From: an uncultured Anaerolineales bacterium
GTDB lineage: Bacteria; Chloroflexota; Anaerolineae; B4-G1; SLSP01
Length of the DNA stretch: 64,000 nucleotides
Direction of reading: 5' to 3'
Assembly: GCA_964504195.1 (NCBI GenBank)
Contig: CAZDDI010000005.1
Coordinates: 1,175 to 65,174, forward strand
The notes under the pieces are model-generated. The model saw nothing but the letters and a program-made list of their open reading frames with translations. It had not been told where the DNA came from and did not search any database. Shown one piece after another: positions 1-64,000 of this stretch. A program made the position numbers and the translations under genes. Positions within the stretch are counted from its first letter, which is position 1. Each line of letters begins with the position of its first letter.

Positions 1-422
1 CGTCCGGAATTACCTTTTCTCAGCAGCGGCCAATCTCCGGCCATGACCAGGGTAGGCATTAACAGCACCAGTAATAAGACGGAAAACACGATTCTTACAC
101 GGCGAGCTGATTTGGTAAACATACGGGACTCCTTTCATAACTTAGAATTTGGTTGAGCAGATACAGCTGGAACACCAGCTTATTTTACCACATAATGCGC
201 AATATATCTGGCAACTTTCGCTTATAACCTTAGGCTACAACTGGCAATTGATGATTAGGTGATAAACTACAGTTTGGCTAAGCATCCAACACCTGCTCGG
301 AGCTGCTGATGATGAAGTTGGTGCGCAGATTGCGTTTGGCGATAGGACACCGCGGATCGGGGCGCGGCCCATCGCCGGTACACGAAAAGGCGCATCACAG
401 CCATCGGCGGCTGTGATGCGCC

Positions 423-1607
423 TTACTTATCCGCTAGCCTTACCGTGAATACGCGCCCATCGGAGATGAGCTCGATACATCCATGCTGATCGGTGCGGTA
501 GACGGGCGTAGTGCCCAAGCGCGCCAGCACGTCGGGCGCGGGGTCGCCATAGCGGTTCTCTGCCTCCACGCTGATAATAACGGTTTCCGGCGCGACAGCC
601 GCAAGGAAGTCTGGCGTACAGCAAGTTGCCGCGCCTTGACGCGGCAATAGCAGCGCGGTGCTGCGTAGCGCGTCGCCGTAACGTGCCACCAGTTCGCCTT
701 CTACCACCGTTGTGGCCGCGCCAGGGAGCAGCACACTCGTCTCGCCGTAGACCAGGCGCAGCACCAGTGGCCCAGCGACGCCCTCCGGCGGCCAGAGCAC
801 TTCAAGCGTCACGTCTTCATCCAGCTCCCAGCGGCCCCCAGCGAACAGCGTACCGGTGGTGTGCACCGGACGCGCGTCCAGCAGCTCGGCCCAGCGGGTG
901 GGCAAAGCGCCTTCGCGCTGCTCCCAAACCCCCGTGAGGACATAATCCACCCGGTAGCGCTCCAGCATAGGTACCAGCCCGGCCAAGCGCGCATTGCCAG
1001 GGCCGGTAAGCGCCACCAGTTCCACCCGGCGATCCCAGAACGGCAGCCGTCGCCCCACCCGACTGAGCAGGCGCGTAGGTTCAAGGCCGCCATCAATGAG
1101 CGCGTGTGCGCCGCGCGGTGTTTGCACGAGAATGGCATCGCCCTGGCCCACATCGAGGAAGTGGACATGCAGGCGGCCATCGGGCAGTTTGAGCGCGGTC
1201 GCGCCGAGCAAGATGAGCGCGGCGGCCCCGGCCATCCAGTACCGGCGCGCGCCCAGCAGGAACGCGCCGCGCCATGCCAGGCGTTGCGCGGACGAGGCGG
1301 TGAGCCACAGCGTCGCGCCACCCAGCAGCGCGTAATAGCTCCACACCAGTGGCAGGGTCATAAACTCCAGCGGCGCGGAGGCCCAGGGGACTTGGGCAGT
1401 GAGATAGACCATCTCGATAGTGTAGGTGAGAAATACCCAGGCCGACCACGCCACCAATTGCCCCAGGGCGGGCCAGACCAATGCCACTAACAACGCCACG
1501 CCCCCACAGATCATCACCGCTGGCTGAACAGAAGTTAGATTGTGAGAACAGTCGGATTCCTCCGATAGTTTTCGATACCTTGATTGAAGCATCCATGATA
1601 ATAACAT
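423..1607 (-). CDS. ComEC/Rec2-family membrane protein, short form carrying the metallo-beta-lactamase-like domain
   Basis: 394-aa ORF. Hydrophobic N-terminal segments are followed by HFLDVGQGDAILVQTPRGAHALIDGG, the hallmark motif of the ComEC/Rec2 MBL domain. GC-rich like the host genome. Confidence 0.6.
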   Translation of the reverse strand: MLLSWMLQSRYRKLSEESDCSHNLTSVQPAVMICGGVALLVALVWPALGQLVAWSAWVFLTYTIEMVYLTAQVPWASAPLEFMTLPLVWSYYALLGGATLWLTASSAQRLAWRGAFLLGARRYWMAGAAALILLGATALKLPDGRLHVHFLDVGQGDAILVQTPRGAHALIDGGLEPTRLLSRVGRRLPFWDRRVELVALTGPGNARLAGLVPMLERYRVDYVLTGVWEQREGALPTRWAELLDARPVHTTGTLFAGGRWELDEDVTLEVLWPPEGVAGPLVLRLVYGETSVLLPGAATTVVEGELVARYGDALRSTALLLPRQGAATCCTPDFLAAVAPETVIISVEAENRYGDPAPDVLARLGTTPVYRTDQHGCIELISDGRVFTVRLADK

Positions 1608-2069
1608 TGCAAAATAACAGCTAACCCAAGTTGCTACTTATTCGCTAGAATCTTTATAGGACATGGATTCTACGGATAAGAACAAAAAAATCCGCCTAGT
1701 CCGCAGAATCCGTGTCCTGAACCCTGAATCAACCGTGGCAACTTGGATTACATGTGGGATGCACAGAAATTCATTCATAGGTATTGCCACTAAATCCGCT
1801 AAACCTAAAGAGGCGTAAATTGCAGTAAATGTTATTCTCGATTTGCATCGACGACATCCTATGTGATACAATGATTTTAGAATAGTGAATATTCTCCGCT
1901 AATGCTTTGTCAAGCGTAATTTGAGAGGTAATACTGATTATTTTACGGCTAAATTAAAATTTTGCAGTTTCTTGTTTTGCACTTGACAGAACACTTAGAG
2001 ACAAAAGTAACCTTCTAATTCAGTAGGAAACCTTCAAGCCTACAACACTCCAAATAGAACTGGGGAAAA

Positions 2070-2115
2070 GGGGAGGATTTAGAACGCTGTGGCGTTCTAA
2101 ATCCTCCCCTTTTTT
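2070..2115 (+). terminator. Rho-independent terminator (18-bp perfect stem, TGTG loop, T6)
   Basis: GGGGAGGATTTAGAACGC-tgtg-GCGTTCTAAATCCTCCCC followed by TTTTTT. A TTGACA hexamer at 1983-1988 upstream could drive a short transcript ending here. Confidence 0.6.
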
Positions 2116-2128
2116 GTTAGCTGTTTTT

Positions 2129-2352
2129 AATAACAGTAGTTACGCGGTCGAAGCAGGTGGGGCGCACTTTTGACACTAAAACAGCATATTTGCTGCATCA
2201 ATAACGCAATTTGGGTTGGTTTTAAGTGCGGCCCACCTAAGGAATGGGTACGAAATAACTTATCCATTTGAACTCCAAATTGCGCCTGAAACGTCCAGAA
2301 AGCGGGACACTTATTTCGTACTCATTCCTAAACCGCGCAACTACTGTAATAA
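2129..2352. repeat. Nested-palindrome structured element (MITE-like or structured-RNA-like), ~225 bp
   Basis: Outer inverted repeat ACAGTAGTTACGCGGT (2133-2148) / ACCGCGCAACTACTGT (2332-2347). Inner hairpins AGGTGGGGCGCAC (2153-2167) / GTGCGGCCCACCT (2227-2239) and GGAATGGGTACGAAATAA (2241-2258) / TTATTTCGTACTCATTCC (2311-2328). Confidence 0.45.
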
Positions 2353-2552
2353 CTGAAACCAAAGTTTCCCTTTTGAGGTTTTTTCTGACTTTCTGAGAAC
2401 AATTGAAGGAGGTTAGTTAGTTATTTTTCAATGTATCACTTTATTGGATTTGACACAAGTATAACAAAAAAAATCAAAACACTCGATATTTCCCAACCAA
2501 AGACACAACATTTGACATAGAAACCTTAACTACAAATAGAAGAGGAGCGATA

Positions 2553-2759
2553 ATGCAAAACAGTGACTCGTCTTTACAAGATGCTTTATTTCACAATTCA
2601 CTTGTAGAAGTGTTGACTGAAATGGCTAAAAATTACATGCAACAATTAAGATTAGCCAGGAAAGGAAACAGTGTAATTAATAACGACGAAATGACAGGAG
2701 TTAAGGAAAGCAAAGGAATATTTATAACCCAGGTCGAAAACAACGCTGTAAGCTGCTAG
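2553..2759 (+). CDS. Small hypothetical protein (68 aa) in the AT-rich island
   Basis: ORF with a GAGGAG Shine-Dalgarno 6 nt upstream and a TTGACA at 2513-2518. A palindrome CGGGGATC-tagc-GATCCCCG at 2815-2838 lies downstream. No recognisable domain. Confidence 0.3.
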   Translation: MQNSDSSLQDALFHNSLVEVLTEMAKNYMQQLRLARKGNSVINNDEMTGVKESKGIFITQVENNAVSC

Positions 2760-3090
2760 AGGTAAACTCAGTAGATTACAGTTTGCTCGAATTGGATTGC
2801 AATATCCAGCCCAGAACGGGGATCTAGCGATCCCCGTTGAATATTTCGTGATCCACTGAAACTGGCTTGTGCCATAAAATCTTCATCAATTTTACTCACA
2901 CTGGTATCAATGCCTGTGCTACAAGGCTACGCCGGGCAAATCCGGCTTTACAACCGCGTAGACGAAGTGTTGTACTGTAGTCTCGTGATCGCTCACTAGG
3001 CGGGGTATTCATGTCGAATACTTTATGACAATAACCAAGTTTTCAGACAGGGAAGAAGTTTGTCTCAAAATTTCAAAGCATATATAGCAA

Positions 3091-3122
3091 GCACAATGTT
3101 GTTGATAACATTGTGCTTTTTT
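3091..3122 (+). terminator. Rho-independent terminator
   Basis: GCACAATGTT-gttgat-AACATTGTGC followed by TTTTTT, in AT-rich intergenic DNA. Confidence 0.5.
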
Positions 3123-3606
3123 ATAGTTACCCTCTTGTTATCAAAACAAATACATCTGCAATATACTCGAAAATTGAAATAAGAATTAATCATTGATAAC
3201 ATACAGTTGTTTTGTGTAAACAATCATACTAAAACCTCGCAGATTTTAATGTGAAATTGATACGTTACCTTGTCGTTTTGTAACAACAATTTCATCCTCA
3301 AGACTTCCACAGAACTTAGTAGAAATTTCTAGGCTTTCTGGAATTCGTATCAAGCTAACAGACTTAAGATAGAGAGAATTCACTCAAATCGAACAGTGTG
3401 AATAACTCTATTACCAGGAGATGATTTAATGGGAAATGTCTGGGGGTGGCTAAGAGCATCTAGCGTTTTTACGCAGCGTTGCTTTGTGTTGTTGCAAAAA
3501 ACCGTTTTTGGGGCACCCACTATCATTATAGCTGGTGACTTACTAAAATCCTCTATCTGTTCAATCACTGTTAAAAATCAGCATTTGGATGATAAGGCGG
3601 ATTACC

Positions 3607-4221
3607 ATGCAAACCCTGCGTAACACCTTCTCCGAACTCCTGGCCTGGGTGATAGCCGGCCTGCTCGTGGCTTGTATTGTGTGTTGCGTTATTCCTTATC
3701 TCGATACGACCATCCAGGACGCGCACTTGTGGTTTGCTACACCCCGGCCCACGCCGATAGCTGTGGTGCTGGATTTTGCGCCCGAAGACGAAGTGGGCGC
3801 ACGGGAAACGGTATATGCCTGGCTGCAAGCCCAGCAGGACTTAACGGCTCTTCCTACGCTTGATTTGGAAACCCGCGCCTATTACCTCGCTGGCGAAGCC
3901 CCCCGCTTGCGCCAGGGCGACTGGCCGATGTGGTATGGCCTGCGGTATGCCGTCGGCCCCGCTTCAGGCGCCTGGTTGTATTACTGGCCGGGCTGCCCGC
4001 CGTGCCCCGCGGGGTCTGCCTGTATAGCTTTGCCCAACAGCCCCCGCCCGAGCCTAGCCACCTTTGCCTACCCTGGTTTGTCCACCGCGCCCGAGGTGGG
4101 CGCGGCGCTGGCCTGGCGCGAGGAGCAAGCCTATATCGCGGTAATCTGGCCCGGCGTGTGTCCGCCGCCCGCGCCGGAACCCACCCGGCCTTACGTCGGC
4201 CCGACCGGGCCGGGCCAGTGA
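3607..4221 (+). CDS. Hypothetical membrane-anchored Pro/Cys-rich protein
   Basis: ORF 3589..4221. The ATG at 3607 has an AAGGCGG Shine-Dalgarno 6 nt upstream. N-terminal hydrophobic helix. The high-GC region begins here. Confidence 0.5.
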   Translation: MQTLRNTFSELLAWVIAGLLVACIVCCVIPYLDTTIQDAHLWFATPRPTPIAVVLDFAPEDEVGARETVYAWLQAQQDLTALPTLDLETRAYYLAGEAPRLRQGDWPMWYGLRYAVGPASGAWLYYWPGCPPCPAGSACIALPNSPRPSLATFAYPGLSTAPEVGAALAWREEQAYIAVIWPGVCPPPAPEPTRPYVGPTGPGQ

Positions 4222-4233
4222 GCGGAGCCTGCC

Positions 4234-4809
4234 ATGCCCTTACCAGTTACTTCTCCTAGTCCCCTGGTGCGCGCTGCTTGGTCGCCGGATGTCGGCTATT
4301 GGCAACTGGCGCAGAGTAGTGTGCTCCCGGCGTTCAAGCGCCTGGCGGCGGGGAAGCGGGATGCCGACGCACTCCTGTGCGCCGCCTTTAGTCCCCTGGT
4401 ACATTTGGTGTTGGAATTGGCGCTGGAACGGGGCATGGCCGGGTTGCCTAGTTTTTTGCGCGGCTTGACCCGCCCGCCCCGCCCGGAGAGCGCGACCCAC
4501 TGGGTGACGCCCGGCGCGGCCTGGAAATGGTTGCAAACATTACCGGCGGGCGAGGTCGCCGCGGTGTTTGACCTGCGCCCCGGCGGCGGGCCGGAATTGG
4601 ATACCTGGCCCTACGCGCCGCTCCTGGATCAGCAGGGGCGTATCCCGGAATTTCACCAGGAATTGTTACCGCTGGTGTTAAGCGTGTTGCAGGGCTGGGG
4701 CGCGAGTGTATTACTGATACCGCCGGCGCATACCCCGTTGCCCGTAGCACAGGCGCAGTGGGCAGCGTTATGTCAGGCGGCATCACCAGCCGGGAAGCGG
4801 GCCGGGTGA
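4234..4809 (+). CDS. Hypothetical protein
   Basis: 191-aa ORF with a GGAG Shine-Dalgarno, immediately downstream of the previous gene. No recognisable motif. Confidence 0.45.
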   Translation: MPLPVTSPSPLVRAAWSPDVGYWQLAQSSVLPAFKRLAAGKRDADALLCAAFSPLVHLVLELALERGMAGLPSFLRGLTRPPRPESATHWVTPGAAWKWLQTLPAGEVAAVFDLRPGGGPELDTWPYAPLLDQQGRIPEFHQELLPLVLSVLQGWGASVLLIPPAHTPLPVAQAQWAALCQAASPAGKRAG

Positions 4810-5159
4810 TACGCATTGCCCGCAAGCCGGGGTATGCGGCACGCGCTGCGGGTTTTCGTAACGGGCTATTTCGTGCCGCATACCCCCGCAATGCAGCGGT
4901 GGGGCTAAGCAGCGGAATATCAATCATTTTTACCCGTTTATTCGCGGTTTTTACGCCCATAACCGGCTTGTGGGCCACCTTGAGGAAGCGGAGCGTGACC
5001 CGTCTCGTGGGGGAGTGGCGGCTGGGTGGGGGGAATGCGGCACAAGGACAAGTTAGCCGTAATTGCCTGGTTTGTGCCGCATACGACCCCGGTTATTACC
5101 CGGGTTGACCCCGGTTGTACGGCGGCTCAGACACCGGGTTTCGACCAATGGCGACCCGC

Positions 5160-6010
5160 GCAAGCACGTCGGGGGTGACGCTAATAGGCAATGGTTATGC
5201 CCGGTTGCTACCCAGATAGCCCGCGCCAACGTCTAGGGTTACGCTGATGGGCTGCGGCTATTCGCGGTTGCCACCGGCGGCTCATGATAGTGCCTGGCGT
5301 CACACGGGCCAAGTCAACCCTGGTTTCCAGTGGCATCCCATGTAAACACGCCGGGGGATAGCGCTGATAGGCAATGGTTATGCCCGGTTGCCACCCGGAC
5401 AGCCTGCGATAACGCCCAGGTGGCTTTGATAGGCAACGGTTTTTCACCGGCGCCCCATGTAAGCACGCGGGGGATGGCGCTGATGGGCCGCGATTATTCG
5501 CCGTTGCTACCCGGATAGCCCGCGCTAATGCCGGGGGTGGCTTTGATAGGCAATAGTTTTTCACTGGCGGGCCGCGCGCGCGTTCTGGGTTACGCTGATG
5601 CGCCACGGCTATTCGCGGTTGCCACCGGCGGCGCATGATACTGCCTGGCGTCACACGGGCCAAGTCAACCCTGGTTTCCAGTGGCATCCCATGTAAACAC
5701 GCCGGGGGATAGCGCTGATAGGCAATGGTTATGCCCGGTTGCCACCCGGACAGCCTGCGATAACGCCCAGGTGGCTTTGATAGGCAACGGTTTTTCACCG
5801 GTGCCCCATGTAAGCACGCGGGGGATGGCGCTAACGCCGGGGGATGCGCTGATGCACGGTGGTTATTCGCGGTTACCACCAGCGGCCCGCGCGCGCGTCC
5901 AGCGTAACGCTGATGCGCCGCCGCTATTCGCGGTTGCCACCCGGATAGCCTGCGCTAACGCCCAGGTGACGCTGATAGACAACGGTTTCTCATGGGCGGC
6001 CCGCGCGAGC
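5160..6010. repeat. Complex tandem repeat array: ~13 degenerate 50-65-bp units organised into a ~351-bp higher-order repeat (about 1.7 copies, ~5233-5830)
   Basis: Recurrent unit GGGG[AT]T[AG]GCGCTGAT[AG]GGCAA[CT]GGTT.T.CCCGGTTGCCACCCGGA[CT]AGCC.GCG.TAACG. The identical spurious ORFs starting at 5330 and 5681 show the 351-bp period. No unique spacers, so it is not CRISPR-like. Confidence 0.7.
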
Positions 6011-6053
6011 GCCGGGGCCGTCCGGCTCAGTACCCTGTACAGGAGGTGCAAAG

Positions 6054-6488
6054 ATGCACCATGATGCCCCGCAGTTCATTCGGTATCTCGTCGCCCTCAC
6101 CGGGGGCGATCCGTGCCTGACCCAGATTCCGCGCGGGAAACATCCCCTGCGCATCCACACCCAGCGCGTGGGCGCTGTCCGGCTGGTCACCGTCGCGCCG
6201 GGTAGCGACCCCTTGCCCGAGGTGGATGAAACCGCGCTCAGCCCGCTGGTGGCCGCGCCCGGCACGGTGCTCTTGCGGGGGATCATCGCGGGGGTGCGCG
6301 ATACAGCCGCGGCGGACCGCGCGCTGTGGCTGACGCTGCCCGGCGCGGGGGCCGTGCCGCTGGTGGCAGCGGATGCGGACATTGCCGTGACCCTGCGCGG
6401 TTTGCTCCGCCGGCCCGTGATTGTGCGCGGCGTGTGCGCGGCACAGGGGATTGTTGTTCACATGGTGCAGGCGGAGGTCGCGCCGTGA
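6054..6488 (+). CDS. Hypothetical protein (144 aa)
   Basis: Strong AGGAGGT Shine-Dalgarno 7 nt upstream of the ATG, immediately after the repeat array. GC-rich codon usage. Confidence 0.55.
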   Translation: MHHDAPQFIRYLVALTGGDPCLTQIPRGKHPLRIHTQRVGAVRLVTVAPGSDPLPEVDETALSPLVAAPGTVLLRGIIAGVRDTAAADRALWLTLPGAGAVPLVAADADIAVTLRGLLRRPVIVRGVCAAQGIVVHMVQAEVAP

Positions 6489-6659
6489 GCAAGGCCAAGG
6501 GGCAACGAAAAAGCGCCGAAAGGTTCGGCGCTTTCAGAAGGTCCGTGCGTGGCTATCCGCACGCCAGGGTCAAGCTGACCCGCCTGGGCCCCCCCAGGCT
6601 TGGGCGGCTTTGAGACAGACTAACAGTTTTAGTATACCAGACTCAAGGAGGTACATGCA

Positions 6660-7184
6660 ATGCGAACTAAGATCGGCAGCGGGCTATTCCTGGCCCTCGT
6701 GGTGTTACCCCTGCTCATCGGCTATGTGACTGCGCCGTGTGATGCCTGGGGGGTGCCCGTAGTGTTGTCCCCGTACCGGCTGCGGCAGGCGCGCTATCTT
6801 GCCCAGGTTACGCGCTGGACGGACGCGGTGGCCGAAGTCGGCGCGACGCTAGACACCCTGGCCGCCGCGCCCGCGCCGCAGTCCACCAGCGCCGCGTTCC
6901 GCCTGGCGGAACAGGTTGGGCAAGCCGCTCAGCAGTTGGCGACCCTCGCGCCACCCCCCGCGCCGGCGGAGTATAGCCTGCTGGCGCTCCTGCTGGAACA
7001 AACGCGGGACACCTATGCGTATGCAGCGGAGCAATTGCTGGTCTTCTATGGCACCCAAGACCCGCAAGCGCTGGCCGCGGCGCACGTCTCGCTGGATTTA
7101 GCCGCGGCGGCCCTGGCGGAGGCGCGGGCCGGCAGTGCCGGGCTGACCTATCCGCTGTGCCGCGAGGTGTGGCATGAGCGGTGA
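6660..7184 (+). CDS. Hypothetical secreted protein (N-terminal signal-like hydrophobic segment)
   Basis: AAGGAGGT Shine-Dalgarno. MRTKIGSGLFLALVVLPLLIGYVTA signal-like N-terminus. Ala-rich. Confidence 0.55.
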   Translation: MRTKIGSGLFLALVVLPLLIGYVTAPCDAWGVPVVLSPYRLRQARYLAQVTRWTDAVAEVGATLDTLAAAPAPQSTSAAFRLAEQVGQAAQQLATLAPPPAPAEYSLLALLLEQTRDTYAYAAEQLLVFYGTQDPQALAAAHVSLDLAAAALAEARAGSAGLTYPLCREVWHER

Positions 7185-8418
7185 GCCGCCTGCCGCCGCG
7201 GCGGAAGCGCCGGCCATTGAACTAGAACTGCTCCGCGCACAACTGCGCAGTTGCCAAATGCGGCTGACCGGGCAGACCCGCGCCTATCAGCAGGCGGTGG
7301 CGGCGCTGCAGCCCTATCTGGAAACGCTGTTCCCCCAGGTATTCCCGCAGGCGTTGGCTCAGGGCTTGTCGGTGGTCACGGCGGGCGAGTATTGTTACCA
7401 GTACCACCTGCACGGCACTGATCCGCGGGAGCTCTTTGCCGGCGCGGAGGCGTCCCCGGCGGCGGCCCCCACAGCGGCGGCGGGGGCAGACGCGGGCGTG
7501 CCCCTGTCCGGCGACGCGGTGAAGTTCTTGTTCGCCGCGGGGCAGCAGGTGGTGTCCACCGCGATCAAAGCGCAGTGGGCGCAGCTCGCGGGCAAAGCGG
7601 TCAGCACGGCGAAGAACACGGTGCTGCCGGAACTGCTGGATAAAGGCTTACTGCGCGTGGAGCACATCCCGGCCCCCCGGTATCTCACCGGCTACGCCAG
7701 CGATGTCTGTTATGTGTTGACCGCAGCCGGGCGCGCGGAGCATCAGCGGCGGTTCAGTTGCGAGGCTGTGGACTACGCGGCCGCGTATGCCCCGCACAAA
7801 TCACCGGAAGCCTGGTGGCAGGTGCGCGCAGTCCAGGCGTTGGTGTTAGCGGGCAATACGCTGCCCGGCAACCAGCGCTGCACCTACGCGGTTTACGACC
7901 CCACCGGCGAGCCGGAAACAGCGGCGGAGGCCGGCTTTCAGCGGCGCTATGGGCAGAGCGAACCGGATGTCATTGTGGTCGTCACTTCGCTGTCACAGGG
8001 ACAGCCGAGCCGTATCGCGGTGGAGTCCGAGCGCGGCACTTACAACCCCACGCGCCTCAAGGCCAAGTTGCTCAAGAACTTGCAAGACTACGGCGCGGCA
8101 GGCTTCAGCGGCTGCTACTACATCGCCAACAACGGCGATACCGCTAGCAGCATCGCCGGGGCGCTCACCAAACTGCGCGCCGACCTCAAAGCGCACCCGG
8201 AAGCCGTGAGTACGCGCGGGTTTCTGGCCCTGTTCACCCTGGATGCGCTCAAAGACGCCTGGCTGCCTACGCCGCACTTCATTGACGCCGAGTTCTTCGA
8301 CCGGCAGACGCGGCGCGTGAGCGACCGCTGGCCGGCAGACGCGGCCAAGCCGGAGCGCTACTTCCGCTTTGCGCCCAAGGGCCAGGATGAAGGTGGCGGG
8401 GAGCGGGGGATGGGGTGA
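7174..8418 (+). CDS. Hypothetical protein, possibly a replication-relaxation / PD-(D/E)xK-like nuclease-fold protein (tentative)
   Basis: 414-aa ORF that overlaps the upstream gene by 11 nt (translational coupling). Segment EPDVIVVVTS...RIAVESERGTY resembles a PD-(D/E)xK core. Sits in a module with replication genes. Confidence 0.45.
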   Translation: MSGEPPAAAAEAPAIELELLRAQLRSCQMRLTGQTRAYQQAVAALQPYLETLFPQVFPQALAQGLSVVTAGEYCYQYHLHGTDPRELFAGAEASPAAAPTAAAGADAGVPLSGDAVKFLFAAGQQVVSTAIKAQWAQLAGKAVSTAKNTVLPELLDKGLLRVEHIPAPRYLTGYASDVCYVLTAAGRAEHQRRFSCEAVDYAAAYAPHKSPEAWWQVRAVQALVLAGNTLPGNQRCTYAVYDPTGEPETAAEAGFQRRYGQSEPDVIVVVTSLSQGQPSRIAVESERGTYNPTRLKAKLLKNLQDYGAAGFSGCYYIANNGDTASSIAGALTKLRADLKAHPEAVSTRGFLALFTLDALKDAWLPTPHFIDAEFFDRQTRRVSDRWPADAAKPERYFRFAPKGQDEGGGERGMG

Positions 8419-8489
8419 GGGGGAGGCAAGCCGCTGAGCCGCCTTTTCGCCTTCTCGCTGATTCACATTTTCGACAAGGAGAGTATCCC

Positions 8490-8696
8490 ATGAATGTAGA
8501 AACACTCTTGCTGTACGGTTTACGGCTGTGGCTGGCCGGGGGCATGCACCTCGGACAATTTTTGCTCCAGGTGGGGCCGTTCGTCCTGGCCGGAGCGGGG
8601 TTTGCGGGCTGGTGGCTCACCCAACGGCCCGCGCCCCGTGCCCCGCGTCGCTGGGAAGAGGTCGCCACCGACGGCCCGGCGTTCATCTTGCGGTAA
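8490..8696 (+). CDS. Small membrane protein (68 aa)
   Basis: Internal ATG of ORF 8415..8696 with a CAAGGAGAG Shine-Dalgarno. Two hydrophobic helices. Confidence 0.4.
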   Translation: MNVETLLLYGLRLWLAGGMHLGQFLLQVGPFVLAGAGFAGWWLTQRPAPRAPRRWEEVATDGPAFILR

Positions 8697-8724
8697 CCCC
8701 GCAGTTTAAGGAAAGGAGCGGCTC

Positions 8725-8913
8725 ATGTGCGTACCGAAGTTTTCGTGGGGCCGGCGCTGGGCCGGCCGCCTGTGGCGCGGCGGCGGACGCCTGCTGATGC
8801 GACTGGCGTTGGGGTGTATCACGTTGGGCGAGGCGCTGGCCGATTGGGGCTTGCGCTGCGCCATTTGGGGGAGCGGGGATGATCAACAGCAGCCGGGAGG
8901 CCCGGCATGTTGA
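8725..8913 (+). CDS. Small Arg/Trp-rich hypothetical protein (62 aa)
   Basis: AAGGAAAGGAG Shine-Dalgarno upstream. Overlaps the start of the next gene. Confidence 0.3.
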   Translation: MCVPKFSWGRRWAGRLWRGGGRLLMRLALGCITLGEALADWGLRCAIWGSGDDQQQPGGPAC

Positions 8914-10154
8914 CGCCGCGGCTGATGCAGCAGGCGCTCGCTGACCGGCTGGCGGGGCAAGCCGTGCCGCCCGTCAATCTGGCGCAGTGGAGCGAACCCT
9001 GGGCCAGCTGTTGGCGCGCGCTGGACGCCGCCGCGCCTGACGCACCGGCGCATACGGCCTTGTTCCAAGCGTTGGCCGACCGGCCCGACCGCGACCGGCT
9101 CATCGAAGCGCTCTTCAAACTGCAACCGGGCGCGCCAGCCCAGTATCCCACCCTGCAAGAACTGGCGGAGGGCCTGGCCCCTATTGCCTGGCTGTGGCCG
9201 GGCTGGATTCCGCGCGGGATGCTGACGCTCTTTGGCGCGGTGCCCGGCGTGGGCAAGTCGCTGGTGGCGCTGGATTTGTGCCGGCGCATTATCCACGGGA
9301 CCTCCTTCCCCGATGCCGCCCCCGTGGCTGCGCCCGGCGGGCCGGTGCTCTATGTGGACGCCGAGGCCGTGCCGCAGATCACGCACGAACGCGCCGCGGC
9401 CTGGCAGTTGGATATGCGCCGCCTGTACCTGATGTTGCCCGCTGGCGATGCGCTGCTGGACTTTGGGCGGGCCGCCGACCGCGACCGCCTGGTGGAAATG
9501 GTGTATACCCTGCGCCCGGCGCTGGTCATCGTAGACAGCCTGTCATCCGTGACGAGCAAGAGCGAGAACGCCGTCGAGGATGTGCGCGCGCTGTTGGGCT
9601 TTTTCGCCGGGTTAGCGCGGGAATACGCGCTGGGGCTGGTGCTGATCCACCACGCGCGCAAGCGGGGCCTGACGCTGGGCGGGGCCCCGCTGTTTACGCC
9701 CATCACGCTCGACGATTTCCGGGGCAGCGGCCACATCGTCGCGATGGCGCGCTCGGTGTTGGGCTTATCTGTGGTGCAGAATGGGCCGCAACCGGACAGC
9801 AATGGCCCGCGCCAACTGGAAGTCATCAAGAGCAACCTGGCGCGTGTCCCCGCGCCACTGGGCTTCGACCTGGTGGACGTGCCGCCGGCGGGCGTGGCAC
9901 TCCAGTGGGGCGCAGCGCCGCAGCCCTGGCAAGCACCGACCAAGTTGGATGAGTGCCGCCTGTGGTTGGCGACCTGGTTGCGCGAGGCGGCTGAGCCGTT
10001 AGCACCGAAGGAGATTGTCGCGGCCGCCCAGAGTCTGGGCTTCAGCCGCGCGATGGTGTTCCGGGCGCGGGAAGCGTTGGGCGAGCAGGTCCGCAACACG
10101 TCCGGGCGGCGAGATCCGCAGAACTTGTGGGGGTGGAACGGGGAGCAGTCCTAA
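8907..10154 (+). CDS. RecA-fold P-loop NTPase of the RepA/AAA_25 type (mobile-element replication or helicase-loader-like)
   Basis: Walker A GAVPGVGKS. Walker B-like LVIVDSL. LIHHARK motif typical of phage, plasmid and ICE RepA-like ATPases. Confidence 0.7.
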   Translation: MLTPRLMQQALADRLAGQAVPPVNLAQWSEPWASCWRALDAAAPDAPAHTALFQALADRPDRDRLIEALFKLQPGAPAQYPTLQELAEGLAPIAWLWPGWIPRGMLTLFGAVPGVGKSLVALDLCRRIIHGTSFPDAAPVAAPGGPVLYVDAEAVPQITHERAAAWQLDMRRLYLMLPAGDALLDFGRAADRDRLVEMVYTLRPALVIVDSLSSVTSKSENAVEDVRALLGFFAGLAREYALGLVLIHHARKRGLTLGGAPLFTPITLDDFRGSGHIVAMARSVLGLSVVQNGPQPDSNGPRQLEVIKSNLARVPAPLGFDLVDVPPAGVALQWGAAPQPWQAPTKLDECRLWLATWLREAAEPLAPKEIVAAAQSLGFSRAMVFRAREALGEQVRNTSGRRDPQNLWGWNGEQS

Positions 10155-10290
10155 CAGTCTCAAGAGTTCACTGTATTGGCACACCCCCCTGGGGCGCGCC
10201 CGGCGTTGAAACGCTGAGACAGTGAGATAGTTGCGACAGTAAGACAGTGGCGGGGGTACTGTCTCACTGTCGCAAGAGTTCACTGTTTTG
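10155..10290. promoter_or_regulatory. Cluster of at least 7 ACAGTG/CACTGT hexamer motifs with direct and inverted repeats; putative operator, iteron or origin region
   Basis: Direct repeat CAAGAGTTCACTGT at 10161-10174 and 10273-10286. GACAGT appears three times at 10218, 10235 and 10243. Inverted GAGACAGTGAG / CTCACTGTC. Confidence 0.35.
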
Positions 10291-10424
10291 ACCCCCACCG
10301 TCCGCTACCAGGGGTGTGCCCATGGGCGGGAGACAGTGACCTGCCGCGCGTTCGGCGTGGGAGGCGTTGTCGCGCGCCACCTGCGCTCGACGGCGCAGCA
10401 TGGCCCCCACACAGCTACCCCGGC

Positions 10425-10451
10425 TAATAATAATAATAATAATAATAATAA
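10425..10451. repeat. (TAA)9 microsatellite in an AT-rich tract ~48 bp upstream of the primase start codon
   Basis: Perfect trinucleotide repeat in an otherwise ~68% GC context, followed by TTTATATCTATTTATCTATCCC. Confidence 0.9.
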
Positions 10452-10498
10452 TTTATATCTATTTATCTATCCCTATCTCGCTCAGAAAGGCCCGGCCT

Positions 10499-11560
10499 AT
10501 GCCTGCTATTACCTGCCTCCCGACCCTGATTGCCACTATCAAAGCCCGGCTCGACCTGGCCGAACAGGTCATCATTCCCGACCTCGGCTCGCCGCAGACT
10601 CGCGGCCAACGGTTGGCCTGGCGCTGTCCGTTCCATGCGGATCATAATCCCTCGCTGTATCTCACGCCCGACGGCCAGGCGTACCGCTGCTTCGGCTGCG
10701 GCGCGCGGGGCGACGCCTTCACCTGGCTCATGGCGCGGCGCGGTTGGCCGTTTCGGAAGGCGCTGACCTACCTGGCCGACCTGACCGGGGTGGCGCTGGA
10801 TGACAACCGATCCCCGGCGCAAGCGGCGAAAGTCCCCGCACCGCCCAATGTGCAACCCCCTGGCGCGACCTGGCAAGCACGGGCGCGGCTATTGCTGGCG
10901 CGGGCGCAAGCGTTGTTGGAGGAGGACGCGGGCGCGGTAGGCCGGGCTTATTTGCAGGCACGAGGCTTGCAAGCACCCACCTGGCAGACGTGGGGCTTGG
11001 GCTGGTGTCCGCGCGAGGTGTTCGAGCCGCCGGAACGGTGGGGGTTGACGGGGAAGCAGATTTATCTACCGCGCGGTGTAGTGATCCCCCACTTTGTCGC
11101 TGGTGACCTGTGGGCGTTGAAAGTACGCCGCTTTGTGGGGGATACCCCGGTAACTGCTGACCAGGGCGGCAAGTACGGCGGGCCGCGCGGGGGACAGATT
11201 GCGCTCTACGGCGTGGACTTGCTGCGCGGCGGCGACCGCCCGTTGTTCCTGGTGGAAGCCGAGTTGGATGCGCTGCTGCTCTGGCAAGCAGCGGGCGACC
11301 TGGTGGACGCAGCGGCCCTGGGCAGCGCCAGCCGGACGTTGCCCGCGCGCTGGCTGGCGGCGTTGTTGCCGTATCCGCGCATCTATGCCGCGCTGGACGC
11401 CGACGGCGCGGGGACGCTGAACGCGGCGCGGCTGGCGGAGATCTCGGCGCGGATTACGTCGGTGCGGGTGCCGGCCGGCAAGGATATGACGGAGTATGGG
11501 CAAGGAGGCGGGGACGTGAGGGAGTGGGTGGAGATGGTGATGGGAATTGCAGAAAGATGA
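10499..11560 (+). CDS. DnaG-like DNA primase (CHC2 zinc finger + Toprim), mobile-element type
   Basis: CPFHADHNPSLYLTPDGQAYRCFGCGARGD is a CHC2 zinc finger. Downstream EAELDALL...ALDADGAG is Toprim-like. The annotated ORF start at 10367 would read through the (TAA)n run as Ile9; the ATG at 10499 is preferred. Confidence 0.75.
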   Translation: MPAITCLPTLIATIKARLDLAEQVIIPDLGSPQTRGQRLAWRCPFHADHNPSLYLTPDGQAYRCFGCGARGDAFTWLMARRGWPFRKALTYLADLTGVALDDNRSPAQAAKVPAPPNVQPPGATWQARARLLLARAQALLEEDAGAVGRAYLQARGLQAPTWQTWGLGWCPREVFEPPERWGLTGKQIYLPRGVVIPHFVAGDLWALKVRRFVGDTPVTADQGGKYGGPRGGQIALYGVDLLRGGDRPLFLVEAELDALLLWQAAGDLVDAAALGSASRTLPARWLAALLPYPRIYAALDADGAGTLNAARLAEISARITSVRVPAGKDMTEYGQGGGDVREWVEMVMGIAER

Positions 11561-11575
11561 GCGTAGTAAACCTGC

Positions 11576-12589
11576 TTACGCAGAACCGTTCCCCTGAGTA
11601 ATTCGACCGGCTACGTCTTGGTAGTGAGCCGCCGCTGCCGGATCGCCGACTGCCATGTACGCTTCGACCAGCCGCTTCAGGATGATGCGCCGGCAGGGCT
11701 GGTTGTCGGTGCGAGTCGTGATCTCCAATCCGGCGTGCAGGTGTTCCAGCGCCAACTCAAGTTGCCCCAGGGTCAGATAGGTCGCGCCCAGATTGCAGCG
11801 GATGACACCTTTTCCGGGCAAATCCGCCTCGGCCTGTGCAATCTCCAACGCTGCAAGGAAGTAGGGCAAAGCCGCTTGTGGGTGTTGATCCCGGAGTAGC
11901 GCGGTCCCCAGAAAATTGGCAGCGGATTTGATGCGCGGTCGGTCGCCGGCGGTGCGCGCTACGGCCAGCCCGGCGGTGAAATGCTCCGCCGCTGCGCCGT
12001 AGTCCGCAGCCTGTAAAGCGATCCGCCCCCGCAGGATGTGTACATCGGCGATGACCTCGGCCTCGCCGCGTTGCTCGGCCAACTGCTGTGTTTCTGGCAA
12101 CCAGGCCGTGGCCTTTTCCGATTTCCCCAACAGAAACCAGGCTTGCGCCAGATCCATGAACACGCGCGCTGCCGGAGCGGGGTAGTGCAGCGCGCGCACC
12201 AGGGCAGACGCAGCTTCGAGACAGCGCGCCGTCTCGGCATACTCGCCCAGGCGCATACACACTTCGGAGAGGTGCTGCTGCAACCAGAGCGTCAACAACG
12301 GATCATCCGTAGGCGCGCGTTGGACGAAATACTGCAAACACGCGCGCCAGGGCGCCCATTGCCCCTGATAGATCATGTAGCGATGCAGGCTGTGCGCCAG
12401 CGCCGCGCCTACGCTGCGGGTGGCGACGTGGGCGGCGCAGTGCTGTAATGTGTGGAGGATATTGGCTTGCGCCTGAGTCAACGCGGCGGGATCGGCCTGA
12501 TGCGCGTGGATGTAGGTTTGCCAGTACGCGCCGGCGCGGGCGATGCTGGCCTGGTAGACCTGCTGGCGTTCTGTGAGGGTTTCCATCAT
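11576..12589 (-). CDS. TPR-repeat protein, the C-terminal partner of a split STAND NTPase
   Basis: Multiple TPR-like helical repeats. Start MMETLTERQ overlaps the upstream stop in an ATGA arrangement. The ORF's listed start at 12670 lies inside the upstream gene. Confidence 0.6.
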   Translation of the reverse strand: MMETLTERQQVYQASIARAGAYWQTYIHAHQADPAALTQAQANILHTLQHCAAHVATRSVGAALAHSLHRYMIYQGQWAPWRACLQYFVQRAPTDDPLLTLWLQQHLSEVCMRLGEYAETARCLEAASALVRALHYPAPAARVFMDLAQAWFLLGKSEKATAWLPETQQLAEQRGEAEVIADVHILRGRIALQAADYGAAAEHFTAGLAVARTAGDRPRIKSAANFLGTALLRDQHPQAALPYFLAALEIAQAEADLPGKGVIRCNLGATYLTLGQLELALEHLHAGLEITTRTDNQPCRRIILKRLVEAYMAVGDPAAAAHYQDVAGRITQGNGSA

Positions 12590-14076
12590 ATGATAGGTTC
12601 GACGTCTGGCGCAGGCTGCACCAGCTCCGAGAGGATGAAGTTGCGCGTGAGCGGGTGGATGCTGTAGCACTTCTGGAGCGCATCCCCGCCGATTTCCAGC
12701 AGCGAGAGCCGCGCCAGCTCCCGGACCCCGGCGAGGGTTTGACGCTCATCCAGCCCACCGATGGCGACCAGGGCCTCCCACGGCCCGCCGGTCGTCGCCA
12801 GCAAGGGCAGGCTCAACAGGAGCTGGCGCGCGTCCGCTGAAAGCAGCTCCCAGGCCGCCCAGTAGATGAAGCGGTAGAAGGTCTCCAGATCGCCCCGTGC
12901 CTCGGCGATCTCCGCCAGCACTTGCGCCAACGGGCGCAGCGCCGCCTGCCCCACCACCAGTTTGAGCGCCAAGGGATTGCCGCCGGTCGCCTGATAGATG
13001 CGCGCCAGAATGGCATCATCCGCCTCCTGCAAAGCGCGCTCTCCCCGCTCCTGCGCGTGATAGCGCAACAACGCCGTCGCCGCAGCCGGCGGCAGCGCGC
13101 CCACATGCACGGAGGTGGCCTGCTCGAAGGTATCCAGGCGGTAGCGGCTGGTGATGAGCACCTTACTAGGGCCGGTAAGTGCCCAGAGTTCCTGCGCTAG
13201 AGCGCGATAATCGGCGGCGGTTTCCAGATTGTCCACCACCACCAGGTAGGGCTGCGCGTGGAGCAGCGCGTGCAAGGCTTCTCGCTTCTTGCCGCTGGGC
13301 CAGGCCGTGAAATGGGGGTTTCCGGTCTGCCGCGCGATGCTATTGAGCAGTTCATCCACGGTGAGCGCGGGCGCGGTAGAGAGCTGCACCTCGCTCCAGG
13401 CAAAGACCTGGCGCTGTGCAGTCTCCCAAACCAGGTGGGCGAAATCGCCTGCCTCTAGCGCTGCCAGCGCGACTGCGCGCGCCAGGGCGGTTTTGCCCAT
13501 GCCGCCCAGGCCATCCAGCACCACGAAGCGATGGCGCTCCGGCGCAGCGAGGAAATCGCGCGCGCGGGCCAGCAACGGCTCAACGCCGAACAGGCGGGTG
13601 TAGGTGGGTGGGGGCAGGTGTGCGCGCCAGGCGGCGGTTGGGGATTGGGGAGCGCTGTGCGCCCCGGCGATGCTATGATTTTCCCATTGGCACAGGAGCG
13701 CAGCGACTTGCTCAATACCTTGAGCCAGGTCGCGGTAATATTGCGCGCGGCTGACGTGCAACCGTGACGGGATGTCTTTGGGCGCGCTGCCCTGTTGGTA
13801 GGTTTGGGTGAGCGCCGTGTAGACGCGCAGGGCCGGGGCAGTATTCGCGGTATTGTCCGGCGGTTTCAACAGCGCCAACGCCTCATCGAGCAAAGCCTGC
13901 ACCAGCTGCCCGACTAGCACGGGTGTTACCTCTAGCCCTTCCGGCAACCGTCGCTGCACGAGATGCAGAGAGGCCAGCTCGCAAGCACCCAGAAAGGGCA
14001 GATCGTGATAGTGCTGCAAGGCCGCTTTGACGCGCGCCGCATCCGAAACCGCTGGTTGATGGGGTGGCAAATTCAT
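12586..14076 (-). CDS. STAND-class NTPase (NB-ARC/AAA domain) with an N-terminal helical domain
   Basis: Walker A VLDGLGGMGKTALA, followed by an NB-ARC-like arm. Confidence 0.65.
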   Translation of the reverse strand: MNLPPHQPAVSDAARVKAALQHYHDLPFLGACELASLHLVQRRLPEGLEVTPVLVGQLVQALLDEALALLKPPDNTANTAPALRVYTALTQTYQQGSAPKDIPSRLHVSRAQYYRDLAQGIEQVAALLCQWENHSIAGAHSAPQSPTAAWRAHLPPPTYTRLFGVEPLLARARDFLAAPERHRFVVLDGLGGMGKTALARAVALAALEAGDFAHLVWETAQRQVFAWSEVQLSTAPALTVDELLNSIARQTGNPHFTAWPSGKKREALHALLHAQPYLVVVDNLETAADYRALAQELWALTGPSKVLITSRYRLDTFEQATSVHVGALPPAAATALLRYHAQERGERALQEADDAILARIYQATGGNPLALKLVVGQAALRPLAQVLAEIAEARGDLETFYRFIYWAAWELLSADARQLLLSLPLLATTGGPWEALVAIGGLDERQTLAGVRELARLSLLEIGGDALQKCYSIHPLTRNFILSELVQPAPDVEPII

Positions 14077-14087
14077 CCTGTATCCAG

Positions 14088-14182
14088 TCTCAGTAGATCA
14101 CGATTTAGGCTCGTAGTGACGGCTTCAGCTGTTGGGAGAACCGCTAAAGCGGTCACTACCAACAGATCCGTGATCTACTGAG
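14088..14182. promoter_or_regulatory. Nested inverted repeat in a divergent promoter region
   Basis: TCTCAGTAGATCACG (14088-14102) pairs with CGTGATCTACTGAG (14169-14182), about 66 bp apart. An inner GTGACGGCTT / AAGCGGTCAC pair lies between them. Confidence 0.3.
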
Positions 14183-14302
14183 TCTAGGCAAAGTGTCACC
14201 TGGGTATTATACAACAAAGAGACACTTTGAGAAAATGAAGAGACACTAAGAGACACAAAATCGGTTAAGATAGAGAAAGGTTGCAAAATCAAGGAAGGGG
14301 AT

Positions 14303-14884
14303 ATGTCCTGGCTCACACTTTACAAAGTTGTGCAATGGCTCATTTTTAGCGTCTTCATTGTTTTCATTTCCGACCACCGCAAAAAGAACCCGGCTACGCC
14401 GCTGATTGATAAACGCTTGCTCCTGATGATGAAACTCTGCTATCCCATTACCTGCGTCATTCACGGCTATGTCATCACGACGATCCCACAAGTGCGCTGG
14501 ATTGACCTGGTGGCATTGGGTTGTGCGGCCATCGGTACCACGCTCATCGTTAGGTCGAAAATTGATCTAGGGCGCTATCATGCCTGGACGGGCTACTTCG
14601 CCGATATGCCGGAGTTTGTGACGCAGGGTATCTATGCCTATATGCGCCATCCGCTGTATGCCGGCATCAATATCTTCATCGCCGGAGATCTGCTCATTAT
14701 GAGCGGTCACGCTCCCTGGCAACTGACGCTGGTGATGGCCGCCATTTTGAGCTATATCATGTTCTTCACCACGCTCTCGGCGGTGCGGGAGACCCGGCAA
14801 CTGGCCGCTAAATTTGGGGCGCGTTTCGTGGCATATCAACAGCAGGTACACCCTTTTTTACCGCTGCGCAGATTTGATGCGTGA
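14303..14884 (+). CDS. Isoprenylcysteine carboxyl methyltransferase (ICMT) / phospholipid methyltransferase-family membrane protein
   Basis: Multi-transmembrane protein with MRHPLYAG (RHPxY) and an E/R-containing C-terminal motif typical of ICMT/PEMT. GC is lower than in the flanks. Confidence 0.7.
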   Translation: MSWLTLYKVVQWLIFSVFIVFISDHRKKNPATPLIDKRLLLMMKLCYPITCVIHGYVITTIPQVRWIDLVALGCAAIGTTLIVRSKIDLGRYHAWTGYFADMPEFVTQGIYAYMRHPLYAGINIFIAGDLLIMSGHAPWQLTLVMAAILSYIMFFTTLSAVRETRQLAAKFGARFVAYQQQVHPFLPLRRFDA

Positions 14885-14990
14885 GCTTGCAAACGGCAAA
14901 ACCCGGCGTGCTTGCACTTTGCGCTGTTTAGGTATACTTAATTTGATAAACCTTTGAAACATTCATGCTTCTATCATAGCGAGGTATACC

Positions 14991-17801
14991 ATGCCAGAAG
15001 AGAAATCGCAGATCACAGCTGTTTGCCCGGTTGAACCAACGCCGTTCGTGGGGCGGACGGAGGCGCTGAACACCCTGCGCGCGGCGCTGAAACTGACCCT
15101 GGCCGGCCAGGGTCAGGTGCGCTTTGTGGCGGGCGAGGGCGGCAGCGGCAAGACTACCTTGGTGACGGAATTTGTGCGCCGCGTGCAGGCGCGTCGCGCC
15201 GACCTGGTCGTGGCGCTGGGTGCCTGCAATGCGCAGACCGGCATCGGCGACCCGTACCTGCCGTTCCGCGAGGTGTTGCGCCTGCTCATCGGCGATGTCG
15301 AAGGGCAGCAGGCGCAGCGCGCTTTGACGCCGGAGAACCGCCGCCGCTTGCAAGAGTTGACGCAGCTGTCGGCGCAGGCTTTGGCGGAAATCGGCCCGGA
15401 TTTGATCGGCGTCTTCCTGCCCGGCGCCGGCCTCCTGGCAAAATTGGGCGCCTTCCTGGCTGATAAGGCCGGGTGGCTGGAGGCGCGCAAGGAAAAAGCC
15501 GCCGCGGTAGCACCCGAAGATATTGACGAAAGCCGCATTTTCGAGCAATATGTGGCGGTGCTGCGCCAGCTGGCCGCGCAACATCCGCTGATTTTGGTGG
15601 TGGATGATTTGCAGTGGGTGGATCAGGCCTCGGCGAGCTTGTTGTTCTACCTGATCCGGCAGCTGCGCGAAAGCCGCGTGCTTATTGTGGGGCTGTACCG
15701 GCCGGCGGAAGTGACTTTGGGGCGCGCGGGGCAGCGCCATCCGCTGGAGAAAATCCTCAACGAAGCCAGGCGCTATTATGGCGATCTGGTGCTGGATCTG
15801 GATCAGGCCGGAGCCGCCGAGGGCCGCCAGTTCGTTGAGGCGTTTTTGGATACGGAACCTAACCGGCTAGGGGCGGATTTCCGGGCGGCGTTGTTCCAGC
15901 ACACCGGCGGCCATCCATTGTTCACGGTGGAGCTGTTGCGCCATTTGCAGGAACGCGGCGACCTGGTACATGCGGCCGACGGCGCCTGGGTCGAGAGCGC
16001 GCGGGTCAGCTGGGATACATTGCCCGCGCAGGTCGAGGGCGTGATCGAAGAGCGCGTAGCGCGCCTGAGCGATGAACTCAAGGAAATTTTGTTGACGGCG
16101 AGTGTGGAAGGCGAGGAGTTCACGGCGCAGGTCGTGGCGCGGGTCGAGAGCTTGCCCGAAAGACGCTTGCTGCGGCGGCTGTGCCAGGAACTTGAACAGC
16201 AACATCGTTTGATCGGGCAACAAGGCGAGATGGAGGTGGGCGCGCACATTCTGGCGCGCTTCCGTTTCGCCCACATTCTTTTGCAACAACATTTCTATCA
16301 CCTTACGGGCGCAGAATGTCGCTCGTTACATGGTGAAATCGGCGAGATGCTGGAAGAGTTTTACGCCGGACAGACGGATGTCATCGTTTTGCAGCTGGCC
16401 CGGCACTTCGAGGCAGCGGGACTGTGGGGCAAAGCCGTGGCTTACCGGCTGCGGGCGGGCGCGCAAGCGCGGCAGTGTTACGCCTGCGCGGATGCAATCG
16501 CACACTACGAGCGCGCGCTGACGTTGGCAGGGAAGCTCGCGCCCGTGGATAGCCTGAGACCGCGTTTACAAGCATTGACCGGGTTGGGGGAATTGTTGAC
16601 CATTACTGGGCAATATGAACCGGCCCGCGCACGTCTGGAGGCGGCCTTGGCGGCGGCGCGGGAGGTGGGCGACCGCGACCAGGAGGCGCTAATCTGCCGC
16701 TGGCTGGCGCGCAGCTATGAAAACGCCGGCGACTATCCCACCGCGTTGGAATGGGTCCAGCGCGGACTGGCGGCCTTGCAGGGTCGGGAGACGGCGGAAG
16801 CTGTGCAATTGCGGCTGCTCGCCGGGCTGGTGCAGCTGCGGCGCGGGGAAATGGAGATAGCGCTGGAACAGGCCGAGCTCGCGCTACGGCTGGCGCAGGC
16901 TTTGGGCGACCAGTATGCTCTGGGGCGCACCTATGTGTTCTTGGCGGTGCTGACCTTGCAGCGCGGGCAGAATCAACATTCGGCGGGACTGGCGCAGCGC
17001 GGCCTGGACTGCTACACCCAGGCCGGCGACCTGGCGGGCCAGGCTACGGCGCACAATCAGATTGCCAATGCCCGGTTCAATAGGGGGGAGTGGTCAGCGG
17101 CCGCGGCGAGCTATACCCAGGCGCGGGATACCTTTCAGCGCATTGGCGACTTGCACAACCACACCATTGCCCAGAACAACCTCGGCGAGATTGCGCTCAA
17201 TCAAGGCCGGCTGGAGGATGCGTTGGCTGCGTATCATGAGGCGCTTCATTTGCAGGAGAAACTTCCCGACAGATCGCCCTATATTCTGGGCATTTTGCAC
17301 AACAACCTGGGCGCGGTGTACGTGCGCCGGGGCGAACTGGCGGCGGCCCGCGAGCACTTGCAAGCGAGCCTGGCGCACTTCGAGGCGGCCGGGTCGCGCG
17401 ATATTCTCCCGGAAGTCTATCGCCATCTGGGCGAGATTGCCTGGCAAGAGGGGGCTATGCCGGAGGCGGAAGCGGAAGCCCAACGCTCCCTCGCGCTGGC
17501 GCGGGAGTTGCAAGCCGAAAACGAGGCGGGGATCACGCTGCGCCTGCTGGGTGAACTGGCATTGGCGCGACAGGATTATGCCGTCGCTGCGGCGCACCTC
17601 CGCGAGAGCCTGGCGATTTTGCTCAAGTTGGGAGAGACCTATCAGGCGGCCCGCACGCGCCTGGCGCTGGCGCGCCTGGCCCTGGCCGTGGGCCGCCCGG
17701 CCGACGCCCGCGTTGAACTCGATGCCTGCGAGCCGGTCTTCGCGCAATTGGATGCCGCGCCCGACCTCGCGGCGGCGCGGGAACTGCGGGCGGGAATTTA
17801 G
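14991..17801 (+). CDS. Large ATP-binding regulatory protein, AAA_16 ATPase + TPR array (STAND-like)
   Basis: Walker A AGEGGSGKTTL. LILVVDDLQWVD Walker B. Long TPR-rich C-terminus of 936 aa. Confidence 0.7.
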   Translation: MPEEKSQITAVCPVEPTPFVGRTEALNTLRAALKLTLAGQGQVRFVAGEGGSGKTTLVTEFVRRVQARRADLVVALGACNAQTGIGDPYLPFREVLRLLIGDVEGQQAQRALTPENRRRLQELTQLSAQALAEIGPDLIGVFLPGAGLLAKLGAFLADKAGWLEARKEKAAAVAPEDIDESRIFEQYVAVLRQLAAQHPLILVVDDLQWVDQASASLLFYLIRQLRESRVLIVGLYRPAEVTLGRAGQRHPLEKILNEARRYYGDLVLDLDQAGAAEGRQFVEAFLDTEPNRLGADFRAALFQHTGGHPLFTVELLRHLQERGDLVHAADGAWVESARVSWDTLPAQVEGVIEERVARLSDELKEILLTASVEGEEFTAQVVARVESLPERRLLRRLCQELEQQHRLIGQQGEMEVGAHILARFRFAHILLQQHFYHLTGAECRSLHGEIGEMLEEFYAGQTDVIVLQLARHFEAAGLWGKAVAYRLRAGAQARQCYACADAIAHYERALTLAGKLAPVDSLRPRLQALTGLGELLTITGQYEPARARLEAALAAAREVGDRDQEALICRWLARSYENAGDYPTALEWVQRGLAALQGRETAEAVQLRLLAGLVQLRRGEMEIALEQAELALRLAQALGDQYALGRTYVFLAVLTLQRGQNQHSAGLAQRGLDCYTQAGDLAGQATAHNQIANARFNRGEWSAAAASYTQARDTFQRIGDLHNHTIAQNNLGEIALNQGRLEDALAAYHEALHLQEKLPDRSPYILGILHNNLGAVYVRRGELAAAREHLQASLAHFEAAGSRDILPEVYRHLGEIAWQEGAMPEAEAEAQRSLALARELQAENEAGITLRLLGELALARQDYAVAAAHLRESLAILLKLGETYQAARTRLALARLALAVGRPADARVELDACEPVFAQLDAAPDLAAARELRAGI

Positions 17802-17849
17802 CCACGAATTTCGCAAATTAGCACCAAGTTTATCTTGAGGAGGATAACC

Positions 17850-20800
17850 ATGTGGAATCGGCAGGTATTCAGATTGTTTGTGATGATGGGTGTCTTGCTG
17901 TTCGTTTTGCCCACCTCGGGCAGTGCGTGGGCTGAGAGAAATCAGCCGCCCATACCTTTTGAAAATATCCCAGAAGGTGAATTATTCGCGCCCTGCACGG
18001 TGGCCGGGTTCATCGCCACGAACACGGTGTGGAGTCCGGCGAGTTGCGACCCGTACATCGTGAACGGCAGTCTGATTGTGAACGCGGGGGTGGCGCTCAC
18101 CATTCAACCGGGGACGACGGTGCGCTTCGACGGCCAGAAGGCGTTGACCGTGAACGGGGCGTTGATCGCGCGGGGGACGGCAACGACGCCGATCACGTTT
18201 ACCTCGAACCTGGCGTATCCGGCGAAGGGGGATTGGGGCTACATCCATTTCACCAACAGCAGCGCGGACGCGACCTTCGACCCCGGCGGCAACTACACGG
18301 GCGGGAGCATCCTCCAGTACGCGGTCATCGAGTATGGCGGCGGGGGCAGCGCGAGCGAGAACGGGGCGGTGCGCATCGAGGCAGCGTCGCCGTACCTGGA
18401 TCACAACACCATCCGGCAGAATCGGGCGGATGGCATCCACGTATGGAGCGGGGAGGGCATCCGCATCACCAACAATACGATTAGCGATAACGGGATTGCT
18501 GGATCAGTCAATTCCAGTGGGATTTACGTTTCGGCCTCCGGCACGGCCCTGATTAGCGATAACATACTGACGAACAATGCCGGAGCGGGTATTGATCTTT
18601 ACGTCGGCACGGCGAATGTCAACGGCAACACGGCTACCGGTCATCCTTATGGCGGCATCTATGTTTCTGTTACGGCGCAGGCCGCCATCGTGGATAACGA
18701 AGTAAGTGGCAATGCCTGGAATGGCGGCATCTATGTTTCGGCTTCCAATGGCACAGCAACCATTAGCAATAACAATGTGCATCATAACTCCGCGAGTGCT
18801 ACGCCTAGAGGCGGTGGCATAACTGCCCGTGATGGTATATTCACCATTCAAGGGAATATGGTGAATAATAACAGTGGTAGCAATTCTGGTGGTATTGATT
18901 GTTACGGTTCTAGCGCTACCATTCGTGATAATACTATCACTTATAACAATAGTAGTTCTGGTTACGGTGGCGGCGGCGGCCTCCGCGTGTGGGGAAACGC
19001 GGCTACGGTGCTCAACAATACCATTACTCACAACACGGGTGATAATGGGGGTGGGATCTATGTTACTGGTTCAGCAACCATCGTGAACAACACTATCAGT
19101 AATAACACAGCCAACAATGTCGGCGGTGGCATACGCATCTGGAGTGGTTCCGCCACCATCAGCAATACCATACTCACCGGAAACTCGGCCCCCTATGGTG
19201 GCGCTATCTATGTCAGCGGCTCTGTGCCAGCCATCCAGCACAACACCATCACCAACAACGCCGCCACCGAACTCAACGGCGGCGGGGCGATCTATCTGGC
19301 GAACGGCTATCGCCCACTCATCAACTACAACGATTTCTACGGCAACACCGGCGGCGGCGCGACCAATTTCAACGACCTCTACAATGGCAACGCCGTCGGC
19401 GCGCCCGATGTCAATGCCCAAGACAACGATTGGGGTGAAACGGATCCCGAGGTTATCGAATCCCGTATCCACCACTACATTGACGACGCTTCTTTCAGTA
19501 TTGTAGATTACGCGCCTTACACCCTGGTCAACGCTCCGGCCAATTGCACGGTGGCCGGGTTTATCGCCACGAACACGGTGTGGAGTCCGGCGAGTTGCGA
19601 CCCGTACATCGTGAATGGCAGTCTGATTGTGAACGCGGGTGTCTCCTTGACCATCCAGCCGGGGACGACAGTGCGCTTCGACAGCCAGAAGGCATTGACG
19701 GTGAACGGGGCGTTGATCGCGCGGGGGATGGCAACGACGCCGATCACGTTTACCTCGAACCTGGCGTATCCGGCGAAGGGGGATTGGGGCTACATCCATT
19801 TCACCAACAGCAGCGCGGACGCGACCTTCGACCCCGGCGGCAACTACACGGGCGGGAGCATCCTCCAGTACGCGGTCATCGAGTATGGCGGCGGGGGCAG
19901 CGCGAGCGAGAACGGGGCGGTGCGCATCGAGGCAGCGTCGCCGTACCTGGATCACAACACCATCCGGCAGAATCGGGCGGATGGCATCCACGTATGGAGC
20001 GGGGAGGGCATCCGCATCACCAACAATACGATTAGCGATAACGGGATTGCTGGATCAGTCAATTCCAGTGGGATTTACGTTTCGGCCTCCGGCACGGCCC
20101 TGATTAGCGATAACATACTGACGAACAATGCCGGAGCGGGTATTGATCTTTACGTCGGCACGGCGAATGTCAACGGCAACACGGCTACCGGTCATCCTTA
20201 TGGCGGCATCTATGTTTCTGTTACGGCGCAGGCCGCCATCGTGGATAACGAAGTAAGTGGCAATGCCTGGAATGGCGGCATCTATGTTTCGGCTTCCAAT
20301 GGCACAGCAACCATTAGCAATAACAATGTGCATCATAACTCCGCGAGTGCTACGCCTAGAGGCGGTGGCATAACTGCCCGTGATGGTATATTCACCATTC
20401 AAGGGAATATGGTGAATAATAACAGTGGTAGCAATTCTGGTGGTATTGATTGTTACGGTTCTAGCGCTACCATTCGTGATAATACTATCACTTATAACAA
20501 TAGTAGTTCTGGTTACGGTGGCGGCGGCGGCCTCCGCGTGTGGGGAAACGCGGCTACGGTGCTCAACAATACCATTACTCACAACACGGGTGATAATGGG
20601 GGTGGGATCTATGTTACTGGTTCAGCAACCATCGTGAACAACACTATCAGTAATAACACAGCCAACAATGTCGGCGGTGGCATACGCATCTGGAGTGGTT
20701 CCGCCACCATCAGCAATACCATACTCACCGGAAACTCGGCCCCCTATGGTGGCGCTATCTATGTCAGCGGCTCTGTGCCAGCCATCCAGCACAACACCAT

Positions 20801-23800
20801 CACCAACAACGCCGCCACCGAACTCAACGGCGGCGGGGCGATCTACCTGGAGAACGGCTATCGCCCGCTCATCAATTACAATGACTTCTATGGCAATACC
20901 GGCGGCGGCGCGTCTAATTTTAACGACCTCTACAATGGCAACGCCGTCGGCGCGCCTGACATCAATGCCAAGAACAACTATTGGGGCACCACCGATCCCA
21001 ACGTCATCGAATCCCGCGTCTACCACTACATTGATGATGCTTCCCTCAGTATCGTGGACTACATCCCCTACTACTACACGTTACGCGATGACGCCGCGCT
21101 GCTTACTGCGCCGGTCACGGCCAATGTGCCAACCCCCATCACTTTTGCGCTCTATCGCATTGACGTGCCGCAGCCCGGCTCCGTCGTCACGGTCACGCTT
21201 TCTAATCTGCAACAGGATTTCGACCTGCTGCTCTTTGCCCCCGAACTCGATGAAGAAACCGGCAACCTGCGCGACCTGGCGCGCATCAGCAATATCGCCC
21301 GCATCAGCAATATCGGGCGGCTTAGCCAACTGGCGCGCATCAGCAACATCGCCCGCATCAGCAATATCGGGCAATTGCTCGGCATCGGCGATCTGGAAAG
21401 CCTCGCGCGCATCAGCAACATTGCCCGGATTAGCAATATCGCCCGCATCAGCAACATCGGCGAGACCGGCGCTTCCGGCACGCTGGTGGGCATCTCCGCT
21501 ACGCCGGGCCTGGCGGATGAGCAGATCGTCCACGAAGTTCACGAACTTGCCGGACCGTACTATGCCGCCGTGGGCGGCGCGTTTGCACAGGATAATGGCA
21601 CGCCGTTCACGCTCCAGGCGGTCATCCGGGGTTCGGATGATTCCTACACAATTATCAGCGGCGCTGTGCCGGTAACGTTTACCACTCCACCGCCTACCGA
21701 AGCCGTGCGCACGCTCATTCTCCACAATCCCACGCGCCTGGCGCAAAAATATCCCGGTCAAGCGGTAGAGATTCTGGATCTGACCGCGCAATTGGAGACG
21801 CTGGCCACGCTGCCGGAAGTGGATGGCGCGGTGATTTATCTGGATGATTATCCGGCGATTGTGCAGGCTTATCAGGATTGGGACATTCACGCCGACGATC
21901 CCTCGTGGGCCAACCGCGTCGCCGTGCATCTCAAGTCGCTGCTCTACAGTTTGGCGGAGGCCTACCCAGAATGGGAGTATCTGGTGCTGGTGGGGGGCGA
22001 TGAGATTATCCCCTATCGCCGCGTGGCCGATTATACTTACCTCGCCAACGAGCGCACCTACGAAATGGCGGATGCGGCGTTGCCGCTGGCGCGGGCGCGG
22101 CAGTTGCGCTATTATCTGAGCGACGACTACTACGCCGGGCTGCTGCCATTGCCACGCGATGGGCGCGAGTTCTACCTGCCGCACGTCGCCCTGGGGCGGC
22201 TGGTGGAATCGCCCGCAGAGATCACGGCGCAGGTGGAGGCGTTCCTCGCGCGGCCCGCGCTGGAACCCACGGACGCCCTGCTCACCGGCTACGAGTTCTT
22301 ATTGGATACAGTGGACGTGATGAGCCGCACGCTGGCGGCTTATGGCGTCGCCGAGCGGACGGCGTTGGCAGATAACACCTGGACGGCGCAGGACTTCCGC
22401 GACACGCTGTTCACGCAACCCACCGCGCCGGGGCTGATCGCGCTCAACTCGCACTTCACGCACTCCAGTTTCTTTCCCAATGATCCTAATGATGTGTACG
22501 CCACCGAAGTGACCGCCACCACGCGCTACAGCCATACGCTGGCGTTCAGCATCGGCTGTCACAGCGGCCTCAATGTGCCAGATGCCGCTTTCGCTGATGC
22601 GACGCTGGCGACAGACTGGGCGCAAGCCTGGACGCGGCAGGGGGCGACCTACCTCGGCAACACGGGCTACGGCTACGGCGACGCCGACCTGGTGGCCTAC
22701 TCCGAGCGGCTGATGGCGAACTTCGTGGGGCATCTGGGCGATTGGAGCGAAGGGCCGCAGACGGTGGGCCGCGCGCTCCTGCGCGCCAAGCAAGGGTATT
22801 TCAACGCGCTGGCGGCAGGGTCATTTACCAGTTACGATGAAAAGACCGTCGGTGTGATGACGCTTTACGGTTTCCCCATGCTTCAGATCAATTTGCCACT
22901 CACGACCACCGCGCCCTTTGGCGGCCCTAGTCTGGCGCAGGTCAAGCGCCTCGAGACAGCCGGGATGCAGGCGCAGGGGAACACCTCCGTGACAAGTACA
23001 CACATAGACTTGCATTTCAACTATACGCAACATTCTGCGCCTAACGGTGCGTACTATACCCTCGCCGGGAGTGAGGATGTACAGATAGTGGGGCATCGGC
23101 CCGTGCAGCCGCGCACCTCGGTCAATATAGCGCGCCCTGATGGTCAATACGCGCAGGGCGTTTTGTGGGTCGGCGGGACGTTCACTGAAAGCGCCGACTT
23201 CAACCCACTCATCGCGCGGTTGGTCACAGAGACCGTCACATCCACCGAACCGACCTACCCGATCACCCTGACTTGGTATCCTCAGCAACCCGGTTCGCTC
23301 AACACTTTCCTCAGTATTGACGCACAGATGCGCGAGCGGCTGGTGGTCGTGCCGGGGCAGTTCCGCGCCAACGGGACGGGGACGCCGACCGCAGGGACAC
23401 AGCGACTCTACACTGATCTGGCCTTCTACATATACTATGCTCCCTTTGATACCGAAGACTTTACCCCACCGGGTATCTGGGACGCACAGGCCGTGCAGCG
23501 CAGCAGCAGCGTGGACTTCGACGTGTGGACGAGCGACGAGAGCGGCATCCAGCGGGTGGTAGTCTTGTACCGTCGCCTCAATACGAATACCTGGTCAAAG
23601 GTGGAACTGACCCACGATTGGATGACCAGCCGGGCTACGGGCAGCGTGAACGACCTCACAGGCGAGTTCGAGTATTTTGTGCAAGCGGTGGATAGCGTGG
23701 GGAATGTGGGCGTGCGTTTCGATGGAAATATCATCACCAGGATGCACGCACTAACCGTCGAAAAGGTGGGGCAGGGGCTTGTCACAGTGTCGCCAACAGG

Positions 23801-24548
23801 CGGCGAATATGTGGCAGGCACGGCGGTGACGTTGACTGCAACCCCGGCAACTGGATGGGGTTTCGCCGGCTGGAGCGGCGCGTGCAACGGAACTGGCCTT
23901 TGCTACATCACCATGAACGCTGATCAGGCCGTCACGGCGACATTTGCCATCAATACCCACACCCTGACCGTGCAACAGGTGGGCCAGGGAACGATCAACC
24001 AGACGCCGCCAGGCGCCATCTTCGATTACGGCACAGTCATCACGCTGACCGCAACCCCGGCAACCGGTTGGCGTTTTTCCAATTGGAGCGGCGCGTGCAG
24101 CGGCAGCGGCGACTGCCATATCACCATGAACGCCGATAAGACCGTCACCGCAGTATTCAGTTGGATAGCGGTGTGCAGCCCCATTACCGACACTACGGTG
24201 AGCCTGCTGACAACCGGAGATTTGTATACCGATACCGTTGTCACGTTCCAGGCGGGGATTCTACCGCTCGACGCAACGCCGCCCTACTCGTACACCCTCG
24301 ATGACGGGGTGGAGATGAGCACCAGCAGCACGACATTCACCTTCACTCGCACCTTTGCCACACTCGGCGCGCATACCGTCACCTTTGCCGCGCGCAACTG
24401 CGGCCAAAGCACGCCGGTCACAGCCACAACGCATGTTACCATTGTGGCGCGGCCAGCACAGGATGAGCATTGGGTTTACTTGCCATTGGTGTTGCGGCAG
24501 CCTGCCCAGGCAGCCACAACCTTCACGCCGCGCCCGCCTGCTCGCTAA
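17850..24548 (+). CDS. Giant secreted surface protein with right-handed beta-helix repeat modules, (ARISNI)n repeat, C25/caspase-like peptidase-like domain and InlB B-repeat domains
   Basis: GAGGAGGA Shine-Dalgarno. Signal peptide. Repeated NNTI(T/S)xN...GGGI(Y/R)V PbH1-type turns. His/Cys dyad motifs NSHFTHSSFF...FSIGCHSGLN. Repeats VTLTATPATGW(G/R)F(A/S)(G/N)WSGAC..(T/S)G.C.ITMNAD resemble the divergent InlB B-repeat. Confidence 0.75.
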   Translation: MWNRQVFRLFVMMGVLLFVLPTSGSAWAERNQPPIPFENIPEGELFAPCTVAGFIATNTVWSPASCDPYIVNGSLIVNAGVALTIQPGTTVRFDGQKALTVNGALIARGTATTPITFTSNLAYPAKGDWGYIHFTNSSADATFDPGGNYTGGSILQYAVIEYGGGGSASENGAVRIEAASPYLDHNTIRQNRADGIHVWSGEGIRITNNTISDNGIAGSVNSSGIYVSASGTALISDNILTNNAGAGIDLYVGTANVNGNTATGHPYGGIYVSVTAQAAIVDNEVSGNAWNGGIYVSASNGTATISNNNVHHNSASATPRGGGITARDGIFTIQGNMVNNNSGSNSGGIDCYGSSATIRDNTITYNNSSSGYGGGGGLRVWGNAATVLNNTITHNTGDNGGGIYVTGSATIVNNTISNNTANNVGGGIRIWSGSATISNTILTGNSAPYGGAIYVSGSVPAIQHNTITNNAATELNGGGAIYLANGYRPLINYNDFYGNTGGGATNFNDLYNGNAVGAPDVNAQDNDWGETDPEVIESRIHHYIDDASFSIVDYAPYTLVNAPANCTVAGFIATNTVWSPASCDPYIVNGSLIVNAGVSLTIQPGTTVRFDSQKALTVNGALIARGMATTPITFTSNLAYPAKGDWGYIHFTNSSADATFDPGGNYTGGSILQYAVIEYGGGGSASENGAVRIEAASPYLDHNTIRQNRADGIHVWSGEGIRITNNTISDNGIAGSVNSSGIYVSASGTALISDNILTNNAGAGIDLYVGTANVNGNTATGHPYGGIYVSVTAQAAIVDNEVSGNAWNGGIYVSASNGTATISNNNVHHNSASATPRGGGITARDGIFTIQGNMVNNNSGSNSGGIDCYGSSATIRDNTITYNNSSSGYGGGGGLRVWGNAATVLNNTITHNTGDNGGGIYVTGSATIVNNTISNNTANNVGGGIRIWSGSATISNTILTGNSAPYGGAIYVSGSVPAIQHNTITNNAATELNGGGAIYLENGYRPLINYNDFYGNTGGGASNFNDLYNGNAVGAPDINAKNNYWGTTDPNVIESRVYHYIDDASLSIVDYIPYYYTLRDDAALLTAPVTANVPTPITFALYRIDVPQPGSVVTVTLSNLQQDFDLLLFAPELDEETGNLRDLARISNIARISNIGRLSQLARISNIARISNIGQLLGIGDLESLARISNIARISNIARISNIGETGASGTLVGISATPGLADEQIVHEVHELAGPYYAAVGGAFAQDNGTPFTLQAVIRGSDDSYTIISGAVPVTFTTPPPTEAVRTLILHNPTRLAQKYPGQAVEILDLTAQLETLATLPEVDGAVIYLDDYPAIVQAYQDWDIHADDPSWANRVAVHLKSLLYSLAEAYPEWEYLVLVGGDEIIPYRRVADYTYLANERTYEMADAALPLARARQLRYYLSDDYYAGLLPLPRDGREFYLPHVALGRLVESPAEITAQVEAFLARPALEPTDALLTGYEFLLDTVDVMSRTLAAYGVAERTALADNTWTAQDFRDTLFTQPTAPGLIALNSHFTHSSFFPNDPNDVYATEVTATTRYSHTLAFSIGCHSGLNVPDAAFADATLATDWAQAWTRQGATYLGNTGYGYGDADLVAYSERLMANFVGHLGDWSEGPQTVGRALLRAKQGYFNALAAGSFTSYDEKTVGVMTLYGFPMLQINLPLTTTAPFGGPSLAQVKRLETAGMQAQGNTSVTSTHIDLHFNYTQHSAPNGAYYTLAGSEDVQIVGHRPVQPRTSVNIARPDGQYAQGVLWVGGTFTESADFNPLIARLVTETVTSTEPTYPITLTWYPQQPGSLNTFLSIDAQMRERLVVVPGQFRANGTGTPTAGTQRLYTDLAFYIYYAPFDTEDFTPPGIWDAQAVQRSSSVDFDVWTSDESGIQRVVVLYRRLNTNTWSKVELTHDWMTSRATGSVNDLTGEFEYFVQAVDSVGNVGVRFDGNIITRMHALTVEKVGQGLVTVSPTGGEYVAGTAVTLTATPATGWGFAGWSGACNGTGLCYITMNADQAVTATFAINTHTLTVQQVGQGTINQTPPGAIFDYGTVITLTATPATGWRFSNWSGACSGSGDCHITMNADKTVTAVFSWIAVCSPITDTTVSLLTTGDLYTDTVVTFQAGILPLDATPPYSYTLDDGVEMSTSSTTFTFTRTFATLGAHTVTFAARNCGQSTPVTATTHVTIVARPAQDEHWVYLPLVLRQPAQAATTFTPRPPAR
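17994..21095 (+). repeat. In-frame tandem segmental duplication (2 x 1551 bp, 517 aa each) inside the giant gene
   Basis: Identical spurious ORFs recur at a +1551 offset (18029 and 19544; 18334 and 19885; 18504 and 20055). A few substitutions near the edges argue against an assembly artefact. Confidence 0.85.
21281..21460 (+). repeat. 18-bp tandem repeat, about 9-10 copies, encoding (ARISNI)n
   Basis: GC[GC]CGCATCAGCAA[TC]ATC repeated. Peptide ARISNIARISNIGRLSQLARISNIARISNIGQ... Confidence 0.85.
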
Positions 24549-24922
24549 GGCGGCGCGGCTATCCAGACAGCGCAAGGACGTAGAGCTGAGAAAGCGTCGC
24601 AGCCGTTTCTCCTCTGCGCCCTTGCGCATGCCGATTTTTTGGCGATTTCACTATGTCAAGTCGGCTCAAGCAGGCTGTAGCAGCCTCAGGGCTATCGCAT
24701 TTAGCCCCCAAAATGCTCCAAGCCCCCGTCCCGGGGGCGGTTTCAGGGTGAGATACTGCTTTGCAAGCGGTTTATTTGCGCCAAAGCCGCCCCGAGACGG
24801 GGCTTCGAGCGTTAAATGCGATTACCCTAGTAGCAGCCTGACTCAACGCTCGATCTCCCCTTGCACCACCCCCCGCCGCCGTGTTACACTGGTAGTACCA
24901 TTACCAACACGGAGGATAACCC

Positions 24923-25321
24923 ATGCCCTACCTGATCCTGGCCTTGCACTTGCTCGGCCTTAGCCTGGCCCCCGGCGCGCTGCGCTGGGTCTTGGCCCCG
25001 ATGTGGGGCGCGGCGGCGGCCCTGGCCTACTTTAAGCCCGACGACCGCGCCGCGACCACGAACTACGTCTACTTCTTCCTTGCCGGGAACGCCGGCCTCA
25101 TCTTTGGCTACCACATCGCCGCGCTGCTCGTCACCGGCACGCCGGAGCCGGGCGCGACAACGCTCTACGGCATCTCGGTGTGGCTGCTGGGCTTCGCCGT
25201 GATGTCTTGTATTGGCTTCTACGCCTACGTCCTGCGCTTTTTATTCTGGGACCGCACCACGCCGTTCTTCGGCGGGCGGCTGCAAAGCCGGGACGTGATC
25301 CAGCAGATCAAGCGACAGTGA
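24923..25321 (+). CDS. Hypothetical integral membrane protein (132 aa)
   Basis: GGAGGATAACCC Shine-Dalgarno. Four predicted transmembrane helices. Confidence 0.55.
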   Translation: MPYLILALHLLGLSLAPGALRWVLAPMWGAAAALAYFKPDDRAATTNYVYFFLAGNAGLIFGYHIAALLVTGTPEPGATTLYGISVWLLGFAVMSCIGFYAYVLRFLFWDRTTPFFGGRLQSRDVIQQIKRQ

Positions 25322-25324
25322 CGT

Positions 25325-25368
25325 GCTGCGTACTGCGTAAATTCCGGATTACGCAGTACGCAGTACGC
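25325..25368. repeat. Palindromic extragenic element, GTACTGCGTAA family, copy 1
   Basis: GCTGCGTACTGCGTAA-attccgga-TTACGCAGTACGCAGTACGC lies directly after the stop codon. A related copy is at 62358-62401. Confidence 0.5.
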
Positions 25369-25410
25369 AATAGCCGACACGCAACTTCCCCTAGAGAGGT
25401 AATCCTAGCC

Positions 25411-28400
25411 ATGACCCATCCCACCTTCAAAATGACCCTGACCCCCGACGGCGCGGCACTGCAAGCCTACGCCTGGGCAGAGAGCGCTGCCGCTTGGCGC
25501 GCGTGGTCGCCCTATGCGCTGCGCATCCTGCGCAAGCCCTACCGCCACGCGCGCACCCACCTGGAACTCACCGATGATGTCGTGAGCACCCTGTACGATC
25601 CGCAGTCCCAGCGCAACACCCCGGCGGCCTTTGGGCTCGCCAATGTGCCCGAACTGGGCCTCGTCCAGGTCTACGGCGGGCTGGCGACGGCAGACTCCCA
25701 AGAACTGGCCGTGCAAACGGCGGCGCTGCACTCCGCGCGCCTGGTCGCCGCGCTGCAAGGTCGCTTCCGGCAGTCGCGGTTCACGCTACTCGCCGCCGAA
25801 GAAGCCACGGCGTTCTACCGGCATCTGTGGGCTTGCCGCTGTACGGCGTCCCTGATCGGGCAACTGGTGCCCCGGATCGCGCCGGGGATGGGCTCCGGGC
25901 ACGGTATCAACCAACTGGTGACCACCGATGTCCAAGAACAACTGGAAGTCATCGCCGCGGCGCTGGCGGGGGAGCCGTTCGCCGTCCTCACCCTGGCGCA
26001 TCCCCTAAACGCGCTGGACATCCGGCAAATGCTGGCGGATACGGCGCAAGCCCTGAGTTACTTCGCTTCCAAAGTAAAGCAGAGCGAGTCGGCGAATATC
26101 AGCGCCGTGCTGCCGCTGTTTATCAACCCCGTGGCGCTGTTCAGCGAGCAGAGCCAGCGCACGACGCAGGTGGCGCGGGGCGACCAGCGGTTGACCAGCG
26201 AGCAAAACGCACACCGCCTGGCCGCCGGGCAGTCCGATGGGGTCACGGCTTACCGGCGAGAAACCGCCAGTAGCGCACAGCATCAGGGCGCGGAACGCAC
26301 GAGTTACCACGAGGAGCAGCGCAGCAGCGAGAACATCCGCGAACACGAAGAAAGCCGCGTCAATCTGGAACGCGACTATGCCGAGGCGTATAGCCTCGCG
26401 CGCTCCTACCAGGGCCGCGAGGCCGGGACGCTGACCACGCAGGGGCAGCGGGACGCCGATCAGACCGGGCAGCGGCAGCAGCACACGGCGGAACAGGGGC
26501 AGTTGCACAGCGTCGAAAGCATTGATGAGCAGGTCGCCGGCGTGCGCTCCGGCGCGGGCAGCCGCTCCAGCGTGGAAGCCTTCAGCGTGGGCGAACGCTA
26601 CGCCGGCGGCAGCAGTCGCGCCTGGCAGGGTAGTTATGATGAACAGACGCAGCGCGCGTTCAGCGGCGCGGGCCAGGAGCACACGGCGGAGGGCTATCGG
26701 CAAGCCGAGCAGCGCGCCGGCAGCCTGGTCAGCGGCGAGACCTTTGCGCGCACGACAGAAAACACGGTGCAGGGCGAGGGGGCACAGCTGCAGACCTACG
26801 CCGAGCGCGGCGTCGAAGGCGACCTCTCGCCGCGTGTTTTCGGCATCGGCGGCGGGGAAGTCATGGCGGCGGGCGAACGCGGCCATCTCACGCAGAGCCG
26901 CGACTCCGAACTGGCCCAGGCCGAAGGCGCGGCTAACCTGGTGCGCCAGACGCAGCAGGGCGAGGTGACGACCGGGGCGCAGGTGGCCGACAGCGCCTAC
27001 CAGCGCAGCGGGCAGCAGCAAGAAGGGCTGGGGCAGACCTGGCAAGGCCAGGAAAGTGTGCAGACCGCCGAGTGGCGCAGCGGGGGCGGGACGCGGAGCA
27101 GCCAGCTGGCCTATGGCTACAGTGAAGCCTATCAGGACGCCAGCCACACTGACCGGCAGGCGCAGCGCGCCTGGGACAGTCAGGTAGACCAGGACGCGGC
27201 CTGGCAGCAGGCGACCCGCGAGGGCTACCAGGGCGTCGAGCGTTTCGCGCGGGCGTTCGGCGGCAGTTACAGCGAGGCCGGGCAGCGCAGCGGGCATCTT
27301 TCACAGCAGGATGTGATCACTGCCGACCGCAACCTACAACGTGAGACCGAGCGCGTGCTGGACGGGTTCCGCGCAGAGACCTTCGCCGGGCACCGCGACA
27401 GCCAGGAGCAGGTGGCCGGCGTGGAAGCGCGGCAGGATGCCAAGATCGGCGCGGGGCGCGAGTTCGTGCAGGCCCAGGCCGCCGAACAGGTGGGGACGGC
27501 GGTAAGCGCCGCGGGGCGCACGCAGGTAACGACGCGCGGCGTCATGGGGCCGTCGGGCGGCTCGCTGGTGGCCGGGCTGGCCTTTGCGCGCCAGACCGTG
27601 GATATGCAGCGCGATCTGGTGGCGCAGTTGCTCGAGCAGCAGGTGCAGCGCCTGAACGCCGGGCTGGACACGGGGCTGTTCCTGACGCAGGTGACGCTGC
27701 TGGCCCCCGATGAATCCCGGCTGGAACGGCTGGCCGCCGCCGCGGTCGCCGCGATGCGCGAGGAGCACGTCGTGGTGCCGGTCGCGGTGCGCTCCGGGGA
27801 TGCGACGCTCTGGCAGCGCGCGGTGGCGCTGGACTTTGATGCGCGCCGCGAAGATGCCGCCGCCGGGCCGTTCGAGGCGTTGCGCCACGCGCAAACGCTC
27901 ACCGCCAACGAACTGGCGGCACTGGTGCATCCCATCAGGATTTCCGATGGGACCATTTCGGCCTCGCTGGACGCCTGGCCCGATGACCTCTCGCACCGGC
28001 GCACGCAGGGCGAGATCGCGCTGGGCCGGGTACTGGATGTGAACTTGCAGCCCGATTCTAACAACATCCACCGCTTTCGCGCCGATGAACTGATGCACGC
28101 CGTCATTGTGGGCGACTCCGGGTCAGGCAAGTCCAATTCGGCCTTGTGGTTTGTGTCGCAGGTAGTCAACGCTGTGCGCCAGGACGCGCAGGGCGACCCC
28201 CTCCCCGCGCCGACCACCGGGCCGGTGACGCCGCTGGCCCTGGGCGGGACGCCGCGCATCGGGGTGACGGTCTTCGATCCCACCGGGGAATGGCGCAAGT
28301 TGGGCAAGTTGATCCCGGCGGCGGACTTCCGGTACTACTCGCTGACGGATCCGCAGACGTATCCGTTACGGTTCAACCCCTTGCGCATCCCCAGCCCCTA

Positions 28401-29373
28401 CCTGGAACCGGCGAAGTGGGCGGCGGCGCTGGCGAAGCAGTGGCTGCTGGCGTACCCCGCCGGGGCGACGGGCTTCCACCACCTCAAGGGCGCGGTGCTC
28501 GACGCCTACCGCGCAGCGGGGGTCATCGAGCCGGACGGCAGCGCGCACCTGGAACGCTCGGCGAATCTGTGTATGGCCGACCTGCAACACGCCCTGGCCG
28601 CGCGCCTGGAGAAACTCCGCGAGGAGCGCAGCGATACGATTACGGCGGGGGTGGTCAAGCGCATTCTCGACAAGTTGGAAGAATTCCTGCCCGGCGGGGC
28701 GTATCACCGGGCCTTCGGGCAACCGGGTGGCACGACGGTGGTCGAGTGGACGGCTCCTGACAAGGCTACCGTGATCACCGGTAAGTTCGGCGATGACGGG
28801 CCGCTCAAGCAGTTCATCATCGGCCTGATGGTAGCAGGCATCTACCAGCACGCGGACGAGCGGTATGAGCATTACCTGCGCCAGCGGCGCACGATTCCGC
28901 AGCATTTGCTCTTCGTCGAGGAGGCCCATGTGGTGATGCGCTCGGACGCGAGTACCCAGACGGAAATCGCGCAAGCCATTGGCGAGGACGCCGGGCTGTG
29001 GAACAACATCACCGACCGGGGGCGGAAACTGGGGCTGTATCTGTGGACGTCGGCGCAGCATTGGGAGCCGTTGCCGGCGGGGGTAGTAACATCGAGCAGT
29101 ATTGCGATTATCCAGAAGGTAAGTACAATCAAAGATGCTGAGATCGCAGTCTCGAAGGCGGGGCGGCTACCGGGAAAGACCAGTATTGACGACTACTCGA
29201 AGTGGACGCTGAGTGTGCTCAATATGCCTACCGGGGTCGGCTACGTCCGGCGCACGCGGAAGACGCTCAGCCAGGAAGACGAGATGGAGATCTTCCCGGT
29301 GAACTTCGTGGATATTTCGGGGATTGCGCCGCCGTCGGATGCGGAGTTGGGGAGGATTGTGGTGAGGAAGTAA
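25411..29373 (+). CDS. Large protein (1320 aa): N-terminal domain, ~600-aa Q/E/R/G/A-rich low-complexity region, C-terminal HerA/VirB4-like (DUF87-type) P-loop ATPase
   Basis: Walker A AVIVGDSGSGKS. Walker B LLFVEEAH. GAGAGGTAATCC Shine-Dalgarno at the 25411 start; the listed ORF start at 25180 overlaps the previous gene. Confidence 0.6.
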   Translation: MTHPTFKMTLTPDGAALQAYAWAESAAAWRAWSPYALRILRKPYRHARTHLELTDDVVSTLYDPQSQRNTPAAFGLANVPELGLVQVYGGLATADSQELAVQTAALHSARLVAALQGRFRQSRFTLLAAEEATAFYRHLWACRCTASLIGQLVPRIAPGMGSGHGINQLVTTDVQEQLEVIAAALAGEPFAVLTLAHPLNALDIRQMLADTAQALSYFASKVKQSESANISAVLPLFINPVALFSEQSQRTTQVARGDQRLTSEQNAHRLAAGQSDGVTAYRRETASSAQHQGAERTSYHEEQRSSENIREHEESRVNLERDYAEAYSLARSYQGREAGTLTTQGQRDADQTGQRQQHTAEQGQLHSVESIDEQVAGVRSGAGSRSSVEAFSVGERYAGGSSRAWQGSYDEQTQRAFSGAGQEHTAEGYRQAEQRAGSLVSGETFARTTENTVQGEGAQLQTYAERGVEGDLSPRVFGIGGGEVMAAGERGHLTQSRDSELAQAEGAANLVRQTQQGEVTTGAQVADSAYQRSGQQQEGLGQTWQGQESVQTAEWRSGGGTRSSQLAYGYSEAYQDASHTDRQAQRAWDSQVDQDAAWQQATREGYQGVERFARAFGGSYSEAGQRSGHLSQQDVITADRNLQRETERVLDGFRAETFAGHRDSQEQVAGVEARQDAKIGAGREFVQAQAAEQVGTAVSAAGRTQVTTRGVMGPSGGSLVAGLAFARQTVDMQRDLVAQLLEQQVQRLNAGLDTGLFLTQVTLLAPDESRLERLAAAAVAAMREEHVVVPVAVRSGDATLWQRAVALDFDARREDAAAGPFEALRHAQTLTANELAALVHPIRISDGTISASLDAWPDDLSHRRTQGEIALGRVLDVNLQPDSNNIHRFRADELMHAVIVGDSGSGKSNSALWFVSQVVNAVRQDAQGDPLPAPTTGPVTPLALGGTPRIGVTVFDPTGEWRKLGKLIPAADFRYYSLTDPQTYPLRFNPLRIPSPYLEPAKWAAALAKQWLLAYPAGATGFHHLKGAVLDAYRAAGVIEPDGSAHLERSANLCMADLQHALAARLEKLREERSDTITAGVVKRILDKLEEFLPGGAYHRAFGQPGGTTVVEWTAPDKATVITGKFGDDGPLKQFIIGLMVAGIYQHADERYEHYLRQRRTIPQHLLFVEEAHVVMRSDASTQTEIAQAIGEDAGLWNNITDRGRKLGLYLWTSAQHWEPLPAGVVTSSSIAIIQKVSTIKDAEIAVSKAGRLPGKTSIDDYSKWTLSVLNMPTGVGYVRRTRKTLSQEDEMEIFPVNFVDISGIAPPSDAELGRIVVRK

Positions 29374-29482
29374 GGCAGGATGCGGTGCAAGATATTTTGA
29401 AATGAACTGGTATGCACCAGCTGCGGATATTGGGTGTAGGGGCTAGAAAATTTGACTTTTAGTTGAACTACTATATTATTGT

Positions 29483-29520
29483 GGACATGGCTCAAAACCC
29501 TGGAGAAGTCAGTTTGACAC
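29483..29520 (+). mobile_element. Solo terminal inverted repeat related to the IS at 36929-38532
   Basis: GGACATGGCTCAAAACCCTGGAGAAGTCAGTTTGACAC is ~34/36 identical to the reverse complement of that IS's right IR. The tip faces outward, to the left. Confidence 0.6.
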
Positions 29521-29541
29521 TTTCTGAAATAAGGAAATCTT

Positions 29542-31032
29542 ATGAACACAGCAAATTATATTTTACAATATGGTCAAGACGAAACTATAGCAATTATCAC
29601 AGAAAAATCCCAATATACCTACAAAGATCTGCGGAGTGCTGTGAACAAAATCGCTACCAAAATTCTAAGTATTGGAATTCTGCCTGGCGATGCAGTTGGA
29701 CTGCTTAGCGCAAACTCTTTGTTTTGGGTGGCTTCATATTTAGCCATTATGAAAATAGGGGGTATTGCAGTACCCTTTTCAACAACTTTGACAACAAAAC
29801 AATTTCAGCAAGCAGAGAGTTTTATTAAATGTAAGGCGATTTGTTTGCAGGAACTTTATCGTAGTAGATATGTGAGTGCATTAAAAAACAAACTGCCAAT
29901 AGTTAGCGAAAACATCCTGTTACCAACTGATTCAATGACGGTCGAAGAATCGCCGGAGACGGTGATAACTGATCCAGAGCAAGATGCAGCTTTCATGCTA
30001 ACTTCTGGAACAACTTCAGAGCCTAAGGTCGTGAGAGTTTCACATGAGAATATTCAATCGAATACCGAATCAATAATCAGCTATTTGGAAATCACTAATT
30101 CAGATCGCATAATGGTCATTCTTCCCTTCTTCTATTGCTTTGGTACATCTTTGTTGCATACACACTTGAGAGCGGGGGGCTCGCTTGTTATAAGCAATCG
30201 TTTTGCTTTCCCAGAAACCGTATTGAACTTGATGGAAACATATAATTGTACAGGCTTTGCTGGGGTGCCATCTACATATCAGATACTTCTCAGAAATACT
30301 ACTTTTCCCAAGCGTAAGCTGCCAATGTTAAAAAAAATCCAACAAGCTGGGGGAAAACTACCTTCTGTTCTCATAAAAGAGTTAAGGGCTATTTTGCCGG
30401 ATTCTAACATCTATATTATGTATGGACAAACAGAAGCTACAGCTCGACTATCGTATTTACACCCCGAAATGCTTGAAAGAAAATTAGGTTCAATAGGCAA
30501 GGGAATTCCAGGTGTTGAGTTGCGTGTAGTAGGAAGTCAAGGTATTGATGTTAGCCACGGTGAAGTTGGTGAAATCGTTGCAAAAGGAAAGAACATCACA
30601 AAAGGGTACTTGAATGATCTGCAAGCAACTGCGGTGAAGTTTAGAGACGGTAATCTGTATACAGGAGATTTAGCTACAGTAGATGAAGATGGCTTTATCT
30701 ATATCGTTGATCGTTCGAGTGATTTTATTAAATCATATGGACATCGAGTTAGTAGTCAACAGATTGAAGGTTGCATTTCAGAACTTCAAGATGTTATAAG
30801 CACAGCAGTTATTGGTGTTCAAGACGTTGTTCGAGGAGAAGCTATAGTAGCTTATGTAACTTTACATAAGAAATCTATTCTTTCTTCTGAGAATATAATC
30901 GCACACTGCAGACAAACACTACCAAGTTATATGATTCCGCGTGATGTGATCGTAGTAAGTGATCTGCCTATGAACGAACAGGGAAAGATATTGAAATCGG
31001 CACTCAAACAACAAGTCTTGGGTGAATTGTAG
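29542..31032 (+). CDS. AMP-dependent synthetase/ligase (acyl-CoA or acyl-ACP synthetase family)
   Basis: MLTSGTTSEPK (AMP-binding core), YGQTEA, and YTGDLA...DEDGFIYIVDRSSDFIKSYG motifs. AT-rich codon usage. Confidence 0.8.
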   Translation: MNTANYILQYGQDETIAIITEKSQYTYKDLRSAVNKIATKILSIGILPGDAVGLLSANSLFWVASYLAIMKIGGIAVPFSTTLTTKQFQQAESFIKCKAICLQELYRSRYVSALKNKLPIVSENILLPTDSMTVEESPETVITDPEQDAAFMLTSGTTSEPKVVRVSHENIQSNTESIISYLEITNSDRIMVILPFFYCFGTSLLHTHLRAGGSLVISNRFAFPETVLNLMETYNCTGFAGVPSTYQILLRNTTFPKRKLPMLKKIQQAGGKLPSVLIKELRAILPDSNIYIMYGQTEATARLSYLHPEMLERKLGSIGKGIPGVELRVVGSQGIDVSHGEVGEIVAKGKNITKGYLNDLQATAVKFRDGNLYTGDLATVDEDGFIYIVDRSSDFIKSYGHRVSSQQIEGCISELQDVISTAVIGVQDVVRGEAIVAYVTLHKKSILSSENIIAHCRQTLPSYMIPRDVIVVSDLPMNEQGKILKSALKQQVLGEL

Positions 31033-31049
31033 AGGGAGTTTAATATTCT

Positions 31050-33035
31050 ATGTGTGGTATTGCGGGTGCGATAGACCTAACTGGTGATAATCAGAATCCA
31101 TTTCCTGACGTTCGAACAATGGTTTCTATGTTAAAACATCGTGGCCCGGAAACTACGGGAGTCTACCATAGTAAATTTGTACACTTTGCTCATGCTCGGT
31201 TAAGCATTATTGACCTAGAAGGCGGTTTACAACCTATACCAAATGAAGATCGTACGCTTTGGGTAATCTGTAATGGGGAGTTTTATAATTTTATAGAGCT
31301 ACGAGAATTTCTGACAGCCAAAGGCCATCAATTCCTCACCGCTTCCGATACAGAAGTTCTTTTACACTTATATGAAGAAATAGGGGATGAGGCTGTAAAC
31401 AAACTTAACGGACAGTTTGGATTCGCTCTTTGGGATAGTGTTCGCCGCCGGCTATTACTTGGCCGAGATCGCTTTGGTATTCGCCCCCTCTTTTATGCAG
31501 TGAAGGACAATTATTTGCTGTTCGCGTCCGAAGTGAAGGCATTACTGGCTGCCAAAATCCAAACTCGCGTCGATTTTCATTCCTTAGCTCAAGTGTTTAC
31601 AACTTGGTCCCCCTTACCTGGAAAAACTATGTTAAAAGATGTATCTGAGGTTTTGCCTGGTCATATAGTCACGGTTAAGGTGGGAGAGGGAGTTGAATCG
31701 CGACCATATTGGCAATTGCAATTTCCAGCTAAAGAAGAAAGGCTTGACGGAGAAAAACTTGCTATCGAGGTAGAATCTATAAGAGAGGCGCTAACTAATG
31801 CTGTAAAGATTCGATTGAGAGCAGATGTACCAGTTGGTGCCTACCTAAGCGGAGGCCTGGATTCAACTTTTATCACGAGTCTTGCTCAAAAGATGAGTAA
31901 TCATCCTTTACATACTTTTTCTATTACATTTGATGATCCAGAATTTGACGAGAGTGAGTATCAATATCAAGTTGCTCACGAAATAGGTACAATTCACCAT
32001 ATTGTAAAATGCGATGTGCAAACAATTCGCAGAAATCTGCCGGACGTTGTATGGCACACTGAAACACCAGTACTTCGATTAGCTCCCGTTCCTATGTACC
32101 TTTTAGCACAATTAGTAAACCAACACAAGATAAAAGTGGTATTGACAGGTGAAGGTGCTGATGAATTTTTTGGAGGTTACGATATTTTTCGAGAAGCAAT
32201 GGTCCGACGTTTTATAGCCAGGGACCCTACTTCCAATATCAGACCTTTATTACTGAAGAGGTTATATGCTCACCTGCCTAATTTAAGCAAGCTCAGCCCT
32301 TCTTTGCTAAAAAAGTTTTATTGTAGAGATTCTGATAACTTATCCTCACCATACTATAGCCATACGCTTAGATGGGATAATACTTACCGTGCTTCTCGCC
32401 TGTTCTCCAAAGAACTTCTTCAGTATTTGCAGGATTATAATGTAATTGATGATATATCCACTTTGGTACCCAAACAAATAGAACAATGGTCTTCTCTTTC
32501 CCAAGCGCAGTACTTGGAAAGCGTTTTCTTCTTATCAAGCTACCTACTATCTTCTCAGGGAGATCGTATGGCTATGGCTCATGCAGTCGAAGGGCGATAT
32601 CCTTTCTTAGATCACCGACTTATAGAGTTGATTAATCAAATGCCTTCAAGATTTAAAATCAATGGGCTGCGGGGCGAAAAGTACATTCTCAAGTTAGCCT
32701 CCAGGGGATTGGTGCCTGATGTTATTAGATCTCGTTCAAAGTATCCTTATCGAGCTCCTGTTCAAAGTGTGTTTTCTAATCTTGCATTGCCCGATTATGC
32801 AAAGGAACTGTTATCAACAGTGAAATTGAAGACAAGTGGCTGCTTTGATCCGGTATTTGTACAAGAACTTGTAAAGAAGATACAAGAAGCACGATTCGTC
32901 GGGGAAATGGATCAAATGGCTTTTGTGGGCATTTTAACATATCAGATATTCCATGATCTTTTTATTGAAAAATTCAATGTTTCTGCACAATACAAACAAT
33001 CTGATTTTATAGATGTTACCAAAGTGTGGAATTAA
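31050..33035 (+). CDS. asnB: Asparagine synthetase B-family glutamine-dependent amidotransferase
   Basis: N-terminal MCGIAG with nucleophilic Cys2. PP-loop SGGLDS. 661 aa. Confidence 0.85.
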   Translation: MCGIAGAIDLTGDNQNPFPDVRTMVSMLKHRGPETTGVYHSKFVHFAHARLSIIDLEGGLQPIPNEDRTLWVICNGEFYNFIELREFLTAKGHQFLTASDTEVLLHLYEEIGDEAVNKLNGQFGFALWDSVRRRLLLGRDRFGIRPLFYAVKDNYLLFASEVKALLAAKIQTRVDFHSLAQVFTTWSPLPGKTMLKDVSEVLPGHIVTVKVGEGVESRPYWQLQFPAKEERLDGEKLAIEVESIREALTNAVKIRLRADVPVGAYLSGGLDSTFITSLAQKMSNHPLHTFSITFDDPEFDESEYQYQVAHEIGTIHHIVKCDVQTIRRNLPDVVWHTETPVLRLAPVPMYLLAQLVNQHKIKVVLTGEGADEFFGGYDIFREAMVRRFIARDPTSNIRPLLLKRLYAHLPNLSKLSPSLLKKFYCRDSDNLSSPYYSHTLRWDNTYRASRLFSKELLQYLQDYNVIDDISTLVPKQIEQWSSLSQAQYLESVFFLSSYLLSSQGDRMAMAHAVEGRYPFLDHRLIELINQMPSRFKINGLRGEKYILKLASRGLVPDVIRSRSKYPYRAPVQSVFSNLALPDYAKELLSTVKLKTSGCFDPVFVQELVKKIQEARFVGEMDQMAFVGILTYQIFHDLFIEKFNVSAQYKQSDFIDVTKVWN

Positions 33036-33055
33036 GCTGTTTTTAGGAGAGAAAT

Positions 33056-34030
33056 ATGAATTTCAACAAAGACATACTAGTTATTGACCCTGTTCACGAA
33101 GTAGAAAGGCTATCTGCGCTTATTCATGAATCACTTTTCAATAGATTCAAACGCAAAGGGGCTGTAATAGGAGTTAGTGGTGGAGTAGATTCCGCTACAA
33201 CACTGGCATTAGTTGTAAGAGCTATCGGGGCAGAAAACGTAATTGCGATAGCGATGCCAGATCAAGATTCCAATCCTGTGAGCGAAATTTTGGGAAAAGA
33301 TATCGCTACTAAATTCGGTGCATCTTTTGTCAAAGAAGACATAACACCGGTCCTTATCTCGCTCAAATGTTATGAACACCGCGATTCTGCTGTACGCAAA
33401 GTCTTCCCAGATTACAATCCAGATACAGATGGAATAAAATTAGTTTTGCCTACTGATTTATTGGGTAAAGGCAGTTTGAACGTATATTCTTTGGCGCTAG
33501 TTCGTAATGGAGAAGAGATTGGCCGACGTATTCTTCCCGCCCCCGTGTATCTAGAAATTGTAGCAGCATCAAATATGAAGCAGAGAACTCGTATGTTGAC
33601 ACTTTATTATCATGCTGAAAAACGGAATTACGCTGTTATAGGAACTGCTAACAAGAATGAACATGCGCAAGGTTTCTTCGTTAAGTATGGCGACGGAGGT
33701 GTTGATATACAACCTATTTTACACTTATACAAAACGCAGATTTATCAACTGGCGCAATACTTAAATGTGCCACAGGAAATAATAGATCGAACACCTACAA
33801 GTGATACTTACAGCGCTGAATGTACGCAAGAAGAATTCTATTTCAGACTCCCCTTTGAACTTATGGATTTGATCTGGTATGGATTTGAGCATGAGGTTTC
33901 TCCTGAAATAGTTGCTAATGAACTAAACCTTGCTACCAAACAGGTAGAAAACGTATATAGGGATCTAGCTCAAAAAGCAAGAAGCACTGAATACTTGCGT
34001 ATGGTTCCAATTACTAGCAATTCCAACTAA
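33056..34030 (+). CDS. NAD synthetase (NadE)-family PP-loop ATP pyrophosphatase / amidating enzyme
   Basis: GVSGGVDS PP-loop. YGDGGVDIQPI...LYKTQIYQLAQYLNVP matches the NadE-family C-terminal signature. Confidence 0.7.
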   Translation: MNFNKDILVIDPVHEVERLSALIHESLFNRFKRKGAVIGVSGGVDSATTLALVVRAIGAENVIAIAMPDQDSNPVSEILGKDIATKFGASFVKEDITPVLISLKCYEHRDSAVRKVFPDYNPDTDGIKLVLPTDLLGKGSLNVYSLALVRNGEEIGRRILPAPVYLEIVAASNMKQRTRMLTLYYHAEKRNYAVIGTANKNEHAQGFFVKYGDGGVDIQPILHLYKTQIYQLAQYLNVPQEIIDRTPTSDTYSAECTQEEFYFRLPFELMDLIWYGFEHEVSPEIVANELNLATKQVENVYRDLAQKARSTEYLRMVPITSNSN

Positions 34031-34078
34031 TCGAATTCTTAAATGTTTCTAAATCAATGACCCAGGGAGTGTAAGAAC

Positions 34079-34321
34079 GTGGAGATTAAAAACCGTATAC
34101 GTGAATTCATTATTACAAATTTTGTCACGGCTTCGGGAGTCTTTATAGATGACACTACTGCTTTGTTAGAGTCAGGTATTATTGACTCTACAGGTGTCAT
34201 GGAGATGCTACTCTTTGTCGAGGAAGAGTTTGATATCGAAGTTCCCCCCGAAGATCTTCTGCCTGAGAATTTTAACTCAATTGCAGGCTTGGCTGACTAT
34301 ATACAAAGAAAACTCACTTGA
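34079..34321 (+). CDS. Acyl carrier protein-like (phosphopantetheine-binding)
   Basis: 80 aa. LESGIIDSTGVMEML has the DSxxxxE-type Ser attachment motif. Apparent GTG start. Confidence 0.6.
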   Translation: MEIKNRIREFIITNFVTASGVFIDDTTALLESGIIDSTGVMEMLLFVEEEFDIEVPPEDLLPENFNSIAGLADYIQRKLT

Positions 34322-34355
34322 TCTTTCTCAGATTTAGATATTAAGGAGGGGAAAA

Positions 34356-35138
34356 ATGAGTTCCGCACAACTCAATTTTAGAGTTAACAAACCGGAGAAC
34401 ACAATCCGGATAGTATTTGTACATCATTCAACTGGGAGAAACCTAATACAACAGGGCGAAGTTCGGGAGTTAATGCAGACTCAAGCGTCGAGGACTGCGA
34501 TGCATTATGAATTTTGGGACCAAGACTATAACAAGATTGGTTTAAGTGATGCGTCTGGCAGCAAACTTGGGATAACTTTAAATATGCCAGGAGATAATAC
34601 TGACCCAGATGGGTTAGAAGCATTGTTTAGTCAACCAATTCATACTCCTCCAGACAATGCCTTAAGTGCTCTTCTCACTTTTGATGTGGTGATTTTCAAG
34701 TCTTGCTATCCAGTTTCAGCGATTCATAATGAGGAACAGTTGGAGCGTTACAAGCAGCACTATTTACGAATACGAGAGACCATGTTAGCAAATCCACAAA
34801 CCTTTTTTGTGGTTATGACTCCTCCTCCATTAATACCAAAACCATTTCCTGTATTTCCCGGGTCTTCTACTACACCAGAAGAAGCAAGGCGCGCAAGAGA
34901 GTTCGCAAATTGGTTAACGTCTGGAGAATTCATAGCAGAACTATCTAATGTTGCTGTTTTCGACTTTTTTGATTATTTAGCTGCGCCTGATGATTCTTCA
35001 AAACAAGCAAATATGCTCCGTGCAGAATATCGAAGCCTCTTAGGGTTTGATTCACACCCAAATTCGACCGCAAACAAAGCAGTCGCTCCGCTATTTGTGG
35101 ATTTTATCGTTAAAGGGATTCAACAATTCTTCAACTGA
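34356..35138 (+). CDS. SGNH/GDSL-hydrolase-like protein, cytoplasmic paralog (tentative fold call)
   Basis: AAGGAGGGG Shine-Dalgarno. Blocks VFVHHSTG, MPGDNTD (GxND-like) and DSHP (Asp/His-like) resemble the SGNH blocks I, III and V. Confidence 0.55.
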   Translation: MSSAQLNFRVNKPENTIRIVFVHHSTGRNLIQQGEVRELMQTQASRTAMHYEFWDQDYNKIGLSDASGSKLGITLNMPGDNTDPDGLEALFSQPIHTPPDNALSALLTFDVVIFKSCYPVSAIHNEEQLERYKQHYLRIRETMLANPQTFFVVMTPPPLIPKPFPVFPGSSTTPEEARRAREFANWLTSGEFIAELSNVAVFDFFDYLAAPDDSSKQANMLRAEYRSLLGFDSHPNSTANKAVAPLFVDFIVKGIQQFFN

Positions 35139-36058
35139 ATCTTCTTATAGCTAGCATTTTGTGACAACTCGTTTAGTTTTTAAGGATGTATTAGATGGTG
35201 AATAGTTCCATAAGTCAGGTTAAAAAAGCAAGATTACTATTTTTCACAATACTTTTGATAATTCTTTTCCTCTTAGGGCGAAGTTGGTTGCGTCCACAAG
35301 AGATATGGCCCTTTATTCTTAATGAAGGACAAAACAAACCGGAGAACACAATCCGGATAGTATTTGTACATCATTCAACTGGGAGAAACCTAATACAACA
35401 GGGCGAAGTTCGGGAGTTAATGCAGACTCAAGCGTCGAGGACTGCGATGCATTATGAATTTTGGGACCAAGACTATAACAAGATTGGTTTAAGTGATGCG
35501 TCTGGCAGCAAACTTGGGATAACTTTAAATATGCCAGGAGATAATACTGACCCAGATGGGTTAGAAGCATTGTTTAGTCAACCAATTCATACTCCTCCAG
35601 ACAATGCCTTAAGTGCTCTTCTCACTTTTGATGTGGTGATTTTCAAGTCTTGCTATCCAGTTTCAGCGATTCATAATGAGGAACAGTTGGAGCGTTACAA
35701 GCAGCACTATTTACGAATACGAGAGACCATGTTAGCAAATCCACAAACCTTTTTTGTGGTTATGACTCCTCCTCCATTAATACCAAAACCATTTCCTGTA
35801 TTTCCCGGGTCTTCTACTACACCAGAAGAAGCAAGGCGCGCAAGAGAGTTCGCAAATTGGTTAACGTCTGGAGAATTCATAGCAGAACTATCTAATGTTG
35901 CTGTTTTCGACTTTTTTGATTATTTAGCTGCGCCTGATGATTCTTCAAAACAAGCAAATATGCTCCGTGCAGAATATCGAAGCCTCTTAGGGTTTGATTC
36001 ACACCCAAATTCGACCGCAAACAAAGCAGTCGCTCCGCTATTTGTGGATTTTATCGTT
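34389..36058 (+). repeat. Tandem gene duplication: ~720-bp near-identical segments (34389-35110 and 35337-36058)
   Basis: Offset of ~948 bp. Identical antisense spurious ORFs at 34384..34623 and 35319..35570. Confidence 0.85.
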
Positions 36059-36091
36059 TCTAGTGTTGAAAAATGGTGTGCAGGTAGATAG
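35195..36091 (+). CDS. SGNH/GDSL-hydrolase-like protein, membrane-anchored paralog
   Basis: Same core as 34356..35138 but with an N-terminal transmembrane anchor KKARLLFFTILLIILFLLG and a different C-terminal tail. Confidence 0.55.
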   Translation: MVNSSISQVKKARLLFFTILLIILFLLGRSWLRPQEIWPFILNEGQNKPENTIRIVFVHHSTGRNLIQQGEVRELMQTQASRTAMHYEFWDQDYNKIGLSDASGSKLGITLNMPGDNTDPDGLEALFSQPIHTPPDNALSALLTFDVVIFKSCYPVSAIHNEEQLERYKQHYLRIRETMLANPQTFFVVMTPPPLIPKPFPVFPGSSTTPEEARRAREFANWLTSGEFIAELSNVAVFDFFDYLAAPDDSSKQANMLRAEYRSLLGFDSHPNSTANKAVAPLFVDFIVSSVEKWCAGR

Positions 36092-36093
36092 CA

Positions 36094-36840
36094 ATGATAG
36101 AGGAAGAAAAAACACCTTTCTGGCAAAAAGCAGGCAAATTCCTACTTCGATGGAGTCTAAGTAAGCATTTTGCCCATATCTATTTGCGTCCCCAGAACTA
36201 CAATATCCCCTATAACAAACCTGTTATGCTGTGTATTAACCACAGTTGCAGATGGGACGTTCCTTTATCGTTATTCTTATCTGAATCTATCCTACAGTTA
36301 GATAGCTATCTTATGGCGGCTCCTCAGGTTATACAAAAATACCCACTTATGTGTAGATTTGGGTGTTTTGAAGCAGATAGCTCTAATCCTATAGAAACTA
36401 CCCGGACTCTTAAATATGCGTCAACTCTTATAAGTGGTAAAAGTGATCGTTGCTTAATCATGTTTCCACAGGGAAGGTATAAGAGAAGCTATCAACGCCC
36501 TTTGGATTTCCGCCCTGGATTTGCTCAAATAGCACGTATAACACGCCCAGTAATCATCCTACCAGTAGCTTTTTATTATGAATACTTCATAGAAAGAATC
36601 CCCGAAGCATTTGTCAGCATAGGTCCTCCGGTGTTTGTTGAATCTCAAATTACGACCAACAAATTAGTCGAAGATGTTGAAGTAGCAGTAACCCGAGAAT
36701 TGGATGCTTTGCAGAAAGATATTACAAATAATCAACTTGATGAATTTATCGCTATACTTGAAGAGCAAAAGAATATGCTTATAAAACTGTGGCATAGATT
36801 TGACTCAGAATGGATAGAGAGAGCTAAACGTACACTTTAA
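36094..36840 (+). CDS. PlsC-family (lysophospholipid / 1-acylglycerol-3-phosphate-type) acyltransferase
   Basis: HxxxxD motif CINHSCRWDVP. ATGA overlap with the upstream gene. Confidence 0.7.
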   Translation: MIEEEKTPFWQKAGKFLLRWSLSKHFAHIYLRPQNYNIPYNKPVMLCINHSCRWDVPLSLFLSESILQLDSYLMAAPQVIQKYPLMCRFGCFEADSSNPIETTRTLKYASTLISGKSDRCLIMFPQGRYKRSYQRPLDFRPGFAQIARITRPVIILPVAFYYEYFIERIPEAFVSIGPPVFVESQITTNKLVEDVEVAVTRELDALQKDITNNQLDEFIAILEEQKNMLIKLWHRFDSEWIERAKRTL

Positions 36841-36928
36841 ACTCTCTGCTAAAGTTATAGAAAACACCATTTTCTTATATTAGGAAATAATAAGGTGTGA
36901 GATCTTGTAAAAACTCAGGGCGTTTTTT

Positions 36929-38532
36929 GGCATGGCTCAGAATCAGTTTGACACTTGGCAAACCGGCAGAAGCCCCGATAATACCGCTAACTTGAAGGGG
37001 GAGGGCTGGGCCATGGCAGCACGAAAATCTTTGTCGGTGACAGAGCGGCGGACGATTGCGGTAAAGATGTTGGACCCGGAACGCCCGCGCGGCACCCCCG
37101 GGCAATTGGCTGAGCAGTATAACCTGAGCCGACAGATGACGTACTATCTGGCGGATCGCGCGGAAAGGGCATTGGACGCGGCCCTGACGCCCCGCTCGGG
37201 GCCAGAGCCGCAGGATACGGTCATCACTGTCACCCCCGCGCGGTTGCGCCGGGCGGTGACCTTGGCGGCGTTGGTGGGCGTGTCGCAACGAGACACCCAG
37301 CTGCTCCTGGCGGAAGTGTTGGACACGCAACGCTCGACAGGGTATGTGGCCCAGGTCCTGGCGCAGGCAGAGCACTTGGCTGCCGCGCGCAACGGCGAAC
37401 TCCAGCTGCCCTTGGCAGGATTGCTGGCCGCGGATGAGCTCTTCTTGCACGCGCAACCGATTCTGGGCGTGGTGCAGCCGGCCAGTTTGTTTATTGCGGA
37501 TCTGCGGCTGACGGCCCACCGCGACGGGACGACGTGGGGCTGCACATTTCTCGACTTACCCGAGGTCGCAGGGGTGATTAGTGATGCTGGAGCGGGCTTG
37601 GCGGCCGGGGGTACCCTGGCCGCAGTTCCCTGTCAGGTGGGGGATTGGTTTCACCCGTTGCTGCAAGCGGCGTATATTGAAGCACAATACGAGCGGCAGG
37701 CTTATGCGGCCTTGGCCAAAGTCTATGCGCGGGAGGAGCAGTTGGCTCAGACCACCACTACGAAACGCTGGGAAAACCATTGGCAACAATACCTGCGTGA
37801 GGACGCCGTCGCCGCCCAAGCCATTGAGCGCTATGACCAATGGCGGCTGTTGCGGTGGCAGTTGCGCGCGTTGGCGGGGCAGTTTGACTGGGATACCGGG
37901 GCGGTACGTCAGCCGGAGACGGTGCAAGCGCACCTGCTGCTGCTGGCCGACCGCTTGGCCCCGTGGGCCGTGGGCACGCTGGCTCAGGCGCTGGTCCGCT
38001 TGCTGCGCACCCAAGCCGCAGCCTTGACCGTGGGACTGCCGCAACTGGCCCAAGCCCTGCAGCCGTTGGCGCAAGCTTGGGGAGCAGAGGCCGTCCGTGT
38101 GGTCTGCCGCCTGAGCCAAGCGTTGCACGAAGCTGCCTGTCCGGCCTGGTTGCCAGCGCAACGCCGCCACCTGGAACAGGCCATCACAGAGAGCCTCGCT
38201 TGGGCCAGTGCCTACCTGGGGCCCCATCTGGCGACCCTGCAACGCCTGCTGGCGGCCATCTTGGCCTACTGGCCGCGCACCAGCAGTGCCATCGAGTGCC
38301 TGAATAGCCTGTTGCGCCCGTATTTGAACGGCCGCAAGCAGGTCGATCAAGGGTTTCTGGACCTCTTCCGTTTCTATCATAACACCCATTGCTTTGTGCG
38401 GGGCAAGCGTGCGGGGGCCACGCCCCTGGAATTGGCCGGTGGTCCGGCGATTCCCGACCCGCTCGCCTTCCTCGGCCTCGGAGCAAAATCCTGATTTGTC
38501 AAACTGACTTCCCTAGGGTTTTGAGCCATGCC
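36929..38532 (+). mobile_element. Complete insertion sequence, tentatively IS256-like, with perfect 8-bp target-site duplication
   Basis: IRL GGCATGGCTCAGAATCAGTTTGACAC and IRR (reverse complement) GGCATGGCTCAAAACCCTAGGGAAGTCAGTTTGACA. Flanking direct repeat CGTTTTTT at 36921-36928 and 38533-38540. The body is GC-rich inside the AT-rich island. Confidence 0.7.
37010..38494 (+). CDS. Transposase (C-terminal TSSAIECLNSLLR resembles the IS256/mutator TTNxIExLN signature)
   Basis: Annotated ORF is 36932..38494. The ATG at 37010 has a GGGGGAGGG Shine-Dalgarno. N-terminal HTH-like segment. Confidence 0.65.
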   Translation, partial: AMAARKSLSVTERRTIAVKMLDPERPRGTPGQLAEQYNLSRQMTYYLADRAERALDAALTPRSGPEPQDTVITVTPARLRRAVTLAALVGVSQRDTQLLLAEVLDTQRSTGYVAQVLAQAEHLAAARNGELQLPLAGLLAADELFLHAQPILGVVQPASLFIADLRLTAHRDGTTWGCTFLDLPEVAGVISDAGAGLAAGGTLAAVPCQVGDWFHPLLQAAYIEAQYERQAYAALAKVYAREEQLAQTTTTKRWENHWQQYLREDAVAAQAIERYDQWRLLRWQLRALAGQFDWDTGAVRQPETVQAHLLLLADRLAPWAVGTLAQALVRLLRTQAAALTVGLPQLAQALQPLAQAWGAEAVRVVCRLSQALHEAACPAWLPAQRRHLEQAITESLAWASAYLGPHLATLQRLLAAILAYWPRTSSAIECLNSLLRPYLNGRKQVDQGFLDLFRFYHNTHCFVRGKRAGATPLELAGGPAIPDPLAFLGLGAKS

Positions 38533-40019
38533 CGTTTTTTGACTTCGAATTTTTTCTTGTTCTTGTGTATAGACCCTACCCATCCCGCCGCCAGTAACAT
38601 GCACCGTTGGGTCGCTTAATAATATTGTTTGGCACGCAAAAAGTTATTCGTTAAGAAAAGTGGTAATTCTTTATGTGTAACTTTTTTGAGGGGGTTTTAC
38701 TAGGATATCTTGAAGCAGCATTTAGAGCATGGAAAGACATGTTATTTGAAGAATTCTCTTGAAAGAAGTTTTTCTGTTCACCATTGATTGTTGCGTTATG
38801 GGTAATTATTCTAGGTCCTATGGTTGTTCCCTGATGGTCACTACATATTAGACATTATCGGAAATAAGGATTTGCAACTTGAATCATAAAATGTTCATAG
38901 TAAATTTTTAGCAATATAATACAAGGTTGTATTTGCGGTGTACTCACCCCATTTTAAGCAGGGAACATACTCTTATTCTTGCGCTATCACATAAAAAAAC
39001 AATCTTTACTACAAAACCTTTCACAAGGTGTGCCCCGCGAGATTTATTGCCTCATTGTCACATTATCAAGGATATTTTAAGCGGTATTACCACAGATTTT
39101 TAAGAAATAGCGATGGAGTTCTTCATAGATTGCACAACTTGTTTATTTTATTGCGCAAGATAAGATATTTCGTTTTATTTTTAATTTGCGTGGAATATCA
39201 AAAAATTATTTAAGATAATGTCTATTGATTGGAGCCAGCGCAGTAGGAATGGAGCGGATTACCTTGAAACATGGAAAGCGTTATTACGAAAGCCTCCTAG
39301 TAAATTTATGCAAAAAGAAAGAGATACTAGATGGTTACTCAAAAAAAATAACTCGCTTCTTAAGTTGTGGAGATAATTAACAGCCACTGATATCAAACAG
39401 AGTTATGTGAATAGTTTCTCAAAGCGACAGATTTACATATCTAATTCTATATCAGATTAAGTAATAAATATAGTTTGCGTATTTTAAAAATAATCTTTAA
39501 ATGAAGAAAATCACAGTAATAGGAAGTGGTAATGTCGGCGGTTCTATAGCCCAACGGCTTGCAGATGCGGGGGGAGTTAATATTGTCCTGGTTGACAGAC
39601 TTGGGGATTTAGCGCGAGGAAAAAGCCTTGACCTTTATGAGTCCCTGCCCCTTATTGGTATAGATACTGATATCGTTGGTACTTCAAATTATGAGGAGAC
39701 AGCAGAATCGGATGTTGTAATCATCACAGCAGGCATTCCGCGCAAATCGAAAATGACGAGGAATGATTTACTGGATTCGAATGCGGAAATTGTTGCGGAG
39801 TGTGTATCGGCAGCTATCGAGTATTCTCCCAATAGTATTTTACTCATAGTAACTAACCCAGTATGTGCTATGTCTCATGTGGCTTACATCGCCAGCAAAT
39901 TCCCCAAACAACGTGTTATTGGGTTGTCTGGTTTGTTAGATACATCACGTATGAGAGCTTTTATAGCTACCGAAATTGGTGTTTCTGTGGAGAGCATTCA
40001 GGCACTTGTAATAGGTGAC

Positions 40020-41212
40020 CTAGCCACCGGACACTTTTTTCAAAAGTACGGTAGCCAGTAGATACGGAACGTCTCTTCATTGGTAATGTGGCGATTGACC
40101 ATCTCCAAACCAATGCGGAAAATGCTCAAATCCCGGCGGTCGGCCCGGTCGACCAGATACCGCTGACTGTTTTTGATGACCCGGGAACCATAGGCGATGA
40201 GCCACAGGTAGACCAAGACCACCCCTAAAGTCAGGCGGGAGAGGCGCAAAAAATGGCGGAGTTGGGTGCTTTCTAAATCAAAACCGTGCCCCTTGAGATC
40301 GCCAAACAGCTCCTCAATCCACATCCGTTTGCGGTACAAGCGCAAGGCTGCGCGGAGATCGGGAAAATTGGTCGCCAAGAGCCAGGGGTGAGCTTCTCCG
40401 GGCTGCCAATAAGCGGCCAGGTTGACGTGATAGGCGTGCTTGTGGGTCAGCTGGGCTTGGGGGTGCCACACCTGTTGGCGCCAGCGCGTGATCAGGGTTG
40501 CAAAGGGCTGCCACCCGCCCTGAGGCTGGACTTGGACCTGGGTATCGCGGGCTTGGCGCAAGACATATTTCCAACCCACGCGGTCTAACCATTTTAATAC
40601 CGCTACTGCGCCAAATTCACCGTCTCCCGCCAGATACACTTGTGCGCCGGCGGGCATTAAGCTGTGAACGTAGGCCAGCAAGGCTATTTGTTTCCGGCCA
40701 CTACTGTGCCCGCGCGGGCCTTGCACCCACGTCCAGGCGATAGGAATGGCCCGCCGCCGATAAGCGACTGCCACCATCAGCAGTTGGTGATTAAAGCCAA
40801 TTTTGCTGCCATCGAGCAACAACCGAATCGGCAGGCCCTGGGCGACGATTTCAGCCAAGATGTTTTCCGCGAGTGGGCGATACCAAGCGCGCACGCGAAT
40901 GGCCGGGTTGTCCAGCAGCCGGCGGATTTTGCGGGTCTTGCTGGGATTGGTGGCCGGGCCCGGAATTTCCTTCGCCACCTTGTACAGGTATACCGACCCG
41001 CAAAAGAACAGGCCCATCAAGAACTGGGCGAAGACTTTTAAGCGGCCCTGATGTTCATCCGGCAACCAGGTTGCCAAATCCGCGTGTAGTTGATGTGCTA
41101 ATTGACTGCGTGCATTCATAGAACCTCCTTGCAAGATTATGCTTATTTATAACCATATAATTATTGTTTATCTTTGTCAAGTCATTCCTGACAAAAAGTG
41201 TCCGGTGGCTAG
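40020..41212 (-). mobile_element. IS4-family insertion sequence (1193 bp) with 20-bp terminal IRs and 9-bp target-site duplication
   Basis: IRs are CTAGCCACCGGACACTTTTT at 40020 and the reverse complement ending at 41212. Direct repeat ATAGGTGAC at 40011-40019 and 41213-41221. Confidence 0.8.
40040..41134 (-). CDS. IS4-family DDE transposase
   Basis: YRKRMWIEELFGDLK matches the IS4 Y-x2-R-x3-E-x6-K signature. 364 aa. GC-rich. Confidence 0.8.
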   Translation of the reverse strand: MQGGSMNARSQLAHQLHADLATWLPDEHQGRLKVFAQFLMGLFFCGSVYLYKVAKEIPGPATNPSKTRKIRRLLDNPAIRVRAWYRPLAENILAEIVAQGLPIRLLLDGSKIGFNHQLLMVAVAYRRRAIPIAWTWVQGPRGHSSGRKQIALLAYVHSLMPAGAQVYLAGDGEFGAVAVLKWLDRVGWKYVLRQARDTQVQVQPQGGWQPFATLITRWRQQVWHPQAQLTHKHAYHVNLAAYWQPGEAHPWLLATNFPDLRAALRLYRKRMWIEELFGDLKGHGFDLESTQLRHFLRLSRLTLGVVLVYLWLIAYGSRVIKNSQRYLVDRADRRDLSIFRIGLEMVNRHITNEETFRIYWLPYF

Positions 41213-41955
41213 ATAGGTGACCATAGTGACAACATGCTACCCCTTACAAATTATTCCAATATTGCAGGTATTCCTCTCTCTGAGATAATGACCGGAGAAC
41301 AGATAGAGCGAGTTATAGTTCATACTAAAAATAGCGGAACCGAAATTGTAAATTTGTTAAAGACGGGAAGTGCTTATTACGCCCCTTCGGCTGCTGTGCT
41401 TGAGATCGTGGACTCCATTTTGAAAGACAAGAAAAAAATACTTCCTTGTGCGGTTTATCTAGAAGGCGAATTTGGAATCAATGATACCTTTATTGGGGTA
41501 CCGGCAAAAATCGGTAGGGGTGGTGTGGAACAAGTCTTCGAAATCATCCTTAGTATGGACGAAATAACATTGTTACAAAAGTCAGCGAATTCCATAAAGC
41601 AAATTGTTAATACACTAGGTCGGGTGGGGTGATGAAAGTGGTGGATCCAAACTGGGTCTTTAACTGCCTTCGGCGACGCGGGACGCGCCGCCGAAACTTG
41701 GATGAAACCGGCCAGCTCCTCGGCATGCAAGCGACTTTTGGCTGGCGACTTACCCGTCGCTTCATTCGACAGCTTTGCCCGCCACTTGCGCGCGCTGTGT
41801 GTGACTCAAAAACTAACTCAAGAGACCTGCTCTAGTGTACTGGACTTTCTATTCGAAAAAATCACTTTGCTATCACTCTCTATCCCATGCTACAATAAAA
41901 CCATAACACTGTAACCAACGCTCACCGCAGGAACCTCCATGCCTGCACATCCAAA

Positions 41956-42002
41956 GGGGAGGCCGCGACAATGCCCGGTATTGTTGCGACCTCCCCTTTT
42001 TT
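41956..42002 (+). terminator. Rho-independent terminator
   Basis: GGGGAGGCCGCGACAAT...ATTGTTGCGACCTCCCC followed by TTTTTT, at the right edge of the AT-rich island. Confidence 0.6.
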
Positions 42003-42035
42003 GTTGTCCCCAATCCCATACCCAGGAGTCACAAC

Positions 42036-42587
42036 ATGCCCAAAGTCATTCCCTTGCTCATCCTCATCGCCCTGGCCCTGCTCTGGCCCGGCTGCACCCC
42101 CACGCCGCCGCCCGGCGATGCCCTCCCCCCGCATCCCATCGTCGTCGCCACGCCCACGCCGGGCGCGGCGCAGCTCCGCGTCACCCGCGCTATCACCCAG
42201 GCCAATACGCCGCTGCCCACTGCAAGCAGCGCGCTGACCCTGACCGCGCCTCTGTCCTTGCATCTCGCGGTCCCGCCGCCCGGTATCCGCGTCATCGTCA
42301 CTGCCGAGGTGCAGAACACCGGCGCGGCTGCGCTCGCCCTGCCCCGCGCCGAGTTCACCCTGCACGATAACGCCGGGCAAGTCTACAGCCGCGATCGCGC
42401 CGCAGAACTGGCCCTGCTCGATACCCCGCTGCTCGCGGAGCACTCCCTGCCGCCCGGCGCACAAGCCACAGGCGCGCTGGTTTTCGCCGTCAGCCAGGAG
42501 TACGCGCCGCCGCTGCGCCTGGTAACGCGACTCCCCGGCAGCCCGCCGCTTATGTCCACCTCGTTCACGCTTGAGGAGGAGAACTGA
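42036..42587 (+). CDS. Lipoprotein (signal peptide + lipobox Cys), hypothetical
   Basis: MPKVIPLLILIALALLWPGC signal peptide. Pro/Ala-rich linker. CCAGGAG Shine-Dalgarno. Confidence 0.55.
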   Translation: MPKVIPLLILIALALLWPGCTPTPPPGDALPPHPIVVATPTPGAAQLRVTRAITQANTPLPTASSALTLTAPLSLHLAVPPPGIRVIVTAEVQNTGAAALALPRAEFTLHDNAGQVYSRDRAAELALLDTPLLAEHSLPPGAQATGALVFAVSQEYAPPLRLVTRLPGSPPLMSTSFTLEEEN

Positions 42588-42588
42588 G

Positions 42589-43248
42589 ATGCGCCACGTC
42601 CTGTGCATTGCCCCCCAAGAGAGTCAGGCCGAAGCCTTGAGCGCCGCCCTCGCCAGCGTGCCGGAGGTGCTGGTCGTCGGTATCTGTGATCCAGCGCAGG
42701 CCGCGCAACTGGCCCGCGTGGTCGGCGCGGATTTGCTCGTCGCCAGCCATGACGTAGCCTTGCCCGACACTGGTTTGCCCGTGTTCACTGCGCCGGAAGA
42801 TGCTGATCCGGCGGAAGCGTTGCAAGCCTACCTGGAAGCACACGCTAAGCCTGCGCCAGAATCTCCACCAGCGACACCCCGTCTGCCCTTTGCGCCGGTG
42901 ACGCGGCAAGTGCGCCTGGGCTTCTACGGCGTGCGCGGCGGCGTGGGCGTGACCACGGCTGCTGTCACCGCCGCCAAACTGCTGGCCGCACAGGGACAGC
43001 GCGTGGCGCTCTACGATGCCGCCCAACGCGGCGACCCGTACCTGCTGCTGGGCCTCACGCCGTCCGCTCAACCCGCCAGCGCGGAGGGGATCACGGTCTA
43101 CCCCGCGCTGCCCACCGCCGACGCTGAGGCCGCCGCGGCCAGCATCATTGATGGCGGACGGGAACGCCGGCTGTTTCCGGCGCGCTGGCTGGCGCTGGAG
43201 CACCCTCTGGCGGAAGCCGAAATTGCCAAACTGCTGGGATTAGCCTAA
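42589..43248 (+). CDS. CpaE/TadZ-like protein, degenerate (receiver-like N-domain + partial deviant P-loop)
   Basis: GVRGGVGVTT resembles the CpaE GxKGGVGKTT loop but the protein is short. GGAGGAG Shine-Dalgarno at MRHVL. Confidence 0.45.
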   Translation: MRHVLCIAPQESQAEALSAALASVPEVLVVGICDPAQAAQLARVVGADLLVASHDVALPDTGLPVFTAPEDADPAEALQAYLEAHAKPAPESPPATPRLPFAPVTRQVRLGFYGVRGGVGVTTAAVTAAKLLAAQGQRVALYDAAQRGDPYLLLGLTPSAQPASAEGITVYPALPTADAEAAAASIIDGGRERRLFPARWLALEHPLAEAEIAKLLGLA

Positions 43249-43256
43249 AACTCGAC

Positions 43257-43286
43257 TTGCATCCGCCCCCGGCGGTATGGTATAGT
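43257..43286 (+). promoter_or_regulatory. Sigma-70-like promoter with extended -10
   Basis: TTGCAT (43257-43262), 18-nt spacer, TGgTATAGT (43278-43286). Confidence 0.4.
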
Positions 43287-43292
43287 AAAAGA

Positions 43293-43487
43293 GGCGCGCA
43301 GGAACGGCCTGCGTCGCCCCGCGGGATGCCGTAAAGCGCACCCGTAATACACGCAGAGCGGGAATCCTACCAGCCCGCTGGCCCGGTGGCGCCGCGTAAA
43401 CCGCGCGCTCGGGCAATTCACTATAGGGGAGGCCCAGGACTGCCCGGAGTAATCCACTCCGGCACAGTCCGGGCCTCCCCATTTTTG
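43293..43487 (+). ncRNA. Candidate ~195-nt small RNA or terminated 5' leader (promoter to intrinsic terminator)
   Basis: Bounded upstream by the promoter above. Ends in a long hairpin GGGGAGGCCCAGGACTGCCCGGAGT-aatcc-ACTCCGGCACAGTCCGGGCCTCCCC (43427-43480) followed by ATTTTT. No credible ORF on either strand. Confidence 0.35.
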
Positions 43488-43529
43488 TAGCTATTCGCCA
43501 TCCAGTCCTGTTACGGAGTGTAGCCGGGG

Positions 43530-44081
43530 ATGTTATTGCTGAGCATCGGCGCCAAAGGCGGCTTAGGTACCACCACACTGGCCTATCAGATTAGCCAGTG
43601 CGCGGGAGCGCTGCCGCTGGACGCTGCCGACGGGCAACTGCTCCGGTGGGTGGGTGGGGCCGGCCTGGACCTGAGCGCCGTCCCGCAGTGGACCGCCAGC
43701 CGGCGCAGCCGCGCGGTCGAGCACCTCATCCGCACCCGGCCCGCGCTGCTGTGGACGCCCGCGTGTAACGTGTGGGCGGCGGCGGTGGCCGCCTTTGTGC
43801 GCGACCTGGCCGCCGTCGGGCACGTCAGTGTAGATGGCGGCCTGGCCCCGCCCGCGCCGCTGGTAGACCTGGCGACCGTCATCCTCATCGTCAGCAGCGA
43901 TGATCCAGTCGCACGCTGGCACGAACAACGCCTCAAACAACAGTGGCCGCAGGCGCGCGCCCTGGTCGGCGATGTCCAGGCCGCGGCGCCCGCCCTGGTG
44001 GAGCAATTACTGGGCGTCCCGCCGCGGCAAGCCTGGTGGAAGCAAGCCCGCTCCTGGCGGCCCACAGGGAAAAACGCCTGA
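43530..44081 (+). CDS. ParA/CpaE-like degenerate ATPase-domain protein
   Basis: N-terminal IGAKGGLGTTTLA deviant Walker A. 183 aa. Confidence 0.4.
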   Translation: MLLLSIGAKGGLGTTTLAYQISQCAGALPLDAADGQLLRWVGGAGLDLSAVPQWTASRRSRAVEHLIRTRPALLWTPACNVWAAAVAAFVRDLAAVGHVSVDGGLAPPAPLVDLATVILIVSSDDPVARWHEQRLKQQWPQARALVGDVQAAAPALVEQLLGVPPRQAWWKQARSWRPTGKNA

Positions 44082-44117
44082 ACCGGCTTTCCCTTTACGC
44101 AATAATCTGGAGGAAAT

Positions 44118-45029
44118 ATGCGCATTTTGAAATCCATTCAATTCTGGCTCGGTCTGCTCCTCGTCGGCGGGGCCTTTGTGGGCGTCCTGCTCTTCGCCCA
44201 ACTCACTACCCCGCCCACTTACGAAGTCGCCATTGCGACCCAGGACATCCCGGCGTATACCACGCTGCAAGACGCCTACACCTACGGCTACATTGTCTTG
44301 GATCGGCAGTCGTTCAGCCCGTCCTTGCTGCAAGTGGTGGTGTCGCCAGCCGCGCTGCAAGCCATGCTGGCCGATGGGGTCTTCGTCGAGACGGTGCGCG
44401 CGGGCGACGTGCTGAACCGGGGGCGCATCGCCACCGGGGAGAATGCGGAGAAAGTCCGCCGCCTGGCCCTGGCGCTCACTGACCCCGCGTTGGTCATCAA
44501 GTCCATCCCGGTCAGCGCCCAGAGCACGCCGTATATCGCCGTGGGCGATCTGGTAGACCTCTACGCGACGCTGGGCAGCGTGCGCGCCACGGAGTTAGCC
44601 ACAGCGACCGTGTTGCCCCTACCGCCCCACGTCACCCCACCGCCACCGACGCCCGCACCGCCACCAGATTTCGCGGTGTTGCTCCAGCCCGTGACCCTGA
44701 CGCTGCAATTGCCCGTGACCAAGCGGGTGGTGGGCGGAGCGCTGGTCGTCCGCGTCAACCGCGAGCAAATCCCGAATCCGCAGTACGGCGCGATGACCGC
44801 CGATGGGCAGGCCCCCGCGCCGTTCATCGCCGGCAACGTCATCAGCGTGGATGTGCTCGTCCCGGAGACCTCCGCTGAGGCGCTGGATTGGGCCGTGTTC
44901 AATGGCAAGATGTCCCTCGCCGTGCGGCCCGCGCTGTGGCGCGCGACGCTGGATGCCGGGCAAGCCCTGCCGGAGACGCCAGGATTCGCCTGGGAAGATT
45001 TCAATGCCGTGTTCTGGAGCGGCCGGTAG
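44118..45029 (+). CDS. cpaB: Flp pilus assembly protein CpaB/RcpC (N-terminal transmembrane + SAF domain)
   Basis: GGAGGAAATATG Shine-Dalgarno. N-terminal transmembrane segment, then the CpaB pattern IATQDIPAYTTL... Confidence 0.7.
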   Translation: MRILKSIQFWLGLLLVGGAFVGVLLFAQLTTPPTYEVAIATQDIPAYTTLQDAYTYGYIVLDRQSFSPSLLQVVVSPAALQAMLADGVFVETVRAGDVLNRGRIATGENAEKVRRLALALTDPALVIKSIPVSAQSTPYIAVGDLVDLYATLGSVRATELATATVLPLPPHVTPPPPTPAPPPDFAVLLQPVTLTLQLPVTKRVVGGALVVRVNREQIPNPQYGAMTADGQAPAPFIAGNVISVDVLVPETSAEALDWAVFNGKMSLAVRPALWRATLDAGQALPETPGFAWEDFNAVFWSGR

Positions 45030-45098
45030 TCTAGGTAGCCGGTAGTAGGTAAACGGTAGCAGGCAGACCGTCACTTCGTTTACCTTATTACCCTAATC

Positions 45099-45140
45099 CC
45101 GTCTACCGTCTACCGTCTACCGTCTACCGTCTACCGTGTA
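45099..45140. repeat. (CCGTCTA) heptamer tandem repeat, about 6 copies, 14 bp upstream of cpaE
   Basis: CCGTCTA x5 + CCGTGTA. Preceded (45030-45075) by several copies of the complementary CGGTAG motif, forming a mirrored arrangement. Confidence 0.85.
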
Positions 45141-45153
45141 CTGAGGAGCAGCC

Positions 45154-46521
45154 ATGGAACGCATCAAGATCGTCATTGGCACATCCGCCTGGGCCGACGC
45201 GCAAACGCTGGAACGCGCCCTGGCCGATACGCCGGAACTCCAGATCATCGCCGGGCCGACCACGGCTTCCGGCGTCTACCGCGACGCGACCGAGATGGAC
45301 GCCGATCTGGTGTTGCTTTCACCGACGTTGCCCGGTTTCCGACCCGACCTGGTGAGCGAGCTGCTGCACTCCGACGCCCGGCCCATTGCCAGTATTGGCC
45401 TGCTCGCGCCGCTGGAATCCCGCACCGACGAATTATTGGCGTTGGGCATGAAAGGCTACATCTCGCTGCCGCTCGACCCGGCCCAACTGCGCCGCCTGCT
45501 GGAACTCATCCCGGAAGCCGTCACCCAGGCCCGCGCCGAGCGCGCCAGCCGTAGTTACGTCCCGCTGGACACGCCCACGTTGCACACCGTCGCCGAGGCC
45601 GGCTGGCAACGCCTGGTCATCGCCCTGTGGGGCACCGGCGGCGGGGTGGGCAAAACCAGCCTGTCCATCAATTTGGCCGCGGCCCTGGGCGTACACGCCA
45701 AACGCAGTACCTTGCTCATGGATTTGGACATGACGCGCGGCGCGCTGGCCCCGCGATTGGGGCTGGTCCCGGAGCGCAACCTGTTCGCGTTGCTCAACGC
45801 CTTATTGCCCGATTACCTACGCCAGCAGAGCGGCAGTTGTCCGCCGCTGGCCCTCAAGGACAAGGTGCAACTGTGGGGCAGCGCCCGCGCTTCCAAACTG
45901 GACTGCCTGGGCGGGCTGCCGGCCATGCACATCGCGGGACTACCGCTCTTCCGGGAAGACCCGGCGCGCACGCAGGCATTACTCCGGGCGATCCTGGACA
46001 CCGCGCACAAGCAATATGATTTCGTGGTGCTGGACTTGGGGCCGGACATCAACAATGATGTACATTTTGCCGCGCTGGACGCCGCCGACCTGGTGCTCAC
46101 CGTGGTCCGCCCCGACCGGGCCGACATTTATTCCACGGCACAGACCGTGCCGCGCCTCAAGCAAGTCTTCGGCGAGGACATCGGCAAGTTCGAATTGGTC
46201 ATCAACCAGTGGAGCGAGGCCGCCGGCATCCGCTTGAAAGACCTGATTGCGGCCATCGGCATGAAGAAGTTCGCGCAAGTGCCCTACGACCCGGCCCTGA
46301 CCTACGCCAACAATCAACAGCGGCCCCTGGTGCTGGACAAGCCCAACCCCACGAGCGATGCCATCGTCTCAATGGCGGTGCGTTTTTTCCCGCCGCTGGG
46401 CCCGATCTGGGTGCGCCAGGGCGGGCGCGTCGAAGGCGACGCCGCCGCATTCAAAACGCCGGCGCGCCGCCCGGGGCCGGGCCTCTGGCAGCAAGTACGC
46501 GGCGTGTTCACGGAGAAGTGA
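45154..46521 (+). CDS. cpaE: CpaE/TadZ pilus-assembly ATPase-like protein (receiver-like N-domain + MinD/ParA-type domain)
   Basis: GTGGGVGKTSLSINLAAAL P-loop. 455 aa. Confidence 0.75.
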   Translation: MERIKIVIGTSAWADAQTLERALADTPELQIIAGPTTASGVYRDATEMDADLVLLSPTLPGFRPDLVSELLHSDARPIASIGLLAPLESRTDELLALGMKGYISLPLDPAQLRRLLELIPEAVTQARAERASRSYVPLDTPTLHTVAEAGWQRLVIALWGTGGGVGKTSLSINLAAALGVHAKRSTLLMDLDMTRGALAPRLGLVPERNLFALLNALLPDYLRQQSGSCPPLALKDKVQLWGSARASKLDCLGGLPAMHIAGLPLFREDPARTQALLRAILDTAHKQYDFVVLDLGPDINNDVHFAALDAADLVLTVVRPDRADIYSTAQTVPRLKQVFGEDIGKFELVINQWSEAAGIRLKDLIAAIGMKKFAQVPYDPALTYANNQQRPLVLDKPNPTSDAIVSMAVRFFPPLGPIWVRQGGRVEGDAAAFKTPARRPGPGLWQQVRGVFTEK

Positions 46522-46627
46522 TGCTTGTTGCTAGAAGCTGGTTGCTGGTATCCAGTCACGAGCATCGAGCAACCAGCATCCAGTAACAAGCAACGAGCAC
46601 CCAGTAACCAGCCTACAAGGAGTCCCT

Positions 46628-47962
46628 ATGTCCCAACCTTCCGCCTTTGCCCAACGGGTGGCCGCGCAAGCGACCACCCAGCAAGCCGATCCCTACGCGG
46701 GCTTGCTCGCCGCCGCGCGGGAACGCCTGGCCGCGCAGTTCAGCCTGGAAGCCCTACGCGCGCCCACCGCCGCACAGGAACAAGAAGCCGAGACCGCGTT
46801 GCGCGCTCTCGTCGCAGCCCAGGTCGCCAGCGCCGTCCAACAGGGGCGCCCCTTCGCCGAGAGCGGCGAACAGCTCCTGCTGCGTTTGCAATACGACATC
46901 TTCGGCTACGGGGTCATTACCCCGTATCTGAATACGCCCACCGTCGAGGAAATCATGATCAACGGCCCGGATGTGATCTGGATTGACGATGCGGAGCGAG
47001 GGATGTACCGCGCCAGCGCGCGCTTCGCCCATGCCCGCGAGGTGCAAAAACTGGTAGACCGCATCGCGGCGCGGCATGGCCGGCGCTTTGACCGCTCCAA
47101 TCCGCGCGTCAATGCCAAGATGCCCGATGGCAGTCGCCTGAACGCCGTGCTCGAACCGTTGGTAGACAACGTCCCCATCGCGGTCACCATTCGCCGCCAC
47201 CGCCTGGTGGCGCGCACGCTGGCCGACCTGGTGGAACTGGGCACGCTCACCGCCGAAGTCGCCGGGTTCTTGCAAGCCAGCGTCCTGGGCCGCCTGAACA
47301 TCATCGTGGCGGGCGGCACGGGGTCGGGTAAGACCAATACCCTCAACGCGCTGTGCGCGGTCTTGCCCCCGGAGGAGCGCGTCGTCACCGTCGAAGACAC
47401 GCCGGAGCTGCAATTGGCGCGGGACAACTGGCTGGCATTGGTCACTACCGAAGAAACCGAAGAAGGCCAGCGGGCCATTACCCTGGATGACCTGATCATC
47501 AACGCGCTGCGGATGCGGCCTGACCGCATCGTGACCGGCGAGGCGCGCGGCGCGGAAATCCGCTCGGTCTTGATGGCCGCCAACACCGGCCATGATGGGC
47601 AACTGCTCACCCTGCACGCCAACGGCGTCCACGAGATCGCCAGCCGGGTGGGGCAGATGTGGCAGTTGGCCGACTCCGGCATGGCCCCCGGCGTGGTCAC
47701 GCGCTATCTGGTGGATGCCTTCGACCTGGTGCTCTACATCGAGCGCATCACCGTGGCCGGGCAACGCCGCCGCGTCGTGCGGCAGGTAGCCGAACTCCTG
47801 CCCGCTCGCCAGATGGAAGGCGACACGCCCGCCGTGAATGTTCTGTGGCAGGATACCGGGAGTGGCTTGCAGTGGACGGGCCTGTATCCCGAAACCCTGG
47901 AAGAGCGCATCCGCCAGCACACCGGGCAGCGCGCTAATCTGCGCCAATATCTCAAGAGGTAG
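46628..47962 (+). CDS. cpaF: CpaF/TadA secretion ATPase (VirB11/GspE superfamily)
   Basis: Walker A IIVAGGTGSGKTNTLNAL. VTVEDTPEL. His-box GHDG. 444 aa. Confidence 0.85.
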   Translation: MSQPSAFAQRVAAQATTQQADPYAGLLAAARERLAAQFSLEALRAPTAAQEQEAETALRALVAAQVASAVQQGRPFAESGEQLLLRLQYDIFGYGVITPYLNTPTVEEIMINGPDVIWIDDAERGMYRASARFAHAREVQKLVDRIAARHGRRFDRSNPRVNAKMPDGSRLNAVLEPLVDNVPIAVTIRRHRLVARTLADLVELGTLTAEVAGFLQASVLGRLNIIVAGGTGSGKTNTLNALCAVLPPEERVVTVEDTPELQLARDNWLALVTTEETEEGQRAITLDDLIINALRMRPDRIVTGEARGAEIRSVLMAANTGHDGQLLTLHANGVHEIASRVGQMWQLADSGMAPGVVTRYLVDAFDLVLYIERITVAGQRRRVVRQVAELLPARQMEGDTPAVNVLWQDTGSGLQWTGLYPETLEERIRQHTGQRANLRQYLKR

Positions 47963-47966
47963 CCCG

Positions 47967-48899
47967 ATGTTCAAACGCAAAATGCCCTTGTGGGTCGTCA
48001 TCGCCACGCGGCAACGCCAAGTCCCGGAAGCCCTGGACGCCGCCCTGGCGCAATTGAGCGCGGTGCAGCTGGAACGCCGGGAAGCGCTGAGTTGCAGCGG
48101 GGCGTACCGCGCGCTCGCGGGCGCACACTTAGCGATTGTAGATACTGCCGACCTGCGCGCGGATGCCGCTGCTCCGGCGCTGGCAGTCGCCTTGCAGAGT
48201 CCCGGGCTAGTCGTCGTAGACAGCGCGACCTTCCTGGCCGCGCCGCTGCACTATCTGGAATTGGCCGCCGCCGCGCGCGGGTTGGGCGGGGTGTGGCCGC
48301 CGCGGCGCGGGGCATTCACGGCGCTGGCGGGGGGCGTGGGCAAGACGACGCTGGCCCTGGCGACCGCGCAGGCTTTTCACCGCGCAACGGGGTTGGCGGC
48401 GGTGGTCATCGAACTCAGCCCCGGCCCGGCGGCGCTGCTGGCCGTGACCGAAACGTCCGGGGCCGATCTGTACCAGATCATCACGCAAGGCGCGCCGTAT
48501 CCAGTGTGGCGCGGGGTGACGCTGGCCCCGCTGAACTGGGAGACCGCGCGGTTGCTCCCCACGGCGCAACTGACCGCGGCCTGGGAGGCGTTGGCGGCGC
48601 AGCATATCTTGACGCTTTACGATGCGCCGGCCGGGCATCCGTTGTGGGAACACGTCCAGGCGGACCTGACCCTGGTGCTGGCCGACCACCGCCCCGACGC
48701 GCAAGCCGCCGCCGTAGCAGTGGTGGCGCAGGTCCGCGCGCGGGGGCAGGCAGCGGCCCTGGTGCTCAACCGCGCGGGGCTGGGAGGGCGCTTAGCCCTG
48801 CCCGAAGCGCCCGTGGTGACCCTGGCCGCGGCGCGCGACCCGCAGCGCTGCGGCGCGCAACTCTTGCCGGCCCTCTATCCGGGCTGGCGGCGACGCTAA
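47967..48899 (+). CDS. Additional CpaE/ParA-like protein
   Basis: ALAGGVGKTTLALA deviant Walker A. Start at MFKRKM is internal to the listed ORF 47838. Confidence 0.5.
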   Translation: MFKRKMPLWVVIATRQRQVPEALDAALAQLSAVQLERREALSCSGAYRALAGAHLAIVDTADLRADAAAPALAVALQSPGLVVVDSATFLAAPLHYLELAAAARGLGGVWPPRRGAFTALAGGVGKTTLALATAQAFHRATGLAAVVIELSPGPAALLAVTETSGADLYQIITQGAPYPVWRGVTLAPLNWETARLLPTAQLTAAWEALAAQHILTLYDAPAGHPLWEHVQADLTLVLADHRPDAQAAAVAVVAQVRARGQAAALVLNRAGLGGRLALPEAPVVTLAAARDPQRCGAQLLPALYPGWRRR

Positions 48900-49108
48900 A
48901 ACATGCCGGAGGGAGTGGATGTTCCCTATACCTGTCTGGTTAATGCAGCTCCCCTTACGGGGCGCGGGGCTCGTCGCGCCGGGCCCGGAGCTGCCCCCTT
49001 TTGGGAGTCCGCCGGTGCTCATCCGGCTGGTGCTGGTGACGCTAGGGGCGCTGGGGGGCAGTTTCCTGCTCGGCGTGGGGTTAGCGGCGGGTTTCCCGGA
49101 GGATACCG

Positions 49109-50134
49109 ATGAGTCATAAGAGTCAAGCCGTACTCGGGTGTCTGGCGCTGCTGCTGGCGGCGCTGAGCGGGTATGCGGTGTGGCGGTTTTTCGACCGCTT
49201 GACGCTGACTACTACGCTGCCCGTGCCCAACCAGGCCATTCCCGCCGGGGCCTGGATTGAGGCCGGGATGCTCACGGAACGGGTGGTGCCGCGCGCGCTG
49301 GCCGCTGAGCCGGTGTATACCCGCGCCGCCGACCTGGTGGGCCGGGTCGCGCAGGTGCCGCTGTATCCGGGGCTGGTGGTGTACCAGGCGTATGCCGTGC
49401 CGCCGGCGCAGTACCGCCTGGTAGCCGATCCGACGCTAACGGTGATCTCCCTCCCCGTAGACCCGGCGCGGGCCGTGGGCGGGCAGCTGCAACCGGGACA
49501 CCAGATTGACCTGTGGCAAGTGCCGCTGGCGCGCGCCGGGGCCGCCGGGGAGGCCCCGCGCCTGACGCCGACGCTGGTGCTGAGCGCGGTGCAAGTCGTG
49601 GACGTGCGCGGGGCGTCCGGGCAGGCCGTGGCCCGCCAACCGCAGGCCGTGCCGGGGCAGGCGGCGGGGCAGAGTGCGCCTGCGGGGGCCGCTTTGCCGC
49701 TGCATATTCTGACTGTGGCCGTGCCGGTGTCGCAAACGCAGCCGCTCTTGAGCCTCATCGCCGCAGAGCACTCCCAGCAGGCCGCGCTGTGGGTAGCCCT
49801 GGCGCCGCTGGTGCGTCCGGCGGGGCCGGCGGCGGCGCTGCCGCCGAGTACCCCGCCCCCGCCCGGGGCCAGTCTCGCGCCGCCGGCCGCGCTGCCGGGA
49901 ATGCCCCGGTTAGTGGTGCGCCAGGTGCTGGGCACGGCGGGCGGCGGGAGCGCGGTATATGAGCGCCCCGGCGGGCCCCAAGTGGGAGAGTTGCCCGCGG
50001 GCGCGCTGGTCATAGTGCTGACCGGGCCGCAGCCGGACGCGGGGGGCGAGCTGTGGTATCACGTCACGCAACACGGCAGCCAGGCGGTCAGCGGCTGGAT
50101 GCGCGGGCCGGCGCTCAGTGCGGAGGAGCCCTGA
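49109..50134 (+). CDS. Second CpaB/RcpC-like protein with Pro/Ala-rich linker and C-terminal SH3-like tail
   Basis: GGAGGATACCG Shine-Dalgarno. N-terminal transmembrane segment. The TLTTTLPVPNQAIPAGAWI pattern parallels the first cpaB. Confidence 0.6.
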   Translation: MSHKSQAVLGCLALLLAALSGYAVWRFFDRLTLTTTLPVPNQAIPAGAWIEAGMLTERVVPRALAAEPVYTRAADLVGRVAQVPLYPGLVVYQAYAVPPAQYRLVADPTLTVISLPVDPARAVGGQLQPGHQIDLWQVPLARAGAAGEAPRLTPTLVLSAVQVVDVRGASGQAVARQPQAVPGQAAGQSAPAGAALPLHILTVAVPVSQTQPLLSLIAAEHSQQAALWVALAPLVRPAGPAAALPPSTPPPPGASLAPPAALPGMPRLVVRQVLGTAGGGSAVYERPGGPQVGELPAGALVIVLTGPQPDAGGELWYHVTQHGSQAVSGWMRGPALSAEEP

Positions 50135-51369
50135 TGTTACTGGACGCCACCCTGGTAGAAACGCTGCGCACCTACATTTTGGAGCGTGGGCTGGCCGTGC
50201 CGGGCTGGGGCAGTAGCGCGGCTGAATTGCGCGCTTTCGAGGGGGCGCTGGCCGAGGCGCTGGTGCAACTGCGCCTGGCGTCCCAGGTCGCGGCGGTGCC
50301 GGAAGCCGCTCACCACCTGGCCCGGCGCTTGACGGGGGTGGGGATCTTGCAGCCCTTGCTGGACGATCCCACCGACACGCTCCAGGAAATCATCGTGCGT
50401 GACGGTTGGGTGCAAGTAGAGCGGCAGGGCGTCATCCAGGAGCTCGGGGCCCTGGCACCGGACGCGGAGTTCGCGGCGCTGATTGCGCGGACCAGTGATT
50501 TGGCGCGGCGGCAGACGACCGGCGCGCGCCCGTATGTGCTGGTGGACTTGCCCGACGGGGCGCGGTTCACCGCCTTGCTGCCGCCCTTGTCGGCGCAGGG
50601 CAGCGCGATCAATATACGCCGTTTTCCGCGCGCGCGCCTAGACCTGACAGCACTGGTCGCGCAGGGGTTCTTTGCCCCCGCGCCGCCGCCAGTGGGGGCA
50701 GCGTTCCCGGCCGTTACCGGGCAGCCCGTGGCGGACTATCTGGCGACGCTGGCCCAAACCGGCAGCGCCTCGCTGTTGATCTCCGGCGAATTCTCGGCGG
50801 GCAAGTCCACGCTCTTGGGCGCGCTGGCCTCCCTACTGCCCGCGACCACCCAGGTAGCGGTGGTGGAGACCTTTAAAGAATTGCCGCTGGCGCACCCGCA
50901 CCCGCTGCGCGTGGTGGTGCCAGGCGACCGGGCGGACTTTCCCAGTATGGACGAGGTGCTCAACGTCGTCATCACGCGGATGCGCCCGGACCTGCTCATT
51001 GTGGGGGAAATTGTGCGCGCCGAGGCGCCGCGATTTCTCGAAGCGGTTAATTTGGGGAAACGCGCCTGGGCCACGATTCACGCCGGGAGCGCCCTGGGCG
51101 CGCTCTACCGGCTGGAGACCAAAGCCCTGAGCAGCGGGCTGCCCCACCCGGCCGTGCGCGAGCAGTTGGCCCAGAGTGTGGACCTGGTGATCCATTTGGC
51201 CCGGGAGGGCGGCGCGCGGCGCATCGCTGAAGTCGCGCTGGTCCGGGGCTTGACGCCGGCCGGCGGGTATGACTTGCAGTATCTCCCGGTCGGGCGCGTC
51301 CCGGAACGGAGCGCGGGGCTGGTTGCCCTGTGGGCGCGCGGCAGCGCGGCGGCGGAGGGCCGGGCATGA
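50134..51369 (+). CDS. Second CpaF/TadA-family secretion ATPase
   Basis: Walker A LLISGEFSAGKSTLLGAL. VETFKELPL. ATGA overlap with the upstream gene. Confidence 0.8.
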   Translation: MLLDATLVETLRTYILERGLAVPGWGSSAAELRAFEGALAEALVQLRLASQVAAVPEAAHHLARRLTGVGILQPLLDDPTDTLQEIIVRDGWVQVERQGVIQELGALAPDAEFAALIARTSDLARRQTTGARPYVLVDLPDGARFTALLPPLSAQGSAINIRRFPRARLDLTALVAQGFFAPAPPPVGAAFPAVTGQPVADYLATLAQTGSASLLISGEFSAGKSTLLGALASLLPATTQVAVVETFKELPLAHPHPLRVVVPGDRADFPSMDEVLNVVITRMRPDLLIVGEIVRAEAPRFLEAVNLGKRAWATIHAGSALGALYRLETKALSSGLPHPAVREQLAQSVDLVIHLAREGGARRIAEVALVRGLTPAGGYDLQYLPVGRVPERSAGLVALWARGSAAAEGRA

Positions 51370-52241
51370 GCCCCGGGCTGTACTGGTTGGCGCGGCTGCT
51401 CCCGCCGGGCTTAGCTGCCCTCGGCGCGGGGCTGTTGGCGTATGTTGCGCTGAGCGTCCTGGAGTCCGCCGGACGCGGACTGCGGCGGCGGTACGGGCGG
51501 CTGCGCTGGACGCCCACGCCTACCGGCGGGGAATTGCAGGTGGGGGCGCGGCGCGTGCTGGTGACGCCCAGCCGGTTGCTGCCGTTAGGGCTAGGGCTGG
51601 GCCTGGCCCTGCTGTGGCGCACGCCCCTGTTCGCCGCCTGGACGCTGCTGCTGGGCGGGATCGCTACCGGCCTCACGCAGGCCGCGCGGCCCCGCGTCAC
51701 CCTGGCGGGGCGCGCGCAGCAAGAATTGTTCTTGAGCGCCCTGCATAGCCGGTATGCCGTGGCACAATCGCTGGCCGCGGCGCTGGCCGGCGCGGCGCTG
51801 GATTTGGAAGACCCTACGGCGGAGTTGGTGCTGGCCGTGAGCGAGAGCGGCCGCCGGGTGCGCCTGGGCCTGCCGCTGCCCCTGGCGCTGCGCCCGCTGG
51901 CCGTTCAGGGGGGCTTATTGCAGCGGCTGGCCACGGTCTTGAGCCACGCCCCCGGCGCGGCGGCCGCCGAAACCCACGCCCTGCTGGAGAGCCTGATGGC
52001 GGCGGCGCGGCAACAACGCCACCGGGCTGCCCGCGCGCAAGTGACGCTGACCGTGGTGCGGCTGACCTGGCGCGTCCTGGTAACCGTCAATGTGCTCGCC
52101 GCGGCCCTGAGCGCGCTGCTCCCGGCCTGGCGCAGTTATTATCTGGCGCACCCCACGCCGTACCTGCTGAGTACCGCGCTGGCGCTGGGCGGCTATGGCT
52201 ACTTGCGGTTCCAGAGCCAAGCCCTGGAGGATAGCCTGTGA
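51366..52241 (+). CDS. tadB: TadB-like inner-membrane platform protein (T2SS-F type)
   Basis: Polytopic membrane protein in the canonical position after cpaF. ATGA overlap. Confidence 0.55.
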   Translation: MSPGLYWLARLLPPGLAALGAGLLAYVALSVLESAGRGLRRRYGRLRWTPTPTGGELQVGARRVLVTPSRLLPLGLGLGLALLWRTPLFAAWTLLLGGIATGLTQAARPRVTLAGRAQQELFLSALHSRYAVAQSLAAALAGAALDLEDPTAELVLAVSESGRRVRLGLPLPLALRPLAVQGGLLQRLATVLSHAPGAAAAETHALLESLMAAARQQRHRAARAQVTLTVVRLTWRVLVTVNVLAAALSALLPAWRSYYLAHPTPYLLSTALALGGYGYLRFQSQALEDSL

Positions 52242-53026
52242 GCTGGGCCGGGATCCCGGCACTGAGCGCTGCCCTGGGGGTGCTGAGTCTCACCCTGGCG
52301 CTGGGCCGCACCGGAAACGCCCTCTGGCGCGCGCACCGCCGCCGGCGCCACTGGCTAACGGGGCCCGCGGGGCCGCCGCCGGTGACCGCCGCGGAGCTCT
52401 ATGGGCTGGCGCCGTTACTGCCCTGGCTGCTGGGGACGGCGCTCTTGGGTGGGGCAGTGGCCTACACCCTGTTCGTGGGGCCGGCGCGCTATCTAGGGCC
52501 GTTAGCCGCCCTGGCGCCCCTGTTCTGGCAACGCGCGCGCCGCCGCGCCGGGCAACGGCAGATCCGGCAGGAAGTGCTGGAGTTGCTGGAAACCTTGCGC
52601 CTCTATGGCGCGTTAGCGCCCACGCCGGGCGCGGCGTTGGCCCTGGCGTTGGCCGAGGCGCGCCCCGGCCAGTTATGGGCGCGGCTGCGCGCCCACCGGG
52701 AGGTGTTGGCGTTGGCGGGCCCCGAGGCGCTCTTGCGCACGGTGGCCGGGGAAGTGGCGTCCCCCGAACTGCGGCGGCTGGTGAGCCGGGTGCGCGCGGC
52801 CCAGGCCGGGAACACCGCCCTGGCGCGCGCTTTGCAGGCGGCGACGGACGAATTAGTGGCAGAGGTACACCGGGAGCTGGAAGAAATGGTGGAGGCCGCG
52901 CCGCCGCGGTTGCTCCTGCCCAGCCTGGTGCTGCTCTTGCCCCCCGCGCTGGTGGTGGTCTTGACCCCGCCAGTGCAAGCCCTCTTGGACACGCTGGCAG
53001 GCGCGGGTCCGGGGCTGGGGCGGTAA
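52238..53026 (+). CDS. tadC: TadC-like inner-membrane platform protein
   Basis: Polytopic membrane protein. GTG start overlapping the upstream stop. Confidence 0.55.
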   Translation: MSWAGIPALSAALGVLSLTLALGRTGNALWRAHRRRRHWLTGPAGPPPVTAAELYGLAPLLPWLLGTALLGGAVAYTLFVGPARYLGPLAALAPLFWQRARRRAGQRQIRQEVLELLETLRLYGALAPTPGAALALALAEARPGQLWARLRAHREVLALAGPEALLRTVAGEVASPELRRLVSRVRAAQAGNTALARALQAATDELVAEVHRELEEMVEAAPPRLLLPSLVLLLPPALVVVLTPPVQALLDTLAGAGPGLGR

Positions 53027-53056
53027 CCTCCCGGGGCTGGGGAAAGGGAAAGCCAG

Positions 53057-53173
53057 ATGCGATTTCTGCGAGGCCAACACGCGGGCCAGCTGGCCGAATG
53101 GGTGGTGGGGGTGCTCCTGGCGGGCAGCCTGGGGTGCCTGATCCTCACCTGGTTAGCCGGGGCCGGCCCGTGA
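53057..53173 (+). CDS. flp: Flp-family pilin 1 (38 aa)
   Basis: Not in the supplied ORF track because it is shorter than 60 aa. MRFLRGQHAGQLAEWVVGVLL shows the Flp G-x4-E(W) processing motif, then a hydrophobic helix. GGAAAGGG Shine-Dalgarno. Confidence 0.65.
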   Translation: MRFLRGQHAGQLAEWVVGVLLAGSLGCLILTWLAGAGP

Positions 53174-53209
53174 TGGCGGGCGTTAATTCAAATTTCAAGG
53201 AGGGTGACG

Positions 53210-53383
53210 ATGCGTTTTCTTACCGGTACACACGCCGGCGATACGGTTGAATGGATTGTGGGCTTGATTCTGGTGGTGAGCGTGGTGGGTTCGATGATCT
53301 ACACCATTGCGCATTCCAGTAAAGTCCAGGGGGGGCTGACCAACGGGTGGATCGCGGGGATTCCCGCGCCGACTAGCCCGTAA
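53210..53383 (+). CDS. flp: Flp-family pilin 2 (57 aa)
   Basis: MRFLTGTHAGDTVEWIVGLILVV. AAGGAGGGTGA Shine-Dalgarno. Confidence 0.65.
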   Translation: MRFLTGTHAGDTVEWIVGLILVVSVVGSMIYTIAHSSKVQGGLTNGWIAGIPAPTSP

Positions 53384-53460
53384 GGCCAGCCCGGACCTGC
53401 GGGCAGCCTGCCCTGCCCGCTTAGGTAACCATTACTTTTTTGCAGTTGGAGGGAGGCACT

Positions 53461-53607
53461 ATGCGCTTTTTACAGGGCACGCGCGCGCAAAGCGCGGTGG
53501 AATGGTTGGTCGTAGCGGCCATTGTGGTGGGCGTGCTGGGCGGGCTGCTCTGGCAAATCCACGCGACGTTGGCGCTTAAATTGCGGGAGTATCACGATGC
53601 ACTCTGA
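53461..53607 (+). CDS. flp: Flp-family pilin 3 (48 aa)
   Basis: MRFLQGTRAQSAVEWLVVAAIVV. GGAGGGAGG Shine-Dalgarno. A hairpin GCGGGCAG/CTGCCCGC lies between pilin 2 and pilin 3. Confidence 0.65.
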   Translation: MRFLQGTRAQSAVEWLVVAAIVVGVLGGLLWQIHATLALKLREYHDAL

Positions 53608-54232
53608 AGTGGTCGCGTGCGGGTTGCCGCTGGGCGCCCTGGTGGTGCTGGGCTGGTTGGCGCCGTTGGCCTGGAGTGACGCGCGCACCGGCGCAGTCTC
53701 CGCGAAAGGCACGGCTATCCCGCTGGTACTCGTGGGCCTGCTCCGCGTGGGGCTGTGGCCCCCGGATGGGGCAGTCTGGCCCGGCGGGGTAGCGGTGACG
53801 GCGGCGTTAGCGATGCTGGTGTTGTCGGACACGCGCTGGGCCACGCTCCCGGCGGGCGTGGCCGCGCTCGGCCTGGGGCTGGGGGGGCCGGAGACGCAGG
53901 TGCTCGTGGGCAGTTGGTTTGCCGCTTTGCTGCTTACCTTATTGGGCATCTGGGGCGCGGGCGATGGCAAAATTTTCGCCACGTTGCTGGCGGTCTTTCC
54001 CGATGCGCGGCTCCTCGGCGCGCTGGGGCTCGCCGTGACGGTGGGCAGCGGCCTGGCCGTGCTGCGCCGGGATGGCCTGACCACCCCCTGGGTCTTGCAG
54101 GCGGTCCTGCACGCGGCGCTGCGGGGGGAGTTTCCGGCCCGCACGGGCGCGGTGGGGACGCACCCGACCGTGCCGTGGCTGGCGCTGGGGACGCTGGGCT
54201 ATCTGGCCCTGCGCCTGGGAGGCATTTGGTGA
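53597..54232 (+). CDS. tadV: Prepilin peptidase TadV/CpaA (A24-family aspartyl protease)
   Basis: Polytopic. GAGDGKIF matches the GxGDxK motif of CpaA. The start overlaps the pilin 3 stop. Confidence 0.7.
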   Translation: MHSEVVACGLPLGALVVLGWLAPLAWSDARTGAVSAKGTAIPLVLVGLLRVGLWPPDGAVWPGGVAVTAALAMLVLSDTRWATLPAGVAALGLGLGGPETQVLVGSWFAALLLTLLGIWGAGDGKIFATLLAVFPDARLLGALGLAVTVGSGLAVLRRDGLTTPWVLQAVLHAALRGEFPARTGAVGTHPTVPWLALGTLGYLALRLGGIW

Positions 54233-54648
54233 AGGCGCGCGGCCCTGACGAACGCGGGCAGGCCGGGATCGAGATGCTGGTGGTGCTGCTCCTGCTTGTC
54301 CCGTTGGTGTGGGGCGGGCTGCGTTTGACCCAGGGGGTCGGCGCGCGGCACGCGCTGGACACGGCGACGGCAACCGCGGCGCGCCACATCGCGCTAGACC
54401 CCGGCGCGTGGGAGAGCGCCTTAATCCGGGTGCAGGCTGGCGTAGATGGCGCGTTGCTGGGCCCGGTAGGGCCGGTAACGTGCCAGGTGACGGCGGCGGG
54501 CGTTCCGGTAGTGCCTACCGGATTAGCCTTTGGCACGCCGTTTGCCGTGACGTGCAGCGTACCGTTCTCGGGGCAATTACCTTTTGCGGCAGCCGCGCCG
54601 CGGACATTGACCAGCACGCAGTGGGCCATCCTGGAACGCTATCCGTGA
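54229..54648 (+). CDS. TadE-like pseudopilin
   Basis: N-terminal ERGQAGIEMLVVLLLLVPL is the TadE signature. GTG start with GTGA overlap. Confidence 0.55.
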   Translation: MKARGPDERGQAGIEMLVVLLLLVPLVWGGLRLTQGVGARHALDTATATAARHIALDPGAWESALIRVQAGVDGALLGPVGPVTCQVTAAGVPVVPTGLAFGTPFAVTCSVPFSGQLPFAAAAPRTLTSTQWAILERYP

Positions 54649-54667
54649 TGCGCGGAGGACGCTAATT

Positions 54668-55297
54668 TTGGAAGGAGCGCGCTATGTTTCACCAATTGGG
54701 GGGCCCCTAATGGGCGTGGGGTTCTTACCGGCGGGGGGCCGCGACCGGTCTGGGGCTCCCGACGCGCACTGCGGGGGGCCGGGGCGGCCCCCGCGGCAGG
54801 CGGACGGGCAAGCAACCCTGGCCGCCGCGCTGAGCCTGCTGGTACTGGTGCTCCTGCTGGCCGGACTGCTCGACCTGGCGCAGAGCTGGGCGACCCGCAG
54901 TTGGGCGTACCGCGTGGCCGAGGCGGCGGCCCTGGCGGGGGTGGCGCAAGGCCGCGACTATGGCGCGTATGTGGCGACCGGGGTGCCGGCATTGCACCCG
55001 CTGGTGGCGGAGATGGCGGCGGGCACGACGCTGGAAACGGCCCTGGCCGCGCGTGGGCAGCTCAGCGGCGCGACATACGTTATTCGCGTCCATCCCACGC
55101 CCGGAATGTTAACCTATCCCGGCTATCCACCCGTCCCGCACGCGGCCCAGCCGCCAGGCGACTGGACGCCGACGGCCCCGGCGGTAGCGGTCTATCTGAC
55201 GCTGCCGCGCACCCCCGGGTTCTACGGGTGGGTGAACGGGAACGCGCCGGCACGGCTCCATGTGTTCGCCGCGGCGGAACTGGTGACCGCGCCATGA
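54668..55297 (+). CDS. TadE/TadG-like protein
   Basis: RQADGQATLAAALSLLVLVLLLAG N-terminal helix. GGAGGA upstream. Confidence 0.45.
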   Translation: MEGARYVSPIGGPLMGVGFLPAGGRDRSGAPDAHCGGPGRPPRQADGQATLAAALSLLVLVLLLAGLLDLAQSWATRSWAYRVAEAAALAGVAQGRDYGAYVATGVPALHPLVAEMAAGTTLETALAARGQLSGATYVIRVHPTPGMLTYPGYPPVPHAAQPPGDWTPTAPAVAVYLTLPRTPGFYGWVNGNAPARLHVFAAAELVTAP

Positions 55298-56436
55298 AGC
55301 CGGGGCGACGCTGGCTATGGGGCGGGCTCCTCTTGCTGCTCCTGGGCGGGCTGCGCGCGGATGCCGCGCCCGCGCCCGCCACCGGGCGGACGTATACGCT
55401 GTATGCCCAGGCCGAGTTCACCGGCCCCGCGTGTGGCGCGGGGTGGCAGTGGCAGGATGGCTGGGGCGCGGCGACTTATAGCTGCACTGGGGACACCGTG
55501 CGCCTGCTGCCCGCCAGCGCCACGACTCAGTATCGCACGACCGGTTTGCTGTGGCGCAACGATCTCTTGCCCAGCAGCGGCAATCTCGCTATCGAAACCC
55601 GCGTGCGGCTGGCCGCCTATGCCGGGTATGGCAATGATCCGCTGGTGTTGCTGCCCAGCCCCTATCACGGCGAACGGCAATGCTACGACGGGGTGCAGGG
55701 CCATCACCAGAATGCGCCGGCCTGTCCGGTAGCGCCGCCCCCGGGCTACTGGGGCGTCCACGGCGCGGGCAATGCACATACCCTGTATATCGGGCTGTTC
55801 GGCCAGGACTACCTGGAAATCCCGGCGACCACCCACTGGCATATCGTGCGCTGGGAGTATACCGCGGCGACACACCAGTGGGTCATGCGAGTCTTCCGCA
55901 CGGCAGCGCAGCCCCCCGGAACGCAGCCGTATGCCGGGCCGCCCACGGCGACGTATACCGTGACGGCGGCGCTGCGCCCGCAAGCGGTGCGCCTGGGGCA
56001 TCCGCTGTATTTCACCGGGCCCGAGGGCGCTTATGGCCCTGGCTATTGGAGCAGCCCGGAGACGGATTATCTGCGGGTCTGGACGTGGACCGCCTATGCG
56101 CTGGCCCCGACGCTCACCCGGGAGTATCCCTGGCTGGTCTGGTATGGCCCGCAGGTGGGCCAGCCGACCCAAGTGCTGCGCGGGACGGGTTACACGCCCC
56201 AGGGCGCGGTCACGGTGCAGGTGGCGGGGCCCGCCGGGTGCGGCCGGCACACCTATCTGGTCACCGCGGACGCGGCTGGGGCGTGGACCCTGGACGCGCT
56301 GAGCAGCGGCGAGGGGTGGTTCGGCACGGCTTGCCGGGGGACCTGGCAGGCCACGGCTACGGATGCGGCCAGCGGCTTGGGCAGTCCGGCCGCTACCTGG
56401 ACGGTGGCCTGGTTTCCGGTGCGGCGGACGCGCTGA
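55294..56436 (+). CDS. Secreted hypothetical protein (signal peptide, Trp/Gly/Tyr-rich), possibly pilus-associated
   Basis: MKPGRRWLWGGLLLLLLGGLRADAA signal peptide. ATGA overlap with the upstream gene. Confidence 0.5.
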   Translation: MKPGRRWLWGGLLLLLLGGLRADAAPAPATGRTYTLYAQAEFTGPACGAGWQWQDGWGAATYSCTGDTVRLLPASATTQYRTTGLLWRNDLLPSSGNLAIETRVRLAAYAGYGNDPLVLLPSPYHGERQCYDGVQGHHQNAPACPVAPPPGYWGVHGAGNAHTLYIGLFGQDYLEIPATTHWHIVRWEYTAATHQWVMRVFRTAAQPPGTQPYAGPPTATYTVTAALRPQAVRLGHPLYFTGPEGAYGPGYWSSPETDYLRVWTWTAYALAPTLTREYPWLVWYGPQVGQPTQVLRGTGYTPQGAVTVQVAGPAGCGRHTYLVTADAAGAWTLDALSSGEGWFGTACRGTWQATATDAASGLGSPAATWTVAWFPVRRTR

Positions 56437-56494
56437 GGGGCGCGGGGTAGGGACAGGGGCAGGCTCATATTTACCGAAGGGAGGCATTAGATTC

Positions 56495-57385
56495 ATGACT
56501 TTAGCTACTACAGTCTGGTTTTGGGCGGCTCTGGCTGCGGCCGGGGTATGGCTGGCCTGGCTGGCCGCTACGACCCGCGCCTATGTGCGCGTGGCCCCGG
56601 TGACGCAGTCCGGACTGCTGGCGCGGCTGGACGCCCGCTTGCAAGCTGCGGAGGTACCCGTGACGGCCCGCGAGTTCTTGCTGACGGGCCTGGCGATTGG
56701 CGCGGGGTTGGCCGGGGGAGCGCTGCTGGTGCTGGGGCCGACGGTGCTGGCGGCGGTCGTGCTCCTGAGCGGGCCGGTGATTTACTGGCAGGTGTGGGCC
56801 GCGAAACTGGCGCGCTACCGGCGTGCGTATCTACTGGCGCTGGACAAGGCCATTGAGACGCTGCTCCGCGCCTACACGGCCAATCCCAATCTCAACGCGG
56901 CCTTGCAGGAAGCCACGCCCTATATGCTGGAACCCGTGCGCAGCGATTTCGTGCAGGTGGTCACCGCTTTGCAGACCGGCACCAGCATCAGCGACGCGGT
57001 GTATCAGGTGGCTGAGCGTCGCGCTAACCCCTATTTCGACATGCTGGCCGAAGCCCTGGCGGTGCGCGAGCAGCAGGGCGGCAAACTCAAGAGCGTGCTC
57101 CAGGGCTTGCAGAGCCTCATGCACGGCGTCATCCAGATTCAGAACGAAATCCGCGCCCGGCAAACGCAGCCCCAACTAGAGGGGGCGATTGTCGCAGTAG
57201 CGCCGTTCGGCTTCTTGATCCTGCTCAAGGTGGGCATGGCGCAATACGAGGGCGGTTTCTACGCCACCCTGGAAGGGCAGCTGGTGCTGGCAGTGGCGAT
57301 TATCTTTTCCGGCCTGGCCTATCTGCTGGCGCAGAAAATCGCCCGCGCGGGCCTGGATCTGGAAGCCCAAGGGGGGGGCCGATGA
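56495..57385 (+). CDS. Second TadB-like platform protein
   Basis: GAAGGGAGG Shine-Dalgarno. Three transmembrane regions with a cytoplasmic T2SS-F-like domain. Confidence 0.6.
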   Translation: MTLATTVWFWAALAAAGVWLAWLAATTRAYVRVAPVTQSGLLARLDARLQAAEVPVTAREFLLTGLAIGAGLAGGALLVLGPTVLAAVVLLSGPVIYWQVWAAKLARYRRAYLLALDKAIETLLRAYTANPNLNAALQEATPYMLEPVRSDFVQVVTALQTGTSISDAVYQVAERRANPYFDMLAEALAVREQQGGKLKSVLQGLQSLMHGVIQIQNEIRARQTQPQLEGAIVAVAPFGFLILLKVGMAQYEGGFYATLEGQLVLAVAIIFSGLAYLLAQKIARAGLDLEAQGGGR

Positions 57386-58284
57386 CCGCGGCGCACTGGT
57401 GGTGGGCGGGCCTGGCCGCCCTGGGGACCGGCTTGCTGGTCACCGCCGGCCAGCGCCGCGCGCCGCGGGCGCTGGGGCTACCGGACCGGGGACTGGCCCA
57501 GCGCCCGCTGGTAGACCGGCTCTTTGGCGCGTGGGCGGAAGGGCTATTGCAGCGCCGCAATGCGCCGGACATAGAGACTCGCCTCCAGCAGGCCGGGCTG
57601 TGGCAACGCGCGGGCGCGCTCTATCCCGATGTCCGCACTTTCTATGCCTATTGCCTGGCAAGCGCGACGCTGCTGGCCGGGCTGGGGCTGGGCGGGGGCC
57701 TCTTGCTGGCGCTGCTGGGCGAGCTGCCGCTTACCCTGGCGGTGGGGTTGGCCGTGGGGCTGGGCGCGCTGGGCGGGTTTCTGCCGGTCGGGGATCTGCG
57801 CAGCCAAATCGCGCACCGCGATGATCGCATGGTGGCCGATATGGCGTCCGCGCTTGACCGGCTGGCGAATTTCCTGGCGGCGGGCTATCCCTTGCCCTAC
57901 GCCATCCACGAGTTGGCCCAGCGGCCCGGCGGCGTGTTCGTGGCCGAGTTACGGGAGGTGGCGGCGCATTACGACGTGAGCGGCGATTTGGTGGCCGGGG
58001 TAGAAGCCCTCTTGGAAACCAACGGCCATCTGCCGCCGCTGCTGCCGTTTGCCACGCTGCTCAAGACCGCGACACGGCTGGGCGGCGGCGTCAGCGAAGC
58101 GCTGCGCGCCCTGGCGGCAGAGCTGCGCGCGGAACTGACCCAACGCATCACGGCGCGGGGCTATCGCAACACGGTCTTGATGATCGTGCCGGCGTTTTTC
58201 GCCATCCTCGCCACGCTGTTGGTGTTGGCCGCGCCGGGCGCCCTGCGCGCCTTTGCCAGCCTGGGCGCGGGCGGCGGGTGGTAA
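57382..58284 (+). CDS. Second TadC-like platform protein
   Basis: ATGA overlap with the upstream gene. Polytopic with a T2SS-F-like central domain. Confidence 0.6.
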   Translation: MTAAHWWWAGLAALGTGLLVTAGQRRAPRALGLPDRGLAQRPLVDRLFGAWAEGLLQRRNAPDIETRLQQAGLWQRAGALYPDVRTFYAYCLASATLLAGLGLGGGLLLALLGELPLTLAVGLAVGLGALGGFLPVGDLRSQIAHRDDRMVADMASALDRLANFLAAGYPLPYAIHELAQRPGGVFVAELREVAAHYDVSGDLVAGVEALLETNGHLPPLLPFATLLKTATRLGGGVSEALRALAAELRAELTQRITARGYRNTVLMIVPAFFAILATLLVLAAPGALRAFASLGAGGGW

Positions 58285-58408
58285 GCCGCGCCGCGGGGGC
58301 GCAAAATCTACCGGAGGGGGTGTGGCGCTAGTACGACGGGGAGTAGCGCGCCCCAGCTGCTTCGACTCAGGTTTTAATTTCACCAATAGGAGGTTTTGAC
58401 CAACGCTT

Positions 58409-58690
58409 ATGAGATGGACGTTACGAGTAGCGGGCCTGGAGCAGGCGGTGCTCCGCCGGTATTGCCAGGCCACTGCCCACCCGGTAGCGCGGCGCTGGGC
58501 CGCGGTATGCCAGGGGCGGATACGGACAGCGCTCGCCCGCGAAGAAGGGCAAGGGCTGTTGGAGTATATTATCGCCATCGCCGGCGTGTTTGTCGTGGCG
58601 GCGGCGGTGTTGGCGCTGTATCGCGCCGTGCAGGGCAAGTACGGGGAGGCGACCACCAGTGTCAATTCCCTGAGTATTTCTGCGCCCTGA
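58409..58690 (+). CDS. Flp-like pilin with an unusually long leader
   Basis: EEGQGLLEYIIAIAGVFVVAAAV is a canonical Flp G/xxxxEY + helix. AGGAGGT upstream. The true start may be internal. Confidence 0.5.
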   Translation: MRWTLRVAGLEQAVLRRYCQATAHPVARRWAAVCQGRIRTALAREEGQGLLEYIIAIAGVFVVAAAVLALYRAVQGKYGEATTSVNSLSISAP

Positions 58691-58746
58691 CTTAACCAGA
58701 GCGGGCGCCGGCCACCGGCGCCCGCTCCCCTGAAGGAGGTATCCCG

Positions 58747-59172
58747 ATGACCCAAATTTCTCCCCCGCCTGCGCGCCAGAGTGAGCGCGGGCAAGCCTTG
58801 TTGGAAATGTTGTTGGTGCTGCCGGTCTTTCTGTTTTTGACCGGCGCCATCCTCGGCATCGGCTGGACGTACTGGGTCCGCCTGAATCACGCGGCCTACG
58901 CGCAAGAAGTGACCACGCTGGCCGGCAAAGCCAATGCCTTGGCCGCCGGGGCCGCCGGGGCGGCGCGCTTTATGGCCGGGAGCAATGTGGACTTCGGCGC
59001 GCACACGACGGTCTCCCACCTCACCCTCCAGCGTGGCGTCCAGGCGACCGCGCGCTATCCGGGGCCGGAGTTGCTGCTGTGGGACCTGGCCGCGCCAGAA
59101 ATCACGGCGGGCGCGTTCACCCGCTGGGAACAGTTCTATGCCGGGCCGCCGGCGGCGGGCGCCTTCGAATGA
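58747..59172 (+). CDS. TadE-like pseudopilin
   Basis: SERGQALLEMLLVLPVFLFL. AAGGAGGT Shine-Dalgarno. Confidence 0.6.
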   Translation: MTQISPPPARQSERGQALLEMLLVLPVFLFLTGAILGIGWTYWVRLNHAAYAQEVTTLAGKANALAAGAAGAARFMAGSNVDFGAHTTVSHLTLQRGVQATARYPGPELLLWDLAAPEITAGAFTRWEQFYAGPPAAGAFE

Positions 59173-59609
59173 GGCGCGGGGCCCGGCGCTACCCGGATGA
59201 ACGCGGGCAAGCCGCTTTGGAAATGCTCCTGGCGCTGCCGGTGCTCATGTTAATCCTGGCCGCCGTGTTGGGCTTTGGGCGGGTGCTCTTCGTGGCCCTG
59301 GCCGTAGACCAGGCGGCTTTCAGCGGGGGACGCTTCGCGGCGGAGAGCCTCAATCCGTATCAGGCGGCGTATCAAGCCGCCCGCGCGACGGCCGGGAATC
59401 TGACCGCCAGCGGCCTGGACGCGACGGCCGCGACCTGGCAACTCCAGGCGGCGGGCTGGCAGCGCGGTGGGGCCGTGACCAACCGCGTGGGGGTGGCCGT
59501 ACCAGTGGGCGACATCCCGCTGGCCCCGCTGCTGTTCGGCGGGGAGCGGGTGTCCGTGTGGCAGCAAGCTACGTTCCGCGTGCAGCGCTGGAAGTCGCGG
59601 TGGCAATGA
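59169..59609 (+). CDS. TadE-like pseudopilin
   Basis: DERGQAALEMLLALPVLMLIL. ATGA overlap with the upstream gene. Confidence 0.55.
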   Translation: MRRGARRYPDERGQAALEMLLALPVLMLILAAVLGFGRVLFVALAVDQAAFSGGRFAAESLNPYQAAYQAARATAGNLTASGLDATAATWQLQAAGWQRGGAVTNRVGVAVPVGDIPLAPLLFGGERVSVWQQATFRVQRWKSRWQ

Positions 59610-60124
59610 GGCGGATGACGGACGACGGACGACCGCCGACGGCAGCAGCGCCCTGCCCCGCGCCATTGCAAGTAACTGACAGCAGTCAGCGGTCACCGCT
59701 CGCAACCTGCTTGCAAGATGAGCGCGGCCAGGTGCTCGTGTGGTTGCTGATTCTGCTACCGCTTTTGCTGCTCATGGCGGGCATCCTCATCGAAGGCGGC
59801 CTCATGTACCGCGCCTACCGCCTGGCGCAATTGGCCGCCGATAGCGCCGCGCACGCCGCCGCGCAGGAACTTGATACGGCGCTGTACCTGCGCACCGGGC
59901 GCGTGGCCTTGACCCCGCAGGCCGCCGCAGTCGCGCAAGCCTTCGCCGCGCCCAACGCGCGCGGTCCGATCACTTGCGGGACGCCGCAGATCTGGGCCAA
60001 CCAGGTGGAACTCATCTGCCAGGCTACGTTACACCCGGTAGTGCTGGTCAATGGCCCGCCGGTGCGTGTGACGGTGCGCGGCCGCGCCCGCCCCGCGTGG
60101 GGCGCGCTGCTCGAGGGCGAGTGA
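59606..60124 (+). CDS. TadG/TadE-like pseudopilin
   Basis: DERGQVLVWLLILLPLLLLMAG. ATGA overlap with the upstream gene. Confidence 0.55.
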   Translation: MRRMTDDGRPPTAAAPCPAPLQVTDSSQRSPLATCLQDERGQVLVWLLILLPLLLLMAGILIEGGLMYRAYRLAQLAADSAAHAAAQELDTALYLRTGRVALTPQAAAVAQAFAAPNARGPITCGTPQIWANQVELICQATLHPVVLVNGPPVRVTVRGRARPAWGALLEGE

Positions 60125-60223
60125 GCGAGCAGGCGAGTCAGCGAAAAAACGCATCCACGCATCAGCAAGCGCACGCTTGATTATCCGACTAAAGACTATC
60201 TGACTACGGACAAGGAGGAAACC

Positions 60224-60886
60224 ATGAAACTCAAATCCACGGCTTTGATTTTGGGAGCAGTCTTGCTCATCTTCACAGGCGTGTTGGGCGCGTGCGGGAG
60301 CCGGGTGTATCAGCAGCTTACCGCGCCGCGCGTGGCCCCGGCCGCAGCGCCTGACCCGCGCCTGACGCCGGCGCTCCTGGCGACTGCGTCGCCGCCCCCG
60401 CCAGTGGCGGGCAGCGCCCCGGCCACGCCCGCCGCGGCGGAGCAGGCCGCCGTGCGCGCCGCCTTTGCCGCGCTCTTACCCCGCGCGCGGGTGTTATCCG
60501 CCGATGCGGCGACGTTGCGCGCCTATGACCGCGCCGCGCAGACCGCCGCCGCGCAAGCGCAGCTGGCCCCGGACTATGCCTGGCCCCCCTTACACAGCGA
60601 TTTCGTCTTCGTCTATACCGCGTTAGGGCCGGAGAATCCCCTCAGTTGCGCCGCCCCGGACGCCTGCCGCCTCACGCAGGCGGTGCTGGGCATTCAGGCG
60701 GTGTTGCTGCTGGACCCGGCCTTGTGCGTCCCGGACAGCGCGCCGTGTCTGACGCCGCTGGCCGACCACCAGGTTGACGCCCGCGACAATCTCATCACGG
60801 CGGATTTCCAACGTGATCTTGACGGCGCGTGGCGCTTGTGCGGCTGGGAGATTACCCCGCTGCCCGCGCCGCCGCCAGGCTGGTAG
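60224..60886 (+). CDS. Lipoprotein, hypothetical
   Basis: AAGGAGGAAACC Shine-Dalgarno. MKLKSTALILGAVLLIFTGVLGAC lipobox. Confidence 0.5.
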   Translation: MKLKSTALILGAVLLIFTGVLGACGSRVYQQLTAPRVAPAAAPDPRLTPALLATASPPPPVAGSAPATPAAAEQAAVRAAFAALLPRARVLSADAATLRAYDRAAQTAAAQAQLAPDYAWPPLHSDFVFVYTALGPENPLSCAAPDACRLTQAVLGIQAVLLLDPALCVPDSAPCLTPLADHQVDARDNLITADFQRDLDGAWRLCGWEITPLPAPPPGW

Positions 60887-60896
60887 GCACCCGCCG

Positions 60897-62357
60897 ATGA
60901 CGCGCTGGTGGGTGCGCTTACTGATTTGGGCGCTGGTGACGGCGCTGTTGGTGGGGCTGTGGCACTGGGCCGGTGCCGCGCCGGTGGGCGCGTGTTGTAC
61001 GCCGCCGGCCAATGGCTGTTGCGGGACGCCGGCGAGCGGCTGTTTCCTGTGCCAAACCCAGGATGACGGCGGCGGCGGTAGCGGCGGCACCACCCCGCCC
61101 GGCCCGCCGGCCCCCACCCCGCCGCCCGGGCCGGGGGACCCGCCGGGGCCGCCCGGAACCCCCGCGCCGCCGCCGCCCACGCCCGCGCCCCCGCCGGGGC
61201 TGCCCGGAGCCGGCTACTATACTAGCGCGTGTGATGCGGTGCTGCTCGGTTGCCCGCACGGGTGGGCGGTGGTGCTCTGGTGGTGTGTGCCCGGCGGACA
61301 GTGTTATCTGGTGCGCGCGCGCTGCGCGGCGGCGGGCGAGTGCGACCTGGTAACGCCTACGCCGCGTCCTACGCCCGGCGCGGGCGACCCGTCGCAGTGG
61401 CCGTGCGCGGATGTGCCGGACGTGTACCCCGGCGGCCTGGATCAGACCTGCGACGACTGGCAATGGGATTTGCGCGTGCAGGTGCAGATCCCGCCCGCGC
61501 AAGTGCTGCGCCATCCCTGGCCGCGCGCGCTGGTGGGGTTGCCCACTACCCTCTGGTACACGGGGGCGCCGCAGCGCGTCGAGCAGTTCTCAGCGGGCCG
61601 CGCCTTCCCCTGTCAGGTCCAGCCGGGCGCGGCGTATAGTCGGCTGGGGGATGTCCCCGCGTGCCCGGCCCCTATCGGCGCACCCAGCGCCGGCACGCGG
61701 GTTAATCTGCAACTGGGCGTGGCCTGGCAGCGCTGGCAGCTGGGCGGCCCGGCCGTGTACGGCTACACGCCACCGTATGAGGTGCGGGTCACAGTGGAAG
61801 AGCGCGCCTGGAATGCGGCGGGCGCGGCGGAGGGCTACGTCTTACAGCACACCTTCGAGACCTCGTCGTATGGCCTCATCGCCAATGGCCCGCGCTGGAA
61901 TCCAGCCTGTCAAGACCGCGCGTGTGCCTGTGATGAGCGGGTGGCCGGCTGGGATATGCCCGCGTATCAGGGCAGTGTGCAGACCTGGTGGTATCCGCTG
62001 TGGACGTGGAAATATGATGAACTGCACTGCACCCGCCGCGAGTGGGGGCCCTGCTTCTACCGCGCGGAGCCGCCGCTGGGCCAGCCTTACCAGACGTGTG
62101 CGGAGGCGGAGCATTACCAACTGGAAGTCTGCACGGAATGGCAGTGGCGCCCGGTCACCGGGCCGCTGTTTGGGTGTCCCGGTGAGCAACAGGGCGCGTG
62201 GTGTGTGTATGATTTGCGGGGGTTGGGCTATCACCCGCTGACCCCCTGGGCCGCTGCGGAGACGGCCGGCGCCGATGCGCACGGGGTGCCCTGCGGCAGT
62301 TTCACGCCGGGTTTGGCGATTCCGGTCATCGAAGCGCAATCTATCTTAATTCCGTAG
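60897..62357 (+). CDS. Secreted Cys-rich protein with poly-Pro/Gly linker, hypothetical
   Basis: N-terminal transmembrane/signal segment. CCTPPANGCCGTPASGCFLC cluster. PPGPPAPTPPPGPG linker. The listed ORF start at 60774 overlaps the upstream gene. Confidence 0.5.
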   Translation: MTRWWVRLLIWALVTALLVGLWHWAGAAPVGACCTPPANGCCGTPASGCFLCQTQDDGGGGSGGTTPPGPPAPTPPPGPGDPPGPPGTPAPPPPTPAPPPGLPGAGYYTSACDAVLLGCPHGWAVVLWWCVPGGQCYLVRARCAAAGECDLVTPTPRPTPGAGDPSQWPCADVPDVYPGGLDQTCDDWQWDLRVQVQIPPAQVLRHPWPRALVGLPTTLWYTGAPQRVEQFSAGRAFPCQVQPGAAYSRLGDVPACPAPIGAPSAGTRVNLQLGVAWQRWQLGGPAVYGYTPPYEVRVTVEERAWNAAGAAEGYVLQHTFETSSYGLIANGPRWNPACQDRACACDERVAGWDMPAYQGSVQTWWYPLWTWKYDELHCTRREWGPCFYRAEPPLGQPYQTCAEAEHYQLEVCTEWQWRPVTGPLFGCPGEQQGAWCVYDLRGLGYHPLTPWAAAETAGADAHGVPCGSFTPGLAIPVIEAQSILIP

Positions 62358-62401
62358 GACGTACTGCGTAAAGGCGGCGCTGGTTACGCAATACGCAGTC
62401 C
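62358..62401. repeat. Palindromic extragenic element, GTACTGCGTAA family, copy 2
   Basis: GGACGTACTGCGTAA-aggcggcgctgg-TTACGCAATACGCAGTCC lies directly after the stop codon. It shares the CGTACTGCGTAA / TTACGCA.TACGCAGT arms with the 25325 copy. Confidence 0.5.
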
Positions 62402-62465
62402 GCCTTAAAACCAGTAACCAGCAACCAGTTTCAAAGAATTATTCTATGCACAAGGAGTGTGAACG

Positions 62466-62882
62466 ATGAATAACATTTCGCTTTCGGGGGTGGTGGTGCG
62501 GCGGCGGGTGTCGCCGGATCAGACGACGGTCTACCGGATGTTGATTCCCCGCCAGCCGGGGATGTTGCCGAATCCTGACGGCAAGAACTTCGATGCGATT
62601 GACGTGTGTTTCCCGCAGGCCGTGGGCCGCGCGCCCGCGTGGCAGCCGGGCGACCAGGTGGAAGTGGCCGGGTTCTTGCAGCAGCGCGATACGCGGGAGA
62701 GCCTGGTTCACCTGTTGCGCCGCGCTGAAGGCTGGAGCGCCGGGGAACACCCCGCGTTGCCCAAGGCGGGCACGGGGTTTGTGCAGCAGGCCAAGGTCGA
62801 GGTGGTGGCAACGCAGTGGCGGTGGTTGGGCCGGAAGGAGGAGCGCGAAGCAAGTCGGCCCGCAGCGCCGTCCGCAGCGTAG
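62466..62882 (+). CDS. Hypothetical protein, possibly OB-fold/SSB-like (weak)
   Basis: CAAGGAGTG Shine-Dalgarno. The N-terminal pattern MNNISLSGVVVRRRVSPDQTTVYRML resembles SSB N-termini only loosely. Confidence 0.4.
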   Translation: MNNISLSGVVVRRRVSPDQTTVYRMLIPRQPGMLPNPDGKNFDAIDVCFPQAVGRAPAWQPGDQVEVAGFLQQRDTRESLVHLLRRAEGWSAGEHPALPKAGTGFVQQAKVEVVATQWRWLGRKEEREASRPAAPSAA

Positions 62883-62967
62883 TTTTGTAACCCGTCTTGG
62901 TGCAGTGTGCCGCCCCCACGCCAGTTCTCGTGGGGGCGGTGTGGTTAATCTGCCCGCGCGACGGCGC

Positions 62968-63582
62968 TCAGGGGATGTCCTGATAGCCGGCTGCAAGCAA
63001 TGTGGGACATTTACGGTCCAAATCCAGGTAGAGGATGTGAGCGCCTACCGGGCCGCGGAAGCCCAGGCGTTGATAATAGCGGATTAGCCCGGCCCTGGCG
63101 GTTTCCAACTCTGCGGGTGTCAGTTGCGCGGCATTCAGGGGTTGGGCGGTGAGCAGCACCAGGCTACAGCCGTGTCCAAACCGCCGAATCGTCTCCCAGA
63201 GCGCGGCCAGACCCATCTTGTACCCCTGGAAAGCCGGCACAATGCTCAGGTGTTGGATAATCAAGACGTTTTCTCCCCTGACCTGTTCGGACAGCGTGCC
63301 TTGGAGCTCCCCGTTGGCATCGTAGAGCAGGTCGTAGTAGGGGAGTAGCCCGCGGGACCCCTCGCCCGCGGCATCGAAGACATCCCAAATGTTTACCTCA
63401 TTATCAATCGCAGCTTCAACATCTACATAACAGGCGGTGATTTCCCCGGCTACGTTGTCCGCGTCCGTATCCGTGGAGTGAGGGGTAACTTCCATGATCT
63501 TTCCGGTAATGTCAGTAAACAGATCATCCTCGTTCAAGGGACCCGCATTGACAAATGTGCTCAGCGTATAGTGAATAATCAT
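62968..63582 (-). CDS. Hypothetical acidic protein (204 aa)
   Basis: Clean ORF on the minus strand. No recognised motif. Confidence 0.45.
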   Translation of the reverse strand: MIIHYTLSTFVNAGPLNEDDLFTDITGKIMEVTPHSTDTDADNVAGEITACYVDVEAAIDNEVNIWDVFDAAGEGSRGLLPYYDLLYDANGELQGTLSEQVRGENVLIIQHLSIVPAFQGYKMGLAALWETIRRFGHGCSLVLLTAQPLNAAQLTPAELETARAGLIRYYQRLGFRGPVGAHILYLDLDRKCPTLLAAGYQDIP

Positions 63583-63711
63583 CTGCGATGGCTCCTGAAT
63601 AGTATGGAACAGTGAATTCGGTTATATGATAGCCATACTTGCTATATTGGGGATTACCGTTGAAAAGGATCCGCAGCCTTTTCAAAACTTCTATAATGAC
63701 ATACATTTGCT

Positions 63712-64000
63712 TTACCCTACGATAACCGGCTCCAGCGCGATCAGATCGGCAAATTCATCGGGATGTAATTGTTCATACTCTTTTTGATGAACGATTTGGT
63801 ACCGCCATTCGACCTCGGTGAGTTGCGTGGCGTTCTCGCACCACAGCACAGCAGCGCGATTCTTGGGCGCAACGGTAAGGTCTTCACGGCCTTTGGTTTC
63901 GATGAGATGATGCACGCCGTCGCTGGTGACGGCGACGAAATCCGGCTCGTAATAACGCAGGTTCGCCACGTTGTCGGTATAGGGAATGCTGAAACCGAAA
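63712..64000 (-). CDS. Partial CDS (continues beyond the window): C-terminal PD-(D/E)xK-type nuclease domain
   Basis: YEPDFVAVTSDGVHHLIETKGRE contains PD...E.K. The open frame runs to the window edge, so the N-terminus is missing. Confidence 0.45.
   Translation of the reverse strand, partial: FGFSIPYTDNVANLRYYEPDFVAVTSDGVHHLIETKGREDLTVAPKNRAAVLWCENATQLTEVEWRYQIVHQKEYEQLHPDEFADLIALEPVIVG

What the first reader, a model, noticed from the sequence alone, without database searches (positions are those of the whole stretch)
5160..6010. Non-coding higher-order tandem repeat array upstream of a mobile-element-like replication module
About 13 degenerate 50-65-bp units share the core GCTGATRGGCAAYGGTT.T.CCCGGTTGCCACCCGG (containing GGCAA-N13-TTGCC dyad symmetry). 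They are organised into a 351-bp higher-order unit present about 1.7 times. Nothing credible is coded. ORFs in the region are repeat artefacts. The array directly precedes genes leading to a RepA-like ATPase and a primase, so it may be an iteron or centromere-like protein-binding array.
Basis: seen in the sequence. Interest (0 to 1): 0.6.

Follow-up and report, generated by a model that had tools for sequence, protein, structure and literature searches.

The report
Lineage-specific repeat array before replication genes
A real, non-coding array of about 13-15 degenerate 52-63-bp repeats sits in the control region just before the replication genes of an integrated mobile element of an Anaerolineae bacterium. 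Nearly all related elements lack it, and the likely replication origin lies elsewhere, so it is best read as a lineage-specific expansion of a duplication-prone regulatory spacer, not a proven iteron or centromere.

Summary
Window 5125-6017 is a non-coding tandem array of 12 clear monomers plus 1-3 degenerate ones, with a 351-bp higher-order repeat whose copies are 95% identical. Independent assemblies span it almost identically.

It lies inside a conserved gene module of an uncharacterised Anaerolineae integrative element: p210, p191, intergenic region, p144 (OB-fold-like), p174, p414 (winged-helix plus nuclease-like), RepA-like helicase, DnaG-like primase.

About 28 of the roughly 30 related loci have a 90-350-bp intergenic region here, holding one or two conserved palindromes (two in most) and no array. 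Two other lineages amplified the same region independently, with unrelated units of 75, 402 and 594 bp.

The monomers have no significant match elsewhere in the window, in the relatives, in the palindromes or in the origin-like repeats. They show no coding, RNA-structure or promoter signal, and no detectable motif constraint.

The family-wide origin-like region (90-121-bp repeats plus an AT-rich tract) lies between RepA and the primase, at window 10151-10460.

Best reading: a lineage-specific expansion of the replication operon's control or leader DNA that acts in cis. Whether a protein binds it is untested. The iteron-origin and centromere readings are unsupported. Interest is modest.

The parts
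5125..6017 (.). Whole tandem array. It has 12 clear monomers (starts 5180, 5243, 5363, 5425, 5479, 5542, 5594, 5714, 5776, 5848, 5909, 5971), all in one orientation, plus a degenerate unit from about 5125. Three monomer types occur: A has the left and right motif, B the left motif only, C the right motif only.
   Evidence: unit alignment and per-column conservation
5221..5571 (.). Higher-order repeat, copy 1 (351 bp).
   Evidence: family D1: 5221-5481 is 95% identical to 5572-5832 at 351-bp spacing
5572..5922 (.). Higher-order repeat, copy 2. The first 261 nt are 95% identical to copy 1 and the rest has diverged. One assembly (L062) lacks exactly one 351-bp copy.
5905..6017 (.). Partial third higher-order copy: an A/C-type plus a B-type monomer, 76% identical to 5359-5471. 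It runs into the p144 leader.
   Evidence: family D5
4826..4889 (.). Palindrome IR1 (18-nt arms, 28-nt centre), just after the p191 stop codon. It is conserved across the family.
   Evidence: pair I1; fold z-score -4.4; equivalents in relatives
5028..5089 (.). Palindrome IR2 (18-nt arms). In relatives it lies about 60-195 nt before the p144 start codon; here the array separates the two.
   Evidence: pair I4; fold z-score -1.9
3589..4221 (+). p210, a conserved element gene with a predicted membrane segment. No family match.
4234..4809 (+). p191, a conserved element gene that bounds the intergenic region on the left. No family match.
6054..6488 (+). p144, the first gene after the array. The predicted fold resembles an OB-fold nucleic-acid-binding domain.
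   Evidence: AF2 model pLDDT 72; Foldseek hits to the Asp/Lys-tRNA synthetase anticodon-binding domain and the PolD DP1 OB domain, probability 0.97-1.0 but E about 0.02
6660..7184 (+). p174, a conserved gene with an N-terminal hydrophobic or lipoprotein-like segment.
7174..8418 (+). p414, the family marker gene. The model shows a coiled coil, a winged helix and a PD-(D/E)xK-like nuclease fold. It is the best candidate for a site-specific DNA binder.
   Evidence: PaqCI nuclease domain probability 0.99, E 3e-3; PadR and MukE/F winged-helix hits
8907..10154 (+). RepA-like AAA_25 ATPase/helicase.
   Evidence: PF13481, E 4e-32; phrog_239 primase/helicase
10151..10460 (.). Origin-like region. It holds about 1.5 copies of the family's 90-121-bp repeat (10151-10187 and 10263-10299, period 112), an 18-nt palindrome (10231-10248 with 10258-10275) and a (TAA)n AT-rich tract at 10425-10455.
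   Evidence: arrays at this position in relatives
10367..11560 (+). DnaG-type primase (CHC2 zinc finger plus Toprim). The true start is probably downstream of the (TAA)n tract.
   Evidence: tblastn alignments to relatives begin at residue 40-54

Best explanation
The array is a lineage-specific tandem expansion (a minisatellite with a higher-order structure) of the non-coding control or leader region of the replication operon of an integrated Anaerolineae mobile element.

In the family at large this roughly 330-bp region carries two conserved palindromes (IR1, IR2) and a short leader before p144. In this lineage, repeated unequal duplication inserted about 0.9 kb of 52-63-bp monomers between IR2 and the p144 ribosome-binding site.

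Inferred, not shown: it acts in cis on expression or control of the downstream operon (p144, p174, p414, RepA, primase). It would do so either as reiterated binding sites for an element-encoded or host DNA-binding protein, with p414's winged helix the best candidate, or simply by separating the palindromic control sites from the operon with a 0.9-kb leader.

It is not the replication origin, which most likely lies in the RepA-primase spacer. It is not a partition centromere either.

Shown: the anatomy, the position, the non-coding nature, the lineage specificity, recurrent amplification of the same region in other lineages, and the separate origin-like region.

Inferred: any regulatory effect and any protein binding.
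For: - The array lies within a conserved gene order shared by about 45 protein clusters and more than 40 loci of Anaerolineae/Chloroflexota.
- The p191-to-p144 spacer is about 1.24 kb here. It is 308-353 bp in most relatives, about 220-280 bp in L016 and L068, and about 90-120 bp in L017.
- IR1 and IR2 are present in the window and in the relatives, and the array sits between IR2 and the Shine-Dalgarno sequence and ATG.
- The same spacer was amplified independently in two other lineages. L027/L028 has 402 bp x3.6 plus 75 bp x4. L026 has about 594 bp x4 or more plus a 159-bp-spaced duplicate. The unit sequences are unrelated.
- Monomers differ by up to 30-40% while the higher-order copies differ by 5%, so the array is old and has been retained.
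- Independent assemblies agree on the sequence.
- No coding signal. No Rfam hit even at E<=1. No excess RNA fold stability for the higher-order unit, with z +1.1 and -0.1, or for most monomers.
- Origin-like repeats plus an AT-rich tract lie elsewhere, at 10151-10460 and at the same position in relatives.
- p414 has a winged-helix domain.
Against: - No direct evidence of binding or of any regulatory effect.
- A test for position-specific constraint among monomers was negative (P=0.33, low power).
- The dyad is intact in only a minority of monomers.
- Helical phasing of the monomer starts is not robust.
- No sigma-70-like promoter excess, so the transcription start is unknown.
- Close relatives do without the array, so whatever it does is dispensable for the element family.
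- One assembly lacks a 351-bp copy. This fits a neutral variable-number repeat as well as it fits a functional one.
Confidence: 0.45

Rival explanations
1. Functionally neutral minisatellite. The hairpin-rich control spacer is a mutational hot spot for slippage or unequal recombination. The array is a tolerated by-product with no sequence-specific or regulatory role.
For: - Amplifications recur in the same spacer with unrelated units of very different length: about 60, 75, 402 and 594 bp.
- It is absent from about 28 of the roughly 30 related loci, including the closest.
- No detectable constraint on particular monomer positions.
- No promoter, RNA or coding signal.
- Possible copy-number polymorphism in L062.
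- Independent tandem-repeat formation at homologous loci is documented in other mobile elements, the Borgs (PMC9879509).
Against: - Monomers have diverged by up to 30-40%, so the array has persisted for a long time in a compact element of about 9.5 kb core, despite the deletional bias usual in bacteria (my inference).
- It sits exactly between the conserved control palindromes and the ribosome-binding site, where 0.9 kb of extra leader is unlikely to have no effect on expression.
Confidence: 0.3
2. Iteron-type array bound by the element's initiator. It would be either the origin itself or a copy-number or incompatibility locus that handcuffs with the origin, like P1 incA or F incC.
For: - Tandem direct repeats adjacent to a replication operon, with palindromes next to them. 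This recalls the layout of operator inverted repeat, iterons and rep gene in iteron plasmids (general knowledge; PMC5397158, PMC13028717).
- The family does use tandem repeats in its origin-like region.
Against: - Monomers are 52-63 bp, against the usual 17-22 bp.
- No AT-rich tract lies at the array. The AT tract and the family-conserved repeats are in the RepA-primase spacer.
- The array motifs do not occur in that origin-like region or anywhere else in the 64 kb, even with 3 mismatches allowed. Handcuffing needs shared sites.
- No significant similarity to IR1 or IR2 or to the origin repeats.
- Absent from nearly all relatives.
Confidence: 0.1
3. Centromere-like partition site in the manner of F sopC: tandem repeats, each carrying a dyad, that load a centromere-binding protein.
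For: It resembles sopC in shape. sopC has 12 direct repeats of 43 bp, each with a 16-bp inverted repeat (PMC3177203). Here there are 12-15 repeats, some with a GGCAAYGG-N7-CSGYYGCC dyad.
Against: - No ParA/ParB, ParM/R or TubZ/R-type gene lies in the conserved module.
- The only ParA/MinD-like ATPases in the window are the CpaE-like 45154-46521 and a weak CbiA match at 42571-43248, both in a Tad-pilus-type cluster about 37-40 kb away.
- The dyad is intact in only 3 monomers and partial in about 4.
- The element is integrated in the chromosome.
- Relatives lack the array.
Confidence: 0.05
4. RNA-level element. The repeats would be transcribed as a long 5' leader or as repeated small RNAs that regulate the replication operon.
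For: - Position between the putative control hairpins and the first gene of the operon.
- The neighbouring IR1 and IR2 fold far better than shuffled controls, and their arms differ between lineages while staying complementary.
- Intergenic tandem repeats in Borgs were proposed to be regulatory RNAs (PMC9879509).
Against: - The higher-order unit and most monomers fold no better than shuffles on either strand.
- No Rfam match even at E<=1.
- No terminator or promoter excess.
- No transcript data.
Confidence: 0.1

Closest known systems
F plasmid sopC centromere (12 x 43-bp direct repeats, each with a 16-bp inverted repeat bound by SopB; PMC3177203)
   Same: A dozen head-to-tail non-coding repeats in a replicon's maintenance region. 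Some units carry a dyad. The site is unique in the replicon.
   Different: - No sopA/sopB-type genes nearby.
- The monomers are much more diverged and come in alternating types.
- The dyad is not kept in most units.
- Absent from sister elements.
- No binding shown.
Iterons and iteron control loci of theta-replicating plasmids (F ori2/incC, P1 oriR/incA, RK2 oriV; PMC5397158, PMC13028717)
   Same: Direct repeats next to replication genes, with inverted repeats close by.
   Different: - Units are about three times longer.
- No AT-rich tract or shared sites with the origin-like region.
- No similarity between the repeats and the palindromes.
- The family's own origin-like repeats lie in another spacer.
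Intergenic variable-number tandem repeats or minisatellites in bacteria, such as the mycobacterial MIRU-VNTR loci (40-100-bp units between genes of operons; own knowledge, see PMC3294723 for their use in typing)
   Same: - Unit length of 50-60 bp.
- Intergenic position inside a co-oriented gene string.
- Head-to-tail copies.
- Possible copy-number difference between assemblies.
   Different: MIRUs are dispersed at many loci of one genome, with similar units. Here the unit was found at one locus only, though only 64 kb of this genome could be searched.
Tandem repeats of Borg extrachromosomal elements (PMC9879509)
   Same: Tandem repeats that arise independently and repeatedly at homologous places in related mobile elements, including intergenic regions.
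   Different: Borg repeats are near-perfect, recent and A-rich. These monomers are old, degenerate and G+C-rich.

Membership tests
Iteron-type replication origin or control locus | Several direct repeats of about 17-22 bp at regular spacing | tested here: not met
   The repeats are direct and regular, but the units are 52-63 bp (72 or 120 in places).
Iteron-type replication origin or control locus | Adjacent AT-rich unwinding element | tested here: not met
   The array region is about 64% G+C with no AT tract. The AT tract, (TAA)n at 10425-10455, lies in the RepA-primase spacer.
Iteron-type replication origin or control locus | The same repeat sequence is shared between origin and control locus, or with the operator inverted repeat of the rep promoter | tested here: not met
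   The motif halves occur only in the array, even with up to 3 mismatches allowed. A profile search finds nothing else. No significant similarity to IR1 or IR2 or to the origin-like repeats.
Iteron-type replication origin or control locus | Bound by the cognate initiator protein | not testable with these tools
   Needs EMSA, DAP-seq or ChIP.
Iteron-type replication origin or control locus | Present at the equivalent place in related replicons | tested here: not met
   About 28 of the roughly 30 related loci have a 90-350-bp spacer without direct repeats.
sopC/parS-type centromere | Tandem units each carrying the inverted-repeat binding motif | tested here: inconclusive
   GGCAA-N13-TTGCC is intact in 3 monomers. 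An 8-nt imperfect dyad is present in about 7 of 12, and the C-type monomers lack it.
sopC/parS-type centromere | Neighbouring partition genes (ParA/ParB, ParM/ParR or TubZ/TubR) | tested here: not met
   No such Pfam, PHROG or NCBIfam match in p210 through the primase. The only ParA/MinD-like ATPases are the CpaE-like 45154-46521 and a weak CbiA match at 42571-43248, both in a pilus cluster.
Dispersed REP/MITE/MIRU-like repeat | Many copies scattered over the genome | tested here: inconclusive
   No copy outside the array in the 64-kb window or in about 60 related loci. None in the plasmid collection. One chance-level hit in viral contigs. The rest of this genome could not be searched. The metagenome scan used a faulty pattern and does not count.
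CRISPR array | Conserved repeats alternating with unique spacers, usually with cas genes nearby | tested here: not met
   All parts of the unit are semi-conserved, with no unique spacers. No cas genes in the module.
Structured non-coding RNA repeats | Fold stability above shuffled controls, or a match to a known RNA family | tested here: not met
   z = +1.1 and -0.1 for the 351-nt unit. Monomers give z from -0.7 to +0.95, except U11 (-3.9) and U12 (-1.5). Rfam gives nothing.
Intergenic minisatellite / VNTR | Head-to-tail non-coding repeats whose copy number differs between strains | tested here: inconclusive
   The head-to-tail non-coding structure is met. One assembly (L062) lacks exactly one 351-bp copy, but an assembly collapse cannot be excluded.

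The most novel reading that the evidence does not exclude
The p191-p144 spacer may be a new kind of replication-control or immunity region of a previously undescribed family of integrative, self-replicating Anaerolineae elements. It would combine palindromes whose arms change between lineages with lineage-specific tandem arrays. The arrays would act as lineage-specific decoy or titration sites that set compatibility between the several related element copies sharing one genome. Two copies lie on one contig (L042 and L053), and two occur in each of two genome bins (L008/L009 and L005/L010).
Probability: 0.1. Interest if true: 0.6.

Novelty: new member of a known kind. Interest (0 to 1): 0.3.

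Why it matters
The array on its own is a modest curiosity. Tandem repeats beside replication genes are a familiar theme, and this one is dispensable in its own family.

What it led to is more useful. It exposed an uncharacterised and fairly widespread family of integrated replicative elements in Anaerolineae. The family has a conserved module of unknown-function genes, an origin-like repeat region between the helicase and the primase, and a control spacer that has been tandemly amplified at least three times independently.

If the arrays prove to bind an element protein, they would offer a natural series for studying how repeat number and sequence tune replication or compatibility. Chloroflexota have almost no genetic tools or known replicons, so such a series would be valuable.

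Tried and rejected
1. Monomers as decayed copies of the IR1/IR2 palindromes. It looked plausible by eye, but Smith-Waterman scores against shuffles were not significant (z mostly below 2).

2. B-type monomer derived from the ancestral leader after IR2. There is only a 12-nt match, CGGTTTTTCACC, at p about 0.006 per comparison in some relatives. Nothing appears in the closest relatives. This is suggestive at most.

3. Homology of the monomers to the origin-like repeats of relatives (CCCAGGTG..GATAGGCA by eye). Not significant.

4. Helical phasing of the monomer starts. The result depends on the assumed pitch, so it is not robust.

5. Position-specific constraint among monomers of one type. None detected (P=0.33).

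6. RNA structure of the array, Rfam matches and sigma-70 promoter or terminator scans. All negative.

7. Metagenome-wide scan for the unit. The pattern was mis-specified: it had two bases too many between GCTGAT and TAT, as one search showed. Its zero result is void. The corrected pattern could only be run on loci already fetched.

8. Searching the protein database with the 223-aa array ORF to find related arrays. No hits, and the ORF itself is not even called, so the result is uninformative.

9. RNAalifold on the IR2 hairpins of 16 relatives. MAFFT misaligned the two loop-length classes, so there was no result. The statement that the arms stay complementary rests on direct reading.

10. Integrase or attachment site. 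None was found in the window. The left neighbour is ComEC and the only transposase is an IS inside an ldh/mdh gene. Some relatives abut a truncated comM, but most do not.

Full report
**Observation.** Window 5125-6017 is a genuine tandem array.
- TRF reports period 117, 4.2 copies, score 430 at 5337-5832.
- The repeat finder reports a 261-nt repeat, 5221-5481 against 5572-5832, at 95% identity and 351-bp spacing, and families of 6-10 short units.
- Twelve monomers can be anchored on GCTGAT/TTTGAT at 5180, 5243, 5363, 5425, 5479, 5542, 5594, 5714, 5776, 5848, 5909 and 5971. Spacings are 63, 120, 62, 54, 63, 52, 120, 62, 72, 61 and 62 bp.
- A profile built from them scores each monomer at E 1e-12 to 1e-16 and finds nothing else.
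- A degenerate unit precedes them from about 5125, and each 120-bp unit holds a decayed second monomer, giving 13-15 in all.
- Three monomer types occur. A carries both motif halves (TGATAGGCAAYGGTT and TATKCSCGGTTGCCACC). B carries the left half only. C carries the right half only.
- The halves occur 10 and 8 times, only inside the array, against 0.65 and 1.05 expected by chance in the 64 kb.
- ORFs across the array have flat GC1/2/3 (.60-.67), while neighbouring genes have GC3 of .72-.85. Nothing is coded.
- JGI contig L058 and ENA contig L060 span the whole spacer with one mismatch in 1501 nt. Several other assemblies break inside the array. One (L062) lacks exactly one 351-bp copy.

**Context.** The array is not upstream of a mobile element. 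It lies inside one.
- The p414 protein (7174-8418) has about 45 homologous clusters, all 53-79% identical, and the clusters that carry an organism label are Anaerolineae.
- Genome and metagenome scans returned about 45 loci, the genome records being Anaerolineae or Chloroflexota bins.
- These loci share the order p210, p191, spacer, p144, p174, p414, p93, helicase, primase.
- The helicase is RepA-like (AAA_25, E 4e-32) here and in most relatives. In L007 and L041 a DnaB-like helicase replaces it.
- The primase is DnaG-type.
- The other proteins match no Pfam, PHROG, NCBIfam or PDB sequence family.
- AlphaFold models give p414 a coiled coil, a winged helix and a PD-(D/E)xK-like nuclease fold. 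They give p144 an OB-fold-like domain. Both rest on weak Foldseek E-values (3e-3 and 2e-2).
- The element is integrated. ComEC lies to the left (423-1607), followed by 2 kb of AT-rich non-coding DNA.
- To the right lie STAND NTPases and other cargo-like genes.
- Some relatives abut a truncated comM.
- Several bins, and one contig, carry two copies of the element.

**The spacer in relatives.**
- In about 30 loci that hold both p191 and p144, the spacer is 308-353 bp in most. It is about 220-280 bp in the closest relatives L016 and L068, and about 90-120 bp in L017. Here it is about 1.24 kb.
- The ordinary spacer has two palindromes about 130-210 bp apart, with T-tract-rich DNA between them and a 35-195-nt leader before p144.
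- The window has both palindromes, IR1 at 4826-4889 and IR2 at 5028-5089. They fold far better than shuffled controls (z -4.4 and -1.9; relatives -2.6 and -5.8).
- Their arms differ between lineages (GGTATGCGGCAC, GTATGACGCAC, GGTATGAAGGAAAAAG, GGCATG...CATGCC) yet remain complementary. A central motif, roughly TAGGACAAAAAGGGC, recurs in several lineages (direct reading).
- The array is inserted between IR2 and the p144 ribosome-binding site.

**Recurrence.** Two other lineages have expanded the same spacer.
- L027/L028 carries a 402-bp unit x3.6 (71-81% identical, each unit holding a palindrome) and a 75-bp unit x4.
- L026 carries a unit of about 594 bp x4 or more, plus a duplicate spaced 159 bp apart.
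- Unit sequences are unrelated between lineages.
- The spacer is therefore duplication-prone, or repeatedly selected for expansion.

**Where the origin probably is.**
- In many relatives the RepA-primase spacer (up to 2 kb) holds 2-5 tandem units of 90-121 bp, followed by an AT-rich tract just before the primase.
- The window keeps about 1.5 homologous units (10151-10187 and 10263-10299), a palindrome and a (TAA)n tract at 10425-10455.
- This repeats-plus-AT-tract layout is the usual origin architecture. That it is the origin is my inference.
- The array motifs are absent there.

**What the array is not.**
- It has no Rfam match, even at E<=1.
- It has no excess fold stability for the 351-nt unit or for most monomers.
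- It has no sigma-70 promoter or terminator excess.
- It has no CRISPR-like alternation of repeat and spacer.
- It has no significant similarity to the palindromes, to the relatives' leaders or to the origin-like repeats.
- No partition genes lie in the module.
- A permutation test found no position-specific conservation among monomers of the same type (P=0.33). Helical phasing was not robust.

**Interpretation.**
- The best-supported account is a lineage-specific, old (monomers up to 30-40% diverged) and retained tandem expansion of the replication operon's control or leader DNA.
- It most likely acts in cis on that operon, either through reiterated protein-binding sites or merely through added length (confidence 0.45).
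- A purely neutral minisatellite at a duplication hot spot is the main rival (0.30).
- An iteron origin or handcuffing locus (0.10), an RNA-level role (0.10) and a centromere (0.05) are less likely, for the reasons above.
- Comparators: F sopC (PMC3177203), plasmid iterons (PMC5397158, PMC13028717), MIRU-type VNTRs (own knowledge), and the independently arising tandem repeats of Borgs (PMC9879509).

**Caveats.**
- The metagenome DNA scan used a faulty pattern (shown). It is not evidence of absence.
- No binding, transcription or replication data exist.

Noticed in passing
window 4826-4889 and 5028-5089; equivalents in L005, L009, L016, L017, L028, L069: Two long palindromes (15-18-nt arms, 20-28-nt centres) are conserved family-wide between p191 and p144. 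The arms differ between lineages but stay complementary, and a central motif, roughly TAGGACAAAAAGGGC, recurs. They look like operators or RNA/ssDNA hairpins that control the replication operon.
   Followed up: partly
window 10151-10460; L005 11899-12219, L029 9335-9947, L027 7725-8050, L030 11195-11533: The RepA-primase spacer carries tandem 90-121-bp units (1.5-5 copies) and an AT-rich tract. This is the probable replication origin of the element family, and its length varies from 165 to about 2000 bp between relatives.
   Followed up: partly
window 10367-10460: The longest primase ORF starts at TTG 10367 and would translate a (TAA)n tract as poly-isoleucine. Alignments to relatives begin at residue 40-54, so the true start is probably after 10460.
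   Followed up: partly
L028 740-2890; L026 1-2760: Two other element lineages carry large tandem arrays in the same p191-p144 spacer: 402 bp x3.6 plus 75 bp x4 in L028, and about 594 bp x4 or more in L026. Their unit sequences are unrelated to the window's.
   Followed up: yes
L062 (ENA ERZ27252300), equivalent to window 5482-5832: This assembly of the same element lacks exactly one 351-bp higher-order copy (spacer 894 bp against about 1245 bp). It is either a copy-number variant or an assembly collapse.
   Followed up: partly
L042 and L053 (same 227-kb contig); L008/L009; L005/L010: Two diverged copies of the element family coexist in one genome, in one case about 45 kb apart on one contig.
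   Followed up: no
L009 5958-6660 (minus strand); L005 4684-5307: In two lineages the element's left end abuts a 5'-truncated comM (Mg-chelatase-like) gene, a known island-insertion hot spot. Other lineages have different neighbours: ComEC here, YdjM in L017.
   Followed up: partly
L007 10838-12148; L041 7485-9002: In some relatives a DnaB-family helicase replaces the RepA-like AAA_25 helicase at the same position. The replication module has been exchanged.
   Followed up: partly
window 39501-41632: A lactate/malate dehydrogenase gene is split by an IS with a DDE_Tnp_1 transposase (40040-41134, minus strand). The N-terminal half is at 39501-40061 and the C-terminal half at 41234-41632.
   Followed up: no
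window 29500-36900: A block of about 40% G+C lies in a genome of 65-70% G+C. It encodes an AMP-binding enzyme, an asparagine synthase, an NAD synthase, two GDSL-type proteins and an acyltransferase, and is probably a separate horizontal acquisition.
   Followed up: no
window 1608-3588: Two kb of AT-rich (about 43% G+C), almost ORF-free DNA lies between ComEC and p210. It includes a perfect terminator-like hairpin near 2065-2110 and a 68-aa ORF at 2553-2759. It is probably the element's left arm.
   Followed up: no
window 11576-17801: STAND-type NTPases lie immediately after the primase: a TPR protein, an NB-ARC ATPase and a 936-aa AAA_16-TPR protein with a weak BrxC/D match. They look like defence-type cargo.
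   Followed up: no
L007 14022-19108; L005 16143-17984: Downstream of the element, L007 has a CRISPR-like array (37-nt repeat GTCAGAGAGGCTTTAATCCCCGTAAGGGGTCGGAAAC, period about 75). L005 encodes a protein with a Cas10/Cmr2 palm domain.
   Followed up: no

Follow-up and report, generated by a model that had tools for sequence, protein, structure and literature searches.

Several replicons unite origin recognition and a hexameric helicase in a single polypeptide, as in P4 alpha, the polyomavirus large T antigen and papillomavirus E1, and their origins (ori/crr in the case of P4) carry short opposed repeats on which two rings assemble. These helicases are of the SF3/AAA+ type, and P4 alpha includes a primase as well. 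A comparable arrangement is found in the Pri-Rep-ori modules of the SaPI/PICI mobile islands of Staphylococcus aureus, whose SF3-type Rep helicases bind 5-6-nt iterons via a C-terminal winged helix; these iterons form two opposed sets just 3' of rep (PMC9371898). The IncQ plasmid RSF1010 likewise has its own helicase (RepA) and primase (RepB'), along with an origin containing iterons and inverted elements, and here a separate iteron-binding initiator, RepC, melts oriV before RepA is loaded (PMC8965321).

The locus described here lies in the window, i.e., the whole 64-kb stretch of DNA that was analysed. It resembles the SaPI/PICI modules in its helicase, which is proposed to double as the initiator via a C-terminal winged helix, in the short opposed iterons right after the helicase ORF, in the adjacent primase gene, and in its assignment to mobile elements. 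It differs from them in the class of the helicase, which is a RecA-fold SF4 enzyme of the RSF1010 RepA/AAA_25 kind, in its gene order (helicase, origin, primase), in iterons of 8-9 nt set in tandem rather than of 5-6 nt, and in a C-tract/G-tract centre in place of the AT-rich block; further, the DNA beside it in the window showed no genes for an integrase, a repressor or packaging. In contrast to RSF1010, the module has no RepC-like gene, its helicase has a winged helix of its own, and its primase is DnaG-type. The proposed coupling of recognition and helicase in one polypeptide acting on opposed short repeats also recalls P4 alpha, large T and E1, although their origin-binding domains and repeats are unrelated to those of the window, where the primase is a separate gene. 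We consider it probable that this region serves an uncharacterised family of mobile elements in the Anaerolineae (Chloroflexota) as its replication module.

Gene content and mobile setting of the module

The initial annotation placed the beginning of the module at 6054; homologues in related loci move it to about 3589, and nucleotide homology among loci L004, L006, L008, L009 and L144 starts just 5' of the gene at 3589-4221. This first conserved gene (+ strand) codes for a 210-aa protein with a hydrophobic N-terminus, which has homologues (48-53%) at the equivalent position in these same loci and no match in Pfam, PHROG, NCBIfam or PADLOC. The next two conserved genes on the + strand, at 4234-4809 (191 aa; homologues at 41-44%) and 6054-6488 (144 aa; 46-47%), have no family match and recur in the above loci and in L147. 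They are followed by 6660-7184 (174 aa; homologues at 64-67%), whose hydrophobic N-terminus is likely to be a signal peptide or membrane anchor. As first described, the genes from 6054 onward are co-oriented, all on the + strand, and tightly packed, with overlaps of 11 nt at 7174/7184 and 7 nt at 8907/8913.

The 414-aa product of 7174-8418 contains a coiled-coil region in addition to a winged helix and an alpha/beta domain of PD-(D/E)xK-like type. None of its 45 homologues, the named ones of which are without exception from Anaerolineae, has a Pfam domain; a Foldseek comparison of its AF2 model (pLDDT 77) yields weak similarity to three nucleases (PaqCI, MspJI and BamHI) as well as PadR winged helices, and residues D265, E284, E286 and R287 are invariant or nearly so. 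The small hydrophobic protein encoded at 8490-8696 (68 aa) has a 77-aa counterpart at the matching position in L004 and L144. The 62-aa ORF at 8725-8913, which overlaps the helicase start and is called by gene finders, lacks homologues in the related loci and is doubtful as a real gene.

The proposed initiator-helicase, a 415-aa protein encoded at 8907-10154, bears out the RepA-like ATPase assignment, matching AAA_25 with E=4e-32 and 111.7 bits (cut-off 27 bits). RSF1010 RepA is the closest solved helicase, at about 20% identity: the profile match to 1g8y has E=2e-9, and 1g8y, 1nlf and 1olo are the best Foldseek matches to the AF2 model (pLDDT 90.2; TM 0.73). Its Walker A/B, His and Arg residues do not vary. 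An N-terminal helical domain precedes the RecA-like core, and the modelled C-terminal domain (residues 346-410) is a winged helix with three helices and a wing. The core matches phrog_239 (E=4e-24) and shows 23-26% identity to the primase-helicases of Microbacterium, Arthrobacter, Idiomarinaceae and Salicola phages. With phage proteins of this DNA primase/helicase group (PHROG 239 and its relatives), the ATPase core alone aligns, covering 40-66% of the window helicase, and none of the curated phage and plasmid records spans the entire architecture, winged helix at the C-terminus included.

The last gene, at 10499-11560 (+ strand), codes for a DnaG-type primase, and the CHC2/Toprim call stands, with both Zn_ribbon_DnaG (E=1.5e-16) and Toprim_2 (E=1.5e-6) above their gathering scores. 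The protein matches PHROG DNA primase families, and its zinc ribbon matches 1d0q in the PDB. It lacks the DnaB-binding C-terminal domain, and it is not the host DnaG, as it scores 96 bits where the dnaG equivalog cut-off is 283.6. In about 50 loci, such a primase is found immediately 3' of the helicase.

The relatives of the module occur in diverse settings: one (L141) adjoins integrases and FtsK/SpoIIIE, another (L142) ParA/ParB, and a third (L143) TerL/TerS and an integrase. The helicase is present in three copies each in the MAGs DAIUDK01, DAOQVR01 and CAZLNX01, in two each in DIXA01 and JAXGQB01, and on 14 IMG/VR contigs (37-52% identity). In L008 and L009, the module abuts a 5'-truncated comM at its left edge, and in close relatives the homology ends right after the primase, with differing flanks. 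These neighbours, multi-copy MAGs and viral contigs argue for a mobile-element module rather than a housekeeping one, and support the mobile-element identity first suggested. That suggestion also held the module to be integrated; its mobile character is upheld by the context of the relatives, but the integration of the window copy is not, since no att repeats, integrase, relaxase or partition genes adjoin it within the 64-kb window, nor were element borders found there.

The repeat array 3' of the helicase gene

The spacer between helicase and primase, initially given as 130 bp, measures 344 bp (10155-10498) with the primase ATG at 10499, which is in register with the N-termini of the homologues; the alternative starts, TTG 10367 of the mechanical ORF and 10400 of the gene caller, both traverse an (AAT)9 tract. 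It contains six exact ACAGTG/CACTGT hexamers between 10169 and 10338 instead of the seven or more first counted, against about 0.064 expected in these 170 bp (Poisson P ~1e-10); the entire window has 24, with no overall excess over shuffles. The pentamer core ACAGT/ACTGT occurs nine times in the spacer, five on the + and four on the - strand. The direct and inverted arrangement noted at the outset is evident in an 18-nt inverted repeat (10231-10248/10258-10275; 94%), and also in a 37-nt direct repeat whose copies, at 10151 and 10263, are offset by 112 nt.

These repeats resolve into two origin-like units. Unit 1 (10152-10249) comprises a left arm at 10152-10175 (AACAGTCTCAAGAGTTCACTGT), a C-tract/G-tract centre at 10176-10214 and a right arm at 10215-10249 (GAGACAGT GAGATAGT.GCGACAGT AAGACAGT), a design also found directly 3' of the helicase stop in related loci. 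Unit 2 (10258-10339) is its partial tandem duplicate, offset by 112 nt, with a left arm at 10258-10286, a centre at 10287-10329 and a lone right-arm unit, GAGACAGTGA, at 10330-10339. The mixed polarity of the array in the window results from this tandem duplication, and given the single right-arm iteron of unit 2, the window copy could be partly decayed. Beside the arrays, rather than between them as in the SaPI origin, lies an AT-rich tract at 10425-10473, made up of (TAA)9 and then TTTATATCTATTTATCTAT; the genome as a whole has about 68% G+C, and the tract is a candidate DNA-unwinding element. A window with 38-40 of 40 positions A+T is also present 66-92 nt 5' of the primase ATG in L004, L007, L008, L009 and L010. 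The position of the tract beside the arrays counts against the origin reading, as does the lack of a strongly AT-rich stretch in the short, ancestral-looking spacers.

A comparison of 72 loci strongly supports the initial reading of the motif cluster as an origin or operator. Read from left to right, the common design 3' of the helicase stop consists of tandem 8-9-nt units, a C-tract/G-tract centre and reverse-complement units. Polarity is strict in 32 of the 46 loci with both helicase and primase: all reverse-complement units are on the left side and all forward units on the right, at a spacing of 8-9 nt. Where an array is scored by strict inversion and a top 6-mer count of at least 4, 38 of 72 loci have one immediately 3' of the helicase stop, versus 24 of 1440 random windows of the same loci. 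In short spacers, the most frequent 6-mer occurs 4.4 times on average, versus 2.0 in shuffles. About a quarter of the helicase homologues have no clear array, which tells against the origin reading, and in L004 and L009 the array spacer has grown to 1.2-1.4 kb. The array travels with the helicase and not with the primase, being present in at least 13 loci with no downstream DnaG-type primase. L144 has these upstream genes and the primase too, but they surround a DnaB-type helicase that has no winged helix, and a separate 546-aa protein takes the place of the iteron spacer; we count this natural swap in favour of the proposed origin reading.

The unit sequence varies by lineage, and it does so in step with a single helicase residue (A382 in the window). 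This residue comes after 'GFSR', where the recognition helix of the C-terminal winged helix begins. Where this residue is Arg, a C precedes the A[CT][AT][GC]T core in 10 of 10 loci, as against 1 of 51 non-Arg loci; conversely, Arg occurs in none of the 50 loci lacking that C (Fisher P = 1e-10 over about six lineages, a statistic that ignores shared ancestry). Other pairings are Asp with CAG/CAA, Ala with GAG, and Ser/Gly/Thr with TGG.

Origin, operator or hairpin

An unlikely alternative, though the strongest rival, is that the arrays are an operator through which the helicase tail or another regulator represses or times the downstream gene (here the primase), with the origin elsewhere, e.g., at 4826-6017. 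In most loci, 10-30 nt separate the end of the right arm from the ribosome-binding site and ATG of the gene that follows, and in plasmid replicons one region often serves as both origin and operator. The window also has a second, larger repeat region upstream: two hairpin-type inverted repeats with GGTATGCGGCAC-type arms (4826-4889 and 5028-5089, 201 nt apart) are mirrored by a similar pair in L004 and L009 (arms GGTATGAAGGAAAAA, ~200-213 nt between repeats), and 5150-6017 is a degenerate array of 13-14 units of ~58-63 nt, without an Rfam match, in a higher-order 351-nt repeat (copies 5221-5481 and 5572-5832 are 95% identical). However, this large array is specific to the window, the corresponding spacer of its close relatives being ~350 nt. 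Against an operator, the array is kept regardless of which gene comes after the helicase; multi-unit opposed arrays with 8-9-nt spacing, reaching up to 1.2-1.4 kb, would be unusual for one; and no sigma-70-like + strand promoter was found in the spacer by a scan that may not fit Chloroflexota promoters.

Less probable still is that the opposed arms form a nucleic-acid hairpin, either an RNA stem-loop in the intergenic spacer (terminator, attenuator or processing site) or a hairpin in single-stranded DNA that acts as a primase entry site, like ssiA/ssiB of RSF1010. The two arms complement each other and, from lineage to lineage, vary in concert, and 10148-10345 folds as single-stranded DNA at -46.9 kcal/mol (z = -4.8), which no shuffle equals. 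A precedent exists in RepB', for which two 40-nt inverted repeats in the RSF1010 oriV are the priming sites (PMC8567376). Yet RNAalifold on 30 spacers gives a consensus of just 5 pairs at -2.8 kcal/mol, no Rfam family matches, and changes in the unit sequence go along with those of a protein residue. Neither tandem 8-9-nt repetition in each arm nor unequal unit numbers, both of which are the rule, would be needed for a hairpin, and arrays are also found where there is no DnaG-type primase. Finally, that both enzymes are chromosomal housekeeping genes with incidental repeats, an alternative named beforehand, is hardly credible and already contradicted: the 3589-11560 block is syntenic in several related MAGs, but it has differing flanks and several copies per MAG, relatives linked to integrases, terminases and partition genes, a primase that lacks the C-terminal domain and scores far below the dnaG cut-off, and a helicase that is not DnaB.

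A putative self-loading initiator-helicase

We therefore favour, as the probable reading, a self-loading initiator-helicase origin, in which an SF4 helicase with its own origin-recognition winged helix would act on iterons 3' of its stop codon. The origin would consist of two opposed tandem sets of 8-9-nt iterons (GAGACAGT-type here) flanking the C-tract/G-tract centre, a unit that in the window appears duplicated and followed by the AT-rich tract. The winged helices of the helicase subunits are predicted to bind the iterons on both arms, whereupon two oppositely oriented helicase rings may nucleate at the origin with no separate loader or initiator. Melting would occur at or near the centre or in the AT-rich tract, and on firing, the adjacent DnaG-type primase would prime both strands for the host polymerase, making initiation bidirectional. 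The kind of system would be an ordinary one, and what is new is its molecular make-up, with a RecA-fold SF4 enzyme as the putative initiator-helicase.

The helicase, the primase and the conserved block

The 415-residue product of 8907-10154 (+) matches the Pfam AAA_25 family with 111.7 bits (cut-off 27; E=4e-32), and PHROGs labels it as a DNA primase/helicase and the product downstream of it as a DNA primase. Among proteins of solved structure, RSF1010 RepA (1g8y) is the nearest to the family profile (E=2e-9), and RadA and the T7 gp4 helicase rank next. Across 64 homologs, G114, G116, K117, S118, D210, S211, H248, H249, R251, K252 and R302 are invariant, covering the Walker A GxGKS, the Walker B DS, and the His and Arg motifs. 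An AlphaFold (AF2) model built on 64 homologs (pLDDT 90.2) has three parts, namely a helical domain at the N-terminus, a RecA core with 1g8y, 1nlf and 1olo as its top Foldseek matches (all RSF1010 RepA; TM 0.70-0.74 on the target), and a C-terminal three-helix bundle with a β-wing at residues 346-410. The elements of this last domain (helices 346-360, 367-376 and 381-394, and the wing strands 395-397 and 408-410) are modeled at a pLDDT of about 90-96, and as modeled the domain is a winged helix. Both profiles and fold are of the RecA type seen in RSF1010 RepA, RadA, T7 gp4 and DnaB, and no AAA+/SF3 family was matched in Pfam or PHROGs. By ancestry, the protein belongs with RSF1010 RepA and the phage primase-helicases, and it is predicted to be a RecA-fold (SF4) hexameric helicase of the RSF1010 RepA/AAA_25 kind. 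As of 2022, AAA_25 proteins had no described function (PMC8965321).

The adjacent primase (353 amino acids) matches Zn_ribbon_DnaG with 60.4 bits (cut-off 24.9; E=1.5e-16) and Toprim_2 with 28.9 bits (cut-off 22.1; E=1.5e-6), so that the AAA_25, DnaG CHC2 zinc ribbon and Toprim_2 matches all pass the curated Pfam thresholds. Against the dnaG equivalog TIGR01391, it reaches 96.3 bits (cut-off 283.6), the match being confined to the N-terminal 161 of 414 profile positions. Given this shortfall and the missing C-terminal DnaB-binding domain, it is a primase other than the host DnaG. Its start is most likely the ATG at 10499, as this codon aligns with the N-termini of the homologs and the alternative starts further 5' read through an (AAT)9 tract.

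The two genes close a longer co-oriented block. The initial annotation placed this module at 6054-11560, where all the + strand ORFs that it listed are present, with the overlaps 6660-7184/7174-8418 and 8725-8913/8907-10154; however, the conserved module begins further left and includes 3589-4221 and 4234-4809. Homologs of these two genes precede those of 6054-6488, 6660-7184 and 7174-8418 in the close relatives L004, L006, L008 and L009 (helicase identity 73-77%) and in two further loci, L144 and L147, the latter being uninformative on helicase and primase, since the stretch expected to contain them is masked as N. Nucleotide homology among the relatives starts just 5' of the 3589-4221 homolog and stops at the primase stop codon, and the outer flanks differ. 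The five remaining products of the 6054-11560 interval have no match in Pfam, PHROGs, NCBIfam or PADLOC. A defense annotation of the module genes was dropped, since PADLOC yielded just generic TPR and DnaG-like domain matches. Hydrophobic segments occur in the products of 3589-4221, 6660-7184 and 8490-8696. The 414-residue product of 7174-8418 (+) defines a narrow family of 45 members, none with a Pfam domain, whose named representatives are all from Anaerolineae. In its model (pLDDT 77), a long coiled coil is combined with a winged helix at 113-182 and an α/β domain at 211-355; the Foldseek matches, all weak, are the nucleases PaqCI, MspJI and BamHI along with regulators of the PadR type, and D265, E284, E286 and R287 are invariant or nearly so. 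A DNA-binding, nuclease-like protein is a plausible reading of this model.

Between the second and third conserved genes lie two hairpin-type inverted repeats about 200 nt apart (4826-4889 and 5028-5089), with counterparts in L009 (6667-6736, 6887-6930) and L004 (6674-6748, 6884-6941). The layout is kept in the relatives and the arm sequences differ (GGTATGCGGCAC vs GGTATGAAGGAAAAA); the pair might act as a site of recombination or single-strand initiation, or as a paired operator. A separate 0.9-kb non-coding array at 5150-6017, with 13-14 degenerate units of ~58-63 nt around the core GCTGATAGGCAAnGGTTATGCCCGGTTGCCACC and a 351-nt higher-order repeat (5221-5481 vs 5572-5832, 95% identical), is absent from the close relatives and has no Rfam match.

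An opposed repeat array behind the helicase gene

With the primase starting at ATG 10499, the spacer between the two genes measures 344 bp (10155-10498) rather than the 130 bp first reported, and it holds six exact ACAGTG/CACTGT hexamers, between 10169 and 10338, in place of the claimed seven or more, along with nine ACAGT/ACTGT cores. The direct and inverted layout of the motifs is confirmed. Their clustering within the spacer greatly exceeds chance, with six in 170 bp against an expectation of ~0.06, but the total of 24 in 64 kb is not unusual. The motifs form two origin-like units of the same opposed-array design, at 10152-10249 and, offset by 112 nt, at 10258-10339; a pure A+T tract at 10425-10473 is separated from them by about 85 GC-rich bases. 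In the clade of the window, the AT-rich tract lies downstream of the arrays, not at their center.

Across 46 non-duplicate loci, the DNA between helicase stop and primase start typically spans 100-180 bp and follows one common layout. A left arm of two to four tandem top-strand units (e.g., ACTGTCTC AAGAGTCTC AAGAGTTTACTGT) leads to a center made of TTTTAAG, a C run, a few bases and a G run. A right arm of three to six tandem units, the reverse complement of those on the left (e.g., GAGACAGT GAGACTCTT GAGACAGTT), then leads directly to the start of the following gene, with its ribosome-binding site and ATG. The units are spaced 8-9 nt apart within the arms. The order is strict, with reverse-complement units on the left and forward units on the right, at 32 of the 46 loci, the exceptions being mainly the expanded spacers of the window's own clade. 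In a wider test on the 160 nt after the helicase stop codon, a strictly opposed array with a top 6-mer count of at least four was found at 38 of 72 loci, as against 24 of 1440 windows drawn at random from these loci; with a count of at least five, the figures are 24/72 and 3/1440.

The expanded spacers of L004 and L009 reach 1.2 and 1.4 kb, are filled with the words GAGACAGT and CTCAAGAGTYCACTGTAT known from the window, and likewise carry an A+T tract before the primase. A called 268-residue 'gene' of L004 (11358-12164) sits wholly inside the expanded iteron region, on higher-order repeats of about 120 nt built from GAGACAGT-type units, and is most likely a false call; expanded iteron regions of this kind are thus an annotation hazard, being called as protein genes. 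Elsewhere, heptamer tandem arrays follow or replace the main opposed array 3' of the helicase stop, with GGAAGAT in L045, L049 and L050 and CGTAAAT in L064.

At 13 or more loci, IMG/VR contigs included, the array directly follows the helicase stop with no DnaG-type primase downstream, and hence it travels with the helicase gene and not with the primase. Each iteron unit combines a semi-constant core, A[CT][AT][GC]T, with a preceding lineage-specific triplet. This triplet co-varies with the residue after a conserved 'GFSR' (A382 in the window), a position that opens helix 381-394, which is the third in the predicted winged helix. Arginine at this position goes with C before the core (GGCAC, TGCAC and GTCAC types) at all 10 loci that have it, from about six separate lineages; such a C occurs at one of 51 non-Arg loci, and Arg at none of the 50 loci without that C (Fisher P = 1e-10, a value not corrected for phylogeny). 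Other pairings are Asp with CAG/CAA, Ala with GAG, Ser/Gly/Thr with TGG, and Pro with TAG or GAG. The variant locus L144 (5637-9931) keeps the upstream genes and the primase. Its helicase is a DnaB-type protein of 435 amino acids without the winged helix, and a separate 546-residue protein with two similar 'HTWG...' segments sits before the primase, where the iteron spacer would be. We infer that this is a natural swap of a fused initiator-helicase for a helicase plus a separate factor. The linkage of the array, the residue-triplet co-variation and the replacement in L144 together point, at the level of sequence, to the helicase's own winged helix as the probable reader of the array units.

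A candidate self-loading origin and its alternatives

The opposed-array design shared by many loci and its enrichment over random windows support the original reading of the motif cluster as an origin or operator. We consider it probable that the region is the origin of a self-loading initiator-helicase. By analogy with SaPI Rep, helicase subunits would bind both arms via their winged helices, two helicase rings would nucleate on the origin in opposite orientation, the DNA would open at the array center or at the nearby A+T tract, and the neighboring primase would prime synthesis. Binding, loading, melting and bidirectionality are all inferred. SaPI Rep is a helicase that binds iterons of 5-6 nt through its C-terminal winged helix; the rep gene is immediately followed by these iterons, at least two per side and in opposite directions, and no loader is known (PMC9371898). 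In RSF1010, on the other hand, a separate initiator, RepC, must melt oriV before RepA is loaded (PMC8965321), and neither a RepC-like nor any other separate Rep gene was found in Pfam, PHROGs or NCBIfam searches.

The module shares with the SaPI/PICI Pri-Rep-ori a helicase with a predicted C-terminal winged helix and two opposed iteron sets immediately 3' of its ORF, and by this analogy that system would be the closest in function. It also resembles P4 α/ori and the origins of polyoma- and papillomaviruses. Unlike the SaPI/PICI origins, its center is TTTTAAG with a C-tract and a G-tract rather than AT-rich DNA, and its helicase is of the RecA type whereas SaPI Rep is of the SF3 clade; by this fold class, the helicase lies outside the SaPI Rep family. 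The island features (integrase, repressor, packaging-interference genes and att sites) are not seen beside the module in the window, and integrases do occur in more distant relatives. Classical iteron plasmids (Rep/π/TrfA) have a winged-helix initiator without helicase activity, direct repeats of ~17-22 bp, DnaA boxes and an AT-rich DUE. With no separate Rep and with repeats that are opposed 8-9-mers, the module is not of this kind.

An operator role, possibly alongside that of an origin, may apply to the array, whose right arm abuts the start of the following gene. Nevertheless, the array is indifferent to which gene follows, its kilobase-scale expansions would be odd for an operator, and the spacer has no promoter-like site on the + strand by the σ70 consensus, which may not fit Chloroflexota promoters. 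The complementary arms, and the strong fold of the window spacer as single-stranded DNA (z = -4.8), also suggest a hairpin acting as RNA or single-stranded DNA. However, a hairpin leaves the tandem repetition within the arms, their unequal lengths and the co-variation with the protein unexplained. An RNA element as the main explanation was rejected, as RNAalifold on 30 spacers gave just five weak consensus pairs and the whole window has no Rfam match. A housekeeping role for helicase and primase, in conserved synteny and away from mobile elements, which the initial annotation named as its own refutation, is contradicted by the varied mobile neighbors of the relatives and by multiple copies per MAG.

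Mobile contexts and the candidate Anaerolineae replicon

The proposed self-loading origin would belong to a mobile replicon, and the initial reading of a mobile module is borne out by helicase relatives lying beside integrases, FtsK, ParA/ParB and terminases, as well as by the several copies per MAG. The family has more than 240 detectable members, the named ones nearly all from Anaerolineae/Chloroflexota metagenome bins. Three copies each are found in the MAGs DAIUDK01 (L006, L008, L059), DAOQVR01 (L015, L054, L058) and CAZLNX01 (L033, L035, L041), and two each in DIXA01 (L022, L037) and JAXGQB01 (L049, L050); 14 IMG/VR contigs have members at 37-52% identity. A 62% relative is flanked by two FtsK/SpoIIIE genes; one side also has an integrase, and the other has DUF1064, AAA_24 and a second integrase before ordinary metabolic genes. 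One 53% relative lies between ParA and two ParB genes, and another occurs with TerL, TerS, an actin-like segregation protein, FtsK and an integrase. The curated plasmid and phage collections contain no full-length relative; their best matches reach 31% across 41% of the protein, or no more than 26% across the ATPase core.

In L008 and L009, a truncated comM/yifB gene forms the left flank: its 3' half is present, broken off at the conserved ...GEISLAHRGVLFLDE... region, and about 570 nt of low-GC DNA separate the cut gene from the module. On its sequence, this edge is the apparent signature of an insertion into comM; the DNA analyzed at these loci stops short of the right ends. The window itself has no tRNA genes, no integrase or relaxase among the ORFs scanned, and, for direct repeats of at least 16 nt across 1-30 kb, just chance-like pairs flanking the module. 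The left end of L009 has no significant similarity to window positions 1-4000. Of ComEC, just the C-terminal part is represented in the ORF at 423-1607 (-), a pattern that suggested an insertion like that in comM; this explanation was dropped, because no N-terminal ComEC or comM fragment is found elsewhere in the window. Between this ORF and the module, 1620-3590 is a gene-poor 2-kb stretch of 35-45% G+C (genome ~68%) that may represent the left end of the element. It contains a pair of clean terminator-like hairpins, at about 2062-2106 and at about 3091-3123, and an ORF of 68 residues (2553-2759) that has a good ribosome-binding site.

On the right side of the primase, gene content varies among the relatives and is mostly defense-like. 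The window and L004 have NB-ARC/TPR STAND NTPases there, L009 has type III CRISPR-Cas genes, L144 has CHAT with a ThiF/E2/JAB/YukD set, and L147 has KAP NTPase, CHAT and NACHT. The module may therefore mark the edge of a variable defense region. In the window, a TPR protein and an NB-ARC STAND NTPase (11576-14076, -) converge on the primase stop across a 15-bp gap, and an AAA_16-TPR protein (14991-17801) comes next. Further on are a 2237-residue β-helix/NosD/InlB-repeat protein (17835-24548) with an internal 300-nt repeat (17994-18293/19545-19844, 95% identical) and a 1397-residue serine-rich protein (NF033849; 25180-29373). A 39% G+C island at 29500-36840 encodes an AMP-binding enzyme, asparagine synthase, NAD synthase, two GDSL lipases and an acyltransferase; on another low-GC fragment, at 39501-41134, a malate dehydrogenase gene is interrupted after its first 173 codons by a gene for a DDE transposase (40040-41134, -). 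Both are either recent foreign DNA or an assembly chimera. A Tad/Flp-type pilus cluster at 44118-58284 (CpaB-like, ParA-like TadZ, two T2SSE ATPases, RcpC, two T2SSF) suggests that the window is otherwise ordinary chromosome.

To find an origin-bearing replication module on a mobile element is in itself ordinary; what is new is the fusion of an SF4 helicase to a winged helix, the opposed iterons and the apparent recognition code, a combination that is widespread in an understudied phylum. Our literature searches found no description of the module in Anaerolineae. More tentatively than for the origin itself, we propose a so far undescribed class of self-loading helicases, in which an SF4 (AAA_25)-winged-helix fusion would read its iterons by a one-residue-to-triplet code (Ala-GAG, Arg-GGC/TGC, Asp-CAG, Ser/Gly/Thr-TGG). 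This class would represent convergence with the initiator-helicases of the SF3 type in SaPIs, P4 and small DNA tumor viruses, and would serve as the common replicon of Anaerolineae phages, plasmids and islands that have defense genes and no integrase nearby, some of them in comM.

Anaerolineae are abundant in sludge, sediments and digesters, and to our knowledge they have almost no genetic tools and no characterized replicons. The candidate replicon is compact and well delimited (helicase, origin and primase in about 2.7 kb, 8907-11560), and dozens of specificity variants occur in nature that could be a starting point for shuttle vectors or compatibility groups. The variable regions bordered by the conserved block are, in turn, rich in STAND NTPases, CHAT proteases, ubiquitin-like systems and type III CRISPR-Cas. 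If the proposal is true, a helicase acting as its own initiator would have arisen not just in the SF3 lineage of SaPI Rep but also among the RecA-fold SF4 helicases.

Follow-up and report, generated by a model that had tools for sequence, protein, structure and literature searches.

A gingipain-type peptidase gene of a Chloroflexota bacterium probably combines an exchangeable N-terminal head with an old, internally converted module duplication

The gingipains of Porphyromonas gingivalis belong to MEROPS family C25 of clan CD, and their catalytic histidine precedes the cysteine with a spacing of 33 residues (His211/Cys244 in RgpB). Sharing of adhesin modules and recombination are known from the gingipain and hemagglutinin loci, and concerted evolution of tandem domain repeats is a general phenomenon, and an ordinary pattern, in bacterial surface proteins. 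In sediment metagenomes, few predicted extracellular peptidases are more abundant than exported C25-like ones (PMC6752024), yet their Chloroflexota branch is uncharacterised. We analysed the gene of a multidomain C25-like cysteine peptidase in a stretch of 64,000 nt (the window) from a Chloroflexota (Anaerolineae-like) bacterium. The gene covers 17850..24548 of the plus strand (2,232 codons and the stop) within a single open reading frame (17835..24548). Because the true start is ATG 17850 behind a strong Shine-Dalgarno sequence GAGGAGG (17837..17843, plus strand, 7 nt 5' of the ATG by direct reading), the gene coordinates of the original prediction are exact, and its multi-domain architecture of beta-helix modules, a hexapeptide tract, a C25-like His/Cys domain and InlB B-repeats also proved correct. 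The translation starts with a predicted Sec-type signal peptide (17850..17933, plus strand; MWNRQVFRLFVMMGVLLFVLPTSGSAWA, with cleavage in front of E as judged by eye according to the AXA rule), and the product is predicted to be secreted.

Two tandem modules of 517 aa follow, copy 1 at aa 49-565 (17994..19544, plus strand) and copy 2 at aa 566-1082 (19545..21095, plus strand). The module is predicted to be a right-handed parallel beta-helix, scoring above the thresholds of Beta_helix (PF13229; 188.1 bits against a cut-off of 25.9, E = 1e-55), NosD (PF05048; 104.7 bits against 23.6, 5.8e-30) and TIGR03804 (64.2 bits against 19.45) with six stretches each, in line with the Beta_helix match that had been expected. 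The in-frame tandem duplication of 1551 bp claimed from the sequence was confirmed by self-comparison, as the signal at an offset of 1,551 nt (517 codons, in frame) was far above chance, and the second copy was recovered by tblastn with 97% aa identity. As read from the assembly, both copies share an identical core, a putative gene-conversion tract (18179..19294 in copy 1, plus strand, with its partner at 19730-20845; longest perfect run 1,116 nt). The differences between the copies, mostly synonymous, are clustered at the module edges, with 15 in 186 nt at the 5' edge and 39 in 225 nt at the 3' edge, together 54 in 411 nt compared to 0 in 1,116 nt of the core. A perfect repeat of this length exceeds short reads, and the assemblies of two related loci, L001 and L009 (see below), show probable frame errors, which would be compatible with an assembly or polishing artefact, either with a differing true copy number or with unlike cores made identical by consensus building or polishing. 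However, the edges of both copies are distinct and coding-consistent and the junction between copy 1 and copy 2 is unique (DYAPYTLVNAPAN running into CTVAGF), and therefore at least two copies must exist. As the frame is unbroken across the 6.7 kb of the gene (Ns = 0), and as an assembler would keep apart cores that differed to the extent of the edges (8-17%), an artefact is unlikely.

Modelling, Foldseek and alignments assigned a C25-like catalytic domain with gingipain fold to aa 1285-1683 (21702..22898, plus strand). Its AF2 model reached a pLDDT of 95.3, and Foldseek ranks 1-5 were exclusively RgpB and Kgp (E 8.9e-13 to 6.2e-10, TM 0.51-0.65, ~430 columns), with E ~1e-12 and TM 0.59-0.65 for RgpB (1cvr/4ief) and E ~1e-10 for Kgp, followed by CHAT, separase, caspases and legumain. 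The model is that of a clan CD caspase-haemoglobinase fold with the two-subdomain catalytic domain of gingipains, and contains a candidate His-then-Cys dyad, His1535 (22452-22454) and Cys1570 (22557-22559, both plus strand), in which each residue is predicted at the C-terminal end of a beta-strand: H251 and C286 in domain numbering, modelled just after strands 245-248 and 280-283. Both residues are invariant in two alignments of 54 (A1) and 17 (A2) sequences, as are the GCHSG and NxHF motifs around the dyad among homologs down to 33% identity. Two aspartates of the domain, D198 and D202, are conserved to at least 90% and may include the acidic S1-pocket residue that gives Arg/Lys specificity in family C25. 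The domain is under purifying selection, with dN/dS about 0.14. In the Pfam scan, PF01364 (Peptidase_C25) was matched neither by the whole protein nor by the isolated domain at E <= 10, and sequence-profile searches reached no solved gingipain; 26 of the 54 alignment members, a count that does not include the domain of the window itself, matched PF01364 with a best E of 4.4e-14. The caspase/C25-like His-Cys region of the original prediction is therefore supported via its homologs, its fold and the invariant H1535/C1570, whereas the direct Pfam scan rejects Peptidase_C25. From the model and the conservation, proteolytic activity would be expected. That PF01364 does not recognise the domain, and that binding-type domains account for most of the protein mass, might also suggest a non-catalytic adhesin or structural surface protein, in which a degenerate C25-like domain would serve as scaffold and the function would be purely binding (beta-helix, B-repeat, PKD), but this is very unlikely with His, Cys and both motifs invariant at such distances and with purifying selection acting on the domain.

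In front of the catalytic domain, a putative PPC-like beta-jelly-roll (aa ~1095-1262; 21132..21635, plus strand) is interrupted by a repeat tract. Its PPC match is weak (PF04151; 17.4 bits against a cut-off of 25.9, E 0.0085) and extends only halfway through the profile, as far as the insert, the strands were modelled with a pLDDT of ~90, and the best Foldseek matches of the model, again weak (E 2e-3 to 3e-2), were the protease-associated jelly-rolls Tk-SP, ColH CBD and the CPE C-terminal domain; PF04151 was matched by four homologs. The tract (aa 1143-1202; 21276..21455, plus strand) consists of 10 in-register hexads, seven of which read [LI]ARISN. TRF found a period of 18 nt at 21282-21369 and 21403-21459 and a super-period of 72 nt, which verifies the (ARISNI)n tract of 18-bp repeats described before. 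Homologs carry a tandem-peptide tract in the same jelly-roll loop with lineage-specific units, including such of 5, 7 and 8 residues, and two orthologs, L008 and L009, have one hexapeptide unit more than this gene. By eye, IARISN fits the textbook pattern of left-handed beta-helix hexads, [LIV]-[GAED]-x2-[STAV]-x (PF00132), but this assignment was rejected, as no Hexapep match was obtained at E <= 10, AF2 gave a low-confidence helical hairpin (pLDDT 41-55) and homologs carry units other than hexads in this loop.

Behind the catalytic domain, homolog alignments define a conserved beta-rich region belonging to the family core (aa 1684-1961; 22899..23732, plus strand), for which Pfam gave only one weak FN3-like match. 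The claimed InlB-type B-repeats (aa 1962-2108; 23733..24173, plus strand; DNA repeat D3) were found by Pfam as two stretches of Flg_new_2 (PF18998; 80.6 bits against 23.6, 8.4e-23), the best of which (aa 2037-2104) covers profile positions 1-70 of 73. A PKD-like Ig domain (aa 2109-2200; 24174..24449, plus strand) remained below threshold (E 0.004, 17.6 bits against 23.5), and is followed by a YLP-box, VYLPLVLR, as putative C-terminal sorting motif (24474..24497, plus strand) with 16 further residues after it. The box scored 13.1 bits with the NCBIfam model NF050076 (sort_motif_YLP; models NF050076/NF053834), below the cut-off of 15. In dozens of homologs the motif forms the extreme C-terminus, with tails scoring up to 16.8 bits; by this comparison the YLP-box here is clearly homologous but atypically placed. 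PF18962 or any other model of the T9SS C-terminal sorting domain was not matched in Pfam and NCBIfam scans of the protein. The peptidase is probably retained at the envelope or surface.

Searches yielded 101 homologs of the peptidase, some of them named 'C25 family cysteine peptidase', and the closest database protein was 51% identical. The family comprises at least 2,634 clusters at 50% identity (E <= 1e-30), and many members are extended by long stretches at the N-terminus and measure 2,000-3,200 aa. The comparison with orthologs suggested by the original prediction led to the two metagenome loci L008 and L009, which share the core and carry other heads: the C-terminal 1,145 aa (aa 1088-2232) are 77-87% identical, and the heads of both, SBBP/DUF7948 or Kelch propellers according to Pfam, are unrelated to the beta-helix head. 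The gene upstream in the window encodes a STAND-type NTPase with TPR (14991..17801, plus strand; AAA_16 1.7e-24, TPR_12 2.2e-31) and is syntenic with the gene 5' of the L008 ortholog (59.6% aa identity). Its last ~1.1 kb (window 16692-17789, equivalent to L008 2975-4069 with 83% nt identity by blastn) forms the conserved left flank of a replaceable head cassette. DNA homology breaks at 17789 and 21115 (blastn), and the cassette in between (17790..21114, plus strand), consisting of the intergenic region, the RBS, the signal peptide and both beta-helix modules, showed no homology to the corresponding segments of L008 and L009 in blastn and blastp. L009 also lacks the two B-repeats, its head ORF as called is 5'-truncated by an in-frame stop, and its GC3 is 0.48 in the head versus 0.85 in the chassis. 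Between L008 and L009, nt identity ranges from 66% to 99.4% across 60-codon windows. Because the orthologs share the C-terminus and the upstream gene while the heads are unrelated and one of them has no B-repeats, the N-terminal head is regarded as a swappable cassette and the gene as a recombination mosaic. The head, possibly the targeting or binding part, would be exchanged by recombination between the conserved flanks. Entirely different heads, the missing B-repeats in L009 and the additional hexapeptide unit in both orthologs agree with the proposed evolution by module gain or loss, and cassette replacement of heads is ordinary evolution for such proteins.

The age of the duplication had been read differently in the original prediction, where few edge substitutions were taken to imply a recent event; this could not be upheld. 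With dS of 0.28 and 0.75 and dN/dS about 0.1, the module edges are about as divergent as the window and its orthologs are from each other (dS 0.3-1.2), and are therefore old. A recent whole-module tandem duplication, in which the 1,551-nt unit was newly copied and the edge differences arose later, would account for a period of exactly one domain in frame and a core 100% identical across 1,116 nt, but is highly improbable, since all 54 differences lie in the edges and none in the core (P about 1e-68 if the edge rate applied throughout), since the edge divergence matches that between lineages, and since the stepwise fall of identity between the copies toward the 3' edge is what a conversion tract should show at its borders. 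Diverged edges around an identical core instead point to an old duplication, the core of which was recently homogenised, presumably by gene conversion. An old in-frame tandem duplication would have led to the two beta-helix modules, and intragenic gene conversion probably equalised the central 1.1 kb recently, with the old divergence persisting at the edges. No third module copy as possible donor was detected within the window (tblastn), no close relative with the same beta-helix head was found in the sequence collections searched, and none of the family members listed has two tandem copies of the 517-aa module. As a caution for genome analysis, near-identical tandem copies alone do not date a duplication.

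Taken together, the gene probably encodes a Sec-secreted, presumably envelope-retained peptidase of the gingipain type (clan CD, C25-like) with an exchangeable head and an old module duplication with a converted core. A core conserved in thousands of proteins, namely the PPC-like jelly-roll with its tract, the catalytic domain with His1535/Cys1570 and about 280 aa of beta domains, would have received accessory domains, with the YLP-box near the C-terminus. Rather speculative, and more doubtful than probable, is the idea of a diversification hotspot, in which a protease chassis would be re-targeted by head swaps between strains and the tract would be functional and matched to each protease. Such a hotspot would be analogous to the exchange of receptor-binding domains in tail fibres or polymorphic toxins. 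As a functional element the tract may be, for example, a latency loop, a bait loop or an autoprocessing site; alternatively, it is a passive spacer. Recurrent and unexplained in front of the catalytic domain, it is a concrete target for biochemistry, and the locus is a clean natural example of enzyme diversification, with a core kept, heads swapped, domains gained and lost, mosaic recombination and modules homogenised.

Among the known systems, the gingipains RgpB and Kgp (PDB 1cvr, 4ief, 4rbm, 6i9a) come structurally closest, with a match that extends over all 399 aa of the catalytic domain and with the same His-then-Cys order, here at a spacing of 35 residues. They are likewise secreted multidomain proteins with Ig-like domains behind the catalytic domain. 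However, the catalytic domains share just 12-15% sequence identity (Foldseek), and PF01364 is not matched by the protein described here. In contrast to the gingipains, which are T9SS cargo, a YLP-box is present and the T9SS C-terminal domain absent, the place of the gingipain prodomain in front of the catalytic domain is taken by a putative PPC-like jelly-roll containing the repeat tract, the accessory domains are N-terminal heads, and the host belongs to the Chloroflexota and not to the Bacteroidota. Uncharacterised Chloroflexota proteins annotated as 'C25 family cysteine peptidase' or 'peptidase' (for example P0012, P0032, P0050, P0080, P0100 and locus L001 of Ca. Trichofilum aggregatum) have the same core, in which a putative PPC-like domain bearing a tandem-peptide tract is followed by the catalytic domain, beta domains and a YLP-type C-terminus; nearest are L008 and L009, with other heads on the highly similar core. 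The identical core and diverged edges of the modules resemble concerted evolution of tandem surface-protein domains, with nothing distinctive. Single-module beta-helix proteins (Beta_helix/NosD; P0102-P0221) are stand-alone secreted proteins of 550-900 aa that match the 517-aa unit over its full length (98% coverage, up to 50% identity), and some of them (P0173, P0181 and P0216) have InlB B-repeats and a YLP-box in addition. Whereas these have one module and no peptidase, the module here is doubled and fused to a C25 core.

The region 17835-24548 on the forward strand is one single open reading frame, and the ATG at 17850, with GAGGAGG 7 nt upstream and a typical Sec signal peptide (ending AWA/E) in its translation, confirmed the predicted gene boundaries 17850-24548 as exact and a length of 2,232 residues. 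A Pfam scan of this protein led to Beta_helix (1e-55), NosD (5.8e-30) and two domains of Flg_new_2, a divergent InlB B-repeat (8.4e-23), and NCBIfam added a parallel beta-helix repeat. Together with an 18-nt repeat tract these matches bear out the multi-domain architecture of the original prediction, every listed feature of which is present in the sequence. Scans for tRNA and Rfam families across the 64-kb window were empty, and promoter and terminator scans gave no excess over the shuffled expectation. Near the C-terminus, VYLPLVLR (24474-24497) corresponds to the 'YLP-box putative sorting motif' of NCBIfam (NF050076 and NF053834), with a score just under the cut-off and 16 extra residues (QPAQAATTFTPRPPAR) following, which are identical in the window protein and its metagenomic orthologs L008 and L009. 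In dozens of relatives the YLP-box closes the protein, and the pattern [VIL][YF]LP[LVI][VIL]x[RK] terminates dozens of otherwise unrelated secreted proteins of the C25 and beta-helix families (database homologs P0001-P0221). The idea that this motif is new was dropped, as it is already curated in NCBIfam; a word search of the literature, covering both the motif and the term 'YLP-box', brought up unrelated papers only.

The head-to-tail duplication of the beta-helix module was visible in the offset-1551 identity profile, with copy 1 at 17994-19544 (+) and copy 2 at 19545-21095 (+), and as the period equals 517 codons the duplication is in frame, as predicted. At least two copies must exist, since the edges are distinct in each copy and consistent with coding, and since the sequence joining the copies (..DYAPYTLVNAPAN followed by CTVAGF..) is unique; how many copies there are exactly, and whether the core is truly perfect, depends on the assembly. 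As assembled, both copies share an identical run of 1,116 consecutive nt (18179-19294 = 19730-20845), to be compared with 15 differences in the 186 nt of the 5' edge (dN 0.029, dS 0.28) and 39 differences in the 225 nt of the 3' edge (dN 0.096, dS 0.75). The majority of these edge changes are synonymous, their dS lies within the range found between the window gene and its orthologs (0.3-1.2), and the probability of zero core differences at the edge rate is about 1e-68. Judged from this sequence pattern, the duplication appears to be old and its core homogenised afterwards: differing edges around an identical core are what would be expected if old tandem paralogs had undergone gene conversion (or unequal exchange), and the stepwise drop of identity approaching the 3' edge fits repeated conversion tracts with differing end points. 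An old duplication without homogenisation predicts a diverged core, in which no difference is seen. Recent copying of the whole unit, as originally proposed from the few edge substitutions, predicts identical edges and is unlikely, as the edges differ. A possible donor third copy was not found within the 64-kb window. The 517-aa unit represents a complete domain: hundreds of secreted proteins with a single module, 550-900 aa long and spread over many phyla, could be aligned to 98% of it (top identity 50%). A phmmer search of the module against the PDB gave no match, and no close relative bearing a beta-helix head was found in the genome and metagenome collections scanned.

Both orthologs share the C-terminal part of the window protein (aa 1088-2232) and carry different N-terminal parts, or heads. 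L008 (Ga0208461_1002192; 1,932 aa) matches at 81% and has a head of DUF7948 and SBBP beta-propeller repeats, L009 (Ga0208825_1001259; 1,443 aa) matches at 77-87% and has a head of Kelch repeats, and neither head shows any similarity to the beta-helix modules. Both B-repeats are absent from L009. Taken together, the ortholog comparisons bear out the gain and loss of modules more strongly than had been proposed. DNA homology between the window and L008 covers 16692-17789 at 83%, the final part of an AAA_16/TPR gene that both have upstream, breaks there, and restarts at 21115 to extend to 24674 at 80%. With homology in both flanks and none across the head, which brings its own RBS and signal peptide, a 3.3-kb cassette has been replaced. 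By composition the Kelch head in L009 is foreign (GC3 0.48 vs 0.85 in the chassis, the rest of the gene), and an in-frame stop cuts short the ORF as called. In L009 1-200 a stop lies in frame 8 codons ahead of the ATG, Kelch-like sequence continues further upstream and a signal peptide is absent, the ORF probably reflecting a frameshift, a pseudogene or a sequencing error. Downstream of the gene the two loci are 98.6% identical, within it (L008 4175-9973 vs L009 197-4528) identity ranges from 66% to 99.4% in 60-codon windows, and the window and L008 likewise diverge unevenly along the gene. This makes the gene a recombination mosaic, in keeping with conversion between the two modules. Unrelated heads, presence or absence of B-repeats and mosaic identity also mark the L008/L009 gene as a candidate recombination or diversification hotspot. 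The original prediction was therefore right in architecture and modular evolution, and wrong in the age of the duplication.

For the predicted C25-like His-Cys region, neither Pfam nor NCBIfam gave a match in the whole protein, nor did Pfam for the isolated domain at E <= 10, and the PDB, searched by sequence and by profile using the domain, a 54-sequence alignment and a trimmed 17-sequence alignment, yielded chance matches only and no gingipain. A homology search with the domain resulted in 101 relatives, chiefly from Anaerolineales and other Chloroflexota, part of which carry the NCBI name 'C25 family cysteine peptidase', and PF01364 matches 26 of the 54 aligned sequences (the window's domain being among the 54, not among the 26). 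His1535 and Cys1570, in the motifs NxHF and GCHSG, are invariant in the alignments, and an AlphaFold model from the 54-sequence alignment (pLDDT 95.3) places them just past consecutive strands. When the model was compared with the PDB by Foldseek, gingipain R (1cvr, 4ief) and gingipain K ranked at the top (E 8.9e-13 to 6.2e-10; TM 0.51-0.65 across the whole domain), followed by the remaining clan CD enzymes. As modelled, the domain has the gingipain fold with a conserved dyad, and it is under purifying selection. Fold, dyad and the homologs matching PF01364 speak for the assignment, and the missing direct Pfam match speaks against it; because the family HMM is not matched, we use the label 'C25-like' and not that of a certified C25 member.

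The predicted (ARISNI)n tract was located by Tandem Repeats Finder at 21282-21369 and 21403-21459, with 18-nt units and a 72-nt super-period. In the model this tract (pLDDT 41-55) is no free linker, being inserted into a beta-jelly-roll whose halves reach a pLDDT of ~90. Fold search of the jelly-roll led, with weak E values, to Tk-SP, the ColH collagen-binding domain and an enterotoxin C-terminal domain, and the modelled domain seems to resemble accessory domains of secreted proteases; Pfam PPC remained sub-threshold. A gingipain prodomain as identity of this PPC-like domain found no support from the fold search, and a left-handed beta-helix for the tract was rejected owing to the lack of a Hexapep match, low model confidence and non-hexad units elsewhere in the family. 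Relatives carry a tandem peptide tract in the corresponding loop with differing units: (ARLSNI) in both orthologs, (AQLSNI) with about 22 copies in Ca. Trichofilum aggregatum, and (GLMGNI), (GGSIASI), (GSQISAI), (GGRARNT), (RGRARSS), (AQRDI), ([VI]PLQN) or (GPSSPEG[IV]) in other members. Among members whose upstream region is complete, a strict detector found a tract immediately before the catalytic domain in 38 of 122, compared with 0 of 118 for a control window past that domain. Canonical units have Ile in 7 of 7 cases in the window and Leu in 8 of 8 in L008 and L009, whose Leu codons are varied and which carry one more unit. Such lineage-specific units of 5, 6, 7 or 8 residues occur in the same loop in the window (21276-21455), in the Ca. 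Trichofilum aggregatum locus L001 (~8417-16150) and in P0014, P0069, P0072, P0080-P0099 and P0236-P0355. A covariation test of Arg-containing units against catalytic-domain residues gave a few discriminating columns and was underpowered (~4 vs ~5 independent lineages). Residue 1540 (nt 22467-22469), five residues past the catalytic His, is S/Y/W/E/D with Arg units and Q/A/R without Arg, a putative covariation that counts as a lead but does not amount to a result.

In the long-read assembly of L001, a 746-aa NosD/Beta_helix ORF (6204-8444) extends into the beginning of the 2,577-aa C25 ORF (8417-16150); a frame error may have divided a single longer gene into the two. In each of the three loci (window 11576-17801; L001 2017-5148 and 16457-20491; L008 1136-4087), STAND-type NTPase/TPR genes adjoin the C25 gene, as AAA_16+TPR, NB-ARC+TPR, BTAD+NB-ARC+TPR and cyclase+AAA_16+TPR types, which could reflect a regulatory link or the mere abundance of STAND genes in Chloroflexota. 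Directly 3' of the peptidase gene lies a 1,397-aa ORF (25180-29373) with no match in a Pfam scan, a Q/E/G/S-rich, low-complexity N-terminal half and a Walker-A-like GDSGSGKS motif in its C-terminal half; downstream of the orthologs it is absent, with SurE in its place. A low-GC island (29500-41200; 0.38-0.44 vs 0.62-0.73 around) encodes an AMP-binding enzyme, an asparagine synthase, an NAD-synthase-like protein, an acyltransferase and two GDSL-like proteins (Lipase_GDSL, sub-threshold), and ends with a truncated Ldh_1_N gene (39501-40061) beside a DDE_Tnp_1 transposase (40040-41134, minus strand). It was probably acquired horizontally; a second low-GC patch is found at 2000-4000.

The window enzyme may be an active extracellular endopeptidase, and its head would bring it to a surface or substrate: domains of the beta-helix, SBBP and Kelch types are typical binding scaffolds. 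The doubled module could provide a longer head or added avidity, and the YLP-box might serve retention or processing. Head-cassette exchange and the recurrent tract are possibly worth following up. A search with the core profile gave 5,964 cluster representatives (E <= 1e-3), of which 2,634 remained at E <= 1e-30. Many of these proteins are 2,000-3,200 aa long with the core distant from the N-terminus; the N-terminal extension of complete members has a median of about 710 aa. Minimal members (~1,100 aa) consist only of signal peptide, jelly-roll with tract, catalytic domain, beta domains and YLP-box, and stand-alone proteins with beta-helix modules, B-repeats and YLP-box were also found. Given these long relatives and stand-alone modules, the window protein is a typical member, large and domain-shuffled, of an abundant, uncharacterised family, and exported C25-like peptidases have been described to dominate the predicted extracellular peptidases of some sediments (PMC6752024).
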